Shown here piece by piece: positions 1 to 63,272 of a stretch of DNA of 63,272 nucleotides. The position numbers and the translations under genes were made by a program. Positions within the stretch are counted from its first letter, which is position 1, and the number at the start of each line of letters is the position of its first letter. Under the pieces are notes generated by a model. It searched no databases. It was not told where the DNA came from and saw only the letters and a list, made by a program, of their open reading frames with translations. Source of the stretch: Flavobacteriales bacterium (lineage in GTDB: Bacteria > Bacteroidota > Bacteroidia > Flavobacteriales_F > PHOS-HE28); contig JBDTNF010000140.1 in the NCBI GenBank assembly GCA_039933875.1, forward strand, positions 1-63,272, in the 5' to 3' direction.

Positions 1-2102
1 TGGTCATCACCGGCGTCGCGATTGCCTTTCTTCCCGATGCACCGGCCATGCCGCGTGCAGCCCGAGACCTCCGCGCACAATAGATAAACACCCGCATCGA
101 AGCCATTGACATCGAACAGCGTTTCCGATCGCGCCTTGGCTACTTCCCACACTGTGCGGCCTGCGGCATCCAGGAGGCGGAGCTTTGCGTTCGCGGGGCA
201 GGTGATCCGCACAATACCGTTCGCGGGATTTGGGAAGATGTTGAGCGCTGGGGAGGCGGATGCCGGATCGCCGAGGCCGGTACAGATGTACACGGTCACA
301 AGGAGGGTATCCGGAATGGTACATGTACCAGGGCTGTAGGCCGAGCCAATGAACTCATAAGTGCCGGGACCATGGGCCGGATCGAAGTACCCCGCCGCAC
401 TTGTTGGCGTAACGACTACCACTGAGTCGAAAGGACCGCTCACATCAACGGATGGTAATGTCCATGTGAAGGTCAGTATGTCATCGGTGGTGCAGCTTTG
501 TACATCGGGACCCATGCTATAGAAAAGGCATGCCAATAAGTTGAAGTAATCACCTTCCGCTGCGCAGACACCATTGGCCGCATTGAACGAGTAAAGGACC
601 GGCCCGGAATCGGGGCGAGCGGCGCAGGAGCGGTCCACCACCCCATCAGGGTCGGCAATTCCAGACCATGTGCCTCCACCGGGATCCGCAGCGTAAACCA
701 AAGGCGATACAGCGCAGTCATCTCCGAGAACACCACTGATCAAGGTGATCTGCGGTGTACCGACGACCTCGATGTTCTGCGCGGCCGTGCCGGGACACCC
801 GCCCAAGGGATCCGAAACGGTATAGGTTAGCGCGAACATTCCGGTTGCCGACGCTGTGAACACGTTGCCCGCCACATCGAGGCCGGTCCAGATCCCACCT
901 TGAGGCGTGGCGTGATCCAGCGGATAGGGATCTCCCGACGCGCAAAGGGTGTCGAAGGGTGCGAGGGAAACCGTGATCGTCGATACCTGCTGAAGCAGGT
1001 TCGGGTACCACCACATAAGCGAGGTATCGCGCTCGGAAAGGATAAGGTCCCCAGCACCATCACCGTTCAGATCAGCCACGTCGATGTGAAGCACGCGGAA
1101 AGGGTCCATCAGGTCGGCAGGTGCCGTGAGGGCGCCGTCCCCTTGGTCATAGTTCGACCATTGGACCGGGCCGTCCCACATATAGGTCTGCCAGATGATG
1201 CTTGCACTTGACCCGCAACCCAAATGGCCAGCCCAGCCCACATCATAAGTGGGCGCCCCTCCTCCCTGCAGGGTGATCAATCCGATGTTGTCAAAGCCAC
1301 CCCATACCCCATCCTCAACGAAACGATTCCTGGCCCACTTAACCTCGTTCTTGGCGTCCACAACATCCAAGTCGCCGTCTCCATCCATGTCCACAAGCTG
1401 CATTCCAGCATTGAGATATTCAAAGTTCATCAAGACGATGTCGCTGGGCCCCATTGAGCCTGTCCCATCTGTGTTCAGGCCTACTCTCAAGAAGTTGTTC
1501 CAATTCACCGTGATCAGGTCCTCGTCACCATCCATGTCCATGTCACCCGCTAAGAGCACAGGACTGGCCGGACCACCGTAATCCAGACTGTCAGTCTGCG
1601 TGAAATTTCCACCAGCGTTGACGAACCAACGGATGAAATTATCGGTTGTGATCAGCACCTCCGGTAGTCCATCCCCGGTCAGATCATCGCAAAGGAGCGC
1701 ACCAAGGCCGAACCATTGGGTGGTAGTGGAGATCAACTGGGGGAGGCCGAATTGGCCACCACCCAGATTGGTACACCAAACCAGGTCATGCCCTATTCCA
1801 ACGATGACCACGAGATCAGGATCGTCGTCATCGTTCAGATCAGACAGATCGAAAGGCCCCGAAAACTGCGGAAGGATCGTATCCGGCTGACCGAAATTCC
1901 CCAAGCCGTCGTTCTCCATCCATACCAGCGCACTGCCTTGCGGAACCACTATGTCCTGATCGCCATCGCCGTCAAGATCGGCTGTCTTCAGGGCGCTGGC
2001 CGAGACTTGATCCGTGATCAGGGTCGCAGGGCCGAACTGCGCCATTGCAAGGTGTGGAAGAAGCGACCCGAAGATCAGGCCGAGGTGTAGTAGCGGTCTC
2101 AT
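1..2102 (-). CDS. FG-GAP/VCBP-repeat secreted protein with T9SS type A C-terminal sorting domain (3' end runs off the window)
   Basis: This frame is not in the ORF track, so it has no in-window stop. Hand translation from the ATG at 2102-2100 gives MRPLLHLGLIFGSLLPHLAMAQ (signal peptide). It then shows DLDGDGDQDIV (about 1960) and VDMDGDGDLDVV (about 1400) repeats in the same frame. Near the left edge it reads IFPNPANGIVRI...DAGVYLL, a T9SS sorting-domain pattern. The N- and C-terminal stretches were checked by hand; the middle was only spot-checked. Confidence 0.75.
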   Translation of the reverse strand, partial: MRPLLHLGLIFGSLLPHLAMAQFGPATLITDQVSASALKTADLDGDGDQDIVVPQGSALVWMENDGLGNFGQPDTILPQFSGPFDLSDLNDDDDPDLVVIVGIGHDLVWCTNLGGGQFGLPQLISTTTQWFGLGALLCDDLTGDGLPEVLITTDNFIRWFVNAGGNFTQTDSLDYGGPASPVLLAGDMDMDGDEDLITVNWNNFLRVGLNTDGTGSMGPSDIVLMNFEYLNAGMQLVDMDGDGDLDVVDAKNEVKWARNRFVEDGVWGGFDNIGLITLQGGGAPTYDVGWAGHLGCGSSASIIWQTYMWDGPVQWSNYDQGDGALTAPADLMDPFRVLHIDVADLNGDGAGDLILSERDTSLMWWYPNLLQQVSTITVSLAPFDTLCASGDPYPLDHATPQGGIWTGLDVAGNVFTASATGMFALTYTVSDPLGGCPGTAAQNIEVVGTPQITLISGVLGDDCAVSPLVYAADPGGGTWSGIADPDGVVDRSCAARPDSGPVLYSFNAANGVCAAEGDYFNLLACLFYSMGPDVQSCTTDDILTFTWTLPSVDVSGPFDSVVVVTPTSAAGYFDPAHGPGTYEFIGSAYSPGTCTIPDTLLVTVYICTGLGDPASASPALNIFPNPANGIVRITCPANAKLRLLDAAGRTVWEVAKARSETLFDVNGFDAGVYLLCAEVSGCTRHGRCIGKKGNRDAGDD

Positions 2103-2360
2103 AGGGGTGGGTTTACCTGATCAATGTAGGCACAACGCTACCAGAAGACTACGCTGGATCGAGCATCTGGTCGGTGCCAGCGCGTGGTTGTCAAGTATGC
2201 ATTGCCCCAAGGGATAGGTGCTCGGATACCACTTTCTCGTCCATTCCCGCCATCCGCTCGATCGTGCTGTTACAAGGGTGACAGGCCAGTGAATTTTGGT
2301 TTCGTTGCAGGCCGGGAATGAGCCTGCCGCGAGAAGAAACAAATCAAACACCCAAACCAA

Positions 2361-3218
2361 ATGAACGCCCGAACCACCCTCCGAATTCTTCCCCTGGTTT
2401 TGCTCTGCCTATGCTCCACCCGCATCCATGCGCAGGATGTCCTTACCAACAACGCGCTCATCCAGATGGCACAGCTCGGTATGGGCGACGCGATCATCTT
2501 GAGCCAGATCGAGAACTCGAGCAACGATTTCGATGTGAGCACCAGCGCCTTGATGGAACTGAAGAAGGCCGGGCTCAGCGATGCTGTATTAGCCCAAGTG
2601 ATCCACGCGGCCAGGAACACGGCGCAGAAGGTGGTGGACCCGAACGACCCCCTGGCGCCGCACCGGCCGGGGGTGTACTATTTCAACGATAGTGGGGATC
2701 TCGTGGAATTGTTGCCCACCGTGACCTCCCAGACCAAGGATCGGGGCAGGATCGGCACTGCGCTGTCCTATGGCATCGCGAAGACCAAGATGGTCTCCCG
2801 GATCACAGGCTCAAACGCCAGGACGCAGCTACCGGCTGCAAGAGTGTTCTACTTCTACTTCAATCAACAAACCGCTTCTTTCGACCAGAACGCCATCTCG
2901 TTCTATGGGTTCCAACAAGCCACCAGTCCCAACGAGTTCACCCTCGCCGCGTTGGATCAGGTGAAGGACGTGCGCGAATTGGAAACCGGTTCCATGAACA
3001 ACTACACCTCGGAGTTCGGGATCGACGAGAAGCACACACGTCCGTTCGAGATCGAGCAGGTCGCTCCAGGCATCTTCAAGGTCACGCCTTCGGAACTGGC
3101 GCAGGGCGAATACTGTTTCGTCTACGCCGGCGCGGCTCCTTATGGGCACACACAGCAGAAGGTCTATGACTTCGGAGTCGGTATGGTCACCGGAAGCAGC
3201 GTGATCACCCGCCAGTAG
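2361..3218 (+). CDS. secreted hypothetical protein
   Basis: 285-aa ORF with N-terminal signal peptide MNARTTLRILPLVLLCLCSTRIHAQ. No family recognised. Confidence 0.6.
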   Translation: MNARTTLRILPLVLLCLCSTRIHAQDVLTNNALIQMAQLGMGDAIILSQIENSSNDFDVSTSALMELKKAGLSDAVLAQVIHAARNTAQKVVDPNDPLAPHRPGVYYFNDSGDLVELLPTVTSQTKDRGRIGTALSYGIAKTKMVSRITGSNARTQLPAARVFYFYFNQQTASFDQNAISFYGFQQATSPNEFTLAALDQVKDVRELETGSMNNYTSEFGIDEKHTRPFEIEQVAPGIFKVTPSELAQGEYCFVYAGAAPYGHTQQKVYDFGVGMVTGSSVITRQ

Positions 3219-3293
3219 CCGCGCGGACCGCGCATTCGCCCCCACCACTCTATACACGAAAAACCACCCTTGCACCCAACCAAAACCACGACC

Positions 3294-4346
3294 ATGAAAC
3301 CACTGATCCCAGCCATCGCCCTTGTGCTCTTTACAGGTGTCACGCACGCGCAGACAGGCGTCATCGCAGTTGAACATCCAAATGGCACGTCCTCATTCTA
3401 CTACATGCCGACTACCACTCTGAATGAGGTCCTCACAACCTATGTTGGAACGAATGATACCGTGATCCTTCCGGGGGGGATCATACCCTTCACGTACACG
3501 TTCCTGGACACCAAGGTGACGATCGTAGGGGCCGGCTTTCACCAGAATGGAGTTCCGGTAACAGGGAAAACCGTGATTCCATCCGTCAATTTCGGCTTGG
3601 AGATCGGAACGGGCGCCAACGGTTCCTCCTTTCACGGGATCGACTTTGAATCAACTGTTCATGTCGATTCAGATGTTCACGATGTCAGTTTCACGCGGTG
3701 CGAGTTCGCGGGCATGGAACTGGATCAGAATTTCAGCAACGACGCATACAACATCACCTTCAAGCACTGCCTCTTTCGCTCGTACGTCCAAGGGGGCCAG
3801 ACCACGTCACTGAACATTGACAATTGCGTGTTCCAGAGCTTCATCTCATTCAGTACCACAGCATCCGGCAACTCCATTCGCCACTGTCTATTCTTGAACG
3901 CGGACTTGAGCGCTACCCAGGTAACACAGGTGACTTTCACTGACAACATCTTCGTCTTCAACACTAGCGGCCCCGCTATCAATAACACCGGTCAGTTCTT
4001 CAACAACGTCTTCGCGTTGCCGACTTCAAGCCTTCCAACCTATGGAACCGGCACTTTCAGCGGCAATCAAACAACCTTTCCCGCCTCGGCTCTTTTCGCC
4101 GCAGGTACGCTGCTAACAGCGTTCGATTACAGCGATGACTTTACGCCCCTACCCGCTTCCATCGCCGTCACCATGGCGAGCTACGATGGCACGGATGCGG
4201 GCATCTACGGCGGCCTATCTGGCAGCCCATGGAAGCCATTGGCTCTCCCATTCAACCCACATTGGGAAGTCTTGGTCACACCTCCCGGTACAACGGGCGG
4301 CTTGCTCCAAGGTGTCCAGGTCCAAGGTTCCGCCCAGTCCAACTGA
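3294..4346 (+). CDS. secreted protein with parallel beta-helix-like repeats
   Basis: The ORF track starts at a TTG (3270). The ATG at 3294 gives MKPLIPAIALVLFTGVTHAQ (signal peptide). The middle has repeated ...F..C.F... strands (VSFTRCEFAG, ITFKHCLFRS, IDNCVFQS, IRHCLFLN, FTDNIFVF) typical of right-handed beta-helices. Confidence 0.55.
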   Translation: MKPLIPAIALVLFTGVTHAQTGVIAVEHPNGTSSFYYMPTTTLNEVLTTYVGTNDTVILPGGIIPFTYTFLDTKVTIVGAGFHQNGVPVTGKTVIPSVNFGLEIGTGANGSSFHGIDFESTVHVDSDVHDVSFTRCEFAGMELDQNFSNDAYNITFKHCLFRSYVQGGQTTSLNIDNCVFQSFISFSTTASGNSIRHCLFLNADLSATQVTQVTFTDNIFVFNTSGPAINNTGQFFNNVFALPTSSLPTYGTGTFSGNQTTFPASALFAAGTLLTAFDYSDDFTPLPASIAVTMASYDGTDAGIYGGLSGSPWKPLALPFNPHWEVLVTPPGTTGGLLQGVQVQGSAQSN

Positions 4347-4354
4347 TCCGAGCC

Positions 4355-6637
4355 ATGAAACGCATCTACACATCCATAATGGGCCTGGCGTTGCTCGCCC
4401 TTGGCGCACAGGCCCAGTCGCCGAACATCGTCGGCTACGAGTACTGGTTCGACCAGAATGATGCCGCGCGGGTCTTCGTGCCCGCAACCCCGGCCCCGAA
4501 CATCACCCTGACCAATGCCCCGTTCAATACCAACGGCCTTTCATTGGGACAACATGTGTCGCACTTGCGGCTGAAGGACAAACAAGGGAACGTCGTCCGC
4601 TGGAGCAGCGTGGTGACACGTGGCCTGCAAGTGGGCCAACCAGGTCCGTGGGAGATCGTGGCGGTGCGCTACTGGATCGGGTCACCAGCCAATGACACGG
4701 ACCCCTTGATCCGGTACAAATACTTCGATCTACCGCAAACGGAGATCGCTTACAGCGGGCTGCTGGACCTCTGCGGGTATACGGCAGGTTCGCAAACGCT
4801 CAAGCTCCAATTGCTCGACAACCACGGCCAATGGAGTTCGGTGATGTCAAAGCCCGTGACAGTGAACCCGGCTGGTGTATTGGGTGAACCCGCCATAAGC
4901 GCATCCAGCAACACGTTCTGCCCTGGTGATGTCATCACCTTCACAGCCACGCCGCAAAGCGGGACCGGGGTCGCCACACCTACCGGATACGATTGGCAAG
5001 TGCCCACCGGCAATGGATGGAGCGCGGAGCCATCGAACGGGAATGAGCTCGTAGTTACGATCGGCACAGTTTCGGGAACCGTGCAGGCAGCAGCAACGAA
5101 CTATTGCGGGATCGGAGCTACCGCATCCTACGCGGTGAACATACCGACGACGCCCGCTCAACCGGGCACCATCGGTGGACCCTTGCAAGCATGCGTTGGC
5201 AGCAACGCAGCGTACACGATACCCCAAGTGCCGGGTGTCACCTACGTGTGGGCGAACAACGCGGGCTGGCCGATGGATCCTTTGGGCGCGACCGTTCAAA
5301 CGACTATCGGCTCGGCGAACGCGACCATTACCGTGACGCCGTTCAATGCATGCGGAGTTGCTGGTCCACCGCGTACCGCGCAGATCGTGGTGACCGATCC
5401 GCCGAATGCCGGTGAGGATGGCATGCTGGCGATCTGTTCCAACGGCTTGCCCACCGATCTCTTCATGCAACTACAAGGAACGCCGAACGCTGGGGGCGTG
5501 TGGCGAACGAATGGTGTGATCGTATCGGGTATCTACAACCCCGCGATAGACAGCCCCGGTGTGTACACCTACACCGTCGTCGGCACGGGCCCATGCGCCG
5601 ATGCCAGCGCGAACGTGGTTGTCACGGAGCCACAGATGCCCAATGCCGGAACGAATACCACGGTAGCGCTTTGCAGCAATAATGCCCCGGTGCTCATGAC
5701 CATGCTGCTCGATGGTGCGCCGAACCCCACCGGGAGTTGGAGTGGCCCAAGCCCAACGGACGGGTTCTATGATCCGAACACCATGACCCCAGGGATCTAT
5801 ACCTATGTGGTCACCGGCATTGCGCCATGCCCCGATGCCAACTCAACCCTCATCATCAATGAAGACACGGCACCCAATGCCGGCAATGATGGCACTCTGG
5901 AGCTCTGCTACGATTCACCACCGACCTCGCTTATCAGCTACCTCGGCGGCAACCCCGACGTTAACGGCATCTGGTCCGGACCCGGTGGAACGTTCCCTGG
6001 AATATTCTTCCCCAGCCTTGATGCAGAGGGCCCATACATCTATAGCGTACCTGGGGTTGGCACCTGCGACAACGACAGCGCAACACTCGTTGTGAACGTG
6101 ATGGATCTTGGGCTCTCAGGTATTGACGGCCTTACAGATGTCCCGGATGTGGTACCACTAACCTACACCGCCCTGCCCGCGCTTGCCGACGCCGATTCCA
6201 TCTTGTGGACTCTGCCGCCGGGTTGGGAGTGGGCGCCGGACGACGTGGATCACTTCGATGCGATCGCCTTGGTTATTCCACCGGCTCAAGCAATGACAGA
6301 TAGCCTCTGCGTTCAGGCTTTCGGTGGTGGATGCACGGGGAATCTGGTGTGTTTTGTGGTTGACGTGACGGTCGGGGTGGCAGATGCCGAGGATGACGGA
6401 ACGGGGGTGCTTGTGTACCCAAACCCGAACAATGGCCGGTTCACAGTGCGCGCTTCAGTTACCCCGGACCAGATGACTTTCCGGCTCGTCAACGCCATAG
6501 GCCAGGAACTTGCTGAGTTTGGAATTGGAACCGGGGTTGTCAACGTTGATCTCGTGGGTTTAGCAGCCGGTATGTACACCTTGAGGTGGACGAGTCGATC
6601 GCGGACTGGTTCTCGAACGTTGATCGTGCTGTATTGA
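4355..6637 (+). CDS. large surface protein with T9SS type A C-terminal sorting domain
   Basis: The ATG at 4355 gives MKRIYTSIMGLALLALGAQAQ (signal peptide); the track ORF extends upstream to 4229. There are three tandem repeats of about 77 aa (PNAG..DG.L..C...P...). The C-terminus VLVYPNPNNGRFTV...GMYTLRW...LIVLY matches the T9SS CTD pattern. Confidence 0.8.
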   Translation: MKRIYTSIMGLALLALGAQAQSPNIVGYEYWFDQNDAARVFVPATPAPNITLTNAPFNTNGLSLGQHVSHLRLKDKQGNVVRWSSVVTRGLQVGQPGPWEIVAVRYWIGSPANDTDPLIRYKYFDLPQTEIAYSGLLDLCGYTAGSQTLKLQLLDNHGQWSSVMSKPVTVNPAGVLGEPAISASSNTFCPGDVITFTATPQSGTGVATPTGYDWQVPTGNGWSAEPSNGNELVVTIGTVSGTVQAAATNYCGIGATASYAVNIPTTPAQPGTIGGPLQACVGSNAAYTIPQVPGVTYVWANNAGWPMDPLGATVQTTIGSANATITVTPFNACGVAGPPRTAQIVVTDPPNAGEDGMLAICSNGLPTDLFMQLQGTPNAGGVWRTNGVIVSGIYNPAIDSPGVYTYTVVGTGPCADASANVVVTEPQMPNAGTNTTVALCSNNAPVLMTMLLDGAPNPTGSWSGPSPTDGFYDPNTMTPGIYTYVVTGIAPCPDANSTLIINEDTAPNAGNDGTLELCYDSPPTSLISYLGGNPDVNGIWSGPGGTFPGIFFPSLDAEGPYIYSVPGVGTCDNDSATLVVNVMDLGLSGIDGLTDVPDVVPLTYTALPALADADSILWTLPPGWEWAPDDVDHFDAIALVIPPAQAMTDSLCVQAFGGGCTGNLVCFVVDVTVGVADAEDDGTGVLVYPNPNNGRFTVRASVTPDQMTFRLVNAIGQELAEFGIGTGVVNVDLVGLAAGMYTLRWTSRSRTGSRTLIVLY

Positions 6638-6645
6638 TGAATATC

Positions 6646-6695
6646 CCTCATGTCGCAGGCCAACTTGTGCAAGCGGGACGGTCTGCGACATGAGG
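6646..6695 (+). terminator. stem-loop just after the 802-aa gene (possible terminator or attenuator)
   Basis: Perfect 13-bp inverted repeat: cctcatgtcgcag (6646-6658) and ctgcgacatgagg (6683-6695), with a 24-nt loop. It begins 9 nt after the stop codon and is followed by a T-containing stretch (cacttgcttacttg). There is no clean U-tract. Confidence 0.4.
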
Positions 6696-6860
6696 CACTT
6701 GCTTACTTGAGGAAATCATGGCTTCAACGCATCTTCACCGAACGGAGGCCCCAATGAACACTGGTTTGATCGCTGTGAACCCCCGATATTCGTTCTTGTG
6801 TTCAGCAATCTGCGGCAATCGATGAGGCGTTTTGACCTCGGATCTTTAGGCCTCCCCGCG

Positions 6861-9800
6861 ATGCGGGGCAGGTTGCAGATCTGTTTTTTCCTGACCCTGT
6901 GGTGCTCCTGCCTCAGCGTCACCATTGCCAAGGGTCAAACGATTTCCGCCGTTCCGCCTCAGGGATGCATCCCAAACGGCAATACGGTCCAATTCACGTT
7001 GAGCGAAGTTGCATGTGGAACTGCCGCGTGGACCATTCAGCCTCAGAGTGGAGGACCGGCTTTCATGGGTTCAGCGTGTCCTACTTACGCGCCCCCTGCT
7101 CTACCTGAGGGTTGTTACGATGTGAGCGTGGTGTACAATGGCAGCACATACACGTACCCGACCCCGTACTGCGTTTACTTGCGACCAACGCCCGCATTCA
7201 CTATCTCGCAGAGCACGGTTTGCGTTGGCGGCTGCATCCTGTTCACGGACCAAAGCGTTCCAGGTAGTTTTGGCGCGACCATCGGTCAGTACATCTGGAA
7301 TGTGGGTGTGCTGCCGCCCCCGCCCACGAACGAGGCCAACCCGCAGGTTTGCTATCCTGATCCCACACCGACCGCAGGCATCGTGCCCACGTTGCAGGTC
7401 ATTGCGGACAATGGATGCGCCTATCTCGGGTTCGTTTCGGGCGGCCCTATACATGTTCTCGACGACCCACCAGCGGCCTGTTTCACGGGCAGCCTCTTGG
7501 TTTGCACCAATGATGCGGTGGTCCCATACAATGCGGCTTGTTCAAGCACCTCGGGCAGTACCACACTTGCTTCGTACCACTGGAGCGTAATACCGGCGGC
7601 CATCATATCAGACGATACCGGCGCGAGCCCTACGATCACCTATCCCGGTATCGGCACCTACCAGGTGTGCCTTACTGTTACGAACAACATCGGTTGTGTG
7701 GATCAATCATGCGCGACTGTTGAGGTCTTCGATGTGCCGGACATCAATGTAAGCATCGCACCCTCACCAACATGTGCTGGCGTACCTGTCCAGTTCAACG
7801 CGCTCGTTACACCCGCGCCTGTTTCAGAGAACCAGATCACATGGCAGGTCCTGGATGGCAACGGGACTCCGGTTCTGCCCTCTTCTTCACCGGGATCGAG
7901 CCCTCCACCCTTCACCTTTCCCCTTGATGGTGGCTACCAGGTGGTCTGCGTGGTGACCTATTCCAGCGGTTGTGTGTTCACCGATACGGTGCCTGTACAG
8001 GTGAATGAACCGTTACAGGCCAGCTTCACCGTGGATGGGGAGACAACGATGTGTGCCGTACCGCATGCATTGTCGTTCACGTCCACCTCTATCGGAGCGG
8101 AAACCCTTCAATGGTCGGTGATGCCACCCATACCACCACCAGGCGGTACGTCGAACAGTCCCTTCAACCACATCTTCACCGACTTTGGGAATTACACAGT
8201 GACTTTAGCGGTGTCCAACAGCTTGGGCTGTTCGGACTCGAGCAGTTTGCAGGTAAACCTCATCGAACCCACGATAGGCCCTTTCTTCACCCTCCCGCCA
8301 AGCGCGTGCGCGGGTGCGAACATCACCACGAACAACTTTAGCCTGAACATCATCCCAGGCCAAGTGATCACCTATCACTGGGATTTCGGAGACCCCGTGG
8401 GCAATCCGCCAGTCGACCTATTGACTGACGCACCACCTATATGGGCATACTATGCCGCTTCAATCCCGCCGCCGCCTAACACGTACCCCGTTACTCTCAC
8501 GATAACAACGGAAGCTGGATGCACTGCAAGCGCAATGACGCAAGTGACCATAGAACCCTTCCCAGTGGAAGGCTTCGGACCTGTACAATCGCACTGTATT
8601 GGCGAACCGGCGAGCTTCTGCGCAACGGACCAGAATGCAGATGAGTACATCTGGCAATTGTGCCCGAGCTGTCCTTTGGTGACGACGACCACACCCTGCG
8701 TGGACTACGTGTATGCCAATGTGCCATTCGGACCGGCACCGAACGATGTGATCTGTTATGATGTTACGCTCACCGTAGTGAACGGCATAGGTGGTGGGTG
8801 CTCCGTTACGAGCACGGTAACAAATGCCGTGTGCCTGTGGGGTCCGATGGCCGACTTCGATCTCGTGCAGACATGCATCGACCCGCTTGAAGTGCAATTC
8901 AACAGTACTTCTTATGCTGCGGACTCACTGTTCTGGGAGTTCGGTGATTTCGTTGACCTTGAAGGTGATGCCGTGGATGACGCACCAGGGATACACACAC
9001 CCGGTCACACCTACGCAGAGGGCAGCTACGATGCCTGCCTAACCGTTTCGGCCGATACATCCGACTGCCCTCATCGCTATTGCCAGACCATTCACATCGA
9101 CATTCCCAGTGCCGACCTGATCATCAATAATTCGACCGGATGCTCTCCGCTGTGTGTGGAGTTGATCCCCAACGACCCGTTCAACATCCTTTGGGAAGTG
9201 GACTTTGGTAACGACACCATACTGATCGCCGAGGCTTGGCCACCGAACGCGGTGTATCCTGCCTATGATTCATGGCGGATCGAGGTTATCGTTGGCACGG
9301 ATCCCCCGGTCGTGAGCTACGTGCCATATGGTGAGAATTTCTTTCCAGATTGCGTATGGTATACGGCCATGGATACCTACACCATTACGGCCACTGCCAC
9401 GAATGTGAACGGCTGTACGAGCACTACCGCATACAGTGATACCGTCGAGGTGCTCACACCCGGCAACGTTGCGGCATTCACGTCAGTTGTGGTGAACATT
9501 TGTCCCGAGGTGGTCATCACCTGCACTCCGAATTTCGCGCTTGATGTAGCGAACTGGACCTATCCCTCTCCGGCATGGACAGGGATCGTCATCGCTGACC
9601 AACTCCATTTGTCGGGACCGACGGGATCGACCACAGTGCAGGTCGGTTTACAGGGAGTGCAAGGGAATTGCTTGAACAGCTTTCAGGCGGACATTCCCAT
9701 ACCAACGGTCCCGCCGCTGACCATTTCGGCTTTTCCTGCGACCGCCTGTTCGGGTGAAGTGGTGAACTACATAGCGGCATCCCCTGGTGTTTGGAGCAAT

Positions 9801-12005
9801 TTCCAATGGACGGGGATTACACCGGACCCAGGTCCTGTTGACCTAGCGCCCATGGTGTTCCTTGCGAATGGTGACCATGTAGTATGCGTTGACGCCGTGA
9901 ATGCGCAGTACGGATGCTTGGATACGGCATGCGTCACGGTACCGGTCTTTTCGCCCCAACCGGAATGGGAGGTGGAGGTCACCCTGGACCCCACGTTCTG
10001 CACCTACACCGTCTGCTTCACAGATGTTGCAGTGTGCGATGGATGCACGTACCAGTGGAGCTTCGTTGACGCCTTAACGCAATTACCACTCGGGGGGTGC
10101 CCGACAGGGTCATCCCCGGCTTGTTGCTCTGTTTTCCCGGCAGCGATCGTGAACGCGACTCTTACCGTTACAGCGCCCAATGGGTGCGACTCAGTGTCTG
10201 TGTTCGTCGATGTGCTCGATCTGGGCGATATCCTCAACCCGTGGTCTTGGACGGGCGATACGGTGAACTGCGCACCGTTCTGTGCCACGTTCACTGCGTT
10301 TGACCCGGATCTCCCCGGTCACACCTACAATTGGGCCTTTGATGACCCCTGTGATGGGGCGCCTGCAAATGGCGGCGTTGTGAGTCATTGTTTCACTTGT
10401 GCCGGAGTATTCTGTCCCGTGCTCACCATTACTGATCAGTTCGGCTGTGCGGTTGTGATCCCTTGTGTGGAGCCGATCATCGTCCTGCCCTATGACGTGT
10501 CCGTGAACTACGATCCGCTCATCTGCGAAGAGGACACATCGATCGCCGTATTCAATGGTGCGGCTCCTTTTGGGATAGATGACATCGCGTTCCTTCCAAG
10601 CGGGACCGCCGAGTTCCAGCTACCATGGGAGTTCGCGCTCACCCCTTCTAGTACGACGCAGTACTTCGCAACCGCATCGTACGCCCAGTGCCAGGATGTG
10701 GACACGTTGAATGTGGTGGTGCATCCGCTTCCCGCAGCGAGTTTTGTAGTTGAAGATGGATGTCAGCACGACACACTGCATTATCAGAACACATCGGCTA
10801 TTTCGGGAAGTTTTGGCATGAACTGGGACTGGAGATTCGGTAATGATTCTCTTTCAACACAACTAGACCCCTCGGTCATCTGGTCTGACTGGGGCAGCTT
10901 CACGGACAGCCTGATCGTGACATCCGGTCCCGGATGCGCCGACACGGCAGTGCATAGCATCACGATCCATCCCGCGCCTTTGAACAGCATGAGCTTCAGC
11001 CCCAATTGTTATGAAGAAAGCTCAAGCATTCTGAGCACCTCCGCGATTCCCATGGGAAGCATAGACAGCACATGGTGGGCAATTGAGGATTCGTTCTATA
11101 CCGGGCTTTCAGCCGTTCACCTGTTCTCCGTACCCGGTTTCCATGCCATCGCACTCCATACGATGAGTGACCTGGGATGTGCCACGGAGCTGCTTGGGAC
11201 GATAGAGATCTGGCCCTTGCCTGCAGTGAACTTTGCGTTGAGCGATACAGTAAGCTGTGTGCACGACCTGGTCGAGTTCACGGATGCCAGTACGATCCCT
11301 GAGCCTTACTCCAATGTGGCTTGGGAGTGGTTCATCAACGGTCTGCCCGTCAGCACCGACCAGAACATGGCACTTTCATTCGTCGATCTCGGCAGTTACG
11401 ATGTCGGCCTGGTTGTCATCTCAGGAAATGAGTGTTCCGATACGCTCGCCTCTGTTGGGCAGATCACTATCAATCCACTGCCAGTTGCTGGCTTCTACCC
11501 ACAACTAATGCACACCGGCATCCTGCAGCCCGAGATCCAATTCGTGGACACTTCCTGGGGAGGCGTGCAATGGGCTTATGACCTTGGGGATGGGAATCAT
11601 TCCGCGATGCAGCATCCAATGCACACCTATGCCACCTTCGGCACGTATGTGATCGAGCAAGTCGTGACCAACATTTACGGATGTCTGGATACAGCCTATC
11701 AAGAGGTGCTCATCGATCCCGACCTGCTCATCTATGTCCCCAACGTTTTCACGCCCGATGGTGACGGTGTGAATGATGTGTTCCACCCTTCGTTGGATGG
11801 CTTCGCCGTGCGAGAGTACAACCTGACCATATGGAACAGGTGGGGTGAACTGATCTTCGAAACTGCCGACGAGAAGGTAGGGTGGGATGGGGTCCTCGAT
11901 GGACAGGAGGTGCAGGACGGGGTGTACGTGTGGCAGGTCGAGCTACATGCTTATGACTTTGTTGGCAGAAGAACATTGCGCGGCCATGTGACCGTGTTGC
12001 GGTAA
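6861..12005 (+). CDS. giant PKD-like repeat adhesin with gliding-motility-associated (CHU_C / T9SS type B) C-terminal domain
   Basis: 1735-aa ORF (track start 6798). The ATG at 6861 gives MRGRLQICFFLTLWCSCLSVTIAKGQ (signal peptide). Many Cys-rich Ig/PKD-like modules follow (F.D.S......W.FGDG-type). The C-terminus LIYVPNVFTPDGDGVNDVF...WNRWGELIF...WDG...DGVYVW is the CHU_C signature. Confidence 0.85.
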   Translation: MRGRLQICFFLTLWCSCLSVTIAKGQTISAVPPQGCIPNGNTVQFTLSEVACGTAAWTIQPQSGGPAFMGSACPTYAPPALPEGCYDVSVVYNGSTYTYPTPYCVYLRPTPAFTISQSTVCVGGCILFTDQSVPGSFGATIGQYIWNVGVLPPPPTNEANPQVCYPDPTPTAGIVPTLQVIADNGCAYLGFVSGGPIHVLDDPPAACFTGSLLVCTNDAVVPYNAACSSTSGSTTLASYHWSVIPAAIISDDTGASPTITYPGIGTYQVCLTVTNNIGCVDQSCATVEVFDVPDINVSIAPSPTCAGVPVQFNALVTPAPVSENQITWQVLDGNGTPVLPSSSPGSSPPPFTFPLDGGYQVVCVVTYSSGCVFTDTVPVQVNEPLQASFTVDGETTMCAVPHALSFTSTSIGAETLQWSVMPPIPPPGGTSNSPFNHIFTDFGNYTVTLAVSNSLGCSDSSSLQVNLIEPTIGPFFTLPPSACAGANITTNNFSLNIIPGQVITYHWDFGDPVGNPPVDLLTDAPPIWAYYAASIPPPPNTYPVTLTITTEAGCTASAMTQVTIEPFPVEGFGPVQSHCIGEPASFCATDQNADEYIWQLCPSCPLVTTTTPCVDYVYANVPFGPAPNDVICYDVTLTVVNGIGGGCSVTSTVTNAVCLWGPMADFDLVQTCIDPLEVQFNSTSYAADSLFWEFGDFVDLEGDAVDDAPGIHTPGHTYAEGSYDACLTVSADTSDCPHRYCQTIHIDIPSADLIINNSTGCSPLCVELIPNDPFNILWEVDFGNDTILIAEAWPPNAVYPAYDSWRIEVIVGTDPPVVSYVPYGENFFPDCVWYTAMDTYTITATATNVNGCTSTTAYSDTVEVLTPGNVAAFTSVVVNICPEVVITCTPNFALDVANWTYPSPAWTGIVIADQLHLSGPTGSTTVQVGLQGVQGNCLNSFQADIPIPTVPPLTISAFPATACSGEVVNYIAASPGVWSNFQWTGITPDPGPVDLAPMVFLANGDHVVCVDAVNAQYGCLDTACVTVPVFSPQPEWEVEVTLDPTFCTYTVCFTDVAVCDGCTYQWSFVDALTQLPLGGCPTGSSPACCSVFPAAIVNATLTVTAPNGCDSVSVFVDVLDLGDILNPWSWTGDTVNCAPFCATFTAFDPDLPGHTYNWAFDDPCDGAPANGGVVSHCFTCAGVFCPVLTITDQFGCAVVIPCVEPIIVLPYDVSVNYDPLICEEDTSIAVFNGAAPFGIDDIAFLPSGTAEFQLPWEFALTPSSTTQYFATASYAQCQDVDTLNVVVHPLPAASFVVEDGCQHDTLHYQNTSAISGSFGMNWDWRFGNDSLSTQLDPSVIWSDWGSFTDSLIVTSGPGCADTAVHSITIHPAPLNSMSFSPNCYEESSSILSTSAIPMGSIDSTWWAIEDSFYTGLSAVHLFSVPGFHAIALHTMSDLGCATELLGTIEIWPLPAVNFALSDTVSCVHDLVEFTDASTIPEPYSNVAWEWFINGLPVSTDQNMALSFVDLGSYDVGLVVISGNECSDTLASVGQITINPLPVAGFYPQLMHTGILQPEIQFVDTSWGGVQWAYDLGDGNHSAMQHPMHTYATFGTYVIEQVVTNIYGCLDTAYQEVLIDPDLLIYVPNVFTPDGDGVNDVFHPSLDGFAVREYNLTIWNRWGELIFETADEKVGWDGVLDGQEVQDGVYVWQVELHAYDFVGRRTLRGHVTVLR

Positions 12006-12032
12006 AGTCGAGTCTGCCTTCCGGCTTGGTTC

Positions 12033-14063
12033 ATGATCGGATCAAGGCTAGATTTCCCTCGTCAGATGAAGAATTGCCCGCTCCGATCGATCACGCGACA
12101 GTTCGTAATCGGTTGCGCAGTAGCCATAGCCGGACAGGCCATGTGCCAGTCGGCGCATATCGATTCGCTCAATCGAGACCTAAAAGCGGCCAAGACGGAC
12201 TCGGCACGGATCACACTCATGGCGGAGATCGGGATCGCTTACGCTATGCCGATGCCCGACACTGGTAGGGTCTACTTCCAACGCGCGCTCGATCTCACCG
12301 ACTCGGCCCTTGTTGATGCACCAAAGAACCGGTACTTGCGTTTCGCAAGGGCCAACCTGCTCAACTACATCGCAGCCTATCACATTAACAGGGGTGAGAT
12401 TTCCAAAGGTCTCGTGTTGTTGCGTGAAGCGCTTGTGATCCGCGAAGCGATCGCCGATAGTATGGGAATGGCGCAGAGCTACAATAATCTGGCGATGATC
12501 AATTTCCGTGCGGGAAGGAACCCGCAAGCGGTTGACCTTCTTTACAGGAGCCTGCGTATTTCAACGGCCATCCGCGATTCGAATGCAATGGCATATAATT
12601 ACAATAACATTGGTCAGGTATTGAGCACAGCGAATGAACTTGAGAAGGCCGGGGAGGCCTTTGCAAAGAGTCTCGCCTTGCGCAGATCGATTGGAGAGAA
12701 GAAGGCGTTGCGAGAATCCCTTACCTCCATGGCGCAGTACCGCCGACAAACAGGGCAGCCTGCGGCTGCCCTGGCTCTCTTGCATGAAGCCTTGGAGTTG
12801 GCTGCCGGTTTTGGAGATAGCCTTGGGGTATCCAAGACCTTGGAGGGTCTTGCGATCACGATGGAAGCATTGGACAGTCTGACTCGAGCAATGGCATACA
12901 CGCAAAGAGCGCTTGTTATCAATAAGAAGCTCGGCCTGCAGGAGTTGGCATCGAACAACCTGATGAACATGGCCGGATACGTTCATCGCATGGGCCGATC
13001 CGAAGAAGCGCTGCACCTCGCGCACGAGGGTGTGGCTGTCGCCGAACGCCTCGGCGCGATCAAGAACATGAGGAACGGTTATTCACTCTTGGCAAAGCTG
13101 TACAAGGCAAAGAACGACTTCATCTCCGCCTATCATTACAAAGCAAGATTTGCGCAGGTTAAGGATAGCTTGGCCCGACTTGACAATCAACAGTTCCTTG
13201 TCAAGTCGTCCATGCGTTTCGAGCAAGACCAAGAGTTCTTGATCGATAGCCTTTCGCGAGCAACCGAAACCGCGCGCACCAAGAATGAAAACGGTATCGC
13301 TCGCCTCACAACTGCCAAACGGCAAAATACGTCACGTGCTGTCGCTGGGGCGGGCGCGCTCATGCTCTTGACCGGGGCCACCGCTTTCGCTCTCGACCGC
13401 CGCCGCCGCAAGCACAGCCACGCGCGTAAAGCCGCGCTACTGGAAACGCATGCATGGCGTGCCCAAGTAAACCCGCAGTTCATCCAAACCGCGTTGAACA
13501 ATATCAATGATTATGTGCAAGCCAACGAACGCGACCTCGCCTCGGCCTTCCTCACGCGCTTCGCGCGACTGATGCGTGCGGTGCTGGAGAATGCCCGACA
13601 AGAGGAAGTAACCCTCCAGAGCGACCTGAACGTGCTTCGTGACTACCTGGAGCTGGAGCGCGCGCGCACGAGCAACAGATTCAGCTATACGATCGAAGTC
13701 GATGCAGCAATTGATCCTGAAGATGTCATGGTGCCTCCAATGCTCTTGCAACCTTTCGCAGAGAACGCGATCTGGGCAGGTCTCGCAAAGAAGGTAGGCG
13801 AAGGGCATCTTGTGATCAACATTCGCAAACAGGGCGATGTCTTGACGATGCTCGTGCAGGATGACGGTGGCGCTCGCACACCCGGCATGCCGACCGGCGC
13901 ACCCATCAATGAAGGACCAGGGGGCGAGATGGGCATGGAGATCACCCGATCACGGTTGTCACTTCTTGCGCAGCAACAGCATAAGCCCGCAGGCGTCCGC
14001 ACGGGTGATGCCCCGCAAGGCAGGACGGTAACAATGGAGCTGCCCTTGATGACCGCCGCCTGA
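12033..14063 (+). CDS. TPR-repeat sensor histidine kinase, LytS/YehU type (His_kinase + HATPase)
   Basis: N-terminal signal/anchor, then TPR-like repeats (YNNLAMINFRAG, YNNIGQVLSTA), then a TM segment (AGAGALMLLTGATAFAL). These are followed by AQVNPQFIQTALNNINDYV (PF06580-type phosphoacceptor motif) and an ATPase domain (LLQPFAENAIWAG). Confidence 0.8.
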   Translation: MIGSRLDFPRQMKNCPLRSITRQFVIGCAVAIAGQAMCQSAHIDSLNRDLKAAKTDSARITLMAEIGIAYAMPMPDTGRVYFQRALDLTDSALVDAPKNRYLRFARANLLNYIAAYHINRGEISKGLVLLREALVIREAIADSMGMAQSYNNLAMINFRAGRNPQAVDLLYRSLRISTAIRDSNAMAYNYNNIGQVLSTANELEKAGEAFAKSLALRRSIGEKKALRESLTSMAQYRRQTGQPAAALALLHEALELAAGFGDSLGVSKTLEGLAITMEALDSLTRAMAYTQRALVINKKLGLQELASNNLMNMAGYVHRMGRSEEALHLAHEGVAVAERLGAIKNMRNGYSLLAKLYKAKNDFISAYHYKARFAQVKDSLARLDNQQFLVKSSMRFEQDQEFLIDSLSRATETARTKNENGIARLTTAKRQNTSRAVAGAGALMLLTGATAFALDRRRRKHSHARKAALLETHAWRAQVNPQFIQTALNNINDYVQANERDLASAFLTRFARLMRAVLENARQEEVTLQSDLNVLRDYLELERARTSNRFSYTIEVDAAIDPEDVMVPPMLLQPFAENAIWAGLAKKVGEGHLVINIRKQGDVLTMLVQDDGGARTPGMPTGAPINEGPGGEMGMEITRSRLSLLAQQQHKPAGVRTGDAPQGRTVTMELPLMTAA

Positions 14064-14066
14064 GCA

Positions 14067-16427
14067 ATGATCATCGAGCATAGGACCCGGCGGGCATTGA
14101 TGCTGACCCTGCTCTTCAGCTTGGGTGTGTGCGCAAGCCAGGCGCAGCGGCCCCCAGCGATCGATTCCTTGAAGCGCGTCATCACCGCTGCACAGGCCGA
14201 CACGACGAAGCTCGCGGCGATGTTGGCGCTCAGCGAGTTGATCTACCCGATGGACCCCGACACCAACTTGGTGATCTGCCGCGATGCGTTTCGGCGCATC
14301 GAGTACGCATTGAAAAAGGTGGGTGTCACTCCGAAGGAGCGCAAGGTGTTTCTCGTTCTCAAGGCGAAGACGCTCAACAATATGGCGGCATCGTACTACA
14401 CCTTCGGGCAACTGGACAGTGCCTTGATCTTGTTCCAGCAAGCGGAGAGGATCCATGCAACCAATGGCGAAACGGCCGGTGCCGCTGATGCCATTATCAA
14501 CCAAGGCTTGTTGTACGGGATCATGGGCAAGCATGCCGAACAGCGGCGTTGCTTGTTCAAGGCGTTGGAAGTGTACCAACGCGCAAAGGATCCGTCCAGC
14601 ACCGGTTATGCCTTGAACAACATCGGCAATTACTATGGCGAGCATGGCCTGCCCGATAGTGCGCTGACCTATCTGGACAGCAGCCTACAGACCTTCACCC
14701 GGATTACGGACCAACGCGGCATGGCCAGCAGTCTGCTCAACATCGGGATGAACTACAAGGATCGGGGTAGGACGGCCGAGGCACTCGAACGATTCCTGCG
14801 ATGCGAAAAGATCTTCGAACGGCTTGGGGACAAGACCGGCCTTGCCACTTGTTTGAACAACATCGCGACCATATACAGGGATCAGGGCATTCCATCGGAG
14901 GCATTGGAATACCTGCATCGGGCATTGGACATGAACACAGCCTTGGGCGACCGACTCAGTGCGGCCAACAACCGCATGAACATCGGCAGCTTATTGGATG
15001 ATCATGGCGAACTGGACCTAGCCTTGGAGGAGTTCAACAAGAGCCTGGCTATCTATACCGAGATCGGTGACCGTTCCGGCGAGGCCTTGGTCCATGGCCA
15101 CATCGGCAATGTGTGGAAGAACAAGGGGGACCGGAAGAAGGCCTTGGAGCATTTTCTCATTGGCATGAAGATCAGCCACGAGGTGGAACGTCCGGAAGAG
15201 ATCTCCACCGCCACCTATAAGCTGGGCCATTTCCTTGAAGACATCGGCGAGCTCGACACCGCGCTCGTATACTACAATAAGTGTCTGGCCATCGATGAAC
15301 GCATAAAAGACCGCGAGTCGGAAGCATTCGCGTTGTACAGCATCGCCGCAGTGAAGCTGAAGCAAGGCAAAGCAGTTGAAGCGGAGGACTTCGCTGAGCG
15401 TTCCCTCGCTGTTGCGAGAGAATTGGGCTTCCCCTTGAACATCATGCGAGCCACGCAGGTGCTAAATGAGGCTCTGGCGAAGCAAGGCAAGTGGGGGCGT
15501 GCGCTGGAAATGCTCGAACTGCATGAGCAGATGAAGGACAGTGTGCAGAGTGCGGAGAATGCCAAAAAGACGGTGCGCTTGCAGATGCGCTACACCTTTG
15601 AGAAAGAACAATTGGCGGACAGCCTCGCCCATGTCGCGGAGATGGGTGAACTGGAGAACGAGAAGCGCATCGCAACGCTTGAAGGAGAACAGGCCCGCAA
15701 CCGCACCTGGGCCTTTGGCTTCGTTGGACTGTTACTTCTTGGCGGGGGTGGTGCGGTATACCGTCTCGATAGAAGGCGGCGCCAGGAGAAGTTCGAACGC
15801 GACGCGGCCCGTCTGCAAACGCAGATCCTGCGCACCCAGATGAATCCACACTTCATCTTCAACGCGCTCAACAGCATCAACAACTATGTGCAGACCAGCG
15901 AGCGCGATTTGGCCTCGGGCTTCCTCACCAAGTTCGCACGGTTGATGCGTCTGGTGCTGGAGAACAGCCGCCACACCGAGGTGCCACTGGCCCAGGATCT
16001 CGAAGCCTTGCGGCTCTACATGGACCTGGAGCGTGCGCGGATGAACGAGAAGTTCGATTACACCGTCGACGTAGATCCTACGATCGATCAGGAGATCACC
16101 TTGGTGCCGCCACTGGTGGTGCAGCCCTTCGTGGAGAACGCCATCTGGCACGGCATCTCGCGCAAGGAGGGCAAAGGGCACATCAAACTGTCGGTGTACT
16201 GTGAGGATACGCGGCTGATCATGACCATAGAGGACGATGGCGTGGGGCGTCAACCGGGTTCGACATCGCCGCCCGAAAGCCCTACAAAGACCTCCTTGGG
16301 CACGGCCATCACTCGAGACCGGCTCACCCTCCTAGGCAAGCAACGCGGTGGCGATGCGGGTTTCAGGTTCACCGATCTTGAACAGGGGACAAGGGTGGTG
16401 GTGGAGATACCCGTGTTGGTGGCTTGA
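14067..16427 (+). CDS. TPR-repeat sensor histidine kinase, LytS/YehU type
   Basis: Starts 3 nt after the previous stop. Long TPR array (LNNIGNYY, LLNIGMNY, LNNIATIY, RMNIGSLL), a TM segment, then TQMNPHFIFNALNSINNYV and VVQPFVENAIWHG. Confidence 0.85.
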   Translation: MIIEHRTRRALMLTLLFSLGVCASQAQRPPAIDSLKRVITAAQADTTKLAAMLALSELIYPMDPDTNLVICRDAFRRIEYALKKVGVTPKERKVFLVLKAKTLNNMAASYYTFGQLDSALILFQQAERIHATNGETAGAADAIINQGLLYGIMGKHAEQRRCLFKALEVYQRAKDPSSTGYALNNIGNYYGEHGLPDSALTYLDSSLQTFTRITDQRGMASSLLNIGMNYKDRGRTAEALERFLRCEKIFERLGDKTGLATCLNNIATIYRDQGIPSEALEYLHRALDMNTALGDRLSAANNRMNIGSLLDDHGELDLALEEFNKSLAIYTEIGDRSGEALVHGHIGNVWKNKGDRKKALEHFLIGMKISHEVERPEEISTATYKLGHFLEDIGELDTALVYYNKCLAIDERIKDRESEAFALYSIAAVKLKQGKAVEAEDFAERSLAVARELGFPLNIMRATQVLNEALAKQGKWGRALEMLELHEQMKDSVQSAENAKKTVRLQMRYTFEKEQLADSLAHVAEMGELENEKRIATLEGEQARNRTWAFGFVGLLLLGGGGAVYRLDRRRRQEKFERDAARLQTQILRTQMNPHFIFNALNSINNYVQTSERDLASGFLTKFARLMRLVLENSRHTEVPLAQDLEALRLYMDLERARMNEKFDYTVDVDPTIDQEITLVPPLVVQPFVENAIWHGISRKEGKGHIKLSVYCEDTRLIMTIEDDGVGRQPGSTSPPESPTKTSLGTAITRDRLTLLGKQRGGDAGFRFTDLEQGTRVVVEIPVLVA

Positions 16428-16497
16428 TGCTCGACCGAGGTCCGTGCCGCATGCCGGGATCCGACCTGTCATCTACCTTTCCGTGGACAACGAAGCG

Positions 16498-18417
16498 ATG
16501 AGATTGCATGCCCAGACCGCACGCGTGGTGCTACTCTCTATGCTGCCGTTGTCATTCGTGCCCGGCACACGCGCCCAGACGTCGGTCCATGGTGGCACGT
16601 CAGCTTCCTTGTCTGCGGATACGACTGCAATGACCAAGGTCATTGATGGTGTGCGAGAGTCCATCCTATCGCAACCCGATAGTGCCATTCGGATCCTTCA
16701 GGCCCAATGGTCGAGAACCTCGCCAGCAGCGCGCGAGCTTGTTGGTCTTGACTTCTACCGGACGCGGGCCGAAGCTCGATTCAACAAACAGGACATGGCC
16801 GGTGCCAAACAGGATTGTGATTCAGCGATGCGCTATTGCCGCATCGGTAGACGTGAACTTGATATGGCGTGGGTGAACATGCTCCTGGGTCGGCTGCTCG
16901 CGTGGTCCGGCGACTATGGGCAGGCATCACGGCTCTTGGAAGGGTCATTGGCCGCGTACGAGCGGAATGCGGATTATGCGCATATGATCGAATGCAATGG
17001 CCATTTGGGAAGGGTGCATTTTGATCAGGAACAATGGGCGCTGGCCAGGAGGAGTTGGAAAGCGATGCTTGACCTTGCCCGGCGCATCGGCGACCACAAA
17101 GCGGAGGCTAAGGCGCTTAATGCGGTGGGGCTTGCGGAATTATATCTGGTCGACCCATCTGTCGGTCATGCCTATTATGATTCTGCTTTGGTCGCTGCAC
17201 GGAAGCTCAAGGATGCACGGTTGCTGGCCTCGATACACAATAACATTGGCATCCACATGGATAGCGCACTGTACTTCGCGAAGATCTCCGGTGACCAGGC
17301 TTTGGTGTATTCCATTTTGCATACTACCGGTGTTCTGCTCATGCGCAAAGGCGATCTTGCAAAGGGCTTTGAGTGTTGTGGCCAGGCATTGACCTTTGCG
17401 CGGAAGCAGGGCAACCTCGGTCTTGAGCGTGACGCGTTGCAGTGTTTAAGCGAGGCCTATCGCCTATCCGGTGATTGGAAGCGGGCCTTTCAAAAGATGG
17501 AGGAATGGCAGCACATCAACGGCCAAATGATCTCATCAAGGTCGCGGGACGAAACCTCCATGCTGGCTATTGCGGGTGACATTCGCGCGCGTCAATTTGA
17601 GGATAGCCTGCGCTACACGGTAGAATTGGAGAGGATCGGGAAAGAGAAGGTCATCCAGAGCCTGCGGGCAGACCGCAACCGCAACCGCGTCTTCGCTCTC
17701 GGACTTGGTGCCGTGCTGTTGCTGGGAGGCACCTTGGTCTTCTTCCGCATCGACCGCAAACGACGTCGCGAACGCTTCGAACGCGACGCTGCTCGCCTGC
17801 AAACACAGATACTGCGTACCCAGATGAACCCCCACTTCATCTTCAATGCGCTCAACAGCATCAATAACTACGTACAGACCAGCGACCGCGAATTGGCCTC
17901 CGGCTTTCTCACCAAGTTCGCACGGCTCATGCGGCTGGTACTCGAGAACAGCCGCCACACCGAAGTACCACTTGCCCAGGACCTCGAGGCCATTCGACTT
18001 TATATGGACCTTGAGCGGGCGCGTATGAACGAGAAGTTCGACTACGCCATCGATGTGGATCCTGCGATCGATCAGGAGACCACATTGGTACCGCCCTTGG
18101 TAGTGCAACCCTTCGTGGAGAACGCGATCTGGCATGGCATCTCGCGCAAGGAGGGGAAAGGGCACATAAGACTAACGGTCCGTCGTGAGGATACACGCTT
18201 GGTCTTGACCATAGAGGATGACGGCGTGGGGCGTTCCGCCGCAGCACTCCCGCTACCCCTGGATGCCCCACCGCAGAGTTCTCTAGGCACGGCTATAACA
18301 CGCGACCGTTTGGCGACGCTTGGCAAACAGCAGGGAAGCTCATCAGGATTCCACTTCGTAGACCTTGCCAAAGGCACACGTGTGGAGGTGGTCATGCCTT
18401 TGATGCATGAGAACTAG
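16498..18417 (+). CDS. TPR-repeat sensor histidine kinase, LytS/YehU type
   Basis: The ATG at 16498 gives MRLHAQTARVVLLSMLPLSFVPGTRAQ (signal-like); the track ORF starts at 16348 and overlaps the previous gene. The C-terminal transmitter is nearly identical in protein sequence to that of 14067..16427. Confidence 0.8.
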   Translation: MRLHAQTARVVLLSMLPLSFVPGTRAQTSVHGGTSASLSADTTAMTKVIDGVRESILSQPDSAIRILQAQWSRTSPAARELVGLDFYRTRAEARFNKQDMAGAKQDCDSAMRYCRIGRRELDMAWVNMLLGRLLAWSGDYGQASRLLEGSLAAYERNADYAHMIECNGHLGRVHFDQEQWALARRSWKAMLDLARRIGDHKAEAKALNAVGLAELYLVDPSVGHAYYDSALVAARKLKDARLLASIHNNIGIHMDSALYFAKISGDQALVYSILHTTGVLLMRKGDLAKGFECCGQALTFARKQGNLGLERDALQCLSEAYRLSGDWKRAFQKMEEWQHINGQMISSRSRDETSMLAIAGDIRARQFEDSLRYTVELERIGKEKVIQSLRADRNRNRVFALGLGAVLLLGGTLVFFRIDRKRRRERFERDAARLQTQILRTQMNPHFIFNALNSINNYVQTSDRELASGFLTKFARLMRLVLENSRHTEVPLAQDLEAIRLYMDLERARMNEKFDYAIDVDPAIDQETTLVPPLVVQPFVENAIWHGISRKEGKGHIRLTVRREDTRLVLTIEDDGVGRSAAALPLPLDAPPQSSLGTAITRDRLATLGKQQGSSSGFHFVDLAKGTRVEVVMPLMHEN

Positions 18418-18512
18418 GACTTGCATGAGTTGGCGGGGTCCATCCCCTCAATAGCATCCACCGTCCGCTCATTCGCGCATCGGTCCGCGAATCTTCGCCG
18501 TGACCTTTCGGC

Positions 18513-19058
18513 ATGTTCGAGGCGGTCGATGTTCTCCTGTTCATCCTCGTGCTCTCCCTCGCGGGTGCGCTCTATGCGACCCTTCCATTCCGGACCTGTT
18601 TGCTCGTCTATGGAGAAGTGCTTGGAGTACGACCCTCTCAGGGCGAAGTGACGATCGTGACACAGGTCGCCGGTGGGAGAAGAATGATCACCGAACCGAG
18701 GTCGAACGGCAGGTTCCGCATCGACCTGCCCGTGGGCTGCGCTGCTGAACTACGGTTTCTCCAGGGGGATCGTGTGGCATGGTCTGTCACTATCGAGTAT
18801 AGATCTGATCCGACCCAACGATCCACTCTCCTACGACGAACGATCGACCTTGGCTTGATCGACCTTGAACCCTCGCTCGGCGACCAACGCGAACTATGCA
18901 GCAGAGTGCTTTGCGATCCTTCCGTGACCATTACCGAGACCGGCGATCCTGCTCGTCATGCACCAAATGACCGCCAGATGCTCGATCGGGTCGGCCAGTT
19001 GTTCGATCAGCGATCTGGGCGTGATCAAATAAGATCACCTTCATGGCGCTATGATTGA
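18513..19058 (+). CDS. hypothetical membrane-anchored protein
   Basis: 181-aa ORF with an N-terminal hydrophobic helix (VDVLLFILVLSLAGALYATL). No family recognised, and coding status is inferred only from position and length. Confidence 0.4.
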   Translation: MFEAVDVLLFILVLSLAGALYATLPFRTCLLVYGEVLGVRPSQGEVTIVTQVAGGRRMITEPRSNGRFRIDLPVGCAAELRFLQGDRVAWSVTIEYRSDPTQRSTLLRRTIDLGLIDLEPSLGDQRELCSRVLCDPSVTITETGDPARHAPNDRQMLDRVGQLFDQRSGRDQIRSPSWRYD

Positions 19059-19119
19059 CGCGTGCCATTTCAAGAAGGTCGTCCCACCAGTAGTGATACT
19101 AGGCTGGCCACGCACGTTC

Positions 19120-20919
19120 ATGCTGCGGTCCCGGTCGATCGCCGTCTTCATGCTCATCGCCACGGGCCAAACGATGACCGCACAACGGTACGATGTGGAG
19201 AGCCAGGCATCGGGTGGCTTCATCGTCGTGAACAAAATCGCCTTGTTCGGTGGCAATGATGTTGTCGCGGTCGGATCCCGGAATACGTTCGGGGAACAAG
19301 CTCTGGTGTTCCGCATGAACGGCACCACTATTCTCTGGAGCAAGCTGTTGGGTGATTCGACCGTCTCCTTCTATTCCTCTCGGCTGGATGCCGTGACGAC
19401 GAGTGCCAACGGCGATATCCTTGTCGCCGGTGATGAGAACACAACGGGCCAGTGGCGTGGTTTCATCGCGCGCCTGGATGGTGATGGTACGTTGCTCTGG
19501 AGTACGTTGGTGGCCACGGATGCGGAGGGCGTGTGGTTCAATGAACTCCGGGAACTAGCAGATGGGTCCATCTATGCCGTGGGTCGTGTATGGACCGGCC
19601 TTCAGCGGAACGAGTGCGTTGCCCGATTCACCCCGGCTGGAGACCTGCTTTGGTTAAGAGACTTGGATTACCCCGGCTCACAATACGCATACTACACTGC
19701 TTTGGAGATGGACACATTGGTGGTCTTGGGATCGACTACGCTTGGCGTCGGCGCACGGGATATATCGATCTTTCGCTTTGCACCCGATGGCACATTGCTT
19801 TCGTTCCGCACATTCGGTACGGGCAACAATGAGTGGCCGTCGGCACTGCTGAAGGATGGTTCGGGAGGCTATGTGATCACTTATGGGATCAACTCGACAC
19901 AAGGGGGCATTCTTCGAACCGACGCCTACCTATCTCCGATCGGCAACCCACTGATCATTTCTTCGCCTTATTGGTTGAATCCGTCCGCGGGTGCGCTCTG
20001 GGACGCAACAAGTGAGGAATGCATTCTCTTCGGCCAAGCGGCAAATGCGACCGATGGGTTCAGTATGGCCGTGCGCATCTCCTTGCCCGGTGCATCCGTG
20101 GTGTGGGAGCGGACCCTGCCTGGCACAGGCTTCATTGACCATGCGATCGCGACCAACCCGACCAATGAAGGTGTGGTCATGTGTACGGCCAACGGGTTCA
20201 ACGCGAATGCTTCCTACCCCGCACATGTGTTCATGATCGATCTGACCACGGGCATGGATATGAGCGGTGTGCCATGTATGGCAAGCACCCCTTTGGATCT
20301 TGCAGTTACCTCTGGTTCGGTATTCGTGACCGATCATGTGATAACGAACCGACTTCGATCAGCGGTTGTGTCACATGGGAGCCCCATACTGGACTATCCC
20401 TTGAAGGTGACACCGTGCAACTCGACCACTCTCCCCGTGGAGCTATTGGATTGGCAAGCGATGGTCGAGATCGGGTTCGTTGAACTTCAATGGAGTACCG
20501 GGTCGGAAGTCGAAAGTGACCGCTTTATCGTTGAACGCAGTATCGACAGCGAGCGCTGGGAGCCGATTGGCGTAGTCACCGCTCGAGGCACGAGCGCGGT
20601 CCGCACTGATTACGAATGGAAGGATCAAGCACCCGCTAGAGGAACGAACTATTACCGTCTGCGCCAGCTGGACCAAGATGGCGGATCAACCTTGTCACAG
20701 GTCCGCACCGTTGAATGGATAACATCCGGTCCGCTTCCGTTGGTGAGCCCCAACCCTGCTTCTCCCGGTCAAATGGTCAGCGCCATCACTGAAGTTCATC
20801 TGTACGACCTGCGCGGCCGAGAACTGTCCGGACCGCTTAACTCGTTCGAAGCCCCTATTCAACCGGGCATGTATCTTGTCCGTGCATCGGGGCGCTGCGA
20901 AAAATTCCTCGTGCGTTGA
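19120..20919 (+). CDS. secreted repeat protein with T9SS C-terminal sorting domain
   Basis: The ATG at 19120 gives MLRSRSIAVFMLIATGQTMTAQ (signal peptide). Repeated G(D/S)I.VAG / DG..LW motifs suggest a beta-propeller-like fold. The C-terminus LVSPNPASPGQ...LYDLRGRE...GMYLVRASGR..KFLVR is T9SS CTD-like. Confidence 0.7.
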   Translation: MLRSRSIAVFMLIATGQTMTAQRYDVESQASGGFIVVNKIALFGGNDVVAVGSRNTFGEQALVFRMNGTTILWSKLLGDSTVSFYSSRLDAVTTSANGDILVAGDENTTGQWRGFIARLDGDGTLLWSTLVATDAEGVWFNELRELADGSIYAVGRVWTGLQRNECVARFTPAGDLLWLRDLDYPGSQYAYYTALEMDTLVVLGSTTLGVGARDISIFRFAPDGTLLSFRTFGTGNNEWPSALLKDGSGGYVITYGINSTQGGILRTDAYLSPIGNPLIISSPYWLNPSAGALWDATSEECILFGQAANATDGFSMAVRISLPGASVVWERTLPGTGFIDHAIATNPTNEGVVMCTANGFNANASYPAHVFMIDLTTGMDMSGVPCMASTPLDLAVTSGSVFVTDHVITNRLRSAVVSHGSPILDYPLKVTPCNSTTLPVELLDWQAMVEIGFVELQWSTGSEVESDRFIVERSIDSERWEPIGVVTARGTSAVRTDYEWKDQAPARGTNYYRLRQLDQDGGSTLSQVRTVEWITSGPLPLVSPNPASPGQMVSAITEVHLYDLRGRELSGPLNSFEAPIQPGMYLVRASGRCEKFLVR

Positions 20920-20954
20920 GCGGTCATCGCGCCCCGAGCACAACCCTGCACCCC

Positions 20955-21710
20955 ATGACGAACAAGCTCACCGCCGTGATCGTGGACGATGAGGAAGCTC
21001 CCCGCGAGATCCTGTCCGGCTTGCTGAAGCGGAACCATCCGGAGATCCATGTGGTCGGTGTCGGGCACGATGTTCCTTCAGGCCTGGAGTTGATCGGGCG
21101 CATATCGCCACAGCTTCTATTCCTGGATATCGAACTAAAGGACAAGACCGGCTTCGACCTGCTACGGTCATTGGGCGAGGATCGTCCGCACGTCATCTTC
21201 ACCACGGCCCACGAGAGTTACGCGGTCAAAGCCATCCGCTTCAGTGCATTGGACTATCTGCTGAAACCGATCGACGCAGCGGAACTGCACGAGGCCATTG
21301 CCAAGGCGGGACAGGTCATTCGCACCACCGACAAGCCCGGCATGGTCGACATGCTGCTGAAGAACATCGACCGTTCAGGAGGCGAGCGGATCATTGCGCT
21401 CCCTGTAGCGGACGGCCTCGAGTTCGTTCATGTGAACGAGATCCTTCTCTGTGAGTCGGACTCGAATTACACGACCCTGCATATGCGCGATGGCAAGCGC
21501 CTGCTCATTTCCCGTACCCTGAAGGAATTCGAGGACCTGCTCATGGACCCGCCGTTCAAACGTGTCCACAATTGCTACCTGGTGAACGTAAAGCATATCC
21601 GGAAGTACATCCGGGGTGATGGCGGCGAGGTGCTGATGTCGAACGGGACGAATGTGCCCGTGGCGCGCAGGAAGAAACAGGAACTGCTGGATTCGCTGGA
21701 TATGCTCTAA
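20955..21710 (+). CDS. LytTR-family response regulator (REC + LytTR DNA-binding domain)
   Basis: The ATG at 20955 gives MTNKLTAVIVDDEE...LLFLDIELKDKTGFDLL (receiver domain). The C-terminal part ...VNEILLCESDSNYTTLHMRDGKRLLISRTLKEFEDLL...FKRVHNCYLVNVKHI is a LytTR domain. Confidence 0.9.
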   Translation: MTNKLTAVIVDDEEAPREILSGLLKRNHPEIHVVGVGHDVPSGLELIGRISPQLLFLDIELKDKTGFDLLRSLGEDRPHVIFTTAHESYAVKAIRFSALDYLLKPIDAAELHEAIAKAGQVIRTTDKPGMVDMLLKNIDRSGGERIIALPVADGLEFVHVNEILLCESDSNYTTLHMRDGKRLLISRTLKEFEDLLMDPPFKRVHNCYLVNVKHIRKYIRGDGGEVLMSNGTNVPVARRKKQELLDSLDML

Positions 21711-21722
21711 TCAGGAAAGGCC

Positions 21723-22355
21723 CTACGCTGCCTTCGCGATCGAGATATCACTAGGCGGTCCGTAGCCCAAGGCACCGAAAGCAAGGATGCGGAAGGTATA
21801 GGCACGGTCGCTCTCCAGTCCGGTGGCGGTGAAATGGTTCTTGGAAGTGAGCGTGAGCTGACGCCAACCTTCTTCGTTGGACGGATCTCCGTCCGTGAAT
21901 TGAATGGTGTACATCTTGCGGCCTTTCACCGCGTCCCAGCGCAGATCGATGCAGCCGGGATGGTCCGCGCGTTCCGCACGTACGCCGCCGGGAATGGCCA
22001 TGGGCATGCTGGCGCTCCGTTTGTGTTTGGTCACGAAACCTGCGCTACGGACGATGCTCCGGTCGCCGCGGCAATGACCTTGAACATAGCCGGCGAGGCA
22101 GATGATCAGCCTGCGCAAACGCTCATGTGCCAGGTTACGCGTGCTCAGGTCCATGCGGCCCCGATTGAACTCAAAGACCTGCGATGCATGATCCAGCTCA
22201 TCGCAGGCGGCTGCCACTTCGGCCAGCGAAGGCAGCGGATGGGGAAAGGCGGGGTTGCCGGTCATCGTGCTCACATGATTGCGGCCGCGCACCACCAGTT
22301 CGGCGGCCGACAACCGCTTCGTACCATGACAGACCAGTGGGGTGCTTGTATACAT
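21723..22355 (-). CDS. hypothetical protein with C-terminal fibronectin type III-like domain
   Basis: 210-aa ORF convergent with the LytTR gene. The C-terminal IDLRWDAVKGRKMYTIQFTDGDP...TATGLESDRAYTFRILAFGALGYGPPSD has the FN3 pattern. No signal peptide is visible. Confidence 0.55.
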   Translation of the reverse strand: MYTSTPLVCHGTKRLSAAELVVRGRNHVSTMTGNPAFPHPLPSLAEVAAACDELDHASQVFEFNRGRMDLSTRNLAHERLRRLIICLAGYVQGHCRGDRSIVRSAGFVTKHKRSASMPMAIPGGVRAERADHPGCIDLRWDAVKGRKMYTIQFTDGDPSNEEGWRQLTLTSKNHFTATGLESDRAYTFRILAFGALGYGPPSDISIAKAA

Positions 22356-22439
22356 GACGGTGGGCCCAGGCGGTACCCATGCTTTTTCCTCTTGGCTTCA
22401 ACGGCTAAGCGCTTGCGCTGGTTGCACGCGGGCAGGGTG

Positions 22440-23000
22440 CATTGTACAACCCACGCTCACCTGCACGCGGGGTCAAGTGCCGCATTACCGCTTGCTCGGA
22501 AGGCATGGATGCGGCCATTGTCATACTGTGCGCTTGCCGGGGATCTTGGCGCCATACGGTTGTCCCAACATTCGCACGGCGGAGGTGAAGGGTTCGGTCC
22601 ATTGTCACAACATCCGGTCGTATCGTATAAAGGGACCACGCGATCGTCCCAACAGCAGTCGGCGCGAGGTGAAGGGACGATCCCCGCGGGTCAGCATCCG
22701 CTCTTGGCGGATGAGGGGACCACGCCGTCGTCCCAACATCCACCGGTGCCGGTCGAACGGATGACGCTGCGAGGTCAAGCACCTGCGACGATGGATGAGG
22801 GGGCCTTGCCATTGTCCCAACATCTGCTGGTGCGAGGCGCACGGATGACGCTAACACACCCGCATGCACCGGCAACAGATGAAAGGACCATGTGATCGTT
22901 CCAACATCTCCTGCCGCAAGGTGCGGGTAGGATGTCGTTCCACCACCGCATCCGGGTATCGGGTGAAGGGACCGTGCGATCGCCCCAAGATCCGTGGGGG
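22440..23000. repeat. degenerate tandem repeat array, half-period about 42 bp and strict 84-bp register, each unit carrying GGGAC-N9-GTCCC
   Basis: The anchor gt(c/t)ccaaca occurs at 22562, 22646, 22730, 22814 and 22898, and as gccccaaga at 22982, so all anchors are exactly 84 bp apart. Weaker half-units start at 22520, 22604, 22690, 22774 and 22937. The conserved core is ggtgaagggaccacgcgatcgtcccaacatc. Confidence 0.8.
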
Positions 23001-23050
23001 AACAGGTGCTTGAACCTGGGGTGACAGGCAGTGCACCTGCCTTCGGAGGG

Positions 23051-23827
23051 TCACGCCCGCTCCAGACGGTCCTTCCACCGTTGGGCATCCGGCATGACCC
23101 GTCGCTGCAAGGCATGAAAGGCCTTGTTGTGGTAGGGGTGTACGAGGTGACACAACTCGTGCGTGATGACATAGTCGATCGCGCGAACGGGCATCGTGAT
23201 CAGATCAGGGTTCAGCAGCATCCGGCCCTGAGGTGTGCAACTCCCCCAGCGCTTGGCCATGCGTGTGATGCGCACAGGAGGCTCTTCGAGCTTGTGCCTC
23301 TTGAACAAGTTCAACGCTTCCTCCAGCCTTTCAGCGAATACGCGCTGAGCATGTGCTCGATACCAGGCGGCCACTAGCTGCCGCACCTGTTCCCGGTCGT
23401 TGCGTTCCGGTAGAGTCACCACCAGCTCACCGCCCTTCAATTTCACCGAGCGCTCTTTGCCCGACCGCACCTTCAGCACATAGCGCCTGCCTAGATAGCT
23501 GTGGGATTCGCCGGACACGTATTCGCGAGGCGGGGTGCGCGGGAGGAATTCCTCGAAATGCCGGAACTGCTTCAACAACCAACGCCCCTTCGCGACCACC
23601 TTCGCTTCGATCGTGGGCAATGCAGCGTTCATCGGTGCCACCACATGCACGCTCAGGTCCGGATGTACTTCGATGCCCAGCGTGCGGCGTTCGCTACGCC
23701 TGAGCGAGAATTCCAGCGTGCGCGATCCATACCGCACATTCAACGTCGTAGGCCGACCCGGTAGGTCGGCACCACGGGCGCCCTTCGGCGCCTCCTTCAC
23801 CACTCTCGCACCCTTCACCCCTTGCAC
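23051..23827 (-). CDS. DUF45/YgjP-like (M48-related) zinc metallopeptidase
   Basis: 258-aa ORF starting 4 nt after the hsdR stop. It has an HExxH motif in VITHELCHLVHPYHNKAFHAL, and its overall length and position match the YgjP-like proteins that commonly follow hsdR. Confidence 0.7.
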   Translation of the reverse strand: MQGVKGARVVKEAPKGARGADLPGRPTTLNVRYGSRTLEFSLRRSERRTLGIEVHPDLSVHVVAPMNAALPTIEAKVVAKGRWLLKQFRHFEEFLPRTPPREYVSGESHSYLGRRYVLKVRSGKERSVKLKGGELVVTLPERNDREQVRQLVAAWYRAHAQRVFAERLEEALNLFKRHKLEEPPVRITRMAKRWGSCTPQGRMLLNPDLITMPVRAIDYVITHELCHLVHPYHNKAFHALQRRVMPDAQRWKDRLERA

Positions 23828-23831
23828 TTTC

Positions 23832-26800
23832 TCAGTAATTGTGCTTCGCGCACTTCAGGCATTTCTCCAGGATCGCGTCGATCTCATCGAAGGTGAGCTC
23901 CGCGCCAAGGTCCTTGCGGTGCAGTAGCAGGTAGTCCTCAATCGCGTTCTCGATGCGCTTCTGCACGTCGATGTTGCGGTGCCAATCGCGGATGATGTGC
24001 CGCTCCACGATGGCGGCGATATCCATGCCCGCTTGTGCCAGCCGCGACCGGTCGAGGCCATCAGCGTGGTGTTCCTCCAACACGCTGGTGAGCGCACCGA
24101 AGAAAGCCCGTGCCTGGGGTGCTTCACGCAGTTGCTCGGGGATGCCCTCCAGATGCCCCTTCTCCAAGTCGTCGCGTGTGCCGAGGATCTTCTCCAGGTA
24201 TTCCTTCTCGCTGATGCGCCCGTCGTGGAAGGCCTTGATCGTATCCTCGATCAGGTCGCTGAACTTCTTGTAGAAGGCTTCGTCGCGCTCCAGGTTCTCG
24301 CTGATACTTTTCTTCATCTGGTGCGCGATGAAGTCGGCCTTGCTCGCGGGCGTCTTGCCGTACTGCTCCAGCGCGTCGCTCACCATCTGGCGGTCCATGA
24401 TGTTCACTTCGCCGGTGAGGTAGTCCACGCGTTCGGCTTGCACGTGCATGTCCAACAACTTGCGCACGCGCGGCTCATACTCCGCGTAGCTCACCACTTC
24501 GGCGTAGCGCTGTTGCACGCTGCGGCGCATGCCCTCGAAGCGCTTCAGTTCCTTCAGGTAGAAGGTGACCTGCTCGTTGTCGAACTCTTTGTAGAAGTCG
24601 TCGCTGCCGAGGGCGGTGTGCAGGGTGCGCGCATACGCTGACACGCGCCCGTAGAAGTCATCGCGAAGGTCTTTGGCAGCGAGGTGACGCTCCAGCGCTT
24701 CGGTGTCGTTCCTGTTCACGCCCTTGAACACGTCCCACACGTCGGCATGGCGCTGCGGCACCTTGCGCACTTCCTCGCGCATGTCGTGGACGGCGTTCGT
24801 GAGGTCGTTCTCGTCGAAGCCATCCAGCGCGCTGTAGCTGGTAAGCGCTTCGTCAAGGTCCCCGAGCAGGCCCACGTAGTCGATGATGTAGCCGAACTGC
24901 TTGCCCTCGAACAAGCGGTTCACACGGGCAATGGCCTGCAAGAGGTTGTGCTCTTTCAGCGGCCGCGCCAGGTAGAGCACAGTGTTGCGCGGACTGTCGA
25001 AGCCCGTGAGCAATTTGCTCACCACGATCATCACTTCCACTTCATCGCTCGCGGCTTTGAACTTCTCGATCATCCGCTCCTCGTAGCGCGCGGGATCGTT
25101 GCCGTGCTTCTCCATCAACTGCTTCCAGAAGGTGCGCGCTTCGTCGTTGGCTTCCTCCCACACATCCTCGTTGCCCTCGCGGCTATCGGGCGGTGTGAAG
25201 ACCACGGCGGCGTTCAGGCGCAGCTTCGGGTCGGGCTGGCTTTGGAAGTACTTGTAGTAGCGGATGGCGGTATCGATGCTCGGCGCTGCCAGTTGCGCTT
25301 TGAAGGGCGTGCCCTGCCACGAGCCGCAGAAGTGCTTGCTGATGTCGTGCGCGATCTCTTCCACCACCAGCTGGCTCTGGTAGAGCTTGCTGATGCGGCT
25401 GAACTTCTTCTTCAGGTCCTTCTGCGCCTCTTCGCTCAGCGGCGCGCTCAGGCGCTCGAAGCCCTTGTCGATAGCGGCCGCGTTCACGCTGAGCTTGGCG
25501 GCGCGGCCTTCGTAGAGCAGGGGCACCACGGCCTGGTCCTTCACGGCCTGGTCGATGGTGTAGGTGTGGATGAAGCCGCCGAATTTCCGCGCCGTGCTCT
25601 TCTCCTTCTTCATCAGCGGTGTGCCGGTGAAGCCGATGTAGCAGGCGTTGGGCAGCATGCGCTTCATCTGCTGGTGGCTCAGGCCGTACTGACTGCGGTG
25701 GCTCTCGTCCACCAGCACGAAGAGGTCGGGACTGGCATCGCTGAAGCCCACTTTGCGCGTGCCTGTCTCGAACTTGTCGATCACACTGGTGATCACTTCC
25801 ACGCCGCCGTCCTTCAGCAGTTCCACCAGGTGGTTGCCGCTGCTCGCCTTCTGCACGTTCTTGCCGCAGTTCAAGAAGGTCTTCCAGATCTGGCGGTCCA
25901 GGTCCACACGGTCGGTAACGATCACCACGCGCGGACGGGCGATGCCTTTCTCCAGCGCGAGCGCCTTGCTCAGCATCACCATGGTTAGGCTCTTGCCGCT
26001 GCCTTGCGTGTGCCAGATCACGCCGCCACGGCGTGAACCCTCGGTGTCCAAGCCGCGCACACGCGCCAGCGTTTCGCGCACGGCGAAGTATTGCTGGTAG
26101 CGCGCGACTTTCCGCTCCGGCCCATCGAACACGGTGTAGATGTAGGCCAGCTCCATGAGCCGCTCGGGGCGCAGCAGCGCGAAGAGCACGCGGTCCTGCT
26201 CGGTGGGCAGGCGGTCTTCGGCGGGGGTATCGTACTTGGTGCTCTTGAGCAAGCGCGTAACGGGCGCTTCGGTGTCCTCTTTCCAGTTGCCCCAGAAGCG
26301 CGCCTCGGTGCCGGTGGTGGCATAGCGCACCTCGTTGGGCTGCACGGCCAGCAACAGTTGCGCGTAGTGGAAGATGCGCGGCGCGCCCTCGTCCTTGCGC
26401 TGGTTGCGCAGGTGCTGGCTGATGGCCTCGGCGATGCTCAGGTTCTTGTCCCGCCGCTTGTTCTCCAGCACGGCGAAGGGAATACCGTTGACGAAGAGCA
26501 CAAGGTCCGGACGGCGTGTCTCTTTGATCCCCTCCACCACGAACTCATCGGCGATGTGGTAGTGGTTGTTCTGCGGGTTGGCCCAATCGATGTAGCGCAG
26601 CGTGTAGGCTTTCTGGTCGCCCTGCACGGTCTCGGTAAAGCTCTTGCCCAGGGTGAGCAGGTCGTACACCTTCTCGTTGGTGAGCACCACGTGCTGCTCG
26701 GGTACGTTCTTGAGCGCAGCGATGGCCTGCGCAATGGTGCCCCGGCTGAAGGGATACTGCTGCCCCTTGTACTCGAAGCGGTTGATGGCAGCCAGCCGCT

Positions 26801-26954
26801 CGGCCAATATCTCCTCCAGCAGCACACCGCTAAGGATGCCGTTGCGCTGCCGCTCGGCCTCCACAGGCGGTAGGTAGCGCCAGCCCAGCTTGCGTAGCAG
26901 GGCCAGCGCCGGTGCCTGGCTGTCGTGGAGTTCGGTGTAGTTGGGCGGGGTCAT
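23832..26954 (-). CDS. hsdR: type I restriction enzyme, R subunit
   Basis: 1040 aa. N-terminal PD-(D/E)xK nuclease motif (RPDLVLFVNGIPFAVLENKR). SF2 helicase motifs are present: HTQGSGKSLTMV (Walker A) and VLVDESHRSQ (motif II). Confidence 0.92.
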   Translation of the reverse strand: MTPPNYTELHDSQAPALALLRKLGWRYLPPVEAERQRNGILSGVLLEEILAERLAAINRFEYKGQQYPFSRGTIAQAIAALKNVPEQHVVLTNEKVYDLLTLGKSFTETVQGDQKAYTLRYIDWANPQNNHYHIADEFVVEGIKETRRPDLVLFVNGIPFAVLENKRRDKNLSIAEAISQHLRNQRKDEGAPRIFHYAQLLLAVQPNEVRYATTGTEARFWGNWKEDTEAPVTRLLKSTKYDTPAEDRLPTEQDRVLFALLRPERLMELAYIYTVFDGPERKVARYQQYFAVRETLARVRGLDTEGSRRGGVIWHTQGSGKSLTMVMLSKALALEKGIARPRVVIVTDRVDLDRQIWKTFLNCGKNVQKASSGNHLVELLKDGGVEVITSVIDKFETGTRKVGFSDASPDLFVLVDESHRSQYGLSHQQMKRMLPNACYIGFTGTPLMKKEKSTARKFGGFIHTYTIDQAVKDQAVVPLLYEGRAAKLSVNAAAIDKGFERLSAPLSEEAQKDLKKKFSRISKLYQSQLVVEEIAHDISKHFCGSWQGTPFKAQLAAPSIDTAIRYYKYFQSQPDPKLRLNAAVVFTPPDSREGNEDVWEEANDEARTFWKQLMEKHGNDPARYEERMIEKFKAASDEVEVMIVVSKLLTGFDSPRNTVLYLARPLKEHNLLQAIARVNRLFEGKQFGYIIDYVGLLGDLDEALTSYSALDGFDENDLTNAVHDMREEVRKVPQRHADVWDVFKGVNRNDTEALERHLAAKDLRDDFYGRVSAYARTLHTALGSDDFYKEFDNEQVTFYLKELKRFEGMRRSVQQRYAEVVSYAEYEPRVRKLLDMHVQAERVDYLTGEVNIMDRQMVSDALEQYGKTPASKADFIAHQMKKSISENLERDEAFYKKFSDLIEDTIKAFHDGRISEKEYLEKILGTRDDLEKGHLEGIPEQLREAPQARAFFGALTSVLEEHHADGLDRSRLAQAGMDIAAIVERHIIRDWHRNIDVQKRIENAIEDYLLLHRKDLGAELTFDEIDAILEKCLKCAKHNY

Positions 26955-26963
26955 CGAATGTCA

Positions 26964-27404
26964 CTAAACGGCGAGGCCCTTATGTCCAGGTCTGTGAGCA
27001 ACGGAAGGATGGTGCCATCTGCCTGTGATCTGGTACAATTCGTAGTTCAAGATCCAGCCGTGTGTCCATGGAACGATGGTGTCATACAAGTTGCAGCTCG
27101 TCTGCCATAGGAAGTCCTTGGGATAGTAAAGGCAGAGGCTGTTGTCGTACGGATACATGTGTATGTCGTCCGAGTACGCGATGTGCGGCGCCCGAATGAA
27201 GACCTTGGGTTTCGCGGGTGGTCTGTAAATGACTCGATACTTGAAAGGCGTTGAATATGGCGTGGGTTGGAACACACCGGTTGAAACCAAGCCGAACTGA
27301 TCGAGTCTGTTCTTCAAGAACGTATAGTGCCGCTCGAGCAGAACCTTCTCCCTCGCGGCGATGGCGAAGTAGTTGGGCCGTTGTGTGTAGTAGGAACTAG
27401 CCAC
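26964..27404 (-). CDS. small E2 (UBC)-like protein, probable CBASS type II-short regulator
   Basis: The preferred start is the GTG at 27404-27402, overlapping the CD-NTase TAG by 8 nt (5'-GTGGCTAG-3' on the minus strand, complement of 27404-27397). The track's 188-aa form starts at a TTG 134 nt inside the CD-NTase gene. The sequence FKYRVIYRPPAKPKVFIRAP...IHMYPYDNSLCLYYPKDFLW...IVPW mirrors the UBC pattern (PP.v.F...H.N....G.iCL..L...W). Confidence 0.55.
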   Translation of the reverse strand: MASSYYTQRPNYFAIAAREKVLLERHYTFLKNRLDQFGLVSTGVFQPTPYSTPFKYRVIYRPPAKPKVFIRAPHIAYSDDIHMYPYDNSLCLYYPKDFLWQTSCNLYDTIVPWTHGWILNYELYQITGRWHHPSVAHRPGHKGLAV

Positions 27405-28401
27405 CGAAATTGCGATTGGGTTTGTATGGTACTCCCTCCTTTGTGTTGACGTTGCCTGCTGGGTCGATACGAGCGGCACCAGCAACCGCCGCTTTGACCA
27501 TGGGCCGTAGCAGTGATTCGAGAAGGTCAACGTCCTTGTCTTCTCCTTCCGGGAACCGGTCGCCCAAGTGCTTCCGCCAGAGCTTGCTGGCCTTAAGCTG
27601 GTTCTTCTCAGCTACTGCTTGGGCCGCGTCCTCAGAGAACGTCTTTAGCGCGTCCCGGAATTTCGCCTTTTGATCAAGGTCAAGCTTCTTGGTCAGGTCA
27701 TCGAATGCCCATACCGGCATCTGGCAGGTACACTGCGGAGTTATCGTGGTGTACATCTGCCGCAGCAGATTAGCCAATGCCTTGTCATCCCGTTCGTCAG
27801 CCAGGAAGCGCTCGCAAGTCCACGTGGTAAGTGCAACGCCGCTGGGTGTTTTGAACGACCGTGCATCGCACCAGGCCTTGAGGTACTTGATCATTCGCTT
27901 CAACTGGCCAGCGCTATCGCTCTTTTGGTTGAACCATTCCCAAAAAGCCTTAGGGTCACTGTCTTGCCACCCCTCCTTGGTTGCTAGGTGTGGATGGGAG
28001 TCGGACGGGGTCTTGTAGTATACCGGAATGTCGATGTGGTAGTCCTTTGCATAAATGACCCGTATGCACTTGCTCCGGTGCTCAGGCTTCGTGCCGGTCC
28101 AATTTTCCACGGCGTCCCACACGTAGCCTTGGATAGTAGCCGGAGCCACCTCGGGTTTCTCCAAGAAGTATAGTCCGAGGTCCACGTCATAGGTGGCGTC
28201 TGACTCCTTCTGCACCATCGTCTTCATTTTGTATGAACCTTGGAGAGCGAAACGTGGTGTCGTAAGACCCTCCTTCTTCTTGAAGTAGTTCGTCAGGTGG
28301 TCCTGAAGGGCCATTCGTGAATCCTTGAGCTTTTCAAGACGGTTACCCGAGACTGTGATCTGATCGTTGAATGTGCCGAAGAGGCGGTTACAGTTGGCCA
28401 T
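27397..28401 (-). CDS. cGAS/DncV-like nucleotidyltransferase (CD-NTase) of a CBASS system
   Basis: 334 aa. The nucleotidyltransferase motifs are LQGSYKMKT (G-S), ATYDVDLGLYF (DxD) and YHIDIPVYY (third Asp). It sits directly downstream of a patatin effector gene. The C-terminus ends ...PNRNFGG. Confidence 0.8.
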   Translation of the reverse strand: MANCNRLFGTFNDQITVSGNRLEKLKDSRMALQDHLTNYFKKKEGLTTPRFALQGSYKMKTMVQKESDATYDVDLGLYFLEKPEVAPATIQGYVWDAVENWTGTKPEHRSKCIRVIYAKDYHIDIPVYYKTPSDSHPHLATKEGWQDSDPKAFWEWFNQKSDSAGQLKRMIKYLKAWCDARSFKTPSGVALTTWTCERFLADERDDKALANLLRQMYTTITPQCTCQMPVWAFDDLTKKLDLDQKAKFRDALKTFSEDAAQAVAEKNQLKASKLWRKHLGDRFPEGEDKDVDLLESLLRPMVKAAVAGAARIDPAGNVNTKEGVPYKPNRNFGG

Positions 28402-28405
28402 AGGC

Positions 28406-29488
28406 TTAGGGTGTTGGTTTTGTAGTCGGGCGAACAGGTGGGGTGTAGTCCCGGAAGTTGTTGTCGTCTATGAAAGTGGCAATCACCTTGGCGCCATAAG
28501 TTTGGAACGCTCGATGGCCGAGTTGCACAAGGGTCCTGATCTTCCGTTTGCCCTTTGTGTCGAGGGGCAATTTCAAATTAGACCCGAGGTCAACAGAGAT
28601 TCGCTCATAAGGGAAGATGTAGTTCTTCACGGCGCCCACACCACCCGATAGTATGTCGATGTTGAAGTGTATCGATTGGGCCTGTGCCTGCATCATAAGG
28701 TCAAGTACGCGCGCCTTACGCATCCAATAGAATCGCCCCCATGGCTTTGGGAACAAGCCCCAGACTATTCTTCGACGGCCTTCAGAGAAGGTGCTATGTC
28801 CAGTACCGATCGATAGCAGCCTGATTTCCTCCAGCTTATGCCCAAGTCCTCGGTGCGCTTCGGTTAGACCAATGAGCGATGGGTTGTTCGCGAAAATCCC
28901 ACCGTCAACCTTGAGGTCGAACGGTGTCTCTGCACCGGATTGCAAGTTCGCGTACGACGATGAATATGGATTGAAATAGGTGGGCGCAGCCGACGACGCC
29001 ATGGCTACCATGTAAGCCGGTATGTGAAGGTCGATGTGAAACTGCGGGTGGTGTGGCGTTTTGAATACTCTGGTTGTGGCAGCGAGCAGGTCATAGGCTG
29101 GTATGCAAACCCGGGTCTTAAGATCAATCAACCGAGGGTCCGTCTTGTCTTCGCCTTGGAATGTCTTCCGAACCAAAGCCTCCAATGCACGGCTCCTGTA
29201 CTTCGACCAGATCCATCCGAACGAACGCTTGCAGAAAATCGCACGCGCATTGTTCCGATAGAGGTCAACGATGGTCTGAGCAGGAATATCCAAAGCCAAG
29301 GCCAGAGCAATGATGCTCCCCGTTGAAGTACCACAGATGAGATCGAAGTGCTCCCGTAACCGAGGGGATTTTCCGTCCTGCTGCAAGCGGGCCTCCATCT
29401 CCGCCAAGAACTCGGCCGCTAGTATGCCCCGGATGCCTCCGCCATCAATCGACAATACCGTGAACTTCTTATCCGGCATGGTGCGCAA
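28406..29488 (-). CDS. capV: patatin-like phospholipase, CBASS effector (CapV-like)
   Basis: 360 aa. LSIDGGGIRGILAA (oxyanion hole), CGTSTGSII (GxSxG nucleophile) and KVDGGIFANNP (catalytic Asp-Gly-Gly). Confidence 0.85.
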   Translation of the reverse strand: MRTMPDKKFTVLSIDGGGIRGILAAEFLAEMEARLQQDGKSPRLREHFDLICGTSTGSIIALALALDIPAQTIVDLYRNNARAIFCKRSFGWIWSKYRSRALEALVRKTFQGEDKTDPRLIDLKTRVCIPAYDLLAATTRVFKTPHHPQFHIDLHIPAYMVAMASSAAPTYFNPYSSSYANLQSGAETPFDLKVDGGIFANNPSLIGLTEAHRGLGHKLEEIRLLSIGTGHSTFSEGRRRIVWGLFPKPWGRFYWMRKARVLDLMMQAQAQSIHFNIDILSGGVGAVKNYIFPYERISVDLGSNLKLPLDTKGKRKIRTLVQLGHRAFQTYGAKVIATFIDDNNFRDYTPPVRPTTKPTP

Positions 29489-30755
29489 TTGTTTTCACCC
29501 GCACCGCCCCCGTCAGCAACTGCTGCATCAAGCCGCGCTTCTGGGTGGTGATGTGGGTGAGTTGGTCTTCGAGCAAGGTGATCTCGTTGTCCATCGCTTC
29601 GAGCAGACGCGTGATCAGCGTCTGTTCCGCAGCAGGTGCGATGGGCAGTTCCATGTGCGCGAGTTGCGATGGATAGATATGTACCACGGAATGTCCTTGG
29701 CCGAGCTTCTTGCGCTGGGCGTCGGCGGTGGCGCTGCTCAGCGCGAACGAGAGGTACAGCGGATCAATGCCCTTCGGCCGAAGGATGATCACATCGCCAC
29801 CGGCGCATGCTGGACCATCGCCGAGGTACACGGCTGCCTTCCCGATCTCTTCAGCCGTTTCACCAGAACCAGCGAATAGCACATCGCCTTTGTAGATCGG
29901 TTGACTGGCCTCGGCGGTGCTGGGGTCGATGAACGAGTAGAACTTCTTGATGAGGACATGATGCACCGTGTACAGTTCCCCGTAGGTGACGCACGGCACG
30001 CCGCTTTCGCGCAGATCGTTCTTGGTGATGCCCTTGCCTTTCGAGAACGTACCGAGGTCGGCGAGCTTCATCCGCTTCCATGCGCCGGTATGTCCGTTCA
30101 ACCTCCGCTTCCCGCTGAGCAACTCTTGCATAAGCCCCTGCTTGCGGCGCTGCTTGGCGGCGATCAGCGCGCCCAGGGTGGTTATGGCTTTGTCCCAGGT
30201 GCCGAGGATGGCGGCGATGCGGCGTTGTTCAGGGAGAGTTGGGCTGGCAACAAACAGTGTAAGAATGTCGCCTCGCGAAACTCCCGGAATCATGTTCCCG
30301 CGCGAAAGCACTTCGATCTGCTCAGCCTTGCTGTTCAACAGGTAATACAGGAACAGGTCATCAAGGTCTTTCGCCACAGCCGCCATCAATTGCCGACCCA
30401 TGGAAACCTCGAGCATCTTCTGATAGAATATGGTCCCAGCACCAGACCCCTTTACAGTGATCAATGTCGAGTGTTGGGGCGCGATCGCTTGGCGCAGTAG
30501 TGTTCTCTTCTGTACCAGGTCCTCATGTTGGACAACATCAGTTGGCCCGGTGAAGTAGGCCATGCCATTTCCACCGAAAGAGTACTCACCCTTGTTCAAA
30601 TGGAATCCAGACACCAAGGCGATGTGAGCGCCCAACTTGCCAACCCCCCACTCCTCCGGCAACCACCCGAGCTTGGTGAGCTTGTAGCCCGGCCGCACGG
30701 CACCCTTCGACTTTGCGCTAAGCGTTGCTGCGATGACTACTTCACGCTTGGCCAT
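29469..30755 (-). CDS. hsdS: type I restriction enzyme, S (specificity) subunit with two TRDs
   Basis: 428 aa. Two target-recognition halves are each followed by a conserved helix (LPEQRRIAAILGTWDKAI...QGLMQELLSGK and AAEQTLITRLLEAMDNEI...RGLMQQLLTG). Confidence 0.88.
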   Translation of the reverse strand: MAKREVVIAATLSAKSKGAVRPGYKLTKLGWLPEEWGVGKLGAHIALVSGFHLNKGEYSFGGNGMAYFTGPTDVVQHEDLVQKRTLLRQAIAPQHSTLITVKGSGAGTIFYQKMLEVSMGRQLMAAVAKDLDDLFLYYLLNSKAEQIEVLSRGNMIPGVSRGDILTLFVASPTLPEQRRIAAILGTWDKAITTLGALIAAKQRRKQGLMQELLSGKRRLNGHTGAWKRMKLADLGTFSKGKGITKNDLRESGVPCVTYGELYTVHHVLIKKFYSFIDPSTAEASQPIYKGDVLFAGSGETAEEIGKAAVYLGDGPACAGGDVIILRPKGIDPLYLSFALSSATADAQRKKLGQGHSVVHIYPSQLAHMELPIAPAAEQTLITRLLEAMDNEITLLEDQLTHITTQKRGLMQQLLTGAVRVKTIAHHAG

Positions 30756-31545
30756 CGAGAATGCGTTTGGTTTGGCGGACCATGTTCACGAACAACTCCT
30801 CGCGTTCATTCAGGTCCATGCTGGACAGCGGCTTGCTCGGGGGGTTCAGTGCTTGGTACTGGTTGAGATCAGGGAATTCATCGAACAGACAGGGCTTCAG
30901 GATGAGCGGCAGGATGACGGCGCCTTCCTTCTCCGCTGCTGCTAACAAGGGCGGCAGTTCTTCACTGGCAATGAACTCCGACCCCAGGAAATCGGTGCTG
31001 ACCAGTGGGATGGCAACCTTGGTGTTCTTGATCGCCTTGCGGATCTCGTCCTTCCATTTGTCACCACCCTTGATGCGTTCGTCATCCCAGAGTTCAATTC
31101 CTGCTTTGAGCGGTTTGAAATGTCGTTGCACTTCGGTGAGCACGTCCTTATCGCGATGGCTATAGCTGATGAAGACGTTGGTCCTCGGTGCATCCGCCGT
31201 ATGGTATTTCTGATGCGCCACGATCGGAAGTGTTCCGATCTCTTGCCGCAGATAGAACAGGACGACTTCCGCCGCACCCTCAACCGGACAATCAGGTTTG
31301 GGCTCACCTCCATGCGCTTGATCGCGATGTGCGTTCAGCGCTTGGGAAACATCCTTCGTCAATTGGTCGAGGAAGATGGACTTCGCTGGGCCCGCATAGA
31401 AGTCCGCTAGTCTGATCTTTACCTTTTGGAATGCACGGGCAACTGAATGTGTATCCAGGTCTTGCAGTTCCTGTTCAGCGAAGGTGGTCGCCTCCCTACG
31501 GATGATCTCCTCATCTTTCAGGGTCAGTTCGGGCTCCTTGCTCAT
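30742..31545 (-). CDS. TIR-domain protein with an unrecognised N-terminal region of about 120 aa
   Basis: 267 aa. The C-terminal half NVFISYSHRDKDVLTEVQRHF...IELWDDERIKGGDKWKDEIRKAIKNTKVAIPLVSTDFLGSEFIASEEL is a typical bacterial TIR, including a candidate catalytic Glu. Its ATG overlaps the stop of the upstream gene (ATGA). Confidence 0.8.
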   Translation of the reverse strand: MSKEPELTLKDEEIIRREATTFAEQELQDLDTHSVARAFQKVKIRLADFYAGPAKSIFLDQLTKDVSQALNAHRDQAHGGEPKPDCPVEGAAEVVLFYLRQEIGTLPIVAHQKYHTADAPRTNVFISYSHRDKDVLTEVQRHFKPLKAGIELWDDERIKGGDKWKDEIRKAIKNTKVAIPLVSTDFLGSEFIASEELPPLLAAAEKEGAVILPLILKPCLFDEFPDLNQYQALNPPSKPLSSMDLNEREELFVNMVRQTKRILDGQA

Positions 31546-32318
31546 GGTGTGGTTATGGTTTCCAGTTCCAGCACCGCACCGGTATCGAAGCTCTTGTGCT
31601 CACCCTGCCGCACATAGCCCAACTGGTTGGTGAGCATGCGCGTGCGGCCGATGGTGAAGGCGGGCGTGTTGGTATGGTGGTGGCCATAGATCCACGCATC
31701 GGCGTTGCTGTCCGCGATCAGATCGTGCAGTTCCACGGCGAAGGCTTCGTTCAGCGCGTCGCCCTTGTACTGCGGAGGGTAGTGCATGAAGGTGGGCACG
31801 TGGTGGGTCATCACCACCGTAGGCCCGGCGAAGGGCTTCGCGAGTTCCGTCTTCAACCAGGCGAGGCTGGCTTCGTGCAACCGCGTGGTGTGCGCGGGCA
31901 GGAGCAGGATGCCGCCGTTGCGGATCTGGTGGTAGTCGTTCATGTCGCGCCGCACCGCGTGCTCGTTCATGTTACCGATGGATGTCCACAATGTGGTGCA
32001 GAGGATGCGTGCGCCACCTGCGAACACGGTGGTGTCGTTCACGAGACGAACGTTGTGCGCGATCTCCTCATCCACTGTTCCGCTGCGCTCGGTGATGTCG
32101 CCGCCGTAGTACTCGTGGTTGCCGGGTATCCACACCACCTGCTTGAAGTGCTTCCCCACGTAGCGGAAGAAGTCCATGTAACCGGGCAGCTTCTGGAAGG
32201 TGACGATATCCCCCGCCAGCAACAACACGTCCGCCTTGGGTTCCAAAGGGTGCGCGAGCAACCGCGCCCGGTTCTCCGGGAATTCGAGGTGCAGGTCGCT
32301 GGCGTATTGGGGGGTCAT
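31542..32318 (-). CDS. calcineurin-like metallophosphoesterase
   Basis: 258 aa. Metallophosphoesterase motifs appear in order: ASDLHLEF (DxH), LLLAGDIV (GD), IPGNHEYY (GNHE), VVMTHHVP (H) and IYGHHH (GH.H). Confidence 0.8.
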   Translation of the reverse strand: MTPQYASDLHLEFPENRARLLAHPLEPKADVLLLAGDIVTFQKLPGYMDFFRYVGKHFKQVVWIPGNHEYYGGDITERSGTVDEEIAHNVRLVNDTTVFAGGARILCTTLWTSIGNMNEHAVRRDMNDYHQIRNGGILLLPAHTTRLHEASLAWLKTELAKPFAGPTVVMTHHVPTFMHYPPQYKGDALNEAFAVELHDLIADSNADAWIYGHHHTNTPAFTIGRTRMLTNQLGYVRQGEHKSFDTGAVLELETITTP

Positions 32319-32365
32319 GGTGGGGTCGGATGGCTATCATATTGGTGATGCCACCGAAATGATGG

Positions 32366-33415
32366 TCAGGGTTTCTTCTTAGGCTTCACGGGCTTGGGGT
32401 CGTTGTCCTTGTCCGACTTTCCGCCGGTCAGCCGCTTCACCTCTTTATCGAAGTCGCTGATGTAGTCGCGGTCCTGCTGCACGCGGAACTTCTCGAACTC
32501 GCCCTCGGCCAGTTGCACAGCCACGTCGTGGCTCACCTTGCCGGCGTCCTTCAGCACGGTGTACTCGTTGAACTGCAGGAAGGCATCGAGCTTACCAGCC
32601 CAGTCCTTCATGTTCATGGTGATGCTGCGTTTCGCCTGGTTCTCGGCATAGTCCAGGTACATGCTGACGATGCGGTCCAGTTCCGCGATCTCCTCCACGT
32701 TCAGGTAGTTCTTGGCCACGGTCACGTCGCTCTTGAGCACTTTGCCCGCAGGCGCGTTCTTCCAGGTGGTAAGGCCCATGTGCGGCAGTTCGGCTTTGGC
32801 GCGTTCGGCGATCAGCTCGGCGGCGGTGTGGCGGTGGATGGCCCAATGCAGCTTGTTCTGCACGGTCTTGTAGAAGAGGCGGGTCACCTCATCGCTGGCG
32901 TCGTAGTCCCGGCTGCACTCCTTGTAGATGTCGGTGATCTTCTCATAGAAGCGTCGTTCGCTCGCGCGGATCTCGCGGATGCGTTCGAGCAGTTCCTCGA
33001 AGTAGTCCTGTCCGAACTGCTTGCCTTGTTTCAATCGGGCATCGTCCAGCACGAAGCCCTTGATCATATACTCCTTCAGGGTGTTGGTGGCCCAGATGCG
33101 GAACTTGGTGGCGCGCTGGCTGTTCACGCGGTAGCCCACGGCGATGATGGCGTCCAGGTTGTACACCTCCACCTCGCGGCGCACTTCGCGCCTGCCTTCC
33201 TGCTGAACCATTAGAATTTTTCTAATAGTTGCTTCCTCCTGCAACTCAGCGGTTTGGAAGATCTGTTTGAGGTGGTAGTTCACTGTGGGGATCTCCACAT
33301 CGAACAGCTCGGCGAGCTTCTTCTGGGTGAGCCAGAAGGTTTCGCTCTCGAAGAAGACCTCGATGCGCACGTCGCCCTCCGGCGTGGTGTAGAAGATGAT
33401 CTCGTTCTCGCTCAT
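32366..33415 (-). CDS. RhuM-family protein (type I R-M-associated, function unknown)
   Basis: 349 aa. N-terminus IIFYTTPEGDVRIEVFFESETFWLTQKKLAELFDV...TVNYHLKQIF....YNLDAIIAVGYRVNSQRATKFRIWAT matches the RhuM family signature as I remember it. Confidence 0.7.
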   Translation of the reverse strand: MSENEIIFYTTPEGDVRIEVFFESETFWLTQKKLAELFDVEIPTVNYHLKQIFQTAELQEEATIRKILMVQQEGRREVRREVEVYNLDAIIAVGYRVNSQRATKFRIWATNTLKEYMIKGFVLDDARLKQGKQFGQDYFEELLERIREIRASERRFYEKITDIYKECSRDYDASDEVTRLFYKTVQNKLHWAIHRHTAAELIAERAKAELPHMGLTTWKNAPAGKVLKSDVTVAKNYLNVEEIAELDRIVSMYLDYAENQAKRSITMNMKDWAGKLDAFLQFNEYTVLKDAGKVSHDVAVQLAEGEFEKFRVQQDRDYISDFDKEVKRLTGGKSDKDNDPKPVKPKKKP

Positions 33416-33418
33416 GGC

Positions 33419-34945
33419 TCACTTCGTCAACAGGCCGAGTTCCTTCAGGTACTTGTCCATCTCCCCACGCACGTTCACTAGTTCGCCTTCCAGTCGGTCG
33501 ATCTCCTGCTGCGTGGCGGCGATGTCCACCGGTGCCTCCTCCTCGAAGGTGTCCACGTAGCGCGGTATGTTCAGGTTGAACTCGTTCTGCTCGATCTCGG
33601 CGAGCGTGGCCACATGGCTGTACTTCTCTGCTTCGGCCTTGGTGCGGTAGGTCTCCACCACACGGGCGATGTCCTGTTCGCGCAGGCGGTTCTGCTTCTT
33701 GCCAGCATCGTAGTCGTTGCTGGCGTCGATGAAAAGCACCGAGGTATTCGGGCCCTTCGCCTTGTTGAAGAGCAGGATGGCGGCCGGGATGCCGGTGCCG
33801 AAGAAGAGGTTGCTGGGCAGGCCGATCACGGCCTCGAGCAGATTCTCGCGTACCAGCGCTTCGCGGATGCGGCCTTCGGCACCGCCACGGAAGAGCACCC
33901 CATGCGGCACGATCACACCTACGCGACCGGTGGGCAAAGTGGTGTCGATCATGTGCAGGATGAAGGCGTAGTCTCCTTTGCTCTTCGGCGGTATGCCGCG
34001 AACGAAGCGCTTGTGCTGGTCGGCCTCGGCGTTCTCAGCACCCCACTTGTCCAGGCTGAACGGCGGGTTCGCCACCACCACATCGAACTTCATCAGCTCA
34101 TGCCCCTCGCGCAGTTTGGGGTTGTTGATGGTGTCGCCCCACTCGATGTCGGCGCTGTCCATCTCATGCAGGAACATGTTCATCTTGGCCAGCGCCCATG
34201 TGTCGCCGTTGCTGTCCTGTCCGTAGAGGGCAAAGTCGCGCGAGGGTTTGCCGCTCTTATCGGTGACGTGTTCTGCCACGGTGATGAGCAAACTGCCGCT
34301 GCCGCAAGTGGGATCACAAATGCGCGCACCGGCTTTCGGGGCAACGAGCCGCGCAAGCAGTTCGCTCACTTCATGCGGTGTGTAAAATTCCCCGCCCTTC
34401 TTGCCGGCTCCTGAGGCGAAGCGTTCGATGAGGTACATGTATGCGTTGCCGATCACGTCCTCCTTCTTCTCGTAGTAGGAAGGACGGAAGTTGAGTTCAT
34501 CGGACGCGAAATCCTCCAGAAGGTTCTTCAGTCGGCGGTTGCGGTCCTTGGTCTGGCCCAGCTTCTCGCTGTTGAAGCTGATGTTGCGAAAAACGCCATC
34601 GAGCTTGGCGAGGTTCTGGTCCTCGATCTTGGCCAGCGCCTTGTCGATCTCCTCGCCGATGTTGTCCGCGTTGCGCTTGGCGTAGATGTCGCCGAAGGTG
34701 CAGCCATCGGGCAGCACGAAACGCTCGCGGCTCATCTTGCGCTTCACCAGTTCGGTCTGGTGTCCGAGTTCGCGGTGTACGTCATCGAGCTTCTCGCCCC
34801 ACACATCGCTGAGGTACTTCAGGAACATGAAGACGAGGATGAAGTTCTTGTACTCGCTGCTGTCGAAGGCACCACGGAAGGTGTCGCAGGCGGCCCAGAG
34901 CTTGGCATTGATCTGGTCTTGGTTGGGGGCCATCTTGATCTTCAT
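33419..34945 (-). CDS. hsdM: type I restriction enzyme, M subunit (N6-adenine DNA methyltransferase)
   Basis: 508 aa. HsdM N-terminal domain (LWAACDTFRG...), SAM-binding GEFYTPHEVSELLARLV...ICDPTCGSGSLL, and catalytic VVANPPFS. Confidence 0.92.
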   Translation of the reverse strand: MKIKMAPNQDQINAKLWAACDTFRGAFDSSEYKNFILVFMFLKYLSDVWGEKLDDVHRELGHQTELVKRKMSRERFVLPDGCTFGDIYAKRNADNIGEEIDKALAKIEDQNLAKLDGVFRNISFNSEKLGQTKDRNRRLKNLLEDFASDELNFRPSYYEKKEDVIGNAYMYLIERFASGAGKKGGEFYTPHEVSELLARLVAPKAGARICDPTCGSGSLLITVAEHVTDKSGKPSRDFALYGQDSNGDTWALAKMNMFLHEMDSADIEWGDTINNPKLREGHELMKFDVVVANPPFSLDKWGAENAEADQHKRFVRGIPPKSKGDYAFILHMIDTTLPTGRVGVIVPHGVLFRGGAEGRIREALVRENLLEAVIGLPSNLFFGTGIPAAILLFNKAKGPNTSVLFIDASNDYDAGKKQNRLREQDIARVVETYRTKAEAEKYSHVATLAEIEQNEFNLNIPRYVDTFEEEAPVDIAATQQEIDRLEGELVNVRGEMDKYLKELGLLTK

Positions 34946-35232
34946 CGGGTGGCGTTTATGAGTGCGGTGAATTCAGCACATTTCTTTTCTGCGTCGAGGA
35001 GCACCTGTTGTGACTCCGAAACACCATCGGTAAGAAGCCGCAGCACTTCGCCTTGCCATTTCTCGATCGCTTGGCGGATGATGTTTAGCCGTTGTTCGCC
35101 GTTCTCAATCTGCTGTAGCTCCTTGGTCAACTCGCTCTTTCGCTGGCTGAAGGCTGACCTCTGCTGCTGCAAAGCACTGAAGGCCCCTTTGATCTGGTCC
35201 TGTATGCTTCTCTTTTTATCTTCTGTCATCAT
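34942..35232 (-). CDS. small coiled-coil hypothetical protein
   Basis: 96-aa ORF rich in heptad-like Q/E/K/L sequence. It has 4-nt overlaps with both neighbours (half-hsdS upstream, hsdM downstream), which supports translation within the operon. Confidence 0.5.
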   Translation of the reverse strand: MMTEDKKRSIQDQIKGAFSALQQQRSAFSQRKSELTKELQQIENGEQRLNIIRQAIEKWQGEVLRLLTDGVSESQQVLLDAEKKCAEFTALINATR

Positions 35233-35918
35233 GTGAATGTGCGTGTTGTGGTCATGAGAATGCGGTCTACGAGCGCAGCTCGCCTGCGAGCTATCGTGGC
35301 GCGAATGCTCTGCTCACGAAGCGAAAGCTGATGCACCACCGCGATGAGCCGTTGCTGATCGAGAGGCGGAAGCGGCACACTGATGCCCTCGACCACCGGC
35401 TTGGTGATGTTGGGGATGTAGGTGCCGGCCATGTTCTGTTGAAGGTATTCCTGCACTGGCTTCTGGTTGATCCACCAAGCGAGGTAGTGCGGGTCCACCT
35501 TGGCGGGGTCGGGCCGAAGGACAAAGAAGGCCGAGGCGGCCACCGCTTTTTGGTCCATGTCGTAGACCACGGCGCGGTTGTTCGCGCCCTTGGCAACAAA
35601 GAGGACATCTCCTTTGGCCAGGAAGTGTTGGGGGCCGATATCTTTGCCTTGGACGCGAGCAATTCCCCCTTCATGAATACCGAAATGCGCCCCGTTGAGG
35701 TCCTTCATCTGGATTACAGCCACCGTTCCGGAGGCGTCGTTCACCACCCGCTCACGGAAGGAAAATCCAGACCGGACATGGCCTTCAATGATAACTGTGC
35801 GAATGGTATGCCTATCCATATGAATTACAGTAAAGACATTCTGAGCGTGCAAGTGTACAACAATTCTCAGAACTCGCATCGCGGGGTAGGATGAAAATAA
35901 TCTGTCAGCAAATTCCAC
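35229..35918 (-). CDS. single-TRD HsdS-like specificity protein (half-size S subunit)
   Basis: 229-aa ORF. One TRD (GDVLFVAKGANNRAVVYD...ASAFFVLRP) is followed by one conserved helix (LPPLDQQRLIAVVHQLSLREQSI...RAALVDRILM). An alternative ATG at 35819 would leave a 115-bp divergent promoter region. Confidence 0.65.
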   Translation of the reverse strand: MEFADRLFSSYPAMRVLRIVVHLHAQNVFTVIHMDRHTIRTVIIEGHVRSGFSFRERVVNDASGTVAVIQMKDLNGAHFGIHEGGIARVQGKDIGPQHFLAKGDVLFVAKGANNRAVVYDMDQKAVAASAFFVLRPDPAKVDPHYLAWWINQKPVQEYLQQNMAGTYIPNITKPVVEGISVPLPPLDQQRLIAVVHQLSLREQSIRATIARRRAALVDRILMTTTRTFT

Positions 35919-35934
35919 CTTCTACCTTCGCCGC

Positions 35935-36834
35935 GTGGGCCACGATCACCATCACGGAGAACACGGCCATACGCATGCCCCACGCACGGGCGCGCTGCGC
36001 CTCGCGTTCTTCGTCAACCTCGCCTTCACGCTGGTGGAGGCGGTCGGCGGCTGGTGGACAGGAAGCATCGCGGTGCTCACCGATGCGTTGCACGACGCGG
36101 GCGACTGCCTTGTGCTGGGTTTAGCCTGGTGGCTGCAGCATGTGGCGATGCGGGGTCGCGATGCCAACTATAGCTACGGCTATGGGCGGTACAGCATGCT
36201 CGGTGGCTGGCTGGCGTCCGTGGTGCTCATCGTGGGTGCGGTGGCGATGCTGGCATTCGCGGTACCCCGCCTTTGGCAACCCGTGCTGCCCAATGCCGAC
36301 CGCATGTTGGTCATCGCGGTGTTCGGGTTGGCGATGAACGGCTTTGCTGCATGGAAGCTCCACGGCGGCGCCTCCTTGAACGAGCGTGGTGCCTACCTGC
36401 ATCTGTTGGAGGATGTCCTGGGCTGGGCCGCCGTTTTGATCGGTGCGGTGGTGATCCACTTCACCGGATGGGCGGTGGTCGACCCGATCCTTAGCATCGC
36501 GATCAGCTCGTTCATCGCGTGGAACGCCATCGGGACTTTGCGCAAGGGCACCGGCATCCTTATGCAGGAAACGCCAAGGAGCATCGATCAACAGGAAGTA
36601 CGGACGCGTTTGCTCGCGCTCCCTGGCGTTATCGATCTGCACGACCAGCACACCTGGACGCTCGATGGCAGCTATGTGGTGCATACGGTCCACCTGGTTG
36701 TGAACGACAGTGATCCCCTGCATGCGCAAAGCATCAAGGCAGAGGCTCGCCATGCGTTGCATCACCTCGGCATCGACCATGCGACGATCGAATTGGAGGG
36801 GCCGAACGAACGGTGTGAACTCGAACACCACTGA
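35935..36834 (+). CDS. cation diffusion facilitator (CDF) family metal efflux transporter
   Basis: 299 aa. His-rich N-terminus MGHDHHHGEHGHTH, then LVEAVGGWWTGSIAVLTDALHDAGD (CDF TM2 signature), six hydrophobic segments and a C-terminal cytoplasmic domain. Confidence 0.85.
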   Translation: MGHDHHHGEHGHTHAPRTGALRLAFFVNLAFTLVEAVGGWWTGSIAVLTDALHDAGDCLVLGLAWWLQHVAMRGRDANYSYGYGRYSMLGGWLASVVLIVGAVAMLAFAVPRLWQPVLPNADRMLVIAVFGLAMNGFAAWKLHGGASLNERGAYLHLLEDVLGWAAVLIGAVVIHFTGWAVVDPILSIAISSFIAWNAIGTLRKGTGILMQETPRSIDQQEVRTRLLALPGVIDLHDQHTWTLDGSYVVHTVHLVVNDSDPLHAQSIKAEARHALHHLGIDHATIELEGPNERCELEHH

Positions 36835-36840
36835 CCGGGT

Positions 36841-36984
36841 ATGCGCAAACAACTCTTCCGCCAGCTGGCCCGCCTCAACAAGGCCCTCCTCCCCAAGCTG
36901 TGGCACAAGGACCTGCTGCGGTTGAGCAAAACACAGAAGCTCATAGTCGCCTGGCGGATCTGGGTGACGAAGAACGCATTGTGA
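36841..36984 (+). CDS. possible small basic protein (47 aa)
   Basis: Hand-translated ATG..TGA: MRKQLFRQLARLNKALLPKLWHKDLLRLSKTQKLIVAWRIWVTKNAL. It is below the track's length cut-off and starts 6 nt after the CDF stop. No family recognised. Confidence 0.25.
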   Translation: MRKQLFRQLARLNKALLPKLWHKDLLRLSKTQKLIVAWRIWVTKNAL

Positions 36985-37005
36985 CGGCAACTGGTCCATC
37001 ATGTT

Positions 37006-37047
37006 CCCCTCTCCGGCTTGCCCCGGGCTTGACCCGGGGGAGAGGGG
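37006..37047. other. nested GC-rich inverted repeat (terminator-like or REP-like element)
   Basis: The outer arms are cccctctcc (37006-37014) and ggagagggg (37039-47). The inner arms are ccccggg (37021-27) and cccgggg (37033-39). It lies between the CDF/small ORF and the CotH-like gene and has no U-tract. Confidence 0.35.
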
Positions 37048-37082
37048 TTAGGGGTGAGGGGGCATTCCTCTAATTTCGACCG

Positions 37083-39161
37083 GTGAAAGCGGCGGCCTTT
37101 CTTGTTCTCTTCTGCGGTCCGACGATCGCCAGCGCCCAGTCGGTGTTGGTGATCAATGAACTGCAAGCCGCCAACCACAGCACTTTTACCGACGCAGAGG
37201 GCCACACACCGGATTGGATCGAAGTGTACAACCCGGGTCGTTCACCGGTCGACATGCTCGGCATGCGTGTGGCGATCGCGGGCAGGCAACATGTGATCGA
37301 TGCGCCGCTCAACGTCCCCGTGAAAGGGCATGTGGTGTTGTGGTGCGATGCACATCCGGAGCGTGGTGTCGACCATCTCGGCTTCACGCTACCCCGCGAG
37401 GGTGGTACCGCCCTGCTGATCGCGGCTGACGCGACCACGGTCATGGACCTGTTCACCTGGCCCGCTTTGTCCAGCGACCTGAGCATGGGTCGCACACCGG
37501 ATGGTGCACGTACATGGAGCTTCTTCGAGGGACCCACACCCGGTAAGGCCAACGCGGCCGTGGTCCCTATCCACTCGCGCACGGCAATGCCGACTGCGGA
37601 TCACCCGAGTGGAGTGTTCGACGCACCGTTCGTAGTGATGCTGGGCGGCGAGGGCTCCGGTGAGATCCGATACACAACGGACGGGAGCGTTCCATCCATG
37701 GAGCGCGGCACTCGCTACGCAGGCCCCATTGCGATCGGCGCGAACACCGTACTGCGCGCCCGCGCGTTCACTTCTGGGACGCTCGCCAGTGCCGAATTCT
37801 GCGCGACGTACATCATCGGTGGCGGAACGCGCAATGGCATCGCGCTCGTCGTTGCTCCCGATGACCTGTGGAGTGATAGCACAGGGATCGATGTCGATGG
37901 GACCTACGCCAATCATTCGCGCAAGGGGATCGCCTGGGAACGACCCGCATCGATGTCCTTCCTCAACGACTCCGCCGGCAGCTTGGCGGTCGGCATGCGC
38001 ATCAGCGGGAGCGGTACGCGCGGCCTGGCCAAGCGTTCGTTCAAGATGTACGCACGTGATCAGTATGGGAGCAAGCAGGAAGGATTCCCTTTCGCGGATG
38101 GTGCGGTGTGCAGTGAAGGCCTCCTGCGCGCCGATGCGAGCCCGAGCGCCTTCCTGCGGAACGCATTGATGGAACTGCTTGTCGCGCGCTACTGCCTGAA
38201 CGTGGACATGCAACCTTCAATGCCACTGCAACTCTACTTGAACGCACAGTACTGGGGGCTGTATCGCTGGATGCCGCCAAAGGACGCGCAGTGGCTCAAG
38301 CACATCAGCGGCTCCGAAGCGGTGGATGTGCTCGAAGGTCCAGCGGCCACCATCCTGTCAGGAACCGACGACTCGTTCCTTGCCGCACAACGCGCACTGC
38401 TCACCGGTGCGCCGCTCGACAGCATCAACGCGCTGATCGAAACCCAAAGCCTGATCGACCTCGCCTGCATCGATCTCTTCACTGGTCGCGCGGACCACGA
38501 CCTGAACGTCCGGTGTTACCGGCCGCGTCAGCCCGGCGGTCGCTGGCGATGGGTGTTGTTCGACATGGACCTGTGGGCACCCGTCAGCGAGAACAGCCTC
38601 GAGCGCATGTGTTCGGCCTCTACACTTGAAACGCCCTACGTGCCGCAAATACTGGCGCATCCGGAACTCCAGCAAGACCTGCTCGCGCGTACGACGGCCT
38701 TGTTGGCGACCGCGTTCGAACCCGCGCATGCGTGCGCCCTCGCCGACAGCCTCTTCCGCGCTAATGAGCCGGAATTGCTCACTGATCATCAGCGGTGGAT
38801 GAACGCTTTGGACCGGCCGGATCCCATGACATCGGTCCATGAGCTCGATGCGTTCCTCAACGAACGACCCGCTATTCTTTTGCGCCATCTGAGCGAACGC
38901 ACAGGGAGGGCACTGCGGACGGTGACCATCAGCGTCCCCGCCGAGGAACAGGGACATGTGCTCCTCGAAGGACTTCAACTGCAGCCGGGTGAACACAAGC
39001 TGGGTTGCTTTCGCGGCGTCGAAATGAGGATCGAGTTCGTGCCCGTCGCAGGTTGGGAATTCGCCGGATGGAAAGGTCTCGACAGCAAGACAGCGATCAC
39101 CACGACCGAACTGGCACGCGCGAAGAGCGTTCGGCCGTTACTGAGGCCGGTCTCGCCCTGA
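37083..39161 (+). CDS. CotH-family protein with N-terminal lamin-tail-like domain
   Basis: GTG start with signal-like AAFLVLFCGPTIASAQ. SVLVINELQAAN...PDWIEVYNPG...DMLGMRV matches a lamin-tail domain pattern. GEIRYTTDGSVPS is a chitobiase/Fn3-associated segment. The remainder resembles CotH (YLNAQYWGLY...RWRWVLFDMDL). Confidence 0.65.
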   Translation: MKAAAFLVLFCGPTIASAQSVLVINELQAANHSTFTDAEGHTPDWIEVYNPGRSPVDMLGMRVAIAGRQHVIDAPLNVPVKGHVVLWCDAHPERGVDHLGFTLPREGGTALLIAADATTVMDLFTWPALSSDLSMGRTPDGARTWSFFEGPTPGKANAAVVPIHSRTAMPTADHPSGVFDAPFVVMLGGEGSGEIRYTTDGSVPSMERGTRYAGPIAIGANTVLRARAFTSGTLASAEFCATYIIGGGTRNGIALVVAPDDLWSDSTGIDVDGTYANHSRKGIAWERPASMSFLNDSAGSLAVGMRISGSGTRGLAKRSFKMYARDQYGSKQEGFPFADGAVCSEGLLRADASPSAFLRNALMELLVARYCLNVDMQPSMPLQLYLNAQYWGLYRWMPPKDAQWLKHISGSEAVDVLEGPAATILSGTDDSFLAAQRALLTGAPLDSINALIETQSLIDLACIDLFTGRADHDLNVRCYRPRQPGGRWRWVLFDMDLWAPVSENSLERMCSASTLETPYVPQILAHPELQQDLLARTTALLATAFEPAHACALADSLFRANEPELLTDHQRWMNALDRPDPMTSVHELDAFLNERPAILLRHLSERTGRALRTVTISVPAEEQGHVLLEGLQLQPGEHKLGCFRGVEMRIEFVPVAGWEFAGWKGLDSKTAITTTELARAKSVRPLLRPVSP

Positions 39162-39168
39162 TGCGCGA

Positions 39169-39858
39169 CTAGGCGAGTACTTCCTTCAGCAGCGAAGTGA
39201 ACAGCGACTTGCCATCGGTATTGCCCAGCCGTTCGTCGGCGGCGCGCTCCGGATGGGGCATCATGCCGAAGACATTGCGCGCTTTGTTGCACACGCCGGC
39301 GATGTTCTCCTTGCTCCCGTTCGGGTTGGCATGGTCAACGATGCGCCCTTCGGCGTCGCAATAGCGGAACAGCACCTGGTCGCCATCCTTCAACGCCTTC
39401 AGCGTCGCAGCATCGGCATGGTAGCGGCCTTCGCCATGCGCGATGGGGATCTTCAATGCCCGATCGGGCACCGCGTTCGTCAGCGCGGTCTTGCGTGTAC
39501 CGGACCGGATGAAGATGTTCTTGGAAATGAACTTCTGCCCTTCGTTGTGCAGCAGCGCACCGGGTACCAGGCCAGCTTCGCAAAGCACCTGGAACCCATT
39601 GCATACGCCGAACACAAGCCCGCCCTTCTTCGCGTGCGCGGCTACTTCCTGCATGATCGGTGAGAAGCGCGCGATGGCACCGCTGCGCAAATAGTCGCCG
39701 TAGGAGAACCCACCCGGCAACACCACCATATCGACACCTTTCAGGTCGTGCTCCTTGTGCCAGAGCCGCTCCACAGGCTGGCCCATGGTGGTCTCCAGCA
39801 CATAGACCATGTCCTCATCGCAGTTCGAGCCGGGGAAGGTGACAACGCCGAATTTCAT
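39169..39858 (-). CDS. purQ: phosphoribosylformylglycinamidine synthase, glutaminase subunit
   Basis: 229 aa. MKFGVVTFPGSNCDEDM..., LPGGFSYGDYLR, catalytic Cys in GVCNGFQVL, and C-terminal MMPHPER. Confidence 0.92.
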   Translation of the reverse strand: MKFGVVTFPGSNCDEDMVYVLETTMGQPVERLWHKEHDLKGVDMVVLPGGFSYGDYLRSGAIARFSPIMQEVAAHAKKGGLVFGVCNGFQVLCEAGLVPGALLHNEGQKFISKNIFIRSGTRKTALTNAVPDRALKIPIAHGEGRYHADAATLKALKDGDQVLFRYCDAEGRIVDHANPNGSKENIAGVCNKARNVFGMMPHPERAADERLGNTDGKSLFTSLLKEVLA

Positions 39859-39906
39859 GGTGCGAAGGTAGGCGGGAGAGTTTTCCGCTCCCCGGTCAGC
39901 GACCCG

Positions 39907-40887
39907 TCACCCCGCCCATTGCGCCCACAGCCCAAGGCCCAGCAGCGCGAACGCCGCCGTCTCACTGAGCCAGGCGCGGCGTGTGCCAAGCAGCCCATAA
40001 CCAGCGAACACCGCGAGCGGGGTGGCGAGAAGCACGGGAGGGAAGGCCTTGTTGAGCGCCCCTACCAGGATGATGAGCACGCCGAGCGCCACCACGAAGG
40101 CCAGGAACGAGGAACGCAGGTTCTTCTCCCGCATCACGCTGCGCTGGTAGCCCGCCCCGAAGATCACCGCCGCCACCAACAGCAGCGGAGCAAGAACCGC
40201 GTACAGGATCGCCCGCTGCGGCTCGATCGGCCCGGCCGAGGCCCGACCGGGTCCAGCGGTATGCGCGATGGTGTGCAACGGATGCCAGTGGTCGTGGCCC
40301 AGCAAGTGGAGCACCGCCCAAGCCATGTAGAAGACAACGGTGCAGCTCACGAACGGGACCACGTACTCGCGCCATTGGAACGGCCGGATGACCGAGGCCG
40401 AAGCCCAAACCACCACCACGAGAAAGGCGTAGGGCAGGTAGAACAGCGCGGCTAACCCGAGCAGCAGACCAGCGTCGAACAGGACCCCCAATGCGCCACC
40501 GGTGTTGGTCATGGACCACGTACGACGTAGCGCGAGGATCACCAGCGGCATGCCGGCCAGGGCGGGGTCGAAGGGCACGTGCCGGCTGAAGGCCGCGAAA
40601 AGCACCGGGAACAGGAAAGCGGGCAGGTGATTTCGCCGTTCCATGAGCTCGGTATCGTTCACGAGCAGGGTGAGTTGCACGGAAACGGCCATGATGAGCA
40701 CCATGCCGATCACCCCTTGTGTCCACGGGGCCCAGGCGAGCACGGCTTCCAACATCCCGGTCAGTGGCATGGCCGGAGAAGCTGCTGCGTACGGCACCAA
40801 CAGGGTCGGCCCGAAGAGCAGGGGCACCAACACCAGGAGCGCAAGGAGCACACCGGGTTGGTTACTGCGGAACAGGCCTGCGAGCAT
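39907..40887 (-). CDS. polytopic membrane protein, function unknown
   Basis: 326-aa ORF that is almost entirely hydrophobic segments. The N-terminus is MLAGLFRSNQPGVLLALLVL. Confidence 0.65.
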   Translation of the reverse strand: MLAGLFRSNQPGVLLALLVLVPLLFGPTLLVPYAAASPAMPLTGMLEAVLAWAPWTQGVIGMVLIMAVSVQLTLLVNDTELMERRNHLPAFLFPVLFAAFSRHVPFDPALAGMPLVILALRRTWSMTNTGGALGVLFDAGLLLGLAALFYLPYAFLVVVVWASASVIRPFQWREYVVPFVSCTVVFYMAWAVLHLLGHDHWHPLHTIAHTAGPGRASAGPIEPQRAILYAVLAPLLLVAAVIFGAGYQRSVMREKNLRSSFLAFVVALGVLIILVGALNKAFPPVLLATPLAVFAGYGLLGTRRAWLSETAAFALLGLGLWAQWAG

Positions 40888-40938
40888 GGTCAGGTCAGAA
40901 GGGCGACGCTATATTTGCGCGGCCCAAGCTTACACACG

Positions 40939-41118
40939 ATGCAACAGATCGCCTTCGCCATCGGACATTTCCTCGAAATGTGTCTCAGCCTATTGGCCAA
41001 GCTGGGTTGGTTGCCGGTCGCGCTGTTCACGGTGACCATGTTCCTCGGTTTCGTGTACTGGCTGAACCTGCAGGGTCGGTACAACCGCCGGGCAAAGGAG
41101 AACAATACCCTGGCCTAG
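40939..41118 (+). CDS. small membrane protein (59 aa)
   Basis: The ATG at 40939 gives MQQIAFAIGHFLEMCLSLLAKLGWLPVALFTVTMFLGFVYWLNLQGRYNRRAKENNTLA. The upstream part of track ORF 40579..41118 is antisense to the membrane-protein gene. Confidence 0.45.
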   Translation: MQQIAFAIGHFLEMCLSLLAKLGWLPVALFTVTMFLGFVYWLNLQGRYNRRAKENNTLA

Positions 41119-41128
41119 GTCTTTCCGA

Positions 41129-42448
41129 TCAGGCCTGTTGCGGAGCGCTCGCCTTGGGTGTTGCGGGCTGTTTCACCAGGTCGTGGCCGATATCGCTCCG
41201 GACGTACTTTCCATCGAACGCGATAAGCCCCACCGAACGGTAGGCCGATGCGATCGCGGACTCCAGGTCCTTGCCCATCCCGGTAACGGAGAGGATCCGG
41301 CCTCCGTTCGTTACCAACCGATCAGCCTTGAGCGCAGTGCCCGCCTGGAACACGTAAGCCTCACGGACAAGTTCAAGCCCCACCACGGCTTTGCCTTTCT
41401 CGAATTCACCGGGATAACCCTCCGCGGCGAGCACCACGGAAACCGCCGTGCGATCGTCCACGTCAACGTGCCGTTCGCTGAGGGTGCCTGTCGCGATGCC
41501 CTCGAACAGATCGAGCAGGTCGCTGCGCAAGCGCGGTAGCACGGCCTGCGTTTCCGGGTCGCCCATACGCACGTTGTACTCGATCACATACGGCTCGTTG
41601 TTCATCACCATCAGGCCCATGAAGAGGAACCCGCTGTAGGCGATGCCATCCTTGCGCAGTCCACGGATGGTGGGTGCGGCGATGCGATCGTGCACCTTCT
41701 GCATCAGGTCCTTGTCGGCAAAGGGTACCGGTGATACAGCACCCATACCACCTGTGTTGGGACCCGTATCGCCAGCGCCGATGCGCTTGTAGTCCTTGGC
41801 CGCAGGCAGCATTTTGAACGATTCGCCATCGGTGATCAGGAAGGCCGAGAGTTCGACACCGCTCAGGAACTGCTCGATCACCACACGCTCACCCGCAGTG
41901 CCGAAGCTGCTGCCATCGAGCATGCCCTTGATCACTTTCGCCGCGTGCTTCTTGTCGGAAGTGATCACCACACCCTTGCCACTGGCCAGGCCATCGGCCT
42001 TGATCACGTAGGGTGCGGTGGCGCGATCGAGGTGTTCGATCGCTTCGTTCAGCTGGCCCTTGACGAACGTGCGGTGTGCTGCGGTGGGGATGTTGTGACG
42101 GAACATGAACTCCTTGGCGAAGTCCTTGCTGCCCTCCAGTTGCGCACCTTCTTTTCGCGGGCCGATCACGGTGACCTTGTCCTTCAGTTCGGGGTCCGCA
42201 GCGATGCGGTCGTGCAGGCCATCCACCAACGGGGCTTCGGGGCCAACGACCACGATGCGGATCCGCTTCTCGAGGATAAAGGCACGCAGCTTCTTCTGAT
42301 CGCGCAGGTCCAGATCGACGTTGCGGCCATGCCGCACGGTCCCCGGATTACCAGGGGTCACGTACAACTCATCCAGCAATGTGCTCTGCGCGATCTTCCA
42401 CGCCATGGCGTGTTCCCTTCCTCCCCCGCCGATCAGCAATACGTTCAT
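41129..42448 (-). CDS. purD: phosphoribosylamine-glycine ligase
   Basis: The ATG at 42448 gives MNVLLIGGGGREHAMAWKIAQS; the track ORF extends to 42520. The remainder is the ATP-grasp fold of GARS. Confidence 0.92.
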   Translation of the reverse strand: MNVLLIGGGGREHAMAWKIAQSTLLDELYVTPGNPGTVRHGRNVDLDLRDQKKLRAFILEKRIRIVVVGPEAPLVDGLHDRIAADPELKDKVTVIGPRKEGAQLEGSKDFAKEFMFRHNIPTAAHRTFVKGQLNEAIEHLDRATAPYVIKADGLASGKGVVITSDKKHAAKVIKGMLDGSSFGTAGERVVIEQFLSGVELSAFLITDGESFKMLPAAKDYKRIGAGDTGPNTGGMGAVSPVPFADKDLMQKVHDRIAAPTIRGLRKDGIAYSGFLFMGLMVMNNEPYVIEYNVRMGDPETQAVLPRLRSDLLDLFEGIATGTLSERHVDVDDRTAVSVVLAAEGYPGEFEKGKAVVGLELVREAYVFQAGTALKADRLVTNGGRILSVTGMGKDLESAIASAYRSVGLIAFDGKYVRSDIGHDLVKQPATPKASAPQQA

Positions 42449-42563
42449 GCGAGTTCCCTTTCGTGCAAAGGAACAGTGATGCTCCGCAGCACCGAATTGT
42501 TTTTTCCAACAATTGAACAACCCCGCACCGCTCGCGGGTCGGGCTGCTCGTTCTGTCGATCGT

Positions 42564-43196
42564 TCAGTCCTTATGCGGCACCCGTTTGATGCTGCATCCG
42601 ATGTTGCGCGTCACCGCCGGCTCGATGGGCTTGCCCTCCACCAGGTTGGTGATCGCGTTATGCAGCCAGGGCTCCTTCACCCCTGCCGCACTCCCCACGC
42701 TATCATCAATGGCACCTTTGTAAACGAGCTTCCCTTTCGCGTCGAACAGGAACACATGGGGCGTGGTGCGCGCACCGAACGCATCGGCGACCACATGTCC
42801 GGCATCCAGCAGGTAGGCTCCACTGTATTTCTTCTCCTTGTAGTGTTGTTGCATATCGGCGAAGCCGTCACCCTCACCACGCTTTGCTTCGTTGCTGTTC
42901 ACCAAGGCCATGGGCACTCCCATGCGCTGGCTGAAGGCGGCCAATTCCGGGTAGCGACCCTCCCATCCTTCGCTGCCTTCGGAGCCGATCACGAACGGAC
43001 AGGTATTGCAGGAGAACACCACGAGCAGGCCGCTTCTTCCCATCAACTCCTTCAGCGAAACTTCCTTGGTCGTTACATCCTTCATCTTCTGATCCGGCAT
43101 CGGCAGTGCATCACCGATATTCATGTCAGGAAGTGTACCGTGCGGTGCAACGGCGAGCAACGCCATCGCGGCGAGTGAAGCGATCTTGATGAGCAT
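42564..43196 (-). CDS. thioredoxin-fold (redoxin/TlpA-like) protein
   Basis: 210 aa with a signal peptide (MLIKIASLAAMALLAVAP). It has a CxxC-type motif in VVFSCNTCPFV and a thioredoxin-like length. Confidence 0.65.
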   Translation of the reverse strand: MLIKIASLAAMALLAVAPHGTLPDMNIGDALPMPDQKMKDVTTKEVSLKELMGRSGLLVVFSCNTCPFVIGSEGSEGWEGRYPELAAFSQRMGVPMALVNSNEAKRGEGDGFADMQQHYKEKKYSGAYLLDAGHVVADAFGARTTPHVFLFDAKGKLVYKGAIDDSVGSAAGVKEPWLHNAITNLVEGKPIEPAVTRNIGCSIKRVPHKD

Positions 43197-43302
43197 GGTC
43201 GGTCGATCAGGTTTTAGAGGGGAACGAAGTTAACAAGGACATCAGGCCACACATGCGATCTTGTGACGCGATGTTGCGACCGAACACGGAACCCAACGGG
43301 CG

Positions 43303-44064
43303 ATGCAAGAGCTGCTGATCGTACTGATCGCACTGGGCGCCTCACTGCTGACGTTGATCAGTGGGTTCGGGTTGGGCACGCTGCTGCTACCGGTCTTCGC
43401 CCTCTTCTTCCCGTTGGAACTGGCGGTGTCCATGACGGCCGTCGTTCATCTGCTGAACAACCTGTTCAAGGGCGCCTTGCTATGGCGCGCTGTCGATGTG
43501 CCTGTGCTTCTCCGGTTCGGTCTGCCAGGCATGGTCGGTGCGTGGCTCGGCGCTTCGTTGTTCACCCACATCCAGGACCTGCCTTATCTATACCCGGGCA
43601 TACGCGAACCCGTCGGTGTCGGACAAGTGGTGATCGGCGCGCTGATGCTGGTGTTCGCCGTGGTTGAATTGCTCCCGGGTGCGGCGAAATGGTCGCTCTC
43701 GCAGCGCTTCCTGGTACCCGGCGGGTTGCTAAGCGGTTTCCTTGGGGGGCTCAGTGGCCATCAAGGTGCGTTGCGCAGCATCTTCCTGTTGCGCAGCGGC
43801 CTCGGCAAGGAAGCGTACATCGCCACGGGGGTGGCCATCGCCTGTCTGGTCGACCTTACCCGCATACCCGTTTACCTGCGGAACATGCCCCAAGGGCTGT
43901 TGGGCGAACGTTGGCCTCTCTTGATCGCCACCACATTGGCGGCGTTCCTGGGTGCCTGGCTGGGCAAGCGGCTGATCCCCAAGATCACCTTGCGCGGGGT
44001 GCAACTGGTCGTCGGTGCACTGATGCTCGCGATCGCCTCGGCACTGCTTGCCGGGCTCATCTGA
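43303..44064 (+). CDS. TauE/SafE-family anion exporter membrane protein
   Basis: 253 aa, about 8 TM segments, with an internally duplicated motif (LISGFGLGTLLLPVF / LLSGFLGGLSGHQGALRS). Confidence 0.7.
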   Translation: MQELLIVLIALGASLLTLISGFGLGTLLLPVFALFFPLELAVSMTAVVHLLNNLFKGALLWRAVDVPVLLRFGLPGMVGAWLGASLFTHIQDLPYLYPGIREPVGVGQVVIGALMLVFAVVELLPGAAKWSLSQRFLVPGGLLSGFLGGLSGHQGALRSIFLLRSGLGKEAYIATGVAIACLVDLTRIPVYLRNMPQGLLGERWPLLIATTLAAFLGAWLGKRLIPKITLRGVQLVVGALMLAIASALLAGLI

Positions 44065-44088
44065 TCGACCGGTCCGATAACCTTGCGG

Positions 44089-44916
44089 CTATCGTCCGTT
44101 AAGCTTCAGCAGGAAGACGATCTGTCCGGGCTTTGCGCCGATGATGCGCAGTGCCTTGCCCATGCCGAACCAGATGCGCGGAGAAAAGATCGCCTGTGAA
44201 AGACCAAGCGTGAGGCTGATACCCTGCGCGAAGAGCCTGCCGATGCGACCCTGCGACTGCAACACGGGCAGTGCGTAGTAGACATAGTGATCCAGTTCAA
44301 CGTAGTCCACCAGGGTGAAGCCGCCTTCAGCGGCCCAACGCTCCACAAGGGCGCGATCGCACACCCACTTATGGTTCTCGTCCGGCGTCAGTTCGTTCAT
44401 CGGCAACAACCCTTCGATCATGCCATCGGGCGCGAGGTTCTGGGAAAGGCGCTGAAGCACGCCAACGGGGTCATCGAGATGCTCCAGCACATGGCTCAAC
44501 AGGATCACGTCGTAGCGTCGGTCGGTCGCCAGCAATGGATGATCCTTCCACCGCTCCACATCGAGAATGCCCACATCACTGACATCATGGCCACGCCGGG
44601 CGAGCATTTGGCGCACAGCCTCGACGCTCACGGGGTCGATCTCCACACCCGCGATGCGGCATGACGGATCGCAGGCGCGCAGGAACGTGCCCGTACCGAA
44701 ACCATAGTCCAGCACCGCAAGATCCTTCAGCGGACGACCATTGCGCTCCAGCAAAAGGCGCGCGGCCTTTACCTTGGCCGAACGCATGTAGGCGAAATGG
44801 TACAACGCCGATTGTCGGCCGCGATAGACCGTGTAGAATTTCTCCTGATCGCGCGCGGCGACGTCGGTGGTGGGTGGCTGGGGCGTGTTCATAGGACCAT
44901 CATGTGCCCCTTCCAA
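44089..44916 (-). CDS. class I SAM-dependent methyltransferase
   Basis: 275 aa. Motif I is VLDYGFGTGTFL, followed by VILLSHVLEHLDDP (motif post-II/III). Confidence 0.75.
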   Translation of the reverse strand: MEGAHDGPMNTPQPPTTDVAARDQEKFYTVYRGRQSALYHFAYMRSAKVKAARLLLERNGRPLKDLAVLDYGFGTGTFLRACDPSCRIAGVEIDPVSVEAVRQMLARRGHDVSDVGILDVERWKDHPLLATDRRYDVILLSHVLEHLDDPVGVLQRLSQNLAPDGMIEGLLPMNELTPDENHKWVCDRALVERWAAEGGFTLVDYVELDHYVYYALPVLQSQGRIGRLFAQGISLTLGLSQAIFSPRIWFGMGKALRIIGAKPGQIVFLLKLNGR

Positions 44917-45764
44917 ATGAAAGTGGGCTTGCTAACGTGAACCGTGCGTCGCTCGGCTGAAACGCCATCGGGGGTTGAAGGATCAGGCCGGTAAAGCGCG
45001 TAGTCGAAAGGTGCCTGTTGGTAATAGCCTGAGGCGATCTTGCGGGCATAGTCATCCATGCGCACCAGCGGGGTGACCAGACGGTCCACGCTGGTGAGCG
45101 CGGCCTCGACACGCTTCGATTCCTCCCGGGCGCGCGGGCTCATGCCCAGGTTGCCTCCGGTATCGGTGAAGGTGGAGATGAACGCCTCGACCTTGGCCAC
45201 ACGGGCGCCCTTCTCCATCAACTCTTTCAGCCAGGCCCAGTCGCCCATGGCCTTCCACCGTTTGTCGAAGAGCACAGCTCCCGGGCCTTTCACCAGGTGC
45301 CTGCGGAAGAACATCGAACTGCTATGCACCGGAAGCCGCCCCCGGCGCAGGATGCCCGGAAGTGGGACCACAGCCTTGCGGTGGCACATGTATTCCCCGT
45401 CCGGATCCACCACTACGGTATGGCCCACGGCAATGTCCACCTTGGGGTGGGCATTGAAGAAGTCCCGCACCTCGGCCAGTGCGCCGGGCAGGTATTGTTC
45501 ATCGCAGTTGAGCCACGAGAACACATCGCCATCCCCTTTGATGATGCCCCGGTTGATGGCATCGTACATGCCATCGTCCGCTTCGGCTATGCCCTGGATA
45601 TCTGGTCGGGTCAGGAGCCAGTCGCGTGTGCCGTCCTTGGAGCCGCCGTCCTGTACGATGTGTTCCACGACCACACCATCGCGGCGTTGATCCACGATCG
45701 ATGCGGCATTGAGCTTCAAGTAGGCGAGCTGTCCGAAGCTCGGGGTGACAACGGTGAATTTCAT
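44889..45764 (-). CDS. family 2 glycosyltransferase
   Basis: 291 aa. MKFTVVTPSFGQLAYL...HIVQDGGSKDGT...NRGI...GDVFSWLNCDEQY shows GT-A fold DxD-type motifs. It overlaps the downstream methyltransferase gene by 28 nt. Confidence 0.75.
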   Translation of the reverse strand: MKFTVVTPSFGQLAYLKLNAASIVDQRRDGVVVEHIVQDGGSKDGTRDWLLTRPDIQGIAEADDGMYDAINRGIIKGDGDVFSWLNCDEQYLPGALAEVRDFFNAHPKVDIAVGHTVVVDPDGEYMCHRKAVVPLPGILRRGRLPVHSSSMFFRRHLVKGPGAVLFDKRWKAMGDWAWLKELMEKGARVAKVEAFISTFTDTGGNLGMSPRAREESKRVEAALTSVDRLVTPLVRMDDYARKIASGYYQQAPFDYALYRPDPSTPDGVSAERRTVHVSKPTFIWKGHMMVL

Positions 45765-45795
45765 GTGCGCTGAACGGCCGCCACTGGTACGGGGA

Positions 45796-47337
45796 TCACA
45801 GCGGGATGTTCCCGTGTTTCTTCTTGGGCAGGGTATCCACCTTGTTGCGCAGCATGCGCAGCGCGTGGATCACTTTCACGCGGGTGTCGCTCGGACGGAT
45901 GACTTCATCCACATAACCTCGCGCCGCGGCCTCATATGGATTAGCGAACTGCTCCTTGTATTCGGCTTCCTTCTCCTGCCACTTCGCCTTGGGGTCCTTC
46001 GCCTTGGCGATCTCGTTCTTGAAGATGATCTCGGCGGCACCCTTCGCTCCCATCACCGCGATCTCCGCGCTGGGCCAGGCATAGTTCATGTCGCACCCGA
46101 TGTGCTTGCTGTTCATCACATCGTACGCTCCGCCATAGGCCTTGCGGGTGATGACCGTGATGCGCGGTACCGTTGCCTCGCAGAAGGCATAGAGCAACTT
46201 GGCACCGTGGTCGATGATGCCGCGCCATTCCTGGTCGGTTCCGGGAAGGAAACCGGGAACATCCACGAAGACCAGCAGCGGGATGTTGAACGCGTCGCAG
46301 AAGCGAACGAACCGGGCGGCCTTGATGCTGGCATCGATATCGAGAACACCAGCGAGCACAGCGGGCTGATTGGCCACGCAACCCACGGACCTTCCTTCCA
46401 CACGGGCGAAGCCAACAACCATGTTCCGGGCGTAGTCGGCATGCACTTCCATGCTGCTGTCCGCATCGATCACCGCGTTCATCACCTGGCGGATGTCGTA
46501 CGGCGTGTTCGGGTTTTCCGGGATGATGCTATCGAGTTCCGGGCGGATCTCATCCCCGCCCTCGTATGGGAAAACAGGTGATTCCTCCTCACAATTGCTC
46601 GGGAGATAGGCGACCAGGCGCCGCAACTCCTTGATCGCCTCCAGCTCGTTGGGTGCGGTGAAGTGCGCCACACCGCTCTTGCTGGCATGGGTGGACGCCC
46701 CCCCGAGCTCTTCAGCGGTCACTTCCTCGTGCGTCACGGTCTTCACCACGTTGGGGCCGGTGACGAACATGTAGCTGCTGCCCTCCACCATCATCACGAA
46801 GTCGGTGAGCGCCGGCGAATAGACCGCCCCACCGGCACAGGGGCCAAGAATGGCGCTGATCTGCGGCACCACGCCGCTGCTGCGCACGTTGCGGAAAAAA
46901 ATATCGGCATAACCGCCCAGGCTGACGACGCCTTCCTGGATGCGCGCACCACCGCTGTCGTTCAAGCCGATGACCGGCGCACCGTTCTGCATGGCAAGGT
47001 CCATGATCCGGCAGATCTTCTCGGCGTGTGCTTCGGCGAGCGACCCACCGAGCACCGTGAAATCCTGGGAGAAGACGTAGACCAGTCTGCCATCGATGGT
47101 GCCAAAACCGGTGACGACGCCGTCGCCCGGGAACACCTGCTTGTCCAATCCGAAATTGGTGCTGCGGTGGGTCACCAGCTGGCCGATCTCCTGGAAGCTG
47201 CCCTCGTCCAACAAGAGGTTCACCCGCTCGCGGGCGGTGAGTTTGCCCTTCTTGTGCTGGGCGGCGATACGTTCCGCACCACCGCCGTCCAGGGCTTTCG
47301 CCGTGCGGGCATCGAGCGTGTCGAAGTGTTCCTTCAT
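45796..47337 (-). CDS. acyl-CoA carboxylase carboxyltransferase (beta) subunit (propionyl-/methylmalonyl-CoA type)
   Basis: The ATG at 47337 gives [39 protein letters not shown]...; the track ORF extends to 47406. The whole length resembles PccB/MmdA-type carboxyltransferases. Confidence 0.88.
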
Positions 47338-47421
47338 CGGTTCGCCATGGTAGGCCACCAAAGGTAGAAGCGGTCCGGAGTACCGCACTTCCGTACTTTT
47401 CAGCACTCCCTACATCCCGCT

Positions 47422-49359
47422 GTGCAGCGGGACGGGATGATGCACATGCAGTGGCGCTTCGCTGACCTTCCCGTTCGAACCAAGTTCATGGTGACGTTGG
47501 GCATTCCCGTTCTGGGGATGGTGTTGCTGATCGGCAAACAGGTCGATGGCAGCATCAAGCGGCGCAATGTGATGAGCTACATCAACGAGCAGAGCGGCCT
47601 GATCGGACTGTACGCGAACGTGCTGCACGAACTGCAGAAGGAAGGCGCCCTGTCGGTGGGCTACCTCACCGGGCAGGCCGTGAACCCGATGAAGCTGTCG
47701 ATCCAGTACGCCCATAGCGATGCGGCCATCACCGTCTTGAGCGACCGCGTACGTGCGAAGGACCCGGCGATCCCCGAGAGCATGCCTTTCGATGGCCTGG
47801 GGATCCTGCGGCAGCGGGTAACCGGCCGCCAGACCGACGCCCGGGCGGCCTCGCGCGCCTATCGCGCCATGGACAGCGCGCTCCTCGATGAACTGGGTCG
47901 CATCGGCAAGCTGGCCCTCGACCCGGAAACGAAGGACCGCATGTACGCACACCTCCGGCTGTTGAACGCCAAGGAAGCGCTGAGCGCGGTGCGTGATCGA
48001 CTGAGCATCGGCTATTCCGATGACCATCTGCGCGATGACGAGATGGCCGAACTCAGCGAGCAGGTCTCGGCCTACGAAACCAACATGCTGCTCTTCGAGC
48101 GTGACGCCCCGCCGGAGGTGCTGGGCACCTACCGCGATGTGTTCCAGGGGCCTGACGTGAACTTCATGCGCTCGCTCATCGGCACGGTGAAGGAGCGTCG
48201 CTCCCTGGACTCGGGCATCGCACCGCGCGAGTGGTGGGAACTCTCCCTGTTGTCATTGGATAAACTGAAGGAGGTCGAGGACCATTCGTTGAGCCTGATC
48301 CTGGAGAACACGGCCTCGAACTCAAGCGGCGCAACGGTGCGCCTGCTCATTGTGCTGGCCGCGCTGATCGGGGTGGTGGGCGCGGTGATGGTGATGGGCT
48401 TCGTGATCCTGCGCGGGGTGCGCAACACGGTGAACGAGGTGGGTCACGCGGCGCGTTACCTGGCCATGGGAGACATCAGTGCGAAGGTGCCGGTGAACAC
48501 CACGGACGAGATCGGGCAGATGGCGCTCTCGTTCAACGACATGATCGACAACATCCGCTCACTCGCCAGCAGTGCGGAATCCATCGGCAAGGGCGACTAC
48601 AACACCACGGTGAAGGTGCGCGGGCCGCAGGACGTGCTGGGTATCGCGCTGAGCCGGATGAAGGAGAACCTGAAGGCGGCCCGGTTACGGGATGATGAAC
48701 AGACCTCCGCGCTGCAGAGCGAAAAGGCCAAACTCGAGGTGGCCAACGAACGGATCCATGTGTTGATCAAGGAGATGCATCACCGCGTAAAGAACAACCT
48801 GCAGGTGGTGGCCAGTCTGCTCCGCCTGCAAGCGGGCACCATCGCGGACGAGCGATTACAGGAGGCGTTCCAACAGAGCCAGAGCCGGGTGACCTCGATG
48901 GCCTTGATCCATGAGAAACTCTACAAAGGCGACGAATTGACCACGCTCGATGTGGGACTGTACATCCACGAACTGTTCTCCGAGCTCGTTCGGATGAACG
49001 ACGTACACGACCGGATCCGGTACAACACCGACATCGATGTGGGCCTCGCTTTCGACCTGAACACCATGGTGCCGTTGGGCCTGCTGCTCAATGAGCTGAT
49101 CACCAATTCGTTCAAGCACGCGTTCCGGGGCCGCAACGAAGGCTTGATCGTCCTTGCCTTGCACCGGGCCGAGAACGATTCGTTCGACCTGGCCTATACC
49201 GACGATGGTGTGGGTATGCCCATCGAGAAGATGCAGACCGATGGGGCCACGCTTGGTGTAACGCTCATCGAGAGCCTGGTGGAACAGTTGAACGGTCGTA
49301 TGACCGTGGACGGAAGCTCTGGGGGAACGCGCTACCACATCCGGTTCAAGCACCTGTGA
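47422..49359 (+). CDS. sensor histidine kinase (periplasmic/NIT-like sensor, HAMP, HisKA_2, HATPase)
   Basis: 645 aa. The TM-sensor-TM-HAMP region includes TDEIGQMALSFNDMIDNI. HHRVKNNLQVVASLLRLQ is the HisKA_2/HWE-type phosphoacceptor. The NIT assignment of the sensor is only a pattern impression. Confidence 0.75.
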   Translation: MQRDGMMHMQWRFADLPVRTKFMVTLGIPVLGMVLLIGKQVDGSIKRRNVMSYINEQSGLIGLYANVLHELQKEGALSVGYLTGQAVNPMKLSIQYAHSDAAITVLSDRVRAKDPAIPESMPFDGLGILRQRVTGRQTDARAASRAYRAMDSALLDELGRIGKLALDPETKDRMYAHLRLLNAKEALSAVRDRLSIGYSDDHLRDDEMAELSEQVSAYETNMLLFERDAPPEVLGTYRDVFQGPDVNFMRSLIGTVKERRSLDSGIAPREWWELSLLSLDKLKEVEDHSLSLILENTASNSSGATVRLLIVLAALIGVVGAVMVMGFVILRGVRNTVNEVGHAARYLAMGDISAKVPVNTTDEIGQMALSFNDMIDNIRSLASSAESIGKGDYNTTVKVRGPQDVLGIALSRMKENLKAARLRDDEQTSALQSEKAKLEVANERIHVLIKEMHHRVKNNLQVVASLLRLQAGTIADERLQEAFQQSQSRVTSMALIHEKLYKGDELTTLDVGLYIHELFSELVRMNDVHDRIRYNTDIDVGLAFDLNTMVPLGLLLNELITNSFKHAFRGRNEGLIVLALHRAENDSFDLAYTDDGVGMPIEKMQTDGATLGVTLIESLVEQLNGRMTVDGSSGGTRYHIRFKHL

Positions 49360-49405
49360 ACCAACATGAGCGCCAGGTGAGGGACGCGGACCCGCTCACT
49401 AAGGC

Positions 49406-50158
49406 CTAGCCTTTCTCCAACTCGGCTTCGACCTCCTCCGTCAAGTCCATGTTGTGGTAGACGGCGTTCACGTCCTCATCCTCATCGAGCATGTCCACCA
49501 GCTTCATCACGTTCCGTGCGGTGGTGATGTCCACGGGATGCAGCGTGAGGGGAAAGCGTTTCAATTCAGCGCTTTTCGATTCCACGCCCAACTCCTCCAG
49601 CTTCTGCTGCATGTTGCCGAACGCGGTGTACGGCGTCAGGATGATCAAACCCTCGTCATCGCGGATCACATCCTCGGCACCCGCATCGATGCACTCCATC
49701 TCGAACTCATCGATGTCACGTCCTTTCAGCGCGGCGCTCTCAATGACGAACTGCGCCTTGCGCTCGAACACATGGGACAGCGAGCCCGAAGTACCCAGCG
49801 TGCCGTTGCATTTGGAGAAGAAGCTGCGCACATTGGCGACCGTACGCGTGGTGTTGTTCGTGGCCGCATCCACGAAGATCGCCACACCGCCGGGTGCGTA
49901 TCCCTCGTAGGTGATCTCAGCGAAATCATTGCCTTCACCGCCGGCCGCCTTCTTGATGGCGCGATCCACGTTGTCCTTGGGCATGTTCACGCCGCGGGCG
50001 TTCTGGATCGCCATGCGCAGGCGCGTGTTGCTATCGGGGTTCGGGCCACCGGCCTTCACGGCCATGGCGATCTCCTTGCCGATGCGGGTGAAGAGCTTGC
50101 TCAGCTTCGCGTTGCGGGCGAAGATCTTGTGCTTGCGTGTCTCGAATATGCGGCCCAT
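49406..50158 (-). CDS. yebC: YebC/PmpR-family transcriptional regulator
   Basis: The ATG at 50158 gives MGRIFETRKHKIFARNAKLSKLFTRIGKEI..., the canonical YebC N-terminus. The track ORF extends to 50230. Confidence 0.9.
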   Translation of the reverse strand: MGRIFETRKHKIFARNAKLSKLFTRIGKEIAMAVKAGGPNPDSNTRLRMAIQNARGVNMPKDNVDRAIKKAAGGEGNDFAEITYEGYAPGGVAIFVDAATNNTTRTVANVRSFFSKCNGTLGTSGSLSHVFERKAQFVIESAALKGRDIDEFEMECIDAGAEDVIRDDEGLIILTPYTAFGNMQQKLEELGVESKSAELKRFPLTLHPVDITTARNVMKLVDMLDEDEDVNAVYHNMDLTEEVEAELEKG

Positions 50159-50280
50159 GGGATACGGTTCTGGTAACGGGGCCGCTAAAATAGGCCTCCA
50201 GCCCCAACGATCGGGGCCGCGGGCCGCCACCTTCGTGTAGCGGTCGCGGCCCCCAGGCCCAACCCCTCGTTGCCTGCCGA

Positions 50281-50300
50281 TGCTCCGCCATGGCGGAGCA
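50281..50300. repeat. perfect 20-bp palindrome (terminator stem or operator)
   Basis: tgctccgccatggcggagca equals its own reverse complement. It lies 8 nt downstream of the OMP gene stop (minus strand) and about 120 nt upstream of the yebC start. Confidence 0.6.
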
Positions 50301-50307
50301 CGGCGTG

Positions 50308-51321
50308 CTAGTTGAACCCTATGATCGTCAGGCCGATGTTCAGCGGGGTGAGTTCAGGCCCCTTCCCATCCTCGAACAAGGGGGTGAGGCTGTATTCGGC
50401 GAAAAGGTTCAGGTGGCCATAGCCGATGCGCACGGAGGCGGCAGCGCGGTATGGCAGCATATGATAATCGCCGCTTGAACGGTCCTTTTGGGGATCCTCG
50501 TTCAGCTCGTATTTCTGTTTGTACATGGTGGCGAAGTACCAGCTGCCCACCACGCCCACAGCGATGTGGAAGTTCCCCTTGTTGCTCATCTCAAAAGGCT
50601 TATGCTGGCCTTTCTTCAGGACCTTGACCGTATCCCTCGCTGCCGCAAGCACCTCTTCGGCCGCAGGCATCCTGGCCCGTTTGGTATTGAACTCGAGCAT
50701 CAAGGGCAGGCGCAGTCCTGTCTGCCGCAACTTGTTCTTGCGAAGCTCAGGGGTCTCCATGGGCACACCGTAGACCGAATCAGCATTGTACTGCAGGGTC
50801 ACGTTATTGGCGAGGTGATAGCTCGTGAACTCAAGCCCGAGTCCCGTGAGCAGACCTACATGGTGGCTTCCGAACTCGATCTTCTCCTCCATGAAATTGA
50901 TCGCGAAAAAGCGCGACTTGGCATTGTCGATCTGCATGAAATCGGCCGATGCGTCCAGGTCCGCATCACCATCGCTGCCGAGCAAGGTGTTCACCCCAAG
51001 GTCCAATCCACTCCAGTACGTGAATTGGTTGCGGCGCTGGGTGCGCAGGTCCTTCAGCACTTCGGCAACACTATCGTTCACGCTGGCCCATGGCTTGGGC
51101 ACGGTGGTGACGGTGATCCGCTTGTACCGGGTATCGATGGTCCAGGAGCCCTTGTTCGTGACCGTATCCCCGTCCACCATGCGCACACCCATGCCATCCT
51201 TATGTGTCATACCGATCTCGAGGGACTGCATGTGGCCCTCATCCGTGCGCACGGTATCGGTTTGAGCGAGGCATGCGATCGGGGCGGTGATCAGTGCTAG
51301 GAGGCAAACGAAGGCTCTCAT
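50308..51321 (-). CDS. outer-membrane beta-barrel protein (hypothetical)
   Basis: The ATG at 51321 gives MRAFVCLLALITAPIACLAQ (signal peptide). Alternating hydrophobic strands run throughout, and the C-terminus is ...LNIGLTIIGFN. The track ORF extends to 51546. Confidence 0.6.
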   Translation of the reverse strand: MRAFVCLLALITAPIACLAQTDTVRTDEGHMQSLEIGMTHKDGMGVRMVDGDTVTNKGSWTIDTRYKRITVTTVPKPWASVNDSVAEVLKDLRTQRRNQFTYWSGLDLGVNTLLGSDGDADLDASADFMQIDNAKSRFFAINFMEEKIEFGSHHVGLLTGLGLEFTSYHLANNVTLQYNADSVYGVPMETPELRKNKLRQTGLRLPLMLEFNTKRARMPAAEEVLAAARDTVKVLKKGQHKPFEMSNKGNFHIAVGVVGSWYFATMYKQKYELNEDPQKDRSSGDYHMLPYRAAASVRIGYGHLNLFAEYSLTPLFEDGKGPELTPLNIGLTIIGFN

Positions 51322-51380
51322 GGAAGTAGGTTCTTGCACGTAGGACGATCCACCCTGCCATGAGTTACAGGCCGGTGCAG

Positions 51381-51409
51381 AAAAGCAAAAAGCCCCATGT
51401 TCTGGGGCT
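51381..51409 (-). terminator. rho-independent terminator
   Basis: The minus strand reads agcccca-gaaca-tggggct followed by ttttgctttt. It lies 37 nt downstream of the stop of 51446..51808. Confidence 0.75.
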
Positions 51410-51445
51410 CTTCTGCTATGTGGGTCGCGTGTTAGCGAAGACGGT

Positions 51446-51808
51446 TCAACTCTTCTCGGGATGGAAGGAGATATGCATGTGGGTCGTTTTCCAGATGCCT
51501 TCAGGGTTCTCGCCGATATCGACGCGGGACAGCTTGCGAAGCACATAGTCCTTCAGGCGTTCGTTCTGCGAGGCGCAGGAGACCACTTCGATACGACCCT
51601 CCTTGTCGATGACGAAGCTCACATACACGTCGCCGGTCATATCACCCTTCTCCAGCACGGGGAAGCTCAGGTGTTTGCTCAGGGCGCGATCGAGCGAACG
51701 CTCCAGGGCGGTGGGCGACTTCAAGTTCATGGGCTCGGCGGCGCGGGTGTAGTTCAGCGTGAGCACGCTGGCGAGGACGAGCAGGGCGCGGGTGAACAGG
51801 GTTTTCAT
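51446..51808 (-). CDS. small secreted protein with TonB-C-terminal-like domain
   Basis: The ATG at 51808 gives MKTLFTRALLVLASVLTLNYTRA (signal peptide). GDVYVSFVIDKEGRIEVV...LKDYVLRKL resembles the TonB_C fold pattern. Confidence 0.5.
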   Translation of the reverse strand: MKTLFTRALLVLASVLTLNYTRAAEPMNLKSPTALERSLDRALSKHLSFPVLEKGDMTGDVYVSFVIDKEGRIEVVSCASQNERLKDYVLRKLSRVDIGENPEGIWKTTHMHISFHPEKS

Positions 51809-52016
51809 GGCGGTGTGGTGTTGTTGGTTTTCGAACATGGGACGGCACCGGGCCGGCCGTAGTTACAGGTTGAACGCTCGATCGTGATGAGCGGCACGGG
51901 GAAGGTGATGAGCGGGGGAATTCGCTTCGGCGTCCTGGGTCAACGCCTCGAGCCCCTAGGCGAAGTCGACTCGTCAATGCTATCGGAACGGTACGGGGAC
52001 GCGCGACAGGACTAGC

Positions 52017-53366
52017 CTACCGGCTGGCGCTGATGGCCAGGTTGCGACCCAGGCGCAAGTTGAAGCCGCGCAGGCCACCATCAGCCTTGCGGTCCACCGC
52101 GAGGCCCGCTCGATCGCCACCCACGGCTTTCAGGCCTTTGTCCACGGCAGCAACAGCATCGTCGCGATCCAATGCCTGGGTCTCGCGCGCAGGGCGGTCA
52201 AGAACGCGCTCGCGCACGGTGGCGGTCAGCATTTCAGCGACGGTCATCTCGTTCTTCGCAGGAGCCGTCGCAGCCGTGGGAAGTTCTTCGTACTTGATCG
52301 GCGGCACTTCGGGTACAGGAACATTCGCGGGCGGGTCGCGCCGTTCATCAACCGCAGGAACAACAGCTCGATGTTCCGCAAGGGGGAGCGTTTCGTTCCG
52401 ATCCACCGGTACGGTGTTCCGGGGCGCCGGTTCGTTCGCTGGGGCCATCGCAGGTACGCTATCCGTGCCGGAACTCTTGCGTTCTTGAACCGATCCCGGA
52501 GTGTTGGTCGGGATGGCGCCCTCGTTCAATTCCAGCTTCACATCGTTCGGTCGCACGCGCTCATCCTGTTGTGGTGGGATCTTCTGCGTGGCGCCGCTCT
52601 TCTTCGGGGTCTCTGCCACTTGTGGTCCTTCCGGCGCACGCTGCAGCAGGAACCACAGCCCCAGGCCGATGATCGCCGCCACAGAGGCCGCCGCCGCCAG
52701 CCGCACCGTCCAGTTCACCGAACCGATGGCGATCACGCGACCGCCCTTCTTCAGCGCGCTCTTCTCCGGATACGCGATGGCCGATGCGTCCACACGCGTG
52801 GCGTTCATCAACCTCCAGGACTTCTGCGCAATGGGGTCCGCTGCAAGGATCTGCGAGAGCGCGGCTTCCTGCTCGCGCGTGAGGTCGCGCTCCAGGCGCG
52901 CAACGAGGAAGTCGTCCATCGTGTGGCGGGTCGGAAGACCGACCGGCGGGATATTCCGCTGCAAGGCCTGCTTCGCCGCGTAGGCCATCGCCGCGGGGAC
53001 GATCTTGGTGAGCGCGTAAATGCGCTCGGCCCGTTGGTGTTCCGGATGGTCGATCAGGTAAGCGCGCAACGCGTCGAGTTGCACAAGTGTGAGGTCACCT
53101 TCCAAGCGAGCGACCAGGTGATCATCGATGGTCGTTGCGCTGGGAATGCCGCTCGGCGGAAGGTTTCGCTTCAGCGATCCCTTCTCCGCAGCGGAAAGCG
53201 TTGCTGTGCTATCATTCAAGGTGGGCAGTTCGCCCTCTTCCGGAACGAGTTCGGGGTGTTGTGCGAGGAACGCATCGAGTTCCCGCTCCTGTTCCGGCGT
53301 GAGGTTGCCCTCAAGGCGGTCCAACAGCCAGGCTTCGTAGTTGCTATGGTCGATGCGTTGGTTCAC
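52017..53366 (-). CDS. membrane-anchored anti-sigma-factor-like protein with triplicated N-terminal module
   Basis: The GTG at 53366 overlaps the sigma-factor TGA (GTGA) and is in frame with track ORF 52017..53723. Three related modules are present (LLDRLEGNLTPEQERELDAFLAQHPE / LVARLEGDLTLVQLDALRAYLIDHPE / LVARLERDLTREQEAALSQILAADP). They are followed by a TM helix (VRLAAAASVAAIIGLGLWFLL). Confidence 0.6.
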   Translation of the reverse strand: MNQRIDHSNYEAWLLDRLEGNLTPEQERELDAFLAQHPELVPEEGELPTLNDSTATLSAAEKGSLKRNLPPSGIPSATTIDDHLVARLEGDLTLVQLDALRAYLIDHPEHQRAERIYALTKIVPAAMAYAAKQALQRNIPPVGLPTRHTMDDFLVARLERDLTREQEAALSQILAADPIAQKSWRLMNATRVDASAIAYPEKSALKKGGRVIAIGSVNWTVRLAAAASVAAIIGLGLWFLLQRAPEGPQVAETPKKSGATQKIPPQQDERVRPNDVKLELNEGAIPTNTPGSVQERKSSGTDSVPAMAPANEPAPRNTVPVDRNETLPLAEHRAVVPAVDERRDPPANVPVPEVPPIKYEELPTAATAPAKNEMTVAEMLTATVRERVLDRPARETQALDRDDAVAAVDKGLKAVGGDRAGLAVDRKADGGLRGFNLRLGRNLAISASR

Positions 53367-53848
53367 AGCACGAGGTCCAATTGACCGATGTATTCCTTCA
53401 GTGCGGTACGCCCACGGTAGATGTACACTTTCACTTGCGCGAGGTTGAGCTGTGTGAGCTCGGCGATCTCCTCGTAGCTGTATCCTTCCAGGTCGCGCAA
53501 CAGCACCACGCTGCGCTGGATCGCGGGCAACGTGGCCAGCCCTGCATCCAGCACCTCCTTCAGGTCCGGCTGGCCCTGGCTCGTATGCCGCAGATCCTCG
53601 TGGTGGTCCTCCATGCGCGTGCTGCGTTTGCCCTTCCGTACCTCGTCGATCATCACATGGTGCGCCGTGGTGAAGAGGTAACTCTTCGCCTTGGCCCCTT
53701 CCACCTCGTCCACCTTCATCCACAACCGTGCGAAACTCTCCTGCACCACGTCCTTGGCCAGGTCCTCGTCGCGCAAGTGCTTCACCGCGAAGCGATAGAT
53801 GCCATCCGCGTGCAGATCAACGGCGCTATTGTATTCTCCCAGTGTCAT
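53363..53848 (-). CDS. ECF-type RNA polymerase sigma factor
   Basis: 161 aa. Region 2 is IYRFAVKHLRDEDLAKDVVQESFARLW. Region 4 is LPAIQRSVVLLRDLEGYSYEEIAELTQLNLAQVKVYIYRGR. Confidence 0.88.
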   Translation of the reverse strand: MTLGEYNSAVDLHADGIYRFAVKHLRDEDLAKDVVQESFARLWMKVDEVEGAKAKSYLFTTAHHVMIDEVRKGKRSTRMEDHHEDLRHTSQGQPDLKEVLDAGLATLPAIQRSVVLLRDLEGYSYEEIAELTQLNLAQVKVYIYRGRTALKEYIGQLDLVL

Positions 53849-53934
53849 CGGGGTGAGGAAACCCGGTGTGTTGATGGTGGGACGGGTAGGTCCCGACGAA
53901 AGTTACAGGGCCGTGAGGTGGCCCATGGCTTACC

Positions 53935-53971
53935 CCAAATAAAGACAGCGCCCGGATCCCTCCGGGCGCTG
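53935..53971 (-). terminator. rho-independent terminator
   Basis: The minus strand reads cagcgcccgga-ggga-tccgggcgctg followed by tctttattt. It lies 24 nt downstream of the stop of 53995..54864. Confidence 0.75.
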
Positions 53972-53994
53972 CCCTTCGTCAAGGCCGGTCCAGG

Positions 53995-54864
53995 TCACTT
54001 CACCTCGACCACCATGTATTTGCTCAGGCGCCAGAACGCCGCCGGATCCTTGATCTCCAGGTAGGCCAGTTGGTCACCTTCCTCCACGATCGTGTAGGAG
54101 TCCTTCGGATGTTCGGTCACCAGCTTGGCTTTCTTGCCTTCGAGGGTCACACGTTGGGTGGTGCGCACATCCACTTGCTTGAACTGGGATGCGCTCACGC
54201 TCTCGCTCAGCTCCTTGCTCTTCCCGATCCCGATGAGGCCACCGGTGCTCGTGACCACACCCCGCTCTTCGAGTTCCTTGCTCGTGCCGATGGTGTACCA
54301 GGCGGTGTTCATCTCATTGGTCTGTTGCTCGATGAAGGCTTCGCGCTTGGCCACTTCCAATTCCATGGCGGTGAGTTGTTCATTCACCTGCTCGATCTGG
54401 AAATCCCTGGCCAGCAGCCCATCCTTCATGGTCGCGATGGAGGAATCACGTGATGCGAGCATCATGTCCAGTTCCTTCAACTTCTTCCGCAGTCCACCTG
54501 CTTCGATCTTGCTCTTGTCCAGTCGCTTGGTCAATTCCGCAATGCGGTCACGGCTCTCCTGCATCAGGCCGTTCATCAGTTGAAGGTCGCGGACGATCTT
54601 CTTGCGCTTATCGATGTTCAGATCGCCCTGTGAGTTCTCACCCAGCAGCTTTTCGCGCTCGTCCATCAAGGCGATGTTCTTCTCGATGTCGTCGAACGAC
54701 AACGCCATCTCGCCGATCAGCGAATCGCGGCTCTGGAGTTGGTCCTTCAAGTTCTCGGTTTCCGCGCGGGCGGCGAGTTCGCCTTCCGAGGGGCCTGTCG
54801 CGCAGGAGGCGAACAGGCCTGCCGCCATGACGGCGAGCAACAGCGGTTTTGTGGGAGTGTTCAT
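53995..54864 (-). CDS. coiled-coil lipoprotein, function unknown
   Basis: 289 aa with a lipobox in MNTPTKPLLLAVMAAGLFASCA. Long heptad-like E/K/L-rich stretches follow. Confidence 0.65.
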   Translation of the reverse strand: MNTPTKPLLLAVMAAGLFASCATGPSEGELAARAETENLKDQLQSRDSLIGEMALSFDDIEKNIALMDEREKLLGENSQGDLNIDKRKKIVRDLQLMNGLMQESRDRIAELTKRLDKSKIEAGGLRKKLKELDMMLASRDSSIATMKDGLLARDFQIEQVNEQLTAMELEVAKREAFIEQQTNEMNTAWYTIGTSKELEERGVVTSTGGLIGIGKSKELSESVSASQFKQVDVRTTQRVTLEGKKAKLVTEHPKDSYTIVEEGDQLAYLEIKDPAAFWRLSKYMVVEVK

Positions 54865-55058
54865 TATCGTGGGGGGTGTTGGTGCGTGCCCTTGACCGAT
54901 CCGATGCCAGTGCGCTCCAAACCGCCTAAACCCCTTGCATCGCTAGGGATGGGAGGTGATGCCACAGCGAGCGGATCAACCCCGGGATCATGGCAGGTAT
55001 TCCTCACAGGTGTGGCATTTACGCCCCAAACGTGAATCGCAGGTGGGGAATAAGGCGA

Positions 55059-56837
55059 TCAACTCCCCGGCGCGAAAACATCAGGGGGGAAACGCAAGGT
55101 GAAGGTGGTCCCTTCCCCCACCGCGCTGCGAACTTCCAACTTGATCCGGTGGCTGTTGAGGATGCTGCGCGTTGTCGTCAGCCCCAAGCCAAGGCCTCCG
55201 GCCCTTCCTGAATAGAACGGGAGAAAGAGGCGGTCCAGGTTCTCCGCAGGGATGCCCTTCCCATTGTCGCTGATCTCCAGCAGCACTTCGCCACGCACGC
55301 GGTACGCATGCATCCGGAGCCGCCCTTTGCCGGGCTCCATGGCCTCGACGGCGTTGATCGCGATGTTCGTGATCGCAAGGTTGATCAGGTCATGATCGAC
55401 CATCACACTGGGCAGGTCCGGCGCGATATCCATCTCCCCCTTGACCTCTTTGAGCACCAAGCGGTCGGCCACATGGTCCATGGCACCGGTCACAATGTCC
55501 TTCAATGCGCAGGCACCCAGCTTCAGTTCGCGTTGCCGGGTGGATTCGAGCATGCCGTTGATGAGCGTGCCGATGCGCTTCAGGTTGCGATCGATGATCT
55601 GGAAGAACGGCCGCACCAATTCCTCGCGGTCCTGCACCTCGTCGTGCATCTGCTCCACAGCCAGGTGGATGTTGGTGAGCGGGTTGCGCACCTCATGCGC
55701 CACGGTGCGGGTGATCTGGCCGGTCAACGCGATGCGGTCGGCTTCAGCGTTCACTTCCTGGGCGCGCTTCTGTTCGGTGATGTCGGAAAAGGTGACCATG
55801 AAACCATCCTCCAAACGGACGGCATGACTGGAGAACCATGAACTGATACCCTCGCCCTGGTAATAGAACTCGTTCTGGTAAGGGAGCCCCGTCTTGACCA
55901 CGTTGACATAGGCGTCGAACAACCCGGTCGGGCCGTTCTCCGGCATCTCCGTCAACAACCGTTTGCCGATCAGGTCATCGCGCTTCAGGATCACATTGGC
56001 CTGGCGGTTCGATGAAAGGAACTCGAAGTCGACGATCGTACCGGCCTGATCGTGGATCGACCGGAACGCCATGATGCCGTTCGGAGAGATGTCCAACACG
56101 TTCTCCAGCATGTCCTGTATGGAGGTACGCGTCAGCACCTCCTTGTCCAACTCGGCCAGCTTGATACGCAGGTCAAGCTTCGCATGTTCGGTATTGCGCA
56201 GTGAGCGGGAAAGGCGCCAGAAGAGGAGTGCCGTAGCAGCGATGGCCAACAGGGAATAGAAGATCAACGTGATGGGTGCGTCCAATCCGTCGCGTCGCTC
56301 GTTGGAGAGATAGGTCTCCCGCTCCATCCGCAACTGGGCCATCATGAGCGCATGCATCATCCGCACCTCATCCATCGCGACCTTGCTCCGGTCCAGCCCG
56401 GCGACATCGGATCTTGGCGACCGAACCCCTACCGTATCCGCCAATTGTTCAGCCAGCAGGTGCTGGACCCTGTCGTACTTGATCCTCAGCATGTCCAATT
56501 GAGCGTGCCACCCAGCGTTGTCGAGCAGGCTGTCCATCCTGTGGAACCGGATCGAGTCCCTCCCCCGGCCCGCCTCGTATGGTTCCAGGAACGACGGCTC
56601 CCGGGTGAGCAAATAACCGCGCGCGCTCGTTTCCTGATCCTGCAGATCGGAAAAAATATCGGTCAGTTCGATGAGCGCATAGTTGTACCGCCTGATCGAT
56701 GTGACCGAATCATTGTATCGCCGCACGTTGGCATATGTCGCGTACAGCAGTATGACCAATAGGACCAGCGTTCCCACATAGAGCACGACAAGCAGCCGCC
56801 GCTCATCTCGCTCCCGGGAATAGGCCTCGTGGGGCAT
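55059..56837 (-). CDS. sensor histidine kinase (CHASE3-like, PAS, HisKA, HATPase_c)
   Basis: 592 aa. The N-terminal TM is followed by YNYALIELTDIFSDLQDQETSARGYLLT..FLEPY (CHASE3 pattern), a PAS-like middle, RTVAHEVRNPLTNI (H-box) and G-boxes (DNGKGIP, GGLGLGL). Confidence 0.85.
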   Translation of the reverse strand: MPHEAYSRERDERRLLVVLYVGTLVLLVILLYATYANVRRYNDSVTSIRRYNYALIELTDIFSDLQDQETSARGYLLTREPSFLEPYEAGRGRDSIRFHRMDSLLDNAGWHAQLDMLRIKYDRVQHLLAEQLADTVGVRSPRSDVAGLDRSKVAMDEVRMMHALMMAQLRMERETYLSNERRDGLDAPITLIFYSLLAIAATALLFWRLSRSLRNTEHAKLDLRIKLAELDKEVLTRTSIQDMLENVLDISPNGIMAFRSIHDQAGTIVDFEFLSSNRQANVILKRDDLIGKRLLTEMPENGPTGLFDAYVNVVKTGLPYQNEFYYQGEGISSWFSSHAVRLEDGFMVTFSDITEQKRAQEVNAEADRIALTGQITRTVAHEVRNPLTNIHLAVEQMHDEVQDREELVRPFFQIIDRNLKRIGTLINGMLESTRQRELKLGACALKDIVTGAMDHVADRLVLKEVKGEMDIAPDLPSVMVDHDLINLAITNIAINAVEAMEPGKGRLRMHAYRVRGEVLLEISDNGKGIPAENLDRLFLPFYSGRAGGLGLGLTTTRSILNSHRIKLEVRSAVGEGTTFTLRFPPDVFAPGS

Positions 56838-56904
56838 GCCTGAACGATCTACGGAAAAGCCCCGTAACGGGTCATGTCAGCGACGTGCATGAGCGGTGCA
56901 TGGA

Positions 56905-58302
56905 TCAAACCTCCAATCCAAAGGACCGCAACTTATTGTACAACGTCTTTCGATCGATGTTCAGTTGCTCCGCAGTGCGCGACTTGTTGTAACCGTTGCG
57001 CTCCAGTGCGGTGAGTATCGCATCGCGCTCGGCCTGATGGGCCACACCACGCAATCCTTCCTCGGCCGGATGTGCCATCGCGGTACCGGTCGTTTGCGGA
57101 CTTGAAGAGCCATTGCCGGAAAGCACCATGGCAGGCAGGCATTCCACACTGATCAAGCTGCCGGTGCTGAGCAGAACGGCACGTTTCACCATGTTGCCCA
57201 ACTCGCGCAGGTTGCCACTCCAGGCATGGTTCACCAGGCACTTCATGGCAGCCTCCTCGAACCCGGTCACCTCACGGCCCAAACGCGTGTTGGCACGCTC
57301 CAGGAAGTGTTGCGCGAACCGGGGGATATCCTCACGCCGTTCACGCAATGGAAGCAAGTGGATGGAGAATTCGTTGATGCGGTGCCAGAGGTCCTCACGG
57401 AATCGCCCATCCGTGACCGCCTTGCGAAGATCTTCGTTGGTGGCGATGAGGATGCGCACATCCACATCGATGTCCTTGGTGCCGCCGATACGCTTGATCT
57501 TGCGTTCCTGCAAGACGCGCAGGAGCTTCACCTGGTTCTCGTAGGTCAGGTTGCCGATCTCATCCAGGAACAACGTGCCCCCGTGCGCCTGTTCGAAACT
57601 GCCGGGGCGATCGCTCACCGCACCCGTGAACGATCCCTTGGTATGGCCGAACAGCTCACTACCCGCCAATTCCTTGGGAAGCGCTCCACAATCCACAGCA
57701 ACGAAGGGACCGCTCGCACGCGCGCTCTGTTGATGGATGCGTTTCGCCACGAACTCCTTTCCCGTGCCGGTTTCACCGGTGATGAGAACGGACATGTCCG
57801 TAGGCGCCACCAAGCTGATGTGCTTCGCGATATTCACCGACGAGGGGCCCGTGCCATCCACGTAGACCTGCCCGGCCGGCCCCTTCGATGACCCCGATGA
57901 GGAGCCGGTCTTCCCCGTGACCACCTCGCCCGCGGGTTCGGTGGTCAGCGCGTCCTGCACACGCATCAGCAGTTCATCCGGATACAGGGGCTTGGCGATG
58001 TAGTCGAACGCTCCCCTGCGCATCAATTCAACGGCCAGTCGCACTTCCGAATACCCGGTGATGATGATGACCTGGGTACCGGGGGAGGTGGCGCGGATGT
58101 GTTGCACCATCTGCAACCCGTCCGTATCCGGTAAGCGATGGTCGCACAGGACAAGATCGAAACGCTGGGTGTTCATCAACTCCTTTGCGGTGGAGCCGCG
58201 CCCTGCAGTGGCTACGGTGTATCCGTTCTTCGTAAGGAAACGCGAGAGCAGGTGACAGATGTCCTGATCGTCGTCCACGACAAGTATGTGAGTGGTGGCC
58301 AT
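56905..58302 (-). CDS. sigma-54-dependent response regulator (NtrC family)
   Basis: 465 aa. It has a receiver domain ([10 protein letters not shown]...[13 protein letters not shown]), an AAA+ domain ([31 protein letters not shown]) and a C-terminal Fis-type HTH ([20 protein letters not shown]). Confidence 0.92.
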
Positions 58303-58318
58303 GGTGGTATGGGTTTGA

Positions 58319-58696
58319 TCAGGCCTGGAAACCCAGGTCCCGGATGGAGGTCAAGATCATGGAACGGTTGAAGGGCTTGGGCACGAACAGGTCGGCCCCT
58401 TCACCTACAGCTCGCGCTCCTTCATCCATCGCGCTGATGGCGATGAGCCGGGCATCGGGCTGTGCGGCCTTGATATCGGGGATCAGGTCGTAACCCAACC
58501 CGTCAGGCAGATGTACGTCGATGAAAACCGCATCGTAGTGGGCGTGCTTCAAAGCCTCACGCCCCTGTTGCACACTGTGTGCGAAGTCGCATTCCGTACC
58601 GGTGCGCCGCAGCATGTTCCGGAGTAGCTGGCAGATCTCCTGCTCATCATCCACCAAAAGGGCGTTCTTCATCGTTCTCATTCGTTCCGCGGGCAT
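58319..58696 (-). CDS. single-domain response regulator (receiver only)
   Basis: 125 aa. ALLVDDEQEICQLL...AVFIDVHLPDGLGYDLI...AISA...FVPKPF. Confidence 0.85.
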   Translation of the reverse strand: MPAERMRTMKNALLVDDEQEICQLLRNMLRRTGTECDFAHSVQQGREALKHAHYDAVFIDVHLPDGLGYDLIPDIKAAQPDARLIAISAMDEGARAVGEGADLFVPKPFNRSMILTSIRDLGFQA

Positions 58697-58980
58697 CTCA
58701 ACTCGTGTCGTCTCCGTGAGGCTGGATCCGTAGTTCGATGCGCCAGGTTCAACCTTGTTGGCCGGATGGTTGGAAAAAGCGTGCCTCCGCCCATTCCTGC
58801 CTCTTATCCACGCTGACCAAGGCTCCGAAAGGTAATCTCATCCTGGCGTGGGGTGGGATTTCCCCGGTCACCGGGGGATCTATTCCACACATCTGCCGCC
58901 TTCTGCAATTGCCCACCTACGACACTATGGGCCGCATATGAACGGCGCGATGTTCTCCATCTGACGGACTTTCCCCACAA

Positions 58981-60183
58981 ATGCCCGAGCAGGTCATGCC
59001 TTCTTCGTCCCCCTCATCCGCAGCCACGGCGCCATCATCCGCCAAGCGTCGTAAACGTCTTCGCATCTGGCTCATCATCGTGGGCGCCTTGATCCTCCTC
59101 CGCATAGCGCTGCCGTACATCCTTCTCCATTTCGCGAACCAGCGGCTGGCGAACATGCCGGGTTATCATGGCCATATCAACGACATCGATATCGCCCTAT
59201 ACCGGGGCGCATACCGTCTCGAACGATTCCATCTCGATAAGGTGGACAGCCTGACGCACGAGCGTACCCCGTTCATCGGTGCGGACCTGATCGACCTCTC
59301 GGTGGAATGGAAAGCCTTGTTCAAGGGCGGATTCGTGGGAGAACTGGAGATCGAGCACCCCCTGTTGCGCTTCACCCTGGACAAAACGGAGCCCGCCGAT
59401 GTGCAGAAGGACACCGCCAGCCTGGGTGATCTCCTGAAGGATTTCATGCCCTTGCGCATCAACCGCCTCGCCATGCACGACGGCAGTCTGGAATACGCGG
59501 ATGAAGGCTCGACCCCACCGCTCAACCTGGCACTTACGGATCTGCAGGCGCTTGCCACAAACCTCACTTCCGTTGTGGACACAAGCGATCTGCTCCCGGC
59601 CAAGATCGATGCGACGGCGTTGCTGTACGGGGGTGCCCTGCAGTTCAACATGGCCCTCGACCCCTTGAGCCGTCAGAGCATTTTCGACATGAACCTGAGC
59701 GTGGAGGGAATGGAACTGCCCAAGGTCAACGACTTCTTCCAGGCCTATGCGGACTTCGACGTGAACCGCGGAACGCTCTCGCTTTACACCGAGATCGCCA
59801 CGCGCGACGGAGCCTTCAAAGGCTATGTGAAGCCGATCATCAAGGACCTCGACGTGCTTGGCAGGGAGGATCGCAAGGACAATATCCTGCGTCAGCTGTG
59901 GGAGGGGATCGTGGGGACGGCGGGTGCGATCCTTACGAACCCCAAAAAAGACCAGGTGGCCACCAAGGTGCTTTTGGAAGGAAGGCTTGACGACCCTAAG
60001 GTGCGCACCTGGGTGGCCGTGGTCGACCTGTTGCGCAACGCCTTTATTCGCGCTTTGGAGCCGGCGATCGACCGCGATATCAACATCGCTTCGCCCCTCT
60101 CCAACGCGGAGCCTGAGCAGAAGGAGGGGTTCTTGAAACGCGTGTTCGGTAGCAACAAGAAAAAGAAAGGGACATCGAACTAG
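58981..60183 (+). CDS. DUF748-like membrane-anchored protein
   Basis: 400 aa. A Ser/Ala-rich N-terminus is followed by a TM helix (LRIWLIIVGALILLRIAL). The repeated pattern GYHGHINDIDIALYRGAYRLERFHL / LAMHDGSLEYAD matches my memory of DUF748 (AsmA-like) proteins. Confidence 0.55.
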   Translation: MPEQVMPSSSPSSAATAPSSAKRRKRLRIWLIIVGALILLRIALPYILLHFANQRLANMPGYHGHINDIDIALYRGAYRLERFHLDKVDSLTHERTPFIGADLIDLSVEWKALFKGGFVGELEIEHPLLRFTLDKTEPADVQKDTASLGDLLKDFMPLRINRLAMHDGSLEYADEGSTPPLNLALTDLQALATNLTSVVDTSDLLPAKIDATALLYGGALQFNMALDPLSRQSIFDMNLSVEGMELPKVNDFFQAYADFDVNRGTLSLYTEIATRDGAFKGYVKPIIKDLDVLGREDRKDNILRQLWEGIVGTAGAILTNPKKDQVATKVLLEGRLDDPKVRTWVAVVDLLRNAFIRALEPAIDRDINIASPLSNAEPEQKEGFLKRVFGSNKKKKGTSN

Positions 60184-60614
60184 GGGGTGCCATGGACCCG
60201 GGGGAGCGACGCAACAGTGCCGCAGACCTGATCTCCTATCAACAGTGGTTGGGGTTGCGGGCCATCTGAAGCGGAAGCGCCCCTCCTGGGCCTTGGATCT
60301 TTCATCCGCCTTCTGCCGCTGTTCGCGCATGCGGGACGCGGGACGCGGATCCAGTGTGGAGGGATCACCTCATTTCCCGGTGAGCGTTTCCCCAACAATT
60401 CGATCCGGTCAGACCGCCGCACACCACTGCGGTCATTCCGGGCGTGCCCATCGAGAACGCTACGGTTTTCTTGTGAGCCCTACGCTGCCGCACGTTCTGC
60501 GTGCTCTGCGACGTCTTCCGCACACCCGTTCGGTTCGTTCATGTCGATCATGGAACACCGCTTGAACTGGATACGGAGATGAACGCTTTCAGCTCGACCA
60601 AGACTTTGACCTCC

Positions 60615-61238
60615 ATGAAGAACTCCCGCACGATCCTCACCGCAGCCTTCGTCAGTTGCATCGCACTCAGTGCCAGTCAAGCGCAAGAATTCCGGCTGGG
60701 CGGTGGATACAATGGTAGCAACGTACAGGAGGCAGGTCCCGATCAGTGGGTCGGCCGCGCAGGCTACCAGTTCGGCGCCGACCTGCTGCTGGGTGGCCAC
60801 TGGTTCGTGAAACCGGGGCTCCACTTCGAGGTGCGGAACCTGAACTACAGCGTTGCTGGCGTCAATGAGGATGGGACACCCACAGGAACGGACGTGGAAT
60901 TCCGGTACACCGAGCGCGCGCTCCGCGTACCGCTGCTCGGGGGCTTGCGCTTGATGGACCCGGCCGATGATCCCGCGTTCAACATTTACCTCTTCGGCGG
61001 CCCTACCGCACTGTTCAATCTCAGCGCCGACCTCGACAACGACGCGCTGGACGTGGCGACCAAACCCGCACAGTGGTTTCTCGGCTTCGGCGCTGGCCTG
61101 GAGATCAGTTTCATCTTCCTGGAGGCTGGGTACGATGTGGCGATGAGCAATGTGTTCGAGGGTGATGACTTCGATACCAATCCCAAAGTGAATAACCTGT
61201 ACATCTCTGGAGGCGTGCGCCTTCAACTCGCGAAGTGA
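60615..61238 (+). CDS. small outer-membrane beta-barrel (porin-family) protein
   Basis: The ATG at 60615 gives MKNSRTILTAAFVSCIALSASQAQ (signal peptide). Alternating-strand sequence follows, ending ...LYISGGVRLQLAK. The track ORF starts at 60501. Confidence 0.65.
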   Translation: MKNSRTILTAAFVSCIALSASQAQEFRLGGGYNGSNVQEAGPDQWVGRAGYQFGADLLLGGHWFVKPGLHFEVRNLNYSVAGVNEDGTPTGTDVEFRYTERALRVPLLGGLRLMDPADDPAFNIYLFGGPTALFNLSADLDNDALDVATKPAQWFLGFGAGLEISFIFLEAGYDVAMSNVFEGDDFDTNPKVNNLYISGGVRLQLAK

Positions 61239-61287
61239 GCCGTAATACCTCCTTCGAACTGAACAAGGAACCAACTCACCACCTATC

Positions 61288-61644
61288 ATGAGAACCATCA
61301 AAAACATCGCGGCCGCCATCGCTACTACCATCACACTGCTGGTCGCCACACCTGCGGTTGCCGCCGACCATGGCGGACGGGACGTTCGTATCAACGAGGA
61401 GAATTTCGCCAAGTTGGCCCCGGAAGATCAGCAGCGCGTGCTGGCGATCAAAGTCCGATTGGAGGAACTGATCGCCACGGACCGTTCCACGCTCTCGACC
61501 TCGGAGCGTGTCGCGCTGCGCAGCGAATGGAAGGAATTGAAGCGTGAGATGCGGGCCCAGAACGATGGCGGTCACGGCAGTGTGCTCTACATTTCCACCG
61601 GCGCGTTGATCATCATAATCTTGCTGCTTATCATCCTTCTCTGA
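61288..61644 (+). CDS. small secreted or C-terminally anchored hypothetical protein
   Basis: 118 aa. It has a signal peptide (MRTIKNIAAAIATTITLLVATPAVA), a charged helical middle and a hydrophobic C-terminus (GALIIIILLLIILL). Confidence 0.5.
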   Translation: MRTIKNIAAAIATTITLLVATPAVAADHGGRDVRINEENFAKLAPEDQQRVLAIKVRLEELIATDRSTLSTSERVALRSEWKELKREMRAQNDGGHGSVLYISTGALIIIILLLIILL

Positions 61645-61681
61645 TCTTTGCGCACGGCGTCATCCGTCACATCGTATCCCA

Positions 61682-62812
61682 ATGACCGGACCTTCACCGC
61701 AGGACCAACGCACGGTCGTTCAACCGCAATACCAGAAGCTGAGTGTCATACTGCTCGGCTTGGTCGCGTTGTTCTACGCGCTCTCGGTGGCGAAGCCCAT
61801 TCTGGCACCGTTGCTATTCGCCTTGTTGCTCGCTATGCTGCTCAACCCGTTGGTTAACGGGATGGCGAAAGGGATACCGCGCATACTGGCGATAACCGCC
61901 GCGGTGTTGCTGGCCATGTGCGCCCTGATCGGTCTCAGCTACTTCATTGTTACACAGGCCGCGCACTTCAGCGAAACACTTCCACAACTCAAGGAGAAGC
62001 TGAGTGGCTTGGGAAAGGAAGCGAATCGCTGGGCGCAGGATGCGTTCCACATGAAGCGCGGGGAGGTGAGCGATGCCGTGGAGAAGGTGAAAGACCAGGG
62101 CATGGCGAAGGGTGGCGCGCTGGTCGGCCAGACCCTCACCACCGTGGGGACCATGTTCGCGTTCTTCTTTCTGCTGCCCGTTTTCACATTCCTCCTGCTG
62201 CTCTACAAACGGCTTCTGATCACCTTCATCACGAAACTCTTCCCACCACAGGCCCAGGACATATTGAACGATGTGCTTTCCCAGACCAAGGGGGTGATCC
62301 AGAGCTACCTCGTGGGTCTGCTTTTCGAAGCGGGCATCGTAGCGACGCTCAATTGGATCGGGCTCACGATCATCGGCGTGCAATACGCGCTGTTGCTGGC
62401 GGTGATCGGCGCAGTGTTGAACCTGATCCCGTATATCGGGATGATCATCGCCACCATATTGCCGATGATCATCGCGCTCGCCACACAGGACCCTGCAGCC
62501 GCCATGTGGGTTCTTGGCCTCTACTTATTCGTGCAGTTCGTGGACAACAACTTCATCGTCCCGAAAGTGGTGGCTTCGCGTGTGCAACTGAACGCTTTGG
62601 TCTCCATCCTTGTGGTGATGATCGGGGGCGCACTTTGGGGCATTCCAGGCATGTTCCTGTCCATTCCGCTCACCGCCATGCTGAAAGTGATCTTCGACCG
62701 CGTACCAGGGTTGGAGCCGTTCGGATACGTACTCGGTGATGACGACCCCGAAGCGCATCGCTCGATCTTCCGGGTGAAGGCCTTGGGCCCGACTGCCGCG
62801 AAGGGCAAGTGA
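61682..62812 (+). CDS. AI-2E family transporter (PerM/UPF0118)
   Basis: 376 aa, about 8 TM segments. The C-terminal conserved stretch NFIVPKVVASRVQLNALVSILVVMIGGALWGIPGMFLSIPLTA is typical of the family. Confidence 0.85.
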   Translation: MTGPSPQDQRTVVQPQYQKLSVILLGLVALFYALSVAKPILAPLLFALLLAMLLNPLVNGMAKGIPRILAITAAVLLAMCALIGLSYFIVTQAAHFSETLPQLKEKLSGLGKEANRWAQDAFHMKRGEVSDAVEKVKDQGMAKGGALVGQTLTTVGTMFAFFFLLPVFTFLLLLYKRLLITFITKLFPPQAQDILNDVLSQTKGVIQSYLVGLLFEAGIVATLNWIGLTIIGVQYALLLAVIGAVLNLIPYIGMIIATILPMIIALATQDPAAAMWVLGLYLFVQFVDNNFIVPKVVASRVQLNALVSILVVMIGGALWGIPGMFLSIPLTAMLKVIFDRVPGLEPFGYVLGDDDPEAHRSIFRVKALGPTAAKGK

Positions 62813-62826
62813 TCGGCCCATCCTGA

Positions 62827-63073
62827 TCACATTTCAGGCCGCATCTCGTCTTGCTCTATCGGCCTGCCGAAATTGCACGGTTACGAGGTATGCCGCCGTA
62901 TCCGCCAGCAGCCCTGGGGCAAGGAGATGGTGGTGATCGCCTTGACCGGGTGGGGTCAGGAGGAGGACAGGAAGGGATCACGAGAGGGCGGGTTCAACGC
63001 GCATTTTGTGAAACCCCTTGAGCGCGCTGCCTTGGCGCAGGGGCTCGCGGGGAACTATCCCGCCGCAGCGTAA
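62827..63073 (+). pseudogene. 5'-truncated, frameshifted remnant of a response-regulator receiver domain
   Basis: Frame 2 from 62858 reads IGLPKLHGYEVCRRIRQQPWGKEMVVIALTGWGQEEDRKGSREGGFNAHFVKPL (the receiver C-terminal two-thirds). Frame 1 at 62827-62856 reads SHFRPHLVLL. The junction ctc|tatcgg fits ctc-GAt-atc-ggc with 2 nt lost at the phospho-acceptor Asp codon. There is a stop at 62824-62826 and no N-terminal third. Confidence 0.6.
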
Positions 63074-63122
63074 TTGGGATCGCGCACCGTCAGGCACGCT
63101 CGAACGCCCCACCCGTTGTGCG

Positions 63123-63272
63123 TCAGGCGGCGAGTTCAAGCACATACTTGAACGTGCCTGCGGCTTCCACCACATGCATATCCGAAGCGCTGCGCAAGCG
63201 GTCGCGCTTCCACAAGTGGACCGTCCAGTTGTGCAGGCCCTCCTTGCGTGCGACAGGGTCCAGGAAGAGCGC
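63123..63272 (-). CDS. C-terminal end of an unidentified protein (5' end beyond the window)
   Basis: Hand translation of the minus strand gives ...ALFLDPVARKEGLHNWTVHLWKRDRLRSASDMHVVEAAGTFKYVLELAA, with the stop at 63125-63123. It is open to the right edge and no family was recognised. Confidence 0.3.
   Translation of the reverse strand, partial: ALFLDPVARKEGLHNWTVHLWKRDRLRSASDMHVVEAAGTFKYVLELAA

What the first reader, a model, noticed from the sequence alone, without database searches (positions are those of the whole stretch)
23051..35918. One 12.9-kb overlapping-gene operon interleaves a type I R-M system with three other immunity-type modules
Seen in sequence: twelve same-strand ORFs run from 35918 to 23051 with almost no intergenic space.
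- 4-nt overlaps at 35229-35232 and 34942-34945.
- ATGA overlap at 31542-31545.
- 14-nt overlap at 30742-30755.
- 20-nt overlap at 29469-29488.
- 8-nt overlap at 27397-27404.
- Every other junction has fewer than 10 untranslated nt, except the 47-nt gap (32319-32365) between the rhuM stop and the metallophosphoesterase start.

The order is half-hsdS, 96-aa coiled coil, hsdM, rhuM, metallophosphoesterase, TIR, hsdS, capV, CD-NTase, E2-like, hsdR, DUF45 protease. The R-M subunits are therefore physically separated by other genes: the RhuM gene plus a TIR module between M and S, and a complete CBASS between S and R.

Established knowledge: type I hsd loci are known hosts for embedded defence genes (for example the prrC anticodon nuclease inside the EcoprrI locus), and defence genes cluster in islands.

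Inference: co-transcription and possibly functional coupling, such as backup abortive infection when restriction is inhibited. No integrase, transposase or tRNA was seen at either border, so I make no mobile-element call.
Basis: partly seen in the sequence, partly recalled or inferred. Interest (0 to 1): 0.7.

Follow-up and report, generated by a model that had tools for sequence, protein, structure and literature searches.

The report
Type I restriction operon carrying embedded defence genes
A bacterial DNA-restriction operon has other anti-virus genes wedged between its own genes, including a complete CBASS system and a TIR enzyme; this is a rich example of an already published pattern, not a new kind of system.

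Summary
Twelve minus-strand ORFs run from 35918 to 23051, and every overlap and gap is as listed. Only three start codons need small corrections. Profile searches confirm each gene call.

The order is half-HsdS, a 96-aa helical protein, HsdM, RhuM (PADLOC candidate PDC-S05), a metallophosphoesterase (MPE), a TIR protein, HsdS, CapV, CD-NTase, E2, HsdR and a YgjP/DUF45 peptidase. CapV, CD-NTase and E2 form a complete E2-only type II CBASS.

Eleven or more related Bacteroidota loci keep the same backbone: half-HsdS, HsdM, (RhuM), HsdS, HsdR, YgjP. They carry different cargo at the same three positions, including Pycsar, other CBASS, PDC-S34, DUF3800, PDC-M04, multi-TIR and KilA-N. DNA homology breaks sharply at the slot edges.

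A locus with 92%-identical HsdR has different cargo. A locus with 62%-identical HsdR has the same CBASS. Cargo is therefore exchangeable and probably autonomous.

MPE and TIR are separable, not an obligate pair. Co-transcription is plausible but untested. No data here support dependence of the cargo on the R-M enzyme.

The phenomenon is published: PrrC, TgvAB, DarTG2 and "guilt-by-embedding" (Payne 2024). This is a new member of a known kind, of modest interest.

The parts
35820..35934 (.). Only sizeable non-coding stretch upstream (about 115 nt). It is shared with the divergent cation-efflux gene and is the probable promoter region of the operon.
   Evidence: Sequence; cation-efflux gene at 35935-36834. 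Inferred. No promoter consensus was detected, and the region is not conserved in relatives.
35229..35819 (-). Half-size HsdS: one target-recognition domain plus the conserved PLPPLxxQ helix. It is a constant first gene of this hsd lineage. The ORF is open up to 35918.
   Evidence: Pfam Methylase_S 3e-07; PADLOC Specificity_I 3e-19; PDB HsdS 5ybb/3okg 3e-12. Present upstream of hsdM in 13 loci, with identity that tracks hsdM identity.
34942..35232 (-). cc96, a 96-aa helical protein of unknown function in 'slot 0' between the half-HsdS gene and hsdM.
   Evidence: No family hit. AF2 model has a 65-residue helix plus a 22-residue helix, pLDDT 85. The same position holds an unrelated 101/107-aa GIY-YIG-like protein (judged by eye from the alignment) in L001 and L032, and nothing in L002.
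33419..34945 (-). hsdM, the type I methyltransferase.
   Evidence: N6_Mtase 2e-108, HsdM_N 1e-28; NPPF at residue 293; 62-89% identical in relatives.
32366..33415 (-). RhuM-family protein (PADLOC candidate PDC-S05). It is a semi-constant passenger directly after hsdM.
   Evidence: Virulence_RhuM 4e-114; PDC-S05 3e-157. Present after hsdM in most related loci. Replaced by a Bro-N protein in L035.
32319..32365 (-). 47-nt gap, the only internal non-coding stretch longer than 9 nt.
   Evidence: DNA homology to L001/L002 stops at 32423 and homology to L002 resumes at 32319, so this is a cassette border.
31542..32318 (-). Calcineurin-like metallophosphoesterase (MPE). It is a semi-resident accessory of this hsd sub-lineage.
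   Evidence: Metallophos 4e-17. All five metal-binding motifs are visible in the sequence. Weak similarity to Rv0805/Icc/CpdA phosphodiesterases. GC3 is 0.85, like the backbone. It is 64-90% identical in L002, L016, L023, L026, L032 and L035.
30742..31545 (-). TIR protein: an N-terminal four-helix domain (residues 9-103) plus a TIR domain (123-263). Probable NAD+-consuming effector.
   Evidence: TIR_2 3e-15; ThsB profile 1e-17. AF2 pLDDT 82. Foldseek matches AbTir and SARM1 TIR. E196 is invariant in 36 homologues. GC3 is 0.65.
29469..30755 (-). Full-length hsdS with two target-recognition domains.
   Evidence: Methylase_S in two stretches, 1e-21; Specificity_I 1e-64. Only its conserved N-terminal, central and C-terminal segments align at DNA level with L001 and L004.
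28406..29479 (-). CapV, the patatin-like phospholipase effector of CBASS.
   Evidence: CBASS phospholipase effector 1e-89; NCBIfam CBASS_lipase 9e-76, above cut-off; DGGGIRG, GTSTGS and DGG motifs.
27397..28401 (-). CD-NTase, the CBASS cyclase.
   Evidence: PADLOC cyclase 9e-111; NCBIfam cGAS 3e-62, above cut-off; PDB 7ljo 9e-67. GS, DVD and D motifs present; C-terminus ends ...NFGG.
26964..27404 (-). E2-like CBASS regulator (E2-only, 'short' type II).
   Evidence: PADLOC E2 1e-44; PDB 8hsb_B (E2 of the SmCdnG-E2 complex) 8e-06. The L032 homologue is 69% identical and carries Pfam E2-CBASS.
23832..26954 (-). hsdR, the restriction/translocase subunit.
   Evidence: HSDR_N, SWI2_SNF2, T1R_D3 and C-terminal domains; REase_I 1e-202. 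Full-length homologues are 64-92% identical. DNA homology to L001 restarts one base after the ATG, at 26953.
23051..23827 (-). YgjP/DUF45 zinc metallopeptidase, the constant last gene of this hsd lineage.
   Evidence: YgjP-like 8e-55; HELCH motif. Found directly after hsdR in every related locus that reaches that far.

Best explanation
This is a chromosomal type I restriction-modification operon from a Bacteroidota genome.

Its lineage has a fixed backbone: half-HsdS, HsdM, HsdS, HsdR and a YgjP peptidase. RhuM is usually present, and MPE often is. The lineage habitually carries exchangeable defence cargo at three fixed positions:
- slot 0, between the half-HsdS gene and hsdM;
- slot A, between hsdM/rhuM and hsdS;
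- slot B, between hsdS and hsdR.

In this window slot 0 holds a 96-aa helical protein of unknown role. Slot A holds RhuM, MPE and a TIR protein. Slot B holds a complete E2-only type II CBASS (CapV, CD-NTase, E2).

Shown here: the gene identities, intact catalytic motifs, the conserved backbone, the variable cargo, and the sharp homology breakpoints at the slot borders.

Inferred:
1. The twelve genes are expressed mainly from one promoter in 35820-35934, with translational coupling at the overlaps.
2. The modules act autonomously as layers. The R-M enzyme cuts unmethylated DNA. CBASS makes a cyclic nucleotide that activates the CapV phospholipase and kills the infected cell. The TIR protein depletes NAD+ or makes an NAD-derived product.
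3. Cargo turns over by homologous recombination between hsd loci. The conserved hsdS segments, the rhuM/hsdM 3' part and the hsdR 5' end serve as anchors, which explains the absence of any integrase.

Embedding therefore gives co-inheritance and co-expression, not enzymatic dependence.
For: - Gene calls.
- Junctions.
- Backbone conserved with different cargo: L001 (HsdR 92%; 207-aa unknown protein and PDC-S34); L002 (84%; 210-aa protein + MPE, and DUF3800); L006/7/9/10 (Pycsar, PDC-S16, PDC-M04); L011 (a Cap4-type CBASS, and multi-TIR); L013 and L032 (capV-CDN-E2); L023/L026 (MPE-TIR with RES/DUF3800/PDC-M04B); L035 (BroN-MPE-KilA-N).
- DNA homology to L001/L002 covers 34945-32423, three short conserved hsdS segments, and 26953-23056 only.
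- Cargo history differs from backbone history. TIR is 73-78% identical where HsdR is 47%. CBASS is shared with a 62% HsdR relative but absent from the 92% and 84% relatives.
- GC3 is 0.83-0.88 in hsdM, rhuM, MPE and hsdR, against 0.62-0.70 in cc96, TIR, capV, CDN and E2.
- Cargo families occur outside hsd loci.
- No terminator-like site exceeds chance, and none lies between genes.
- Flanks are housekeeping and type IX secretion genes, with no tRNA.
- Published precedent for embedding, same orientation (96.7%) and a single regulated promoter: 10.1101/2024.01.29.577857 and PMC12255303.
Against: - No transcript data exist, and the promoter scan does not cover Bacteroidota promoters.
- From general knowledge (no tool result here), classical type I systems transcribe hsdR from its own promoter. 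Flavobacteriaceae relatives have an AT-rich spacer with a repeated ATTCCCCAAAA motif before hsdR. An internal promoter inside the E2 gene or in the 47-nt gap therefore cannot be excluded.
- CBASS in L032 has diverged about as much as the backbone. Some cargo is thus stably co-inherited rather than freshly swapped.
- The functions of RhuM, MPE, cc96 and YgjP are untested anywhere, to my knowledge. One of them could link the R-M enzyme to the cargo.
Confidence: 0.75

Rival explanations
1. Guard-type functional coupling, as in EcoprrI-PrrC. One or more embedded modules (RhuM, MPE, TIR or CBASS) would be held inactive by the HsdMSR complex and released when a phage anti-restriction protein disables it. 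This would give back-up abortive infection.
For: - Genes are tightly interleaved with translational overlaps.
- RhuM sits directly after hsdM in most relatives, and MPE tracks the backbone in identity and GC3. These two behave more like accessories than like free cargo.
- PrrC is a real precedent and is almost exclusively embedded in type I R-M loci.
Against: - No PrrC-like protein is present.
- TIR and CBASS cargo is swapped between near-identical backbones and is found alone elsewhere.
- CBASS has its own sensor-synthase and effector.
- No test of physical interaction is available.
Confidence: 0.12
2. A gene cluster but not a single operon. Two or more transcription units would exist, for example half-hsdS to rhuM, MPE to E2, and hsdR to ygjP, driven by internal promoters inside coding sequence or in the 47-nt gap.
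For: - From general knowledge (no tool result here), classical hsd loci use separate promoters for hsdMS and hsdR.
- Relatives have long AT-rich spacers with a repeated motif before hsdR.
- Gaps of 84-133 nt follow rhuM in L026 and L032.
- The 47-nt gap coincides with a cassette border.
Against: - Only 9 nt separate E2 from hsdR here.
- Six junctions overlap.
- There is no excess of promoter-like or terminator-like sites, although the scan is not suited to this phylum.
Confidence: 0.25
3. A decaying or chimeric locus: pseudogenised remnants, or a metagenomic mis-assembly that joins unrelated pieces.
For: Degraded versions of this architecture exist. L016/L017 carry an hsdM-rhuM fusion ORF and hsdS fragments.
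Against: - All twelve ORFs are full length relative to homologues, with catalytic motifs intact.
- Independent assemblies show the same order.
Confidence: 0.03

Closest known systems
Defence genes 'embedded' in type I R-M, BREX, DISARM and Hma loci ('guilt-by-embedding', Payne et al. 2024, bioRxiv 10.1101/2024.01.29.577857)
   Same: - Foreign defence genes sit between hsd genes, on the same strand.
- Cargo includes known systems and PADLOC PDC candidates. RhuM here is PDC-S05; relatives carry PDC-S34, PDC-S16 and PDC-M04.
- Co-regulation has been proposed for such loci.
   Different: Three insertion positions are filled at once here, one of them with a complete CBASS. This report adds locus-level breakpoints and evidence that cargo history differs from backbone history in one Bacteroidota hsd lineage.
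EPEC RRDM island: RptR-HsdM-HsdS-DarTG2-HsdR (PMC12255303)
   Same: A defence system sits between hsdS and hsdR. The authors treat that island as one promoter-controlled unit and call the hsdS-hsdR site a likely recombination hotspot.
   Different: - No RptR-like small repressor was found here.
- cc96 is a long coiled coil, not a four-helix DNA binder, and has no PDB sequence match.
- The cargo is CBASS, not DarTG.
Vibrio cholerae VPI-2 type I R-M with embedded TgvAB (10.1101/2024.04.04.588119)
   Same: An autonomous second defence system lies inside a type I R-M cluster. In that case the embedded genes alone gave the phage protection.
   Different: That cargo is a GmrSD-like type IV restriction system. 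Here the cargo is abortive-infection type (CBASS, TIR).
EcoprrI-PrrC anticodon nuclease
   Same: A gene embedded in an hsd locus.
   Different: PrrC is functionally coupled to the R-M enzyme. No PrrC homologue and no evidence of coupling were found here.
E2-only ('short') type II CBASS, e.g. Serratia marcescens CdnG-E2 (PDB 8hsb)
   Same: - CD-NTase ending in Gly-Gly, plus a stand-alone E2 with no E1 or JAB.
- The E2 matches 8hsb_B.
- The effector is a CapV phospholipase.
   Different: The CD-NTase is closest to PDB 7ljo (9e-67) and only weakly similar to SmCdnG (1e-05). The system is embedded between hsdS and hsdR.
Thoeris
   Same: The TIR domain matches ThsB profiles (1e-17).
   Different: No ThsA-type effector (SIR2/SLOG or Macro) is present. 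The neighbouring gene is a metallophosphoesterase that is separable from the TIR gene.

Membership tests
Type I restriction-modification system | HsdM with HsdM_N and N6_Mtase domains and the NPPF catalytic motif | tested here: met
   (NPPF at residue 293).
Type I restriction-modification system | HsdS with two target-recognition domains and conserved helical regions | tested here: met
   Two Methylase_S stretches; Specificity_I 1e-64 over residues 31-422. Conserved segments align with relatives.
Type I restriction-modification system | HsdR with an N-terminal nuclease domain, SF2 motor and C-terminal domain | tested here: met
   GSGKS and TGTP motifs. The DEAH box was not found by my simple pattern.
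Type I restriction-modification system | Sequence-specific methylation and ATP-dependent restriction activity | not testable with these tools
   Needs methylome data or a restriction assay.
CBASS type II, E2-only ('short') | CD-NTase with catalytic GS / DxD / D residues | tested here: met
   PADLOC cyclase 9e-111; NCBIfam cGAS above cut-off; motifs visible in the sequence.
CBASS type II, E2-only ('short') | A cyclic-nucleotide-activated effector encoded next to the cyclase | tested here: met
   CapV patatin; NCBIfam CBASS_lipase 255 bits against a cut-off of 200; GxSxG and DGG motifs.
CBASS type II, E2-only ('short') | A stand-alone E2-like protein with no E1 or JAB, and a CD-NTase with a C-terminal glycine | tested here: met
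   E2 1e-44; PDB 8hsb_B match; CD-NTase ends ...NFGG. There is no room for further ORFs between E2 and hsdR.
Thoeris | A ThsB TIR protein together with a ThsA effector (SIR2/SLOG or Macro/TM) | tested here: not met
   The TIR matches ThsB profiles, but no ThsA-like protein is in the operon. The TIR family also occurs alone.
Embedded defence cargo in a host defence system (guilt-by-embedding) | Non-system genes lie between genes of one multi-gene defence system, on the same strand | tested here: met
Embedded defence cargo in a host defence system (guilt-by-embedding) | Cargo differs among homologous host loci and also occurs outside them | tested here: met
PrrC-type R-M-coupled abortive infection | An ABC-ATPase/anticodon-nuclease protein homologous to PrrC | tested here: not met
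   No PrrC hit for any of the twelve proteins in PADLOC.
PrrC-type R-M-coupled abortive infection | The embedded protein binds HsdMSR, is silenced by it, and is triggered by anti-restriction factors | not testable with these tools
   Needs pull-down and genetic experiments.
Mobile genetic element (integron, transposon, ICE, prophage) | Integrase/transposase, flanking repeats or a tRNA target | tested here: not met
   No tRNA. Flanking genes are a cation-efflux transporter, CotH, a LytTR regulator and type IX secretion cargo. No long terminal repeats.

The most novel reading that the evidence does not exclude
This Bacteroidota hsd lineage could be a dedicated, integrase-free cassette platform. 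Under this reading the conserved hsdS helices, the hsdR start and the rhuM/hsdM 3' end serve as recombination anchors that shuffle whole defence systems between strains. The constant non-R-M genes (vertically evolving half-HsdS, RhuM, MPE, YgjP peptidase) would form a sensing or regulatory layer that links the state of the restriction enzyme to the cargo, in a PrrC-like way.
Probability: 0.12. Interest if true: 0.6.

Novelty: new member of a known kind. Interest (0 to 1): 0.3.

Why it matters
The locus is a compact natural example of layered immunity. It combines DNA restriction, a cyclic-nucleotide suicide system, a TIR enzyme and several untested candidates under what may be one promoter.

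The family of related loci gives a ready-made comparison set. It can be used to ask how whole defence systems are swapped without integrases.

It also helps to choose untested candidates for phage assays: RhuM/PDC-S05, the metallophosphoesterase, the four-helix-TIR protein, the 96-aa helical protein and the YgjP peptidase.

It does not change current understanding. Embedding in type I R-M loci is already documented.

Tried and rejected
1. CD-NTase/E2 frameshift or fusion. The E2 reading frame stays open upstream of GTG 27404 and matched a cyclase-E2 fusion profile. I rejected the idea. The CD-NTase ORF ends in the expected ...NFGG, and the L032 homologue has the same 146-aa E2 with the same 8-nt overlap.
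2. MPE+TIR as a conserved two-gene system. Rejected as obligate. MPE occurs without TIR in four loci, TIR occurs without MPE in two, and their GC3 values differ (0.85 against 0.65).
3. Phase-variable hsdS shufflon between the half-HsdS gene and hsdS. No long direct or inverted repeats link them. The two are only 26% identical.
4. cc96 as an RptR-like repressor. It has no sequence match to any PDB entry. The model is a long coiled coil, not a four-helix DNA binder. No homologue was found in related loci.
5. A conserved promoter or operator upstream of the operon. Upstream regions of four loci do not align. The Bacteroidetes -7 motif TAnnTTTG is not enriched.
6. A conserved cassette-border motif (attC-like) at the slot B edges. 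None was seen in the window's group. Only the coding hsdS 3' end (LMQQLLTG) and the hsdR start are shared.
7. The N-terminal domain of the TIR protein fused to other effectors. It is found almost only with TIR, so it gives no clue to the sensed signal.
8. Literature searches for TIR plus metallophosphoesterase, RhuM in defence, and DUF45 with hsdR gave nothing usable.
9. Exact-match lookup of the window's HsdR found no record.

Full report
**1. Observation**

I recomputed all eleven junctions.
- ATGA overlaps lie at 35229-35232, 34942-34945 and 31542-31545.
- There is a 14-nt overlap at 30742-30755 and an 8-nt overlap at 27397-27404.
- The overlap at 29469-29488 is 20 nt, or 11 nt if capV uses ATG 29479.
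- The gaps are 3, 4, 9 and 4 nt, plus the 47-nt gap at 32319-32365.

Three starts need correction.
- The first ORF probably starts at ATG 35819. GTG 35918 lies 16 nt from the divergent cation-efflux gene at 35935. Profile alignments start near residues 38-48 of the long ORF, and homologues are 195-201 aa.
- capV probably starts at ATG 29479.
- E2 starts at GTG 27404. That gives 146 aa, matching the L032 homologue in both length and overlap.

**2. Gene identities**

Pfam, PADLOC and NCBIfam confirm every call.

| Gene | Main evidence |
|---|---|
| half-HsdS | Specificity_I 3e-19; PDB HsdS 3e-12, with the PLPPLxxQ helix |
| HsdM | N6_Mtase 2e-108; NPPF motif |
| RhuM | 4e-114; PADLOC PDC-S05 3e-157 |
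| Metallophosphoesterase (MPE) | 4e-17; all five metal motifs visible |
| TIR | TIR_2 3e-15; ThsB profile 1e-17 |
| HsdS | 1e-64, two target-recognition domains |
| CapV | 1e-89; NCBIfam CBASS_lipase above cut-off; GTSTGS and DGG motifs |
| CD-NTase | 9e-111; PDB 7ljo 9e-67; ends ...NFGG |
| E2 | 1e-44; PDB 8hsb_B, the E2 of the SmCdnG-E2 complex |
| HsdR | REase_I 1e-202 |
| YgjP/DUF45 | 8e-55; HELCH motif |

The 96-aa ORF has no family. A single-sequence AlphaFold model gives one 65-residue helix and one 22-residue helix (pLDDT 85). CapV, CD-NTase and E2, with no E1 or JAB, form a complete E2-only ('short') type II CBASS.

**3. Setting**

The flanks encode a cation-efflux transporter, a CotH protein, a LytTR response regulator, TPR histidine kinases, PKD/type IX secretion cargo, purD and a carboxyltransferase. 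There is no tRNA, Rfam hit, integrase or transposase.

Three things point to a Bacteroidota chromosome: the type IX secretion domains, the absence of Shine-Dalgarno sequences upstream of the genes, and the HsdR relatives. The window GC is 59%. The operon is an isolated defence locus, not part of a larger island.

**4. Related loci**

HsdR homologues at 92% (L001), 84% (L002/L003/L005), 74% (L004), about 64% (Flavobacteriaceae, L006-L015), 62% (L032) and 47% identity (L023-L028) were retrieved with their neighbourhoods. BLAST of the window's proteins against these loci shows a constant backbone: half-HsdS, HsdM, usually RhuM, HsdS, HsdR, YgjP.

Between the backbone genes the content differs.

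| Locus | Slot A (hsdM/rhuM to hsdS) | Slot B (hsdS to hsdR) |
|---|---|---|
| L001 | 207-aa unknown protein | PDC-S34 HAD-like protein |
| L002 | 210-aa unknown protein + MPE | DUF3800 protein + 55-aa ORF |
| L006/7/9/10 | 116-aa unknown protein (L006, L007); none (L009, L010) | Pycsar (PycTM + PycC), PDC-S16; PDC-M04A/B in L007/L010 |
| L008/14/15 | none (L008, L015); 425-aa PLD-like protein (L014) | Schlafen/AlbA-type 552-aa protein |
| L011 | Cap4-type CBASS + PLD-like protein | several ThsB-like TIR genes (also in L015) |
| L013, L032 | 117-aa unknown ORF (L013); MPE (L032) | capV-CDN-E2 |
| L023/L026 | MPE-TIR | RES/DUF3800-type or DUF3800/PDC-M04B cargo |
| L035 | Bro-N, MPE, KilA-N | DUF3800 + 173-aa protein |

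A third position ('slot 0', between the half-HsdS gene and hsdM) also varies.
- The window has cc96 there.
- L001 and L032 have a 101/107-aa protein. The two are 51% identical to each other and unrelated to cc96. Its GIY...YIG...R...E...N pattern looks GIY-YIG-like by eye.
- L002 has nothing there.

**5. Breakpoints and histories**

At DNA level, the window aligns with L001 over these stretches only:
- 34945-32423 (hsdM + rhuM, 86%);
- three short conserved hsdS segments (30696-30643, 30238-30100, 29595-29509);
- 26953-23056, which starts one base after the hsdR ATG.

With L002 it additionally aligns over MPE (32319-31584, 80%) and the second half of hsdS. The slots therefore have sharp edges at conserved hsd sequence.

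Cargo history is not backbone history.
- The 92% and 84% HsdR relatives lack CBASS.
- The 62% relative L032 has the same CBASS at 56-69% identity, about as diverged as its backbone.
- L013 has it at 41-43%.
- The TIR protein is 73-78% identical in loci whose HsdR is only 47% identical.

Third-position GC content separates two classes. It is 0.83-0.88 in hsdM, rhuM, MPE and hsdR, and 0.62-0.70 in cc96, TIR, capV, CDN and E2. L032 shows the same split.

Together these results fit exchange of cassettes by homologous recombination between hsd loci, with no need for an integrase. That mechanism is inferred, not shown.

**6. MPE and TIR**

The data do not support an obligate pair.
- MPE (64-90% identical) occurs without TIR in L002, L016/17, L032 and L035. 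It tracks the backbone in both identity and GC3.
- Weaker MPE relatives (52-54%) sit alone in a non-defence setting (L033) or a mobile-element setting (L034).
- The TIR family is a conserved two-domain protein. The N-terminal four-helix domain has invariant H73, R74, H78, G80, C86 and E89. The TIR domain has invariant E196.
- TIR relatives at 57-58% identity stand alone, next to a HaeIII-type R-M system in Leeuwenhoekiella and next to Abi_C/resolvase genes in Mucilaginibacter.
- The AF2 model (pLDDT 82) matches the NAD+-consuming TIR domains of AbTir and SARM1.
- The N-terminal domain is found almost only fused to TIR.

I therefore read the TIR gene as a probable single-gene NADase effector. 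I read MPE as a separate, semi-resident accessory. MPE has weak similarity to cyclic-nucleotide phosphodiesterases (Rv0805, Icc, CpdA), and its role is unknown. The system is not Thoeris, because no ThsA is present.

**7. Constant accessory genes**

Half-HsdS identity rises and falls with HsdM identity across 13 loci. For example it is 84-85% at 95% HsdM identity, 62-73% at 86-91%, and 33-39% at about 70%. This is vertical co-evolution. The full HsdS instead shows patchy domain replacement.

The half-HsdS is only 26% identical to either half of the full HsdS, so it may add a second, palindromic specificity. That is an inference. YgjP follows hsdR in every locus that reaches that far, so it belongs to the backbone.

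**8. Operon and coupling claims**

Spacing and overlaps make co-transcription and translational coupling likely. The only long non-coding stretch upstream is 35820-35934. Terminator-like sites do not exceed chance, and none lies between genes.

However, the promoter scan uses a sigma-70 consensus, which is not suited to this phylum. The Bacteroidetes -7 motif is not enriched, and upstream regions are not conserved. Flavobacteriaceae relatives have an AT-rich spacer with a doubled ATTCCCCAAAA motif before hsdR, which may be a separate hsdR promoter in those loci. I therefore rate a single transcript as likely but unproven.

I found no evidence that CBASS or TIR depends on HsdMSR. The exchangeability of cargo and its occurrence outside hsd loci argue for autonomy. 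A guard role for RhuM or MPE cannot be excluded.

**9. Comparison with the literature**

- Payne et al. (10.1101/2024.01.29.577857) report that type I R-M, BREX, DISARM and Hma loci frequently carry embedded defence genes. The embedded genes are in the same orientation in 96.7% of cases, and the authors suggest co-regulation. The PADLOC PDC families matched here appear to be their embedded candidates (my inference; the preprint's main text describes 'PDCs' but does not name individual families).
- The EPEC RptR-HsdM-HsdS-DarTG2-HsdR island is controlled from one repressed promoter. Its authors call the hsdS-hsdR site a likely recombination hotspot (PMC12255303).
- V. cholerae VPI-2 carries TgvAB inside its type I R-M cluster, and the embedded genes act alone (10.1101/2024.04.04.588119).
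- PrrC is the classical coupled case.

The present locus is thus a well-filled new example of a known arrangement.

**10. Verdict**

Novelty: a new member of a known kind. Interest is 0.3. The locus is a good experimental model and a source of untested candidates, but it would not surprise a specialist.

Noticed in passing
window 22528-22995 (minus strand), between the YgjP stop (23051) and the fn3 gene start (22355): An array of six or more degenerate repeats lies here, with cores exactly 84 nt apart at 22548, 22632, 22716, 22800, 22884 and 22968. The core is ATGTTGGGAC-N9-GTCCCyTCA, a short GGGAC/GTCCC hairpin, and it occurs nowhere else in the window. The ORFs that cover it (22405-23172 minus; 21834-22895 plus) have no family hits and atypical GC3, so it is probably non-coding. 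The RNA fold z-score is -2.45. It may be a set of 3' stabiliser or terminator hairpins, or a REP-like array; this is unexplained.
   Followed up: partly
L006, L007, L009, L010, L014, L015: about 20-70 nt upstream of hsdR: Flavobacteriaceae relatives carry a doubled ATTCCCCAAAA motif in an AT-rich spacer just before hsdR. This may be an operator or promoter for separate hsdR expression. The motif is absent from the window, where only 9 nt precede hsdR.
   Followed up: no
window 35229-35819 and homologues in 12 loci: The half-size HsdS upstream of hsdM is a constant feature of this hsd lineage. It evolves in step with HsdM and shows no sign of domain swapping, unlike the full HsdS. This suggests a fixed second specificity or a structural role.
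   Followed up: partly
L001:4270-4575 and L032:831-1154: A small protein of about 100 aa occupies the half-hsdS/hsdM position in two relatives. The two copies are 51% identical to each other. The protein looks GIY-YIG-like by eye (GIYIFTG...YIGQT...R...E...N). The window has the unrelated cc96 in that position.
   Followed up: partly
L016/L017 (JGI metagenome contigs): This is a degraded version of the same operon. A 438-aa ORF joins the N-terminal 302 residues of HsdM (90% identical) to the C-terminal 146 residues of RhuM. An intact MPE (88%) and hsdS fragments follow.
   Followed up: no
window 30742-31545, residues 73-89 of the TIR protein: The N-terminal four-helix domain carries an invariant H73-R74...H78-G80...C86...E89 cluster across 36 homologues. 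This may be a metal or ligand site that gates the TIR domain.
   Followed up: no
window 12033-18417 and 19051-21710: Three tandem TPR-histidine-kinase genes (His_kinase/LytS type) are followed by a beta-propeller protein and a LytTR response regulator, just downstream of large PKD/type IX secretion proteins (6798-12005). This is unrelated to the finding.
   Followed up: no
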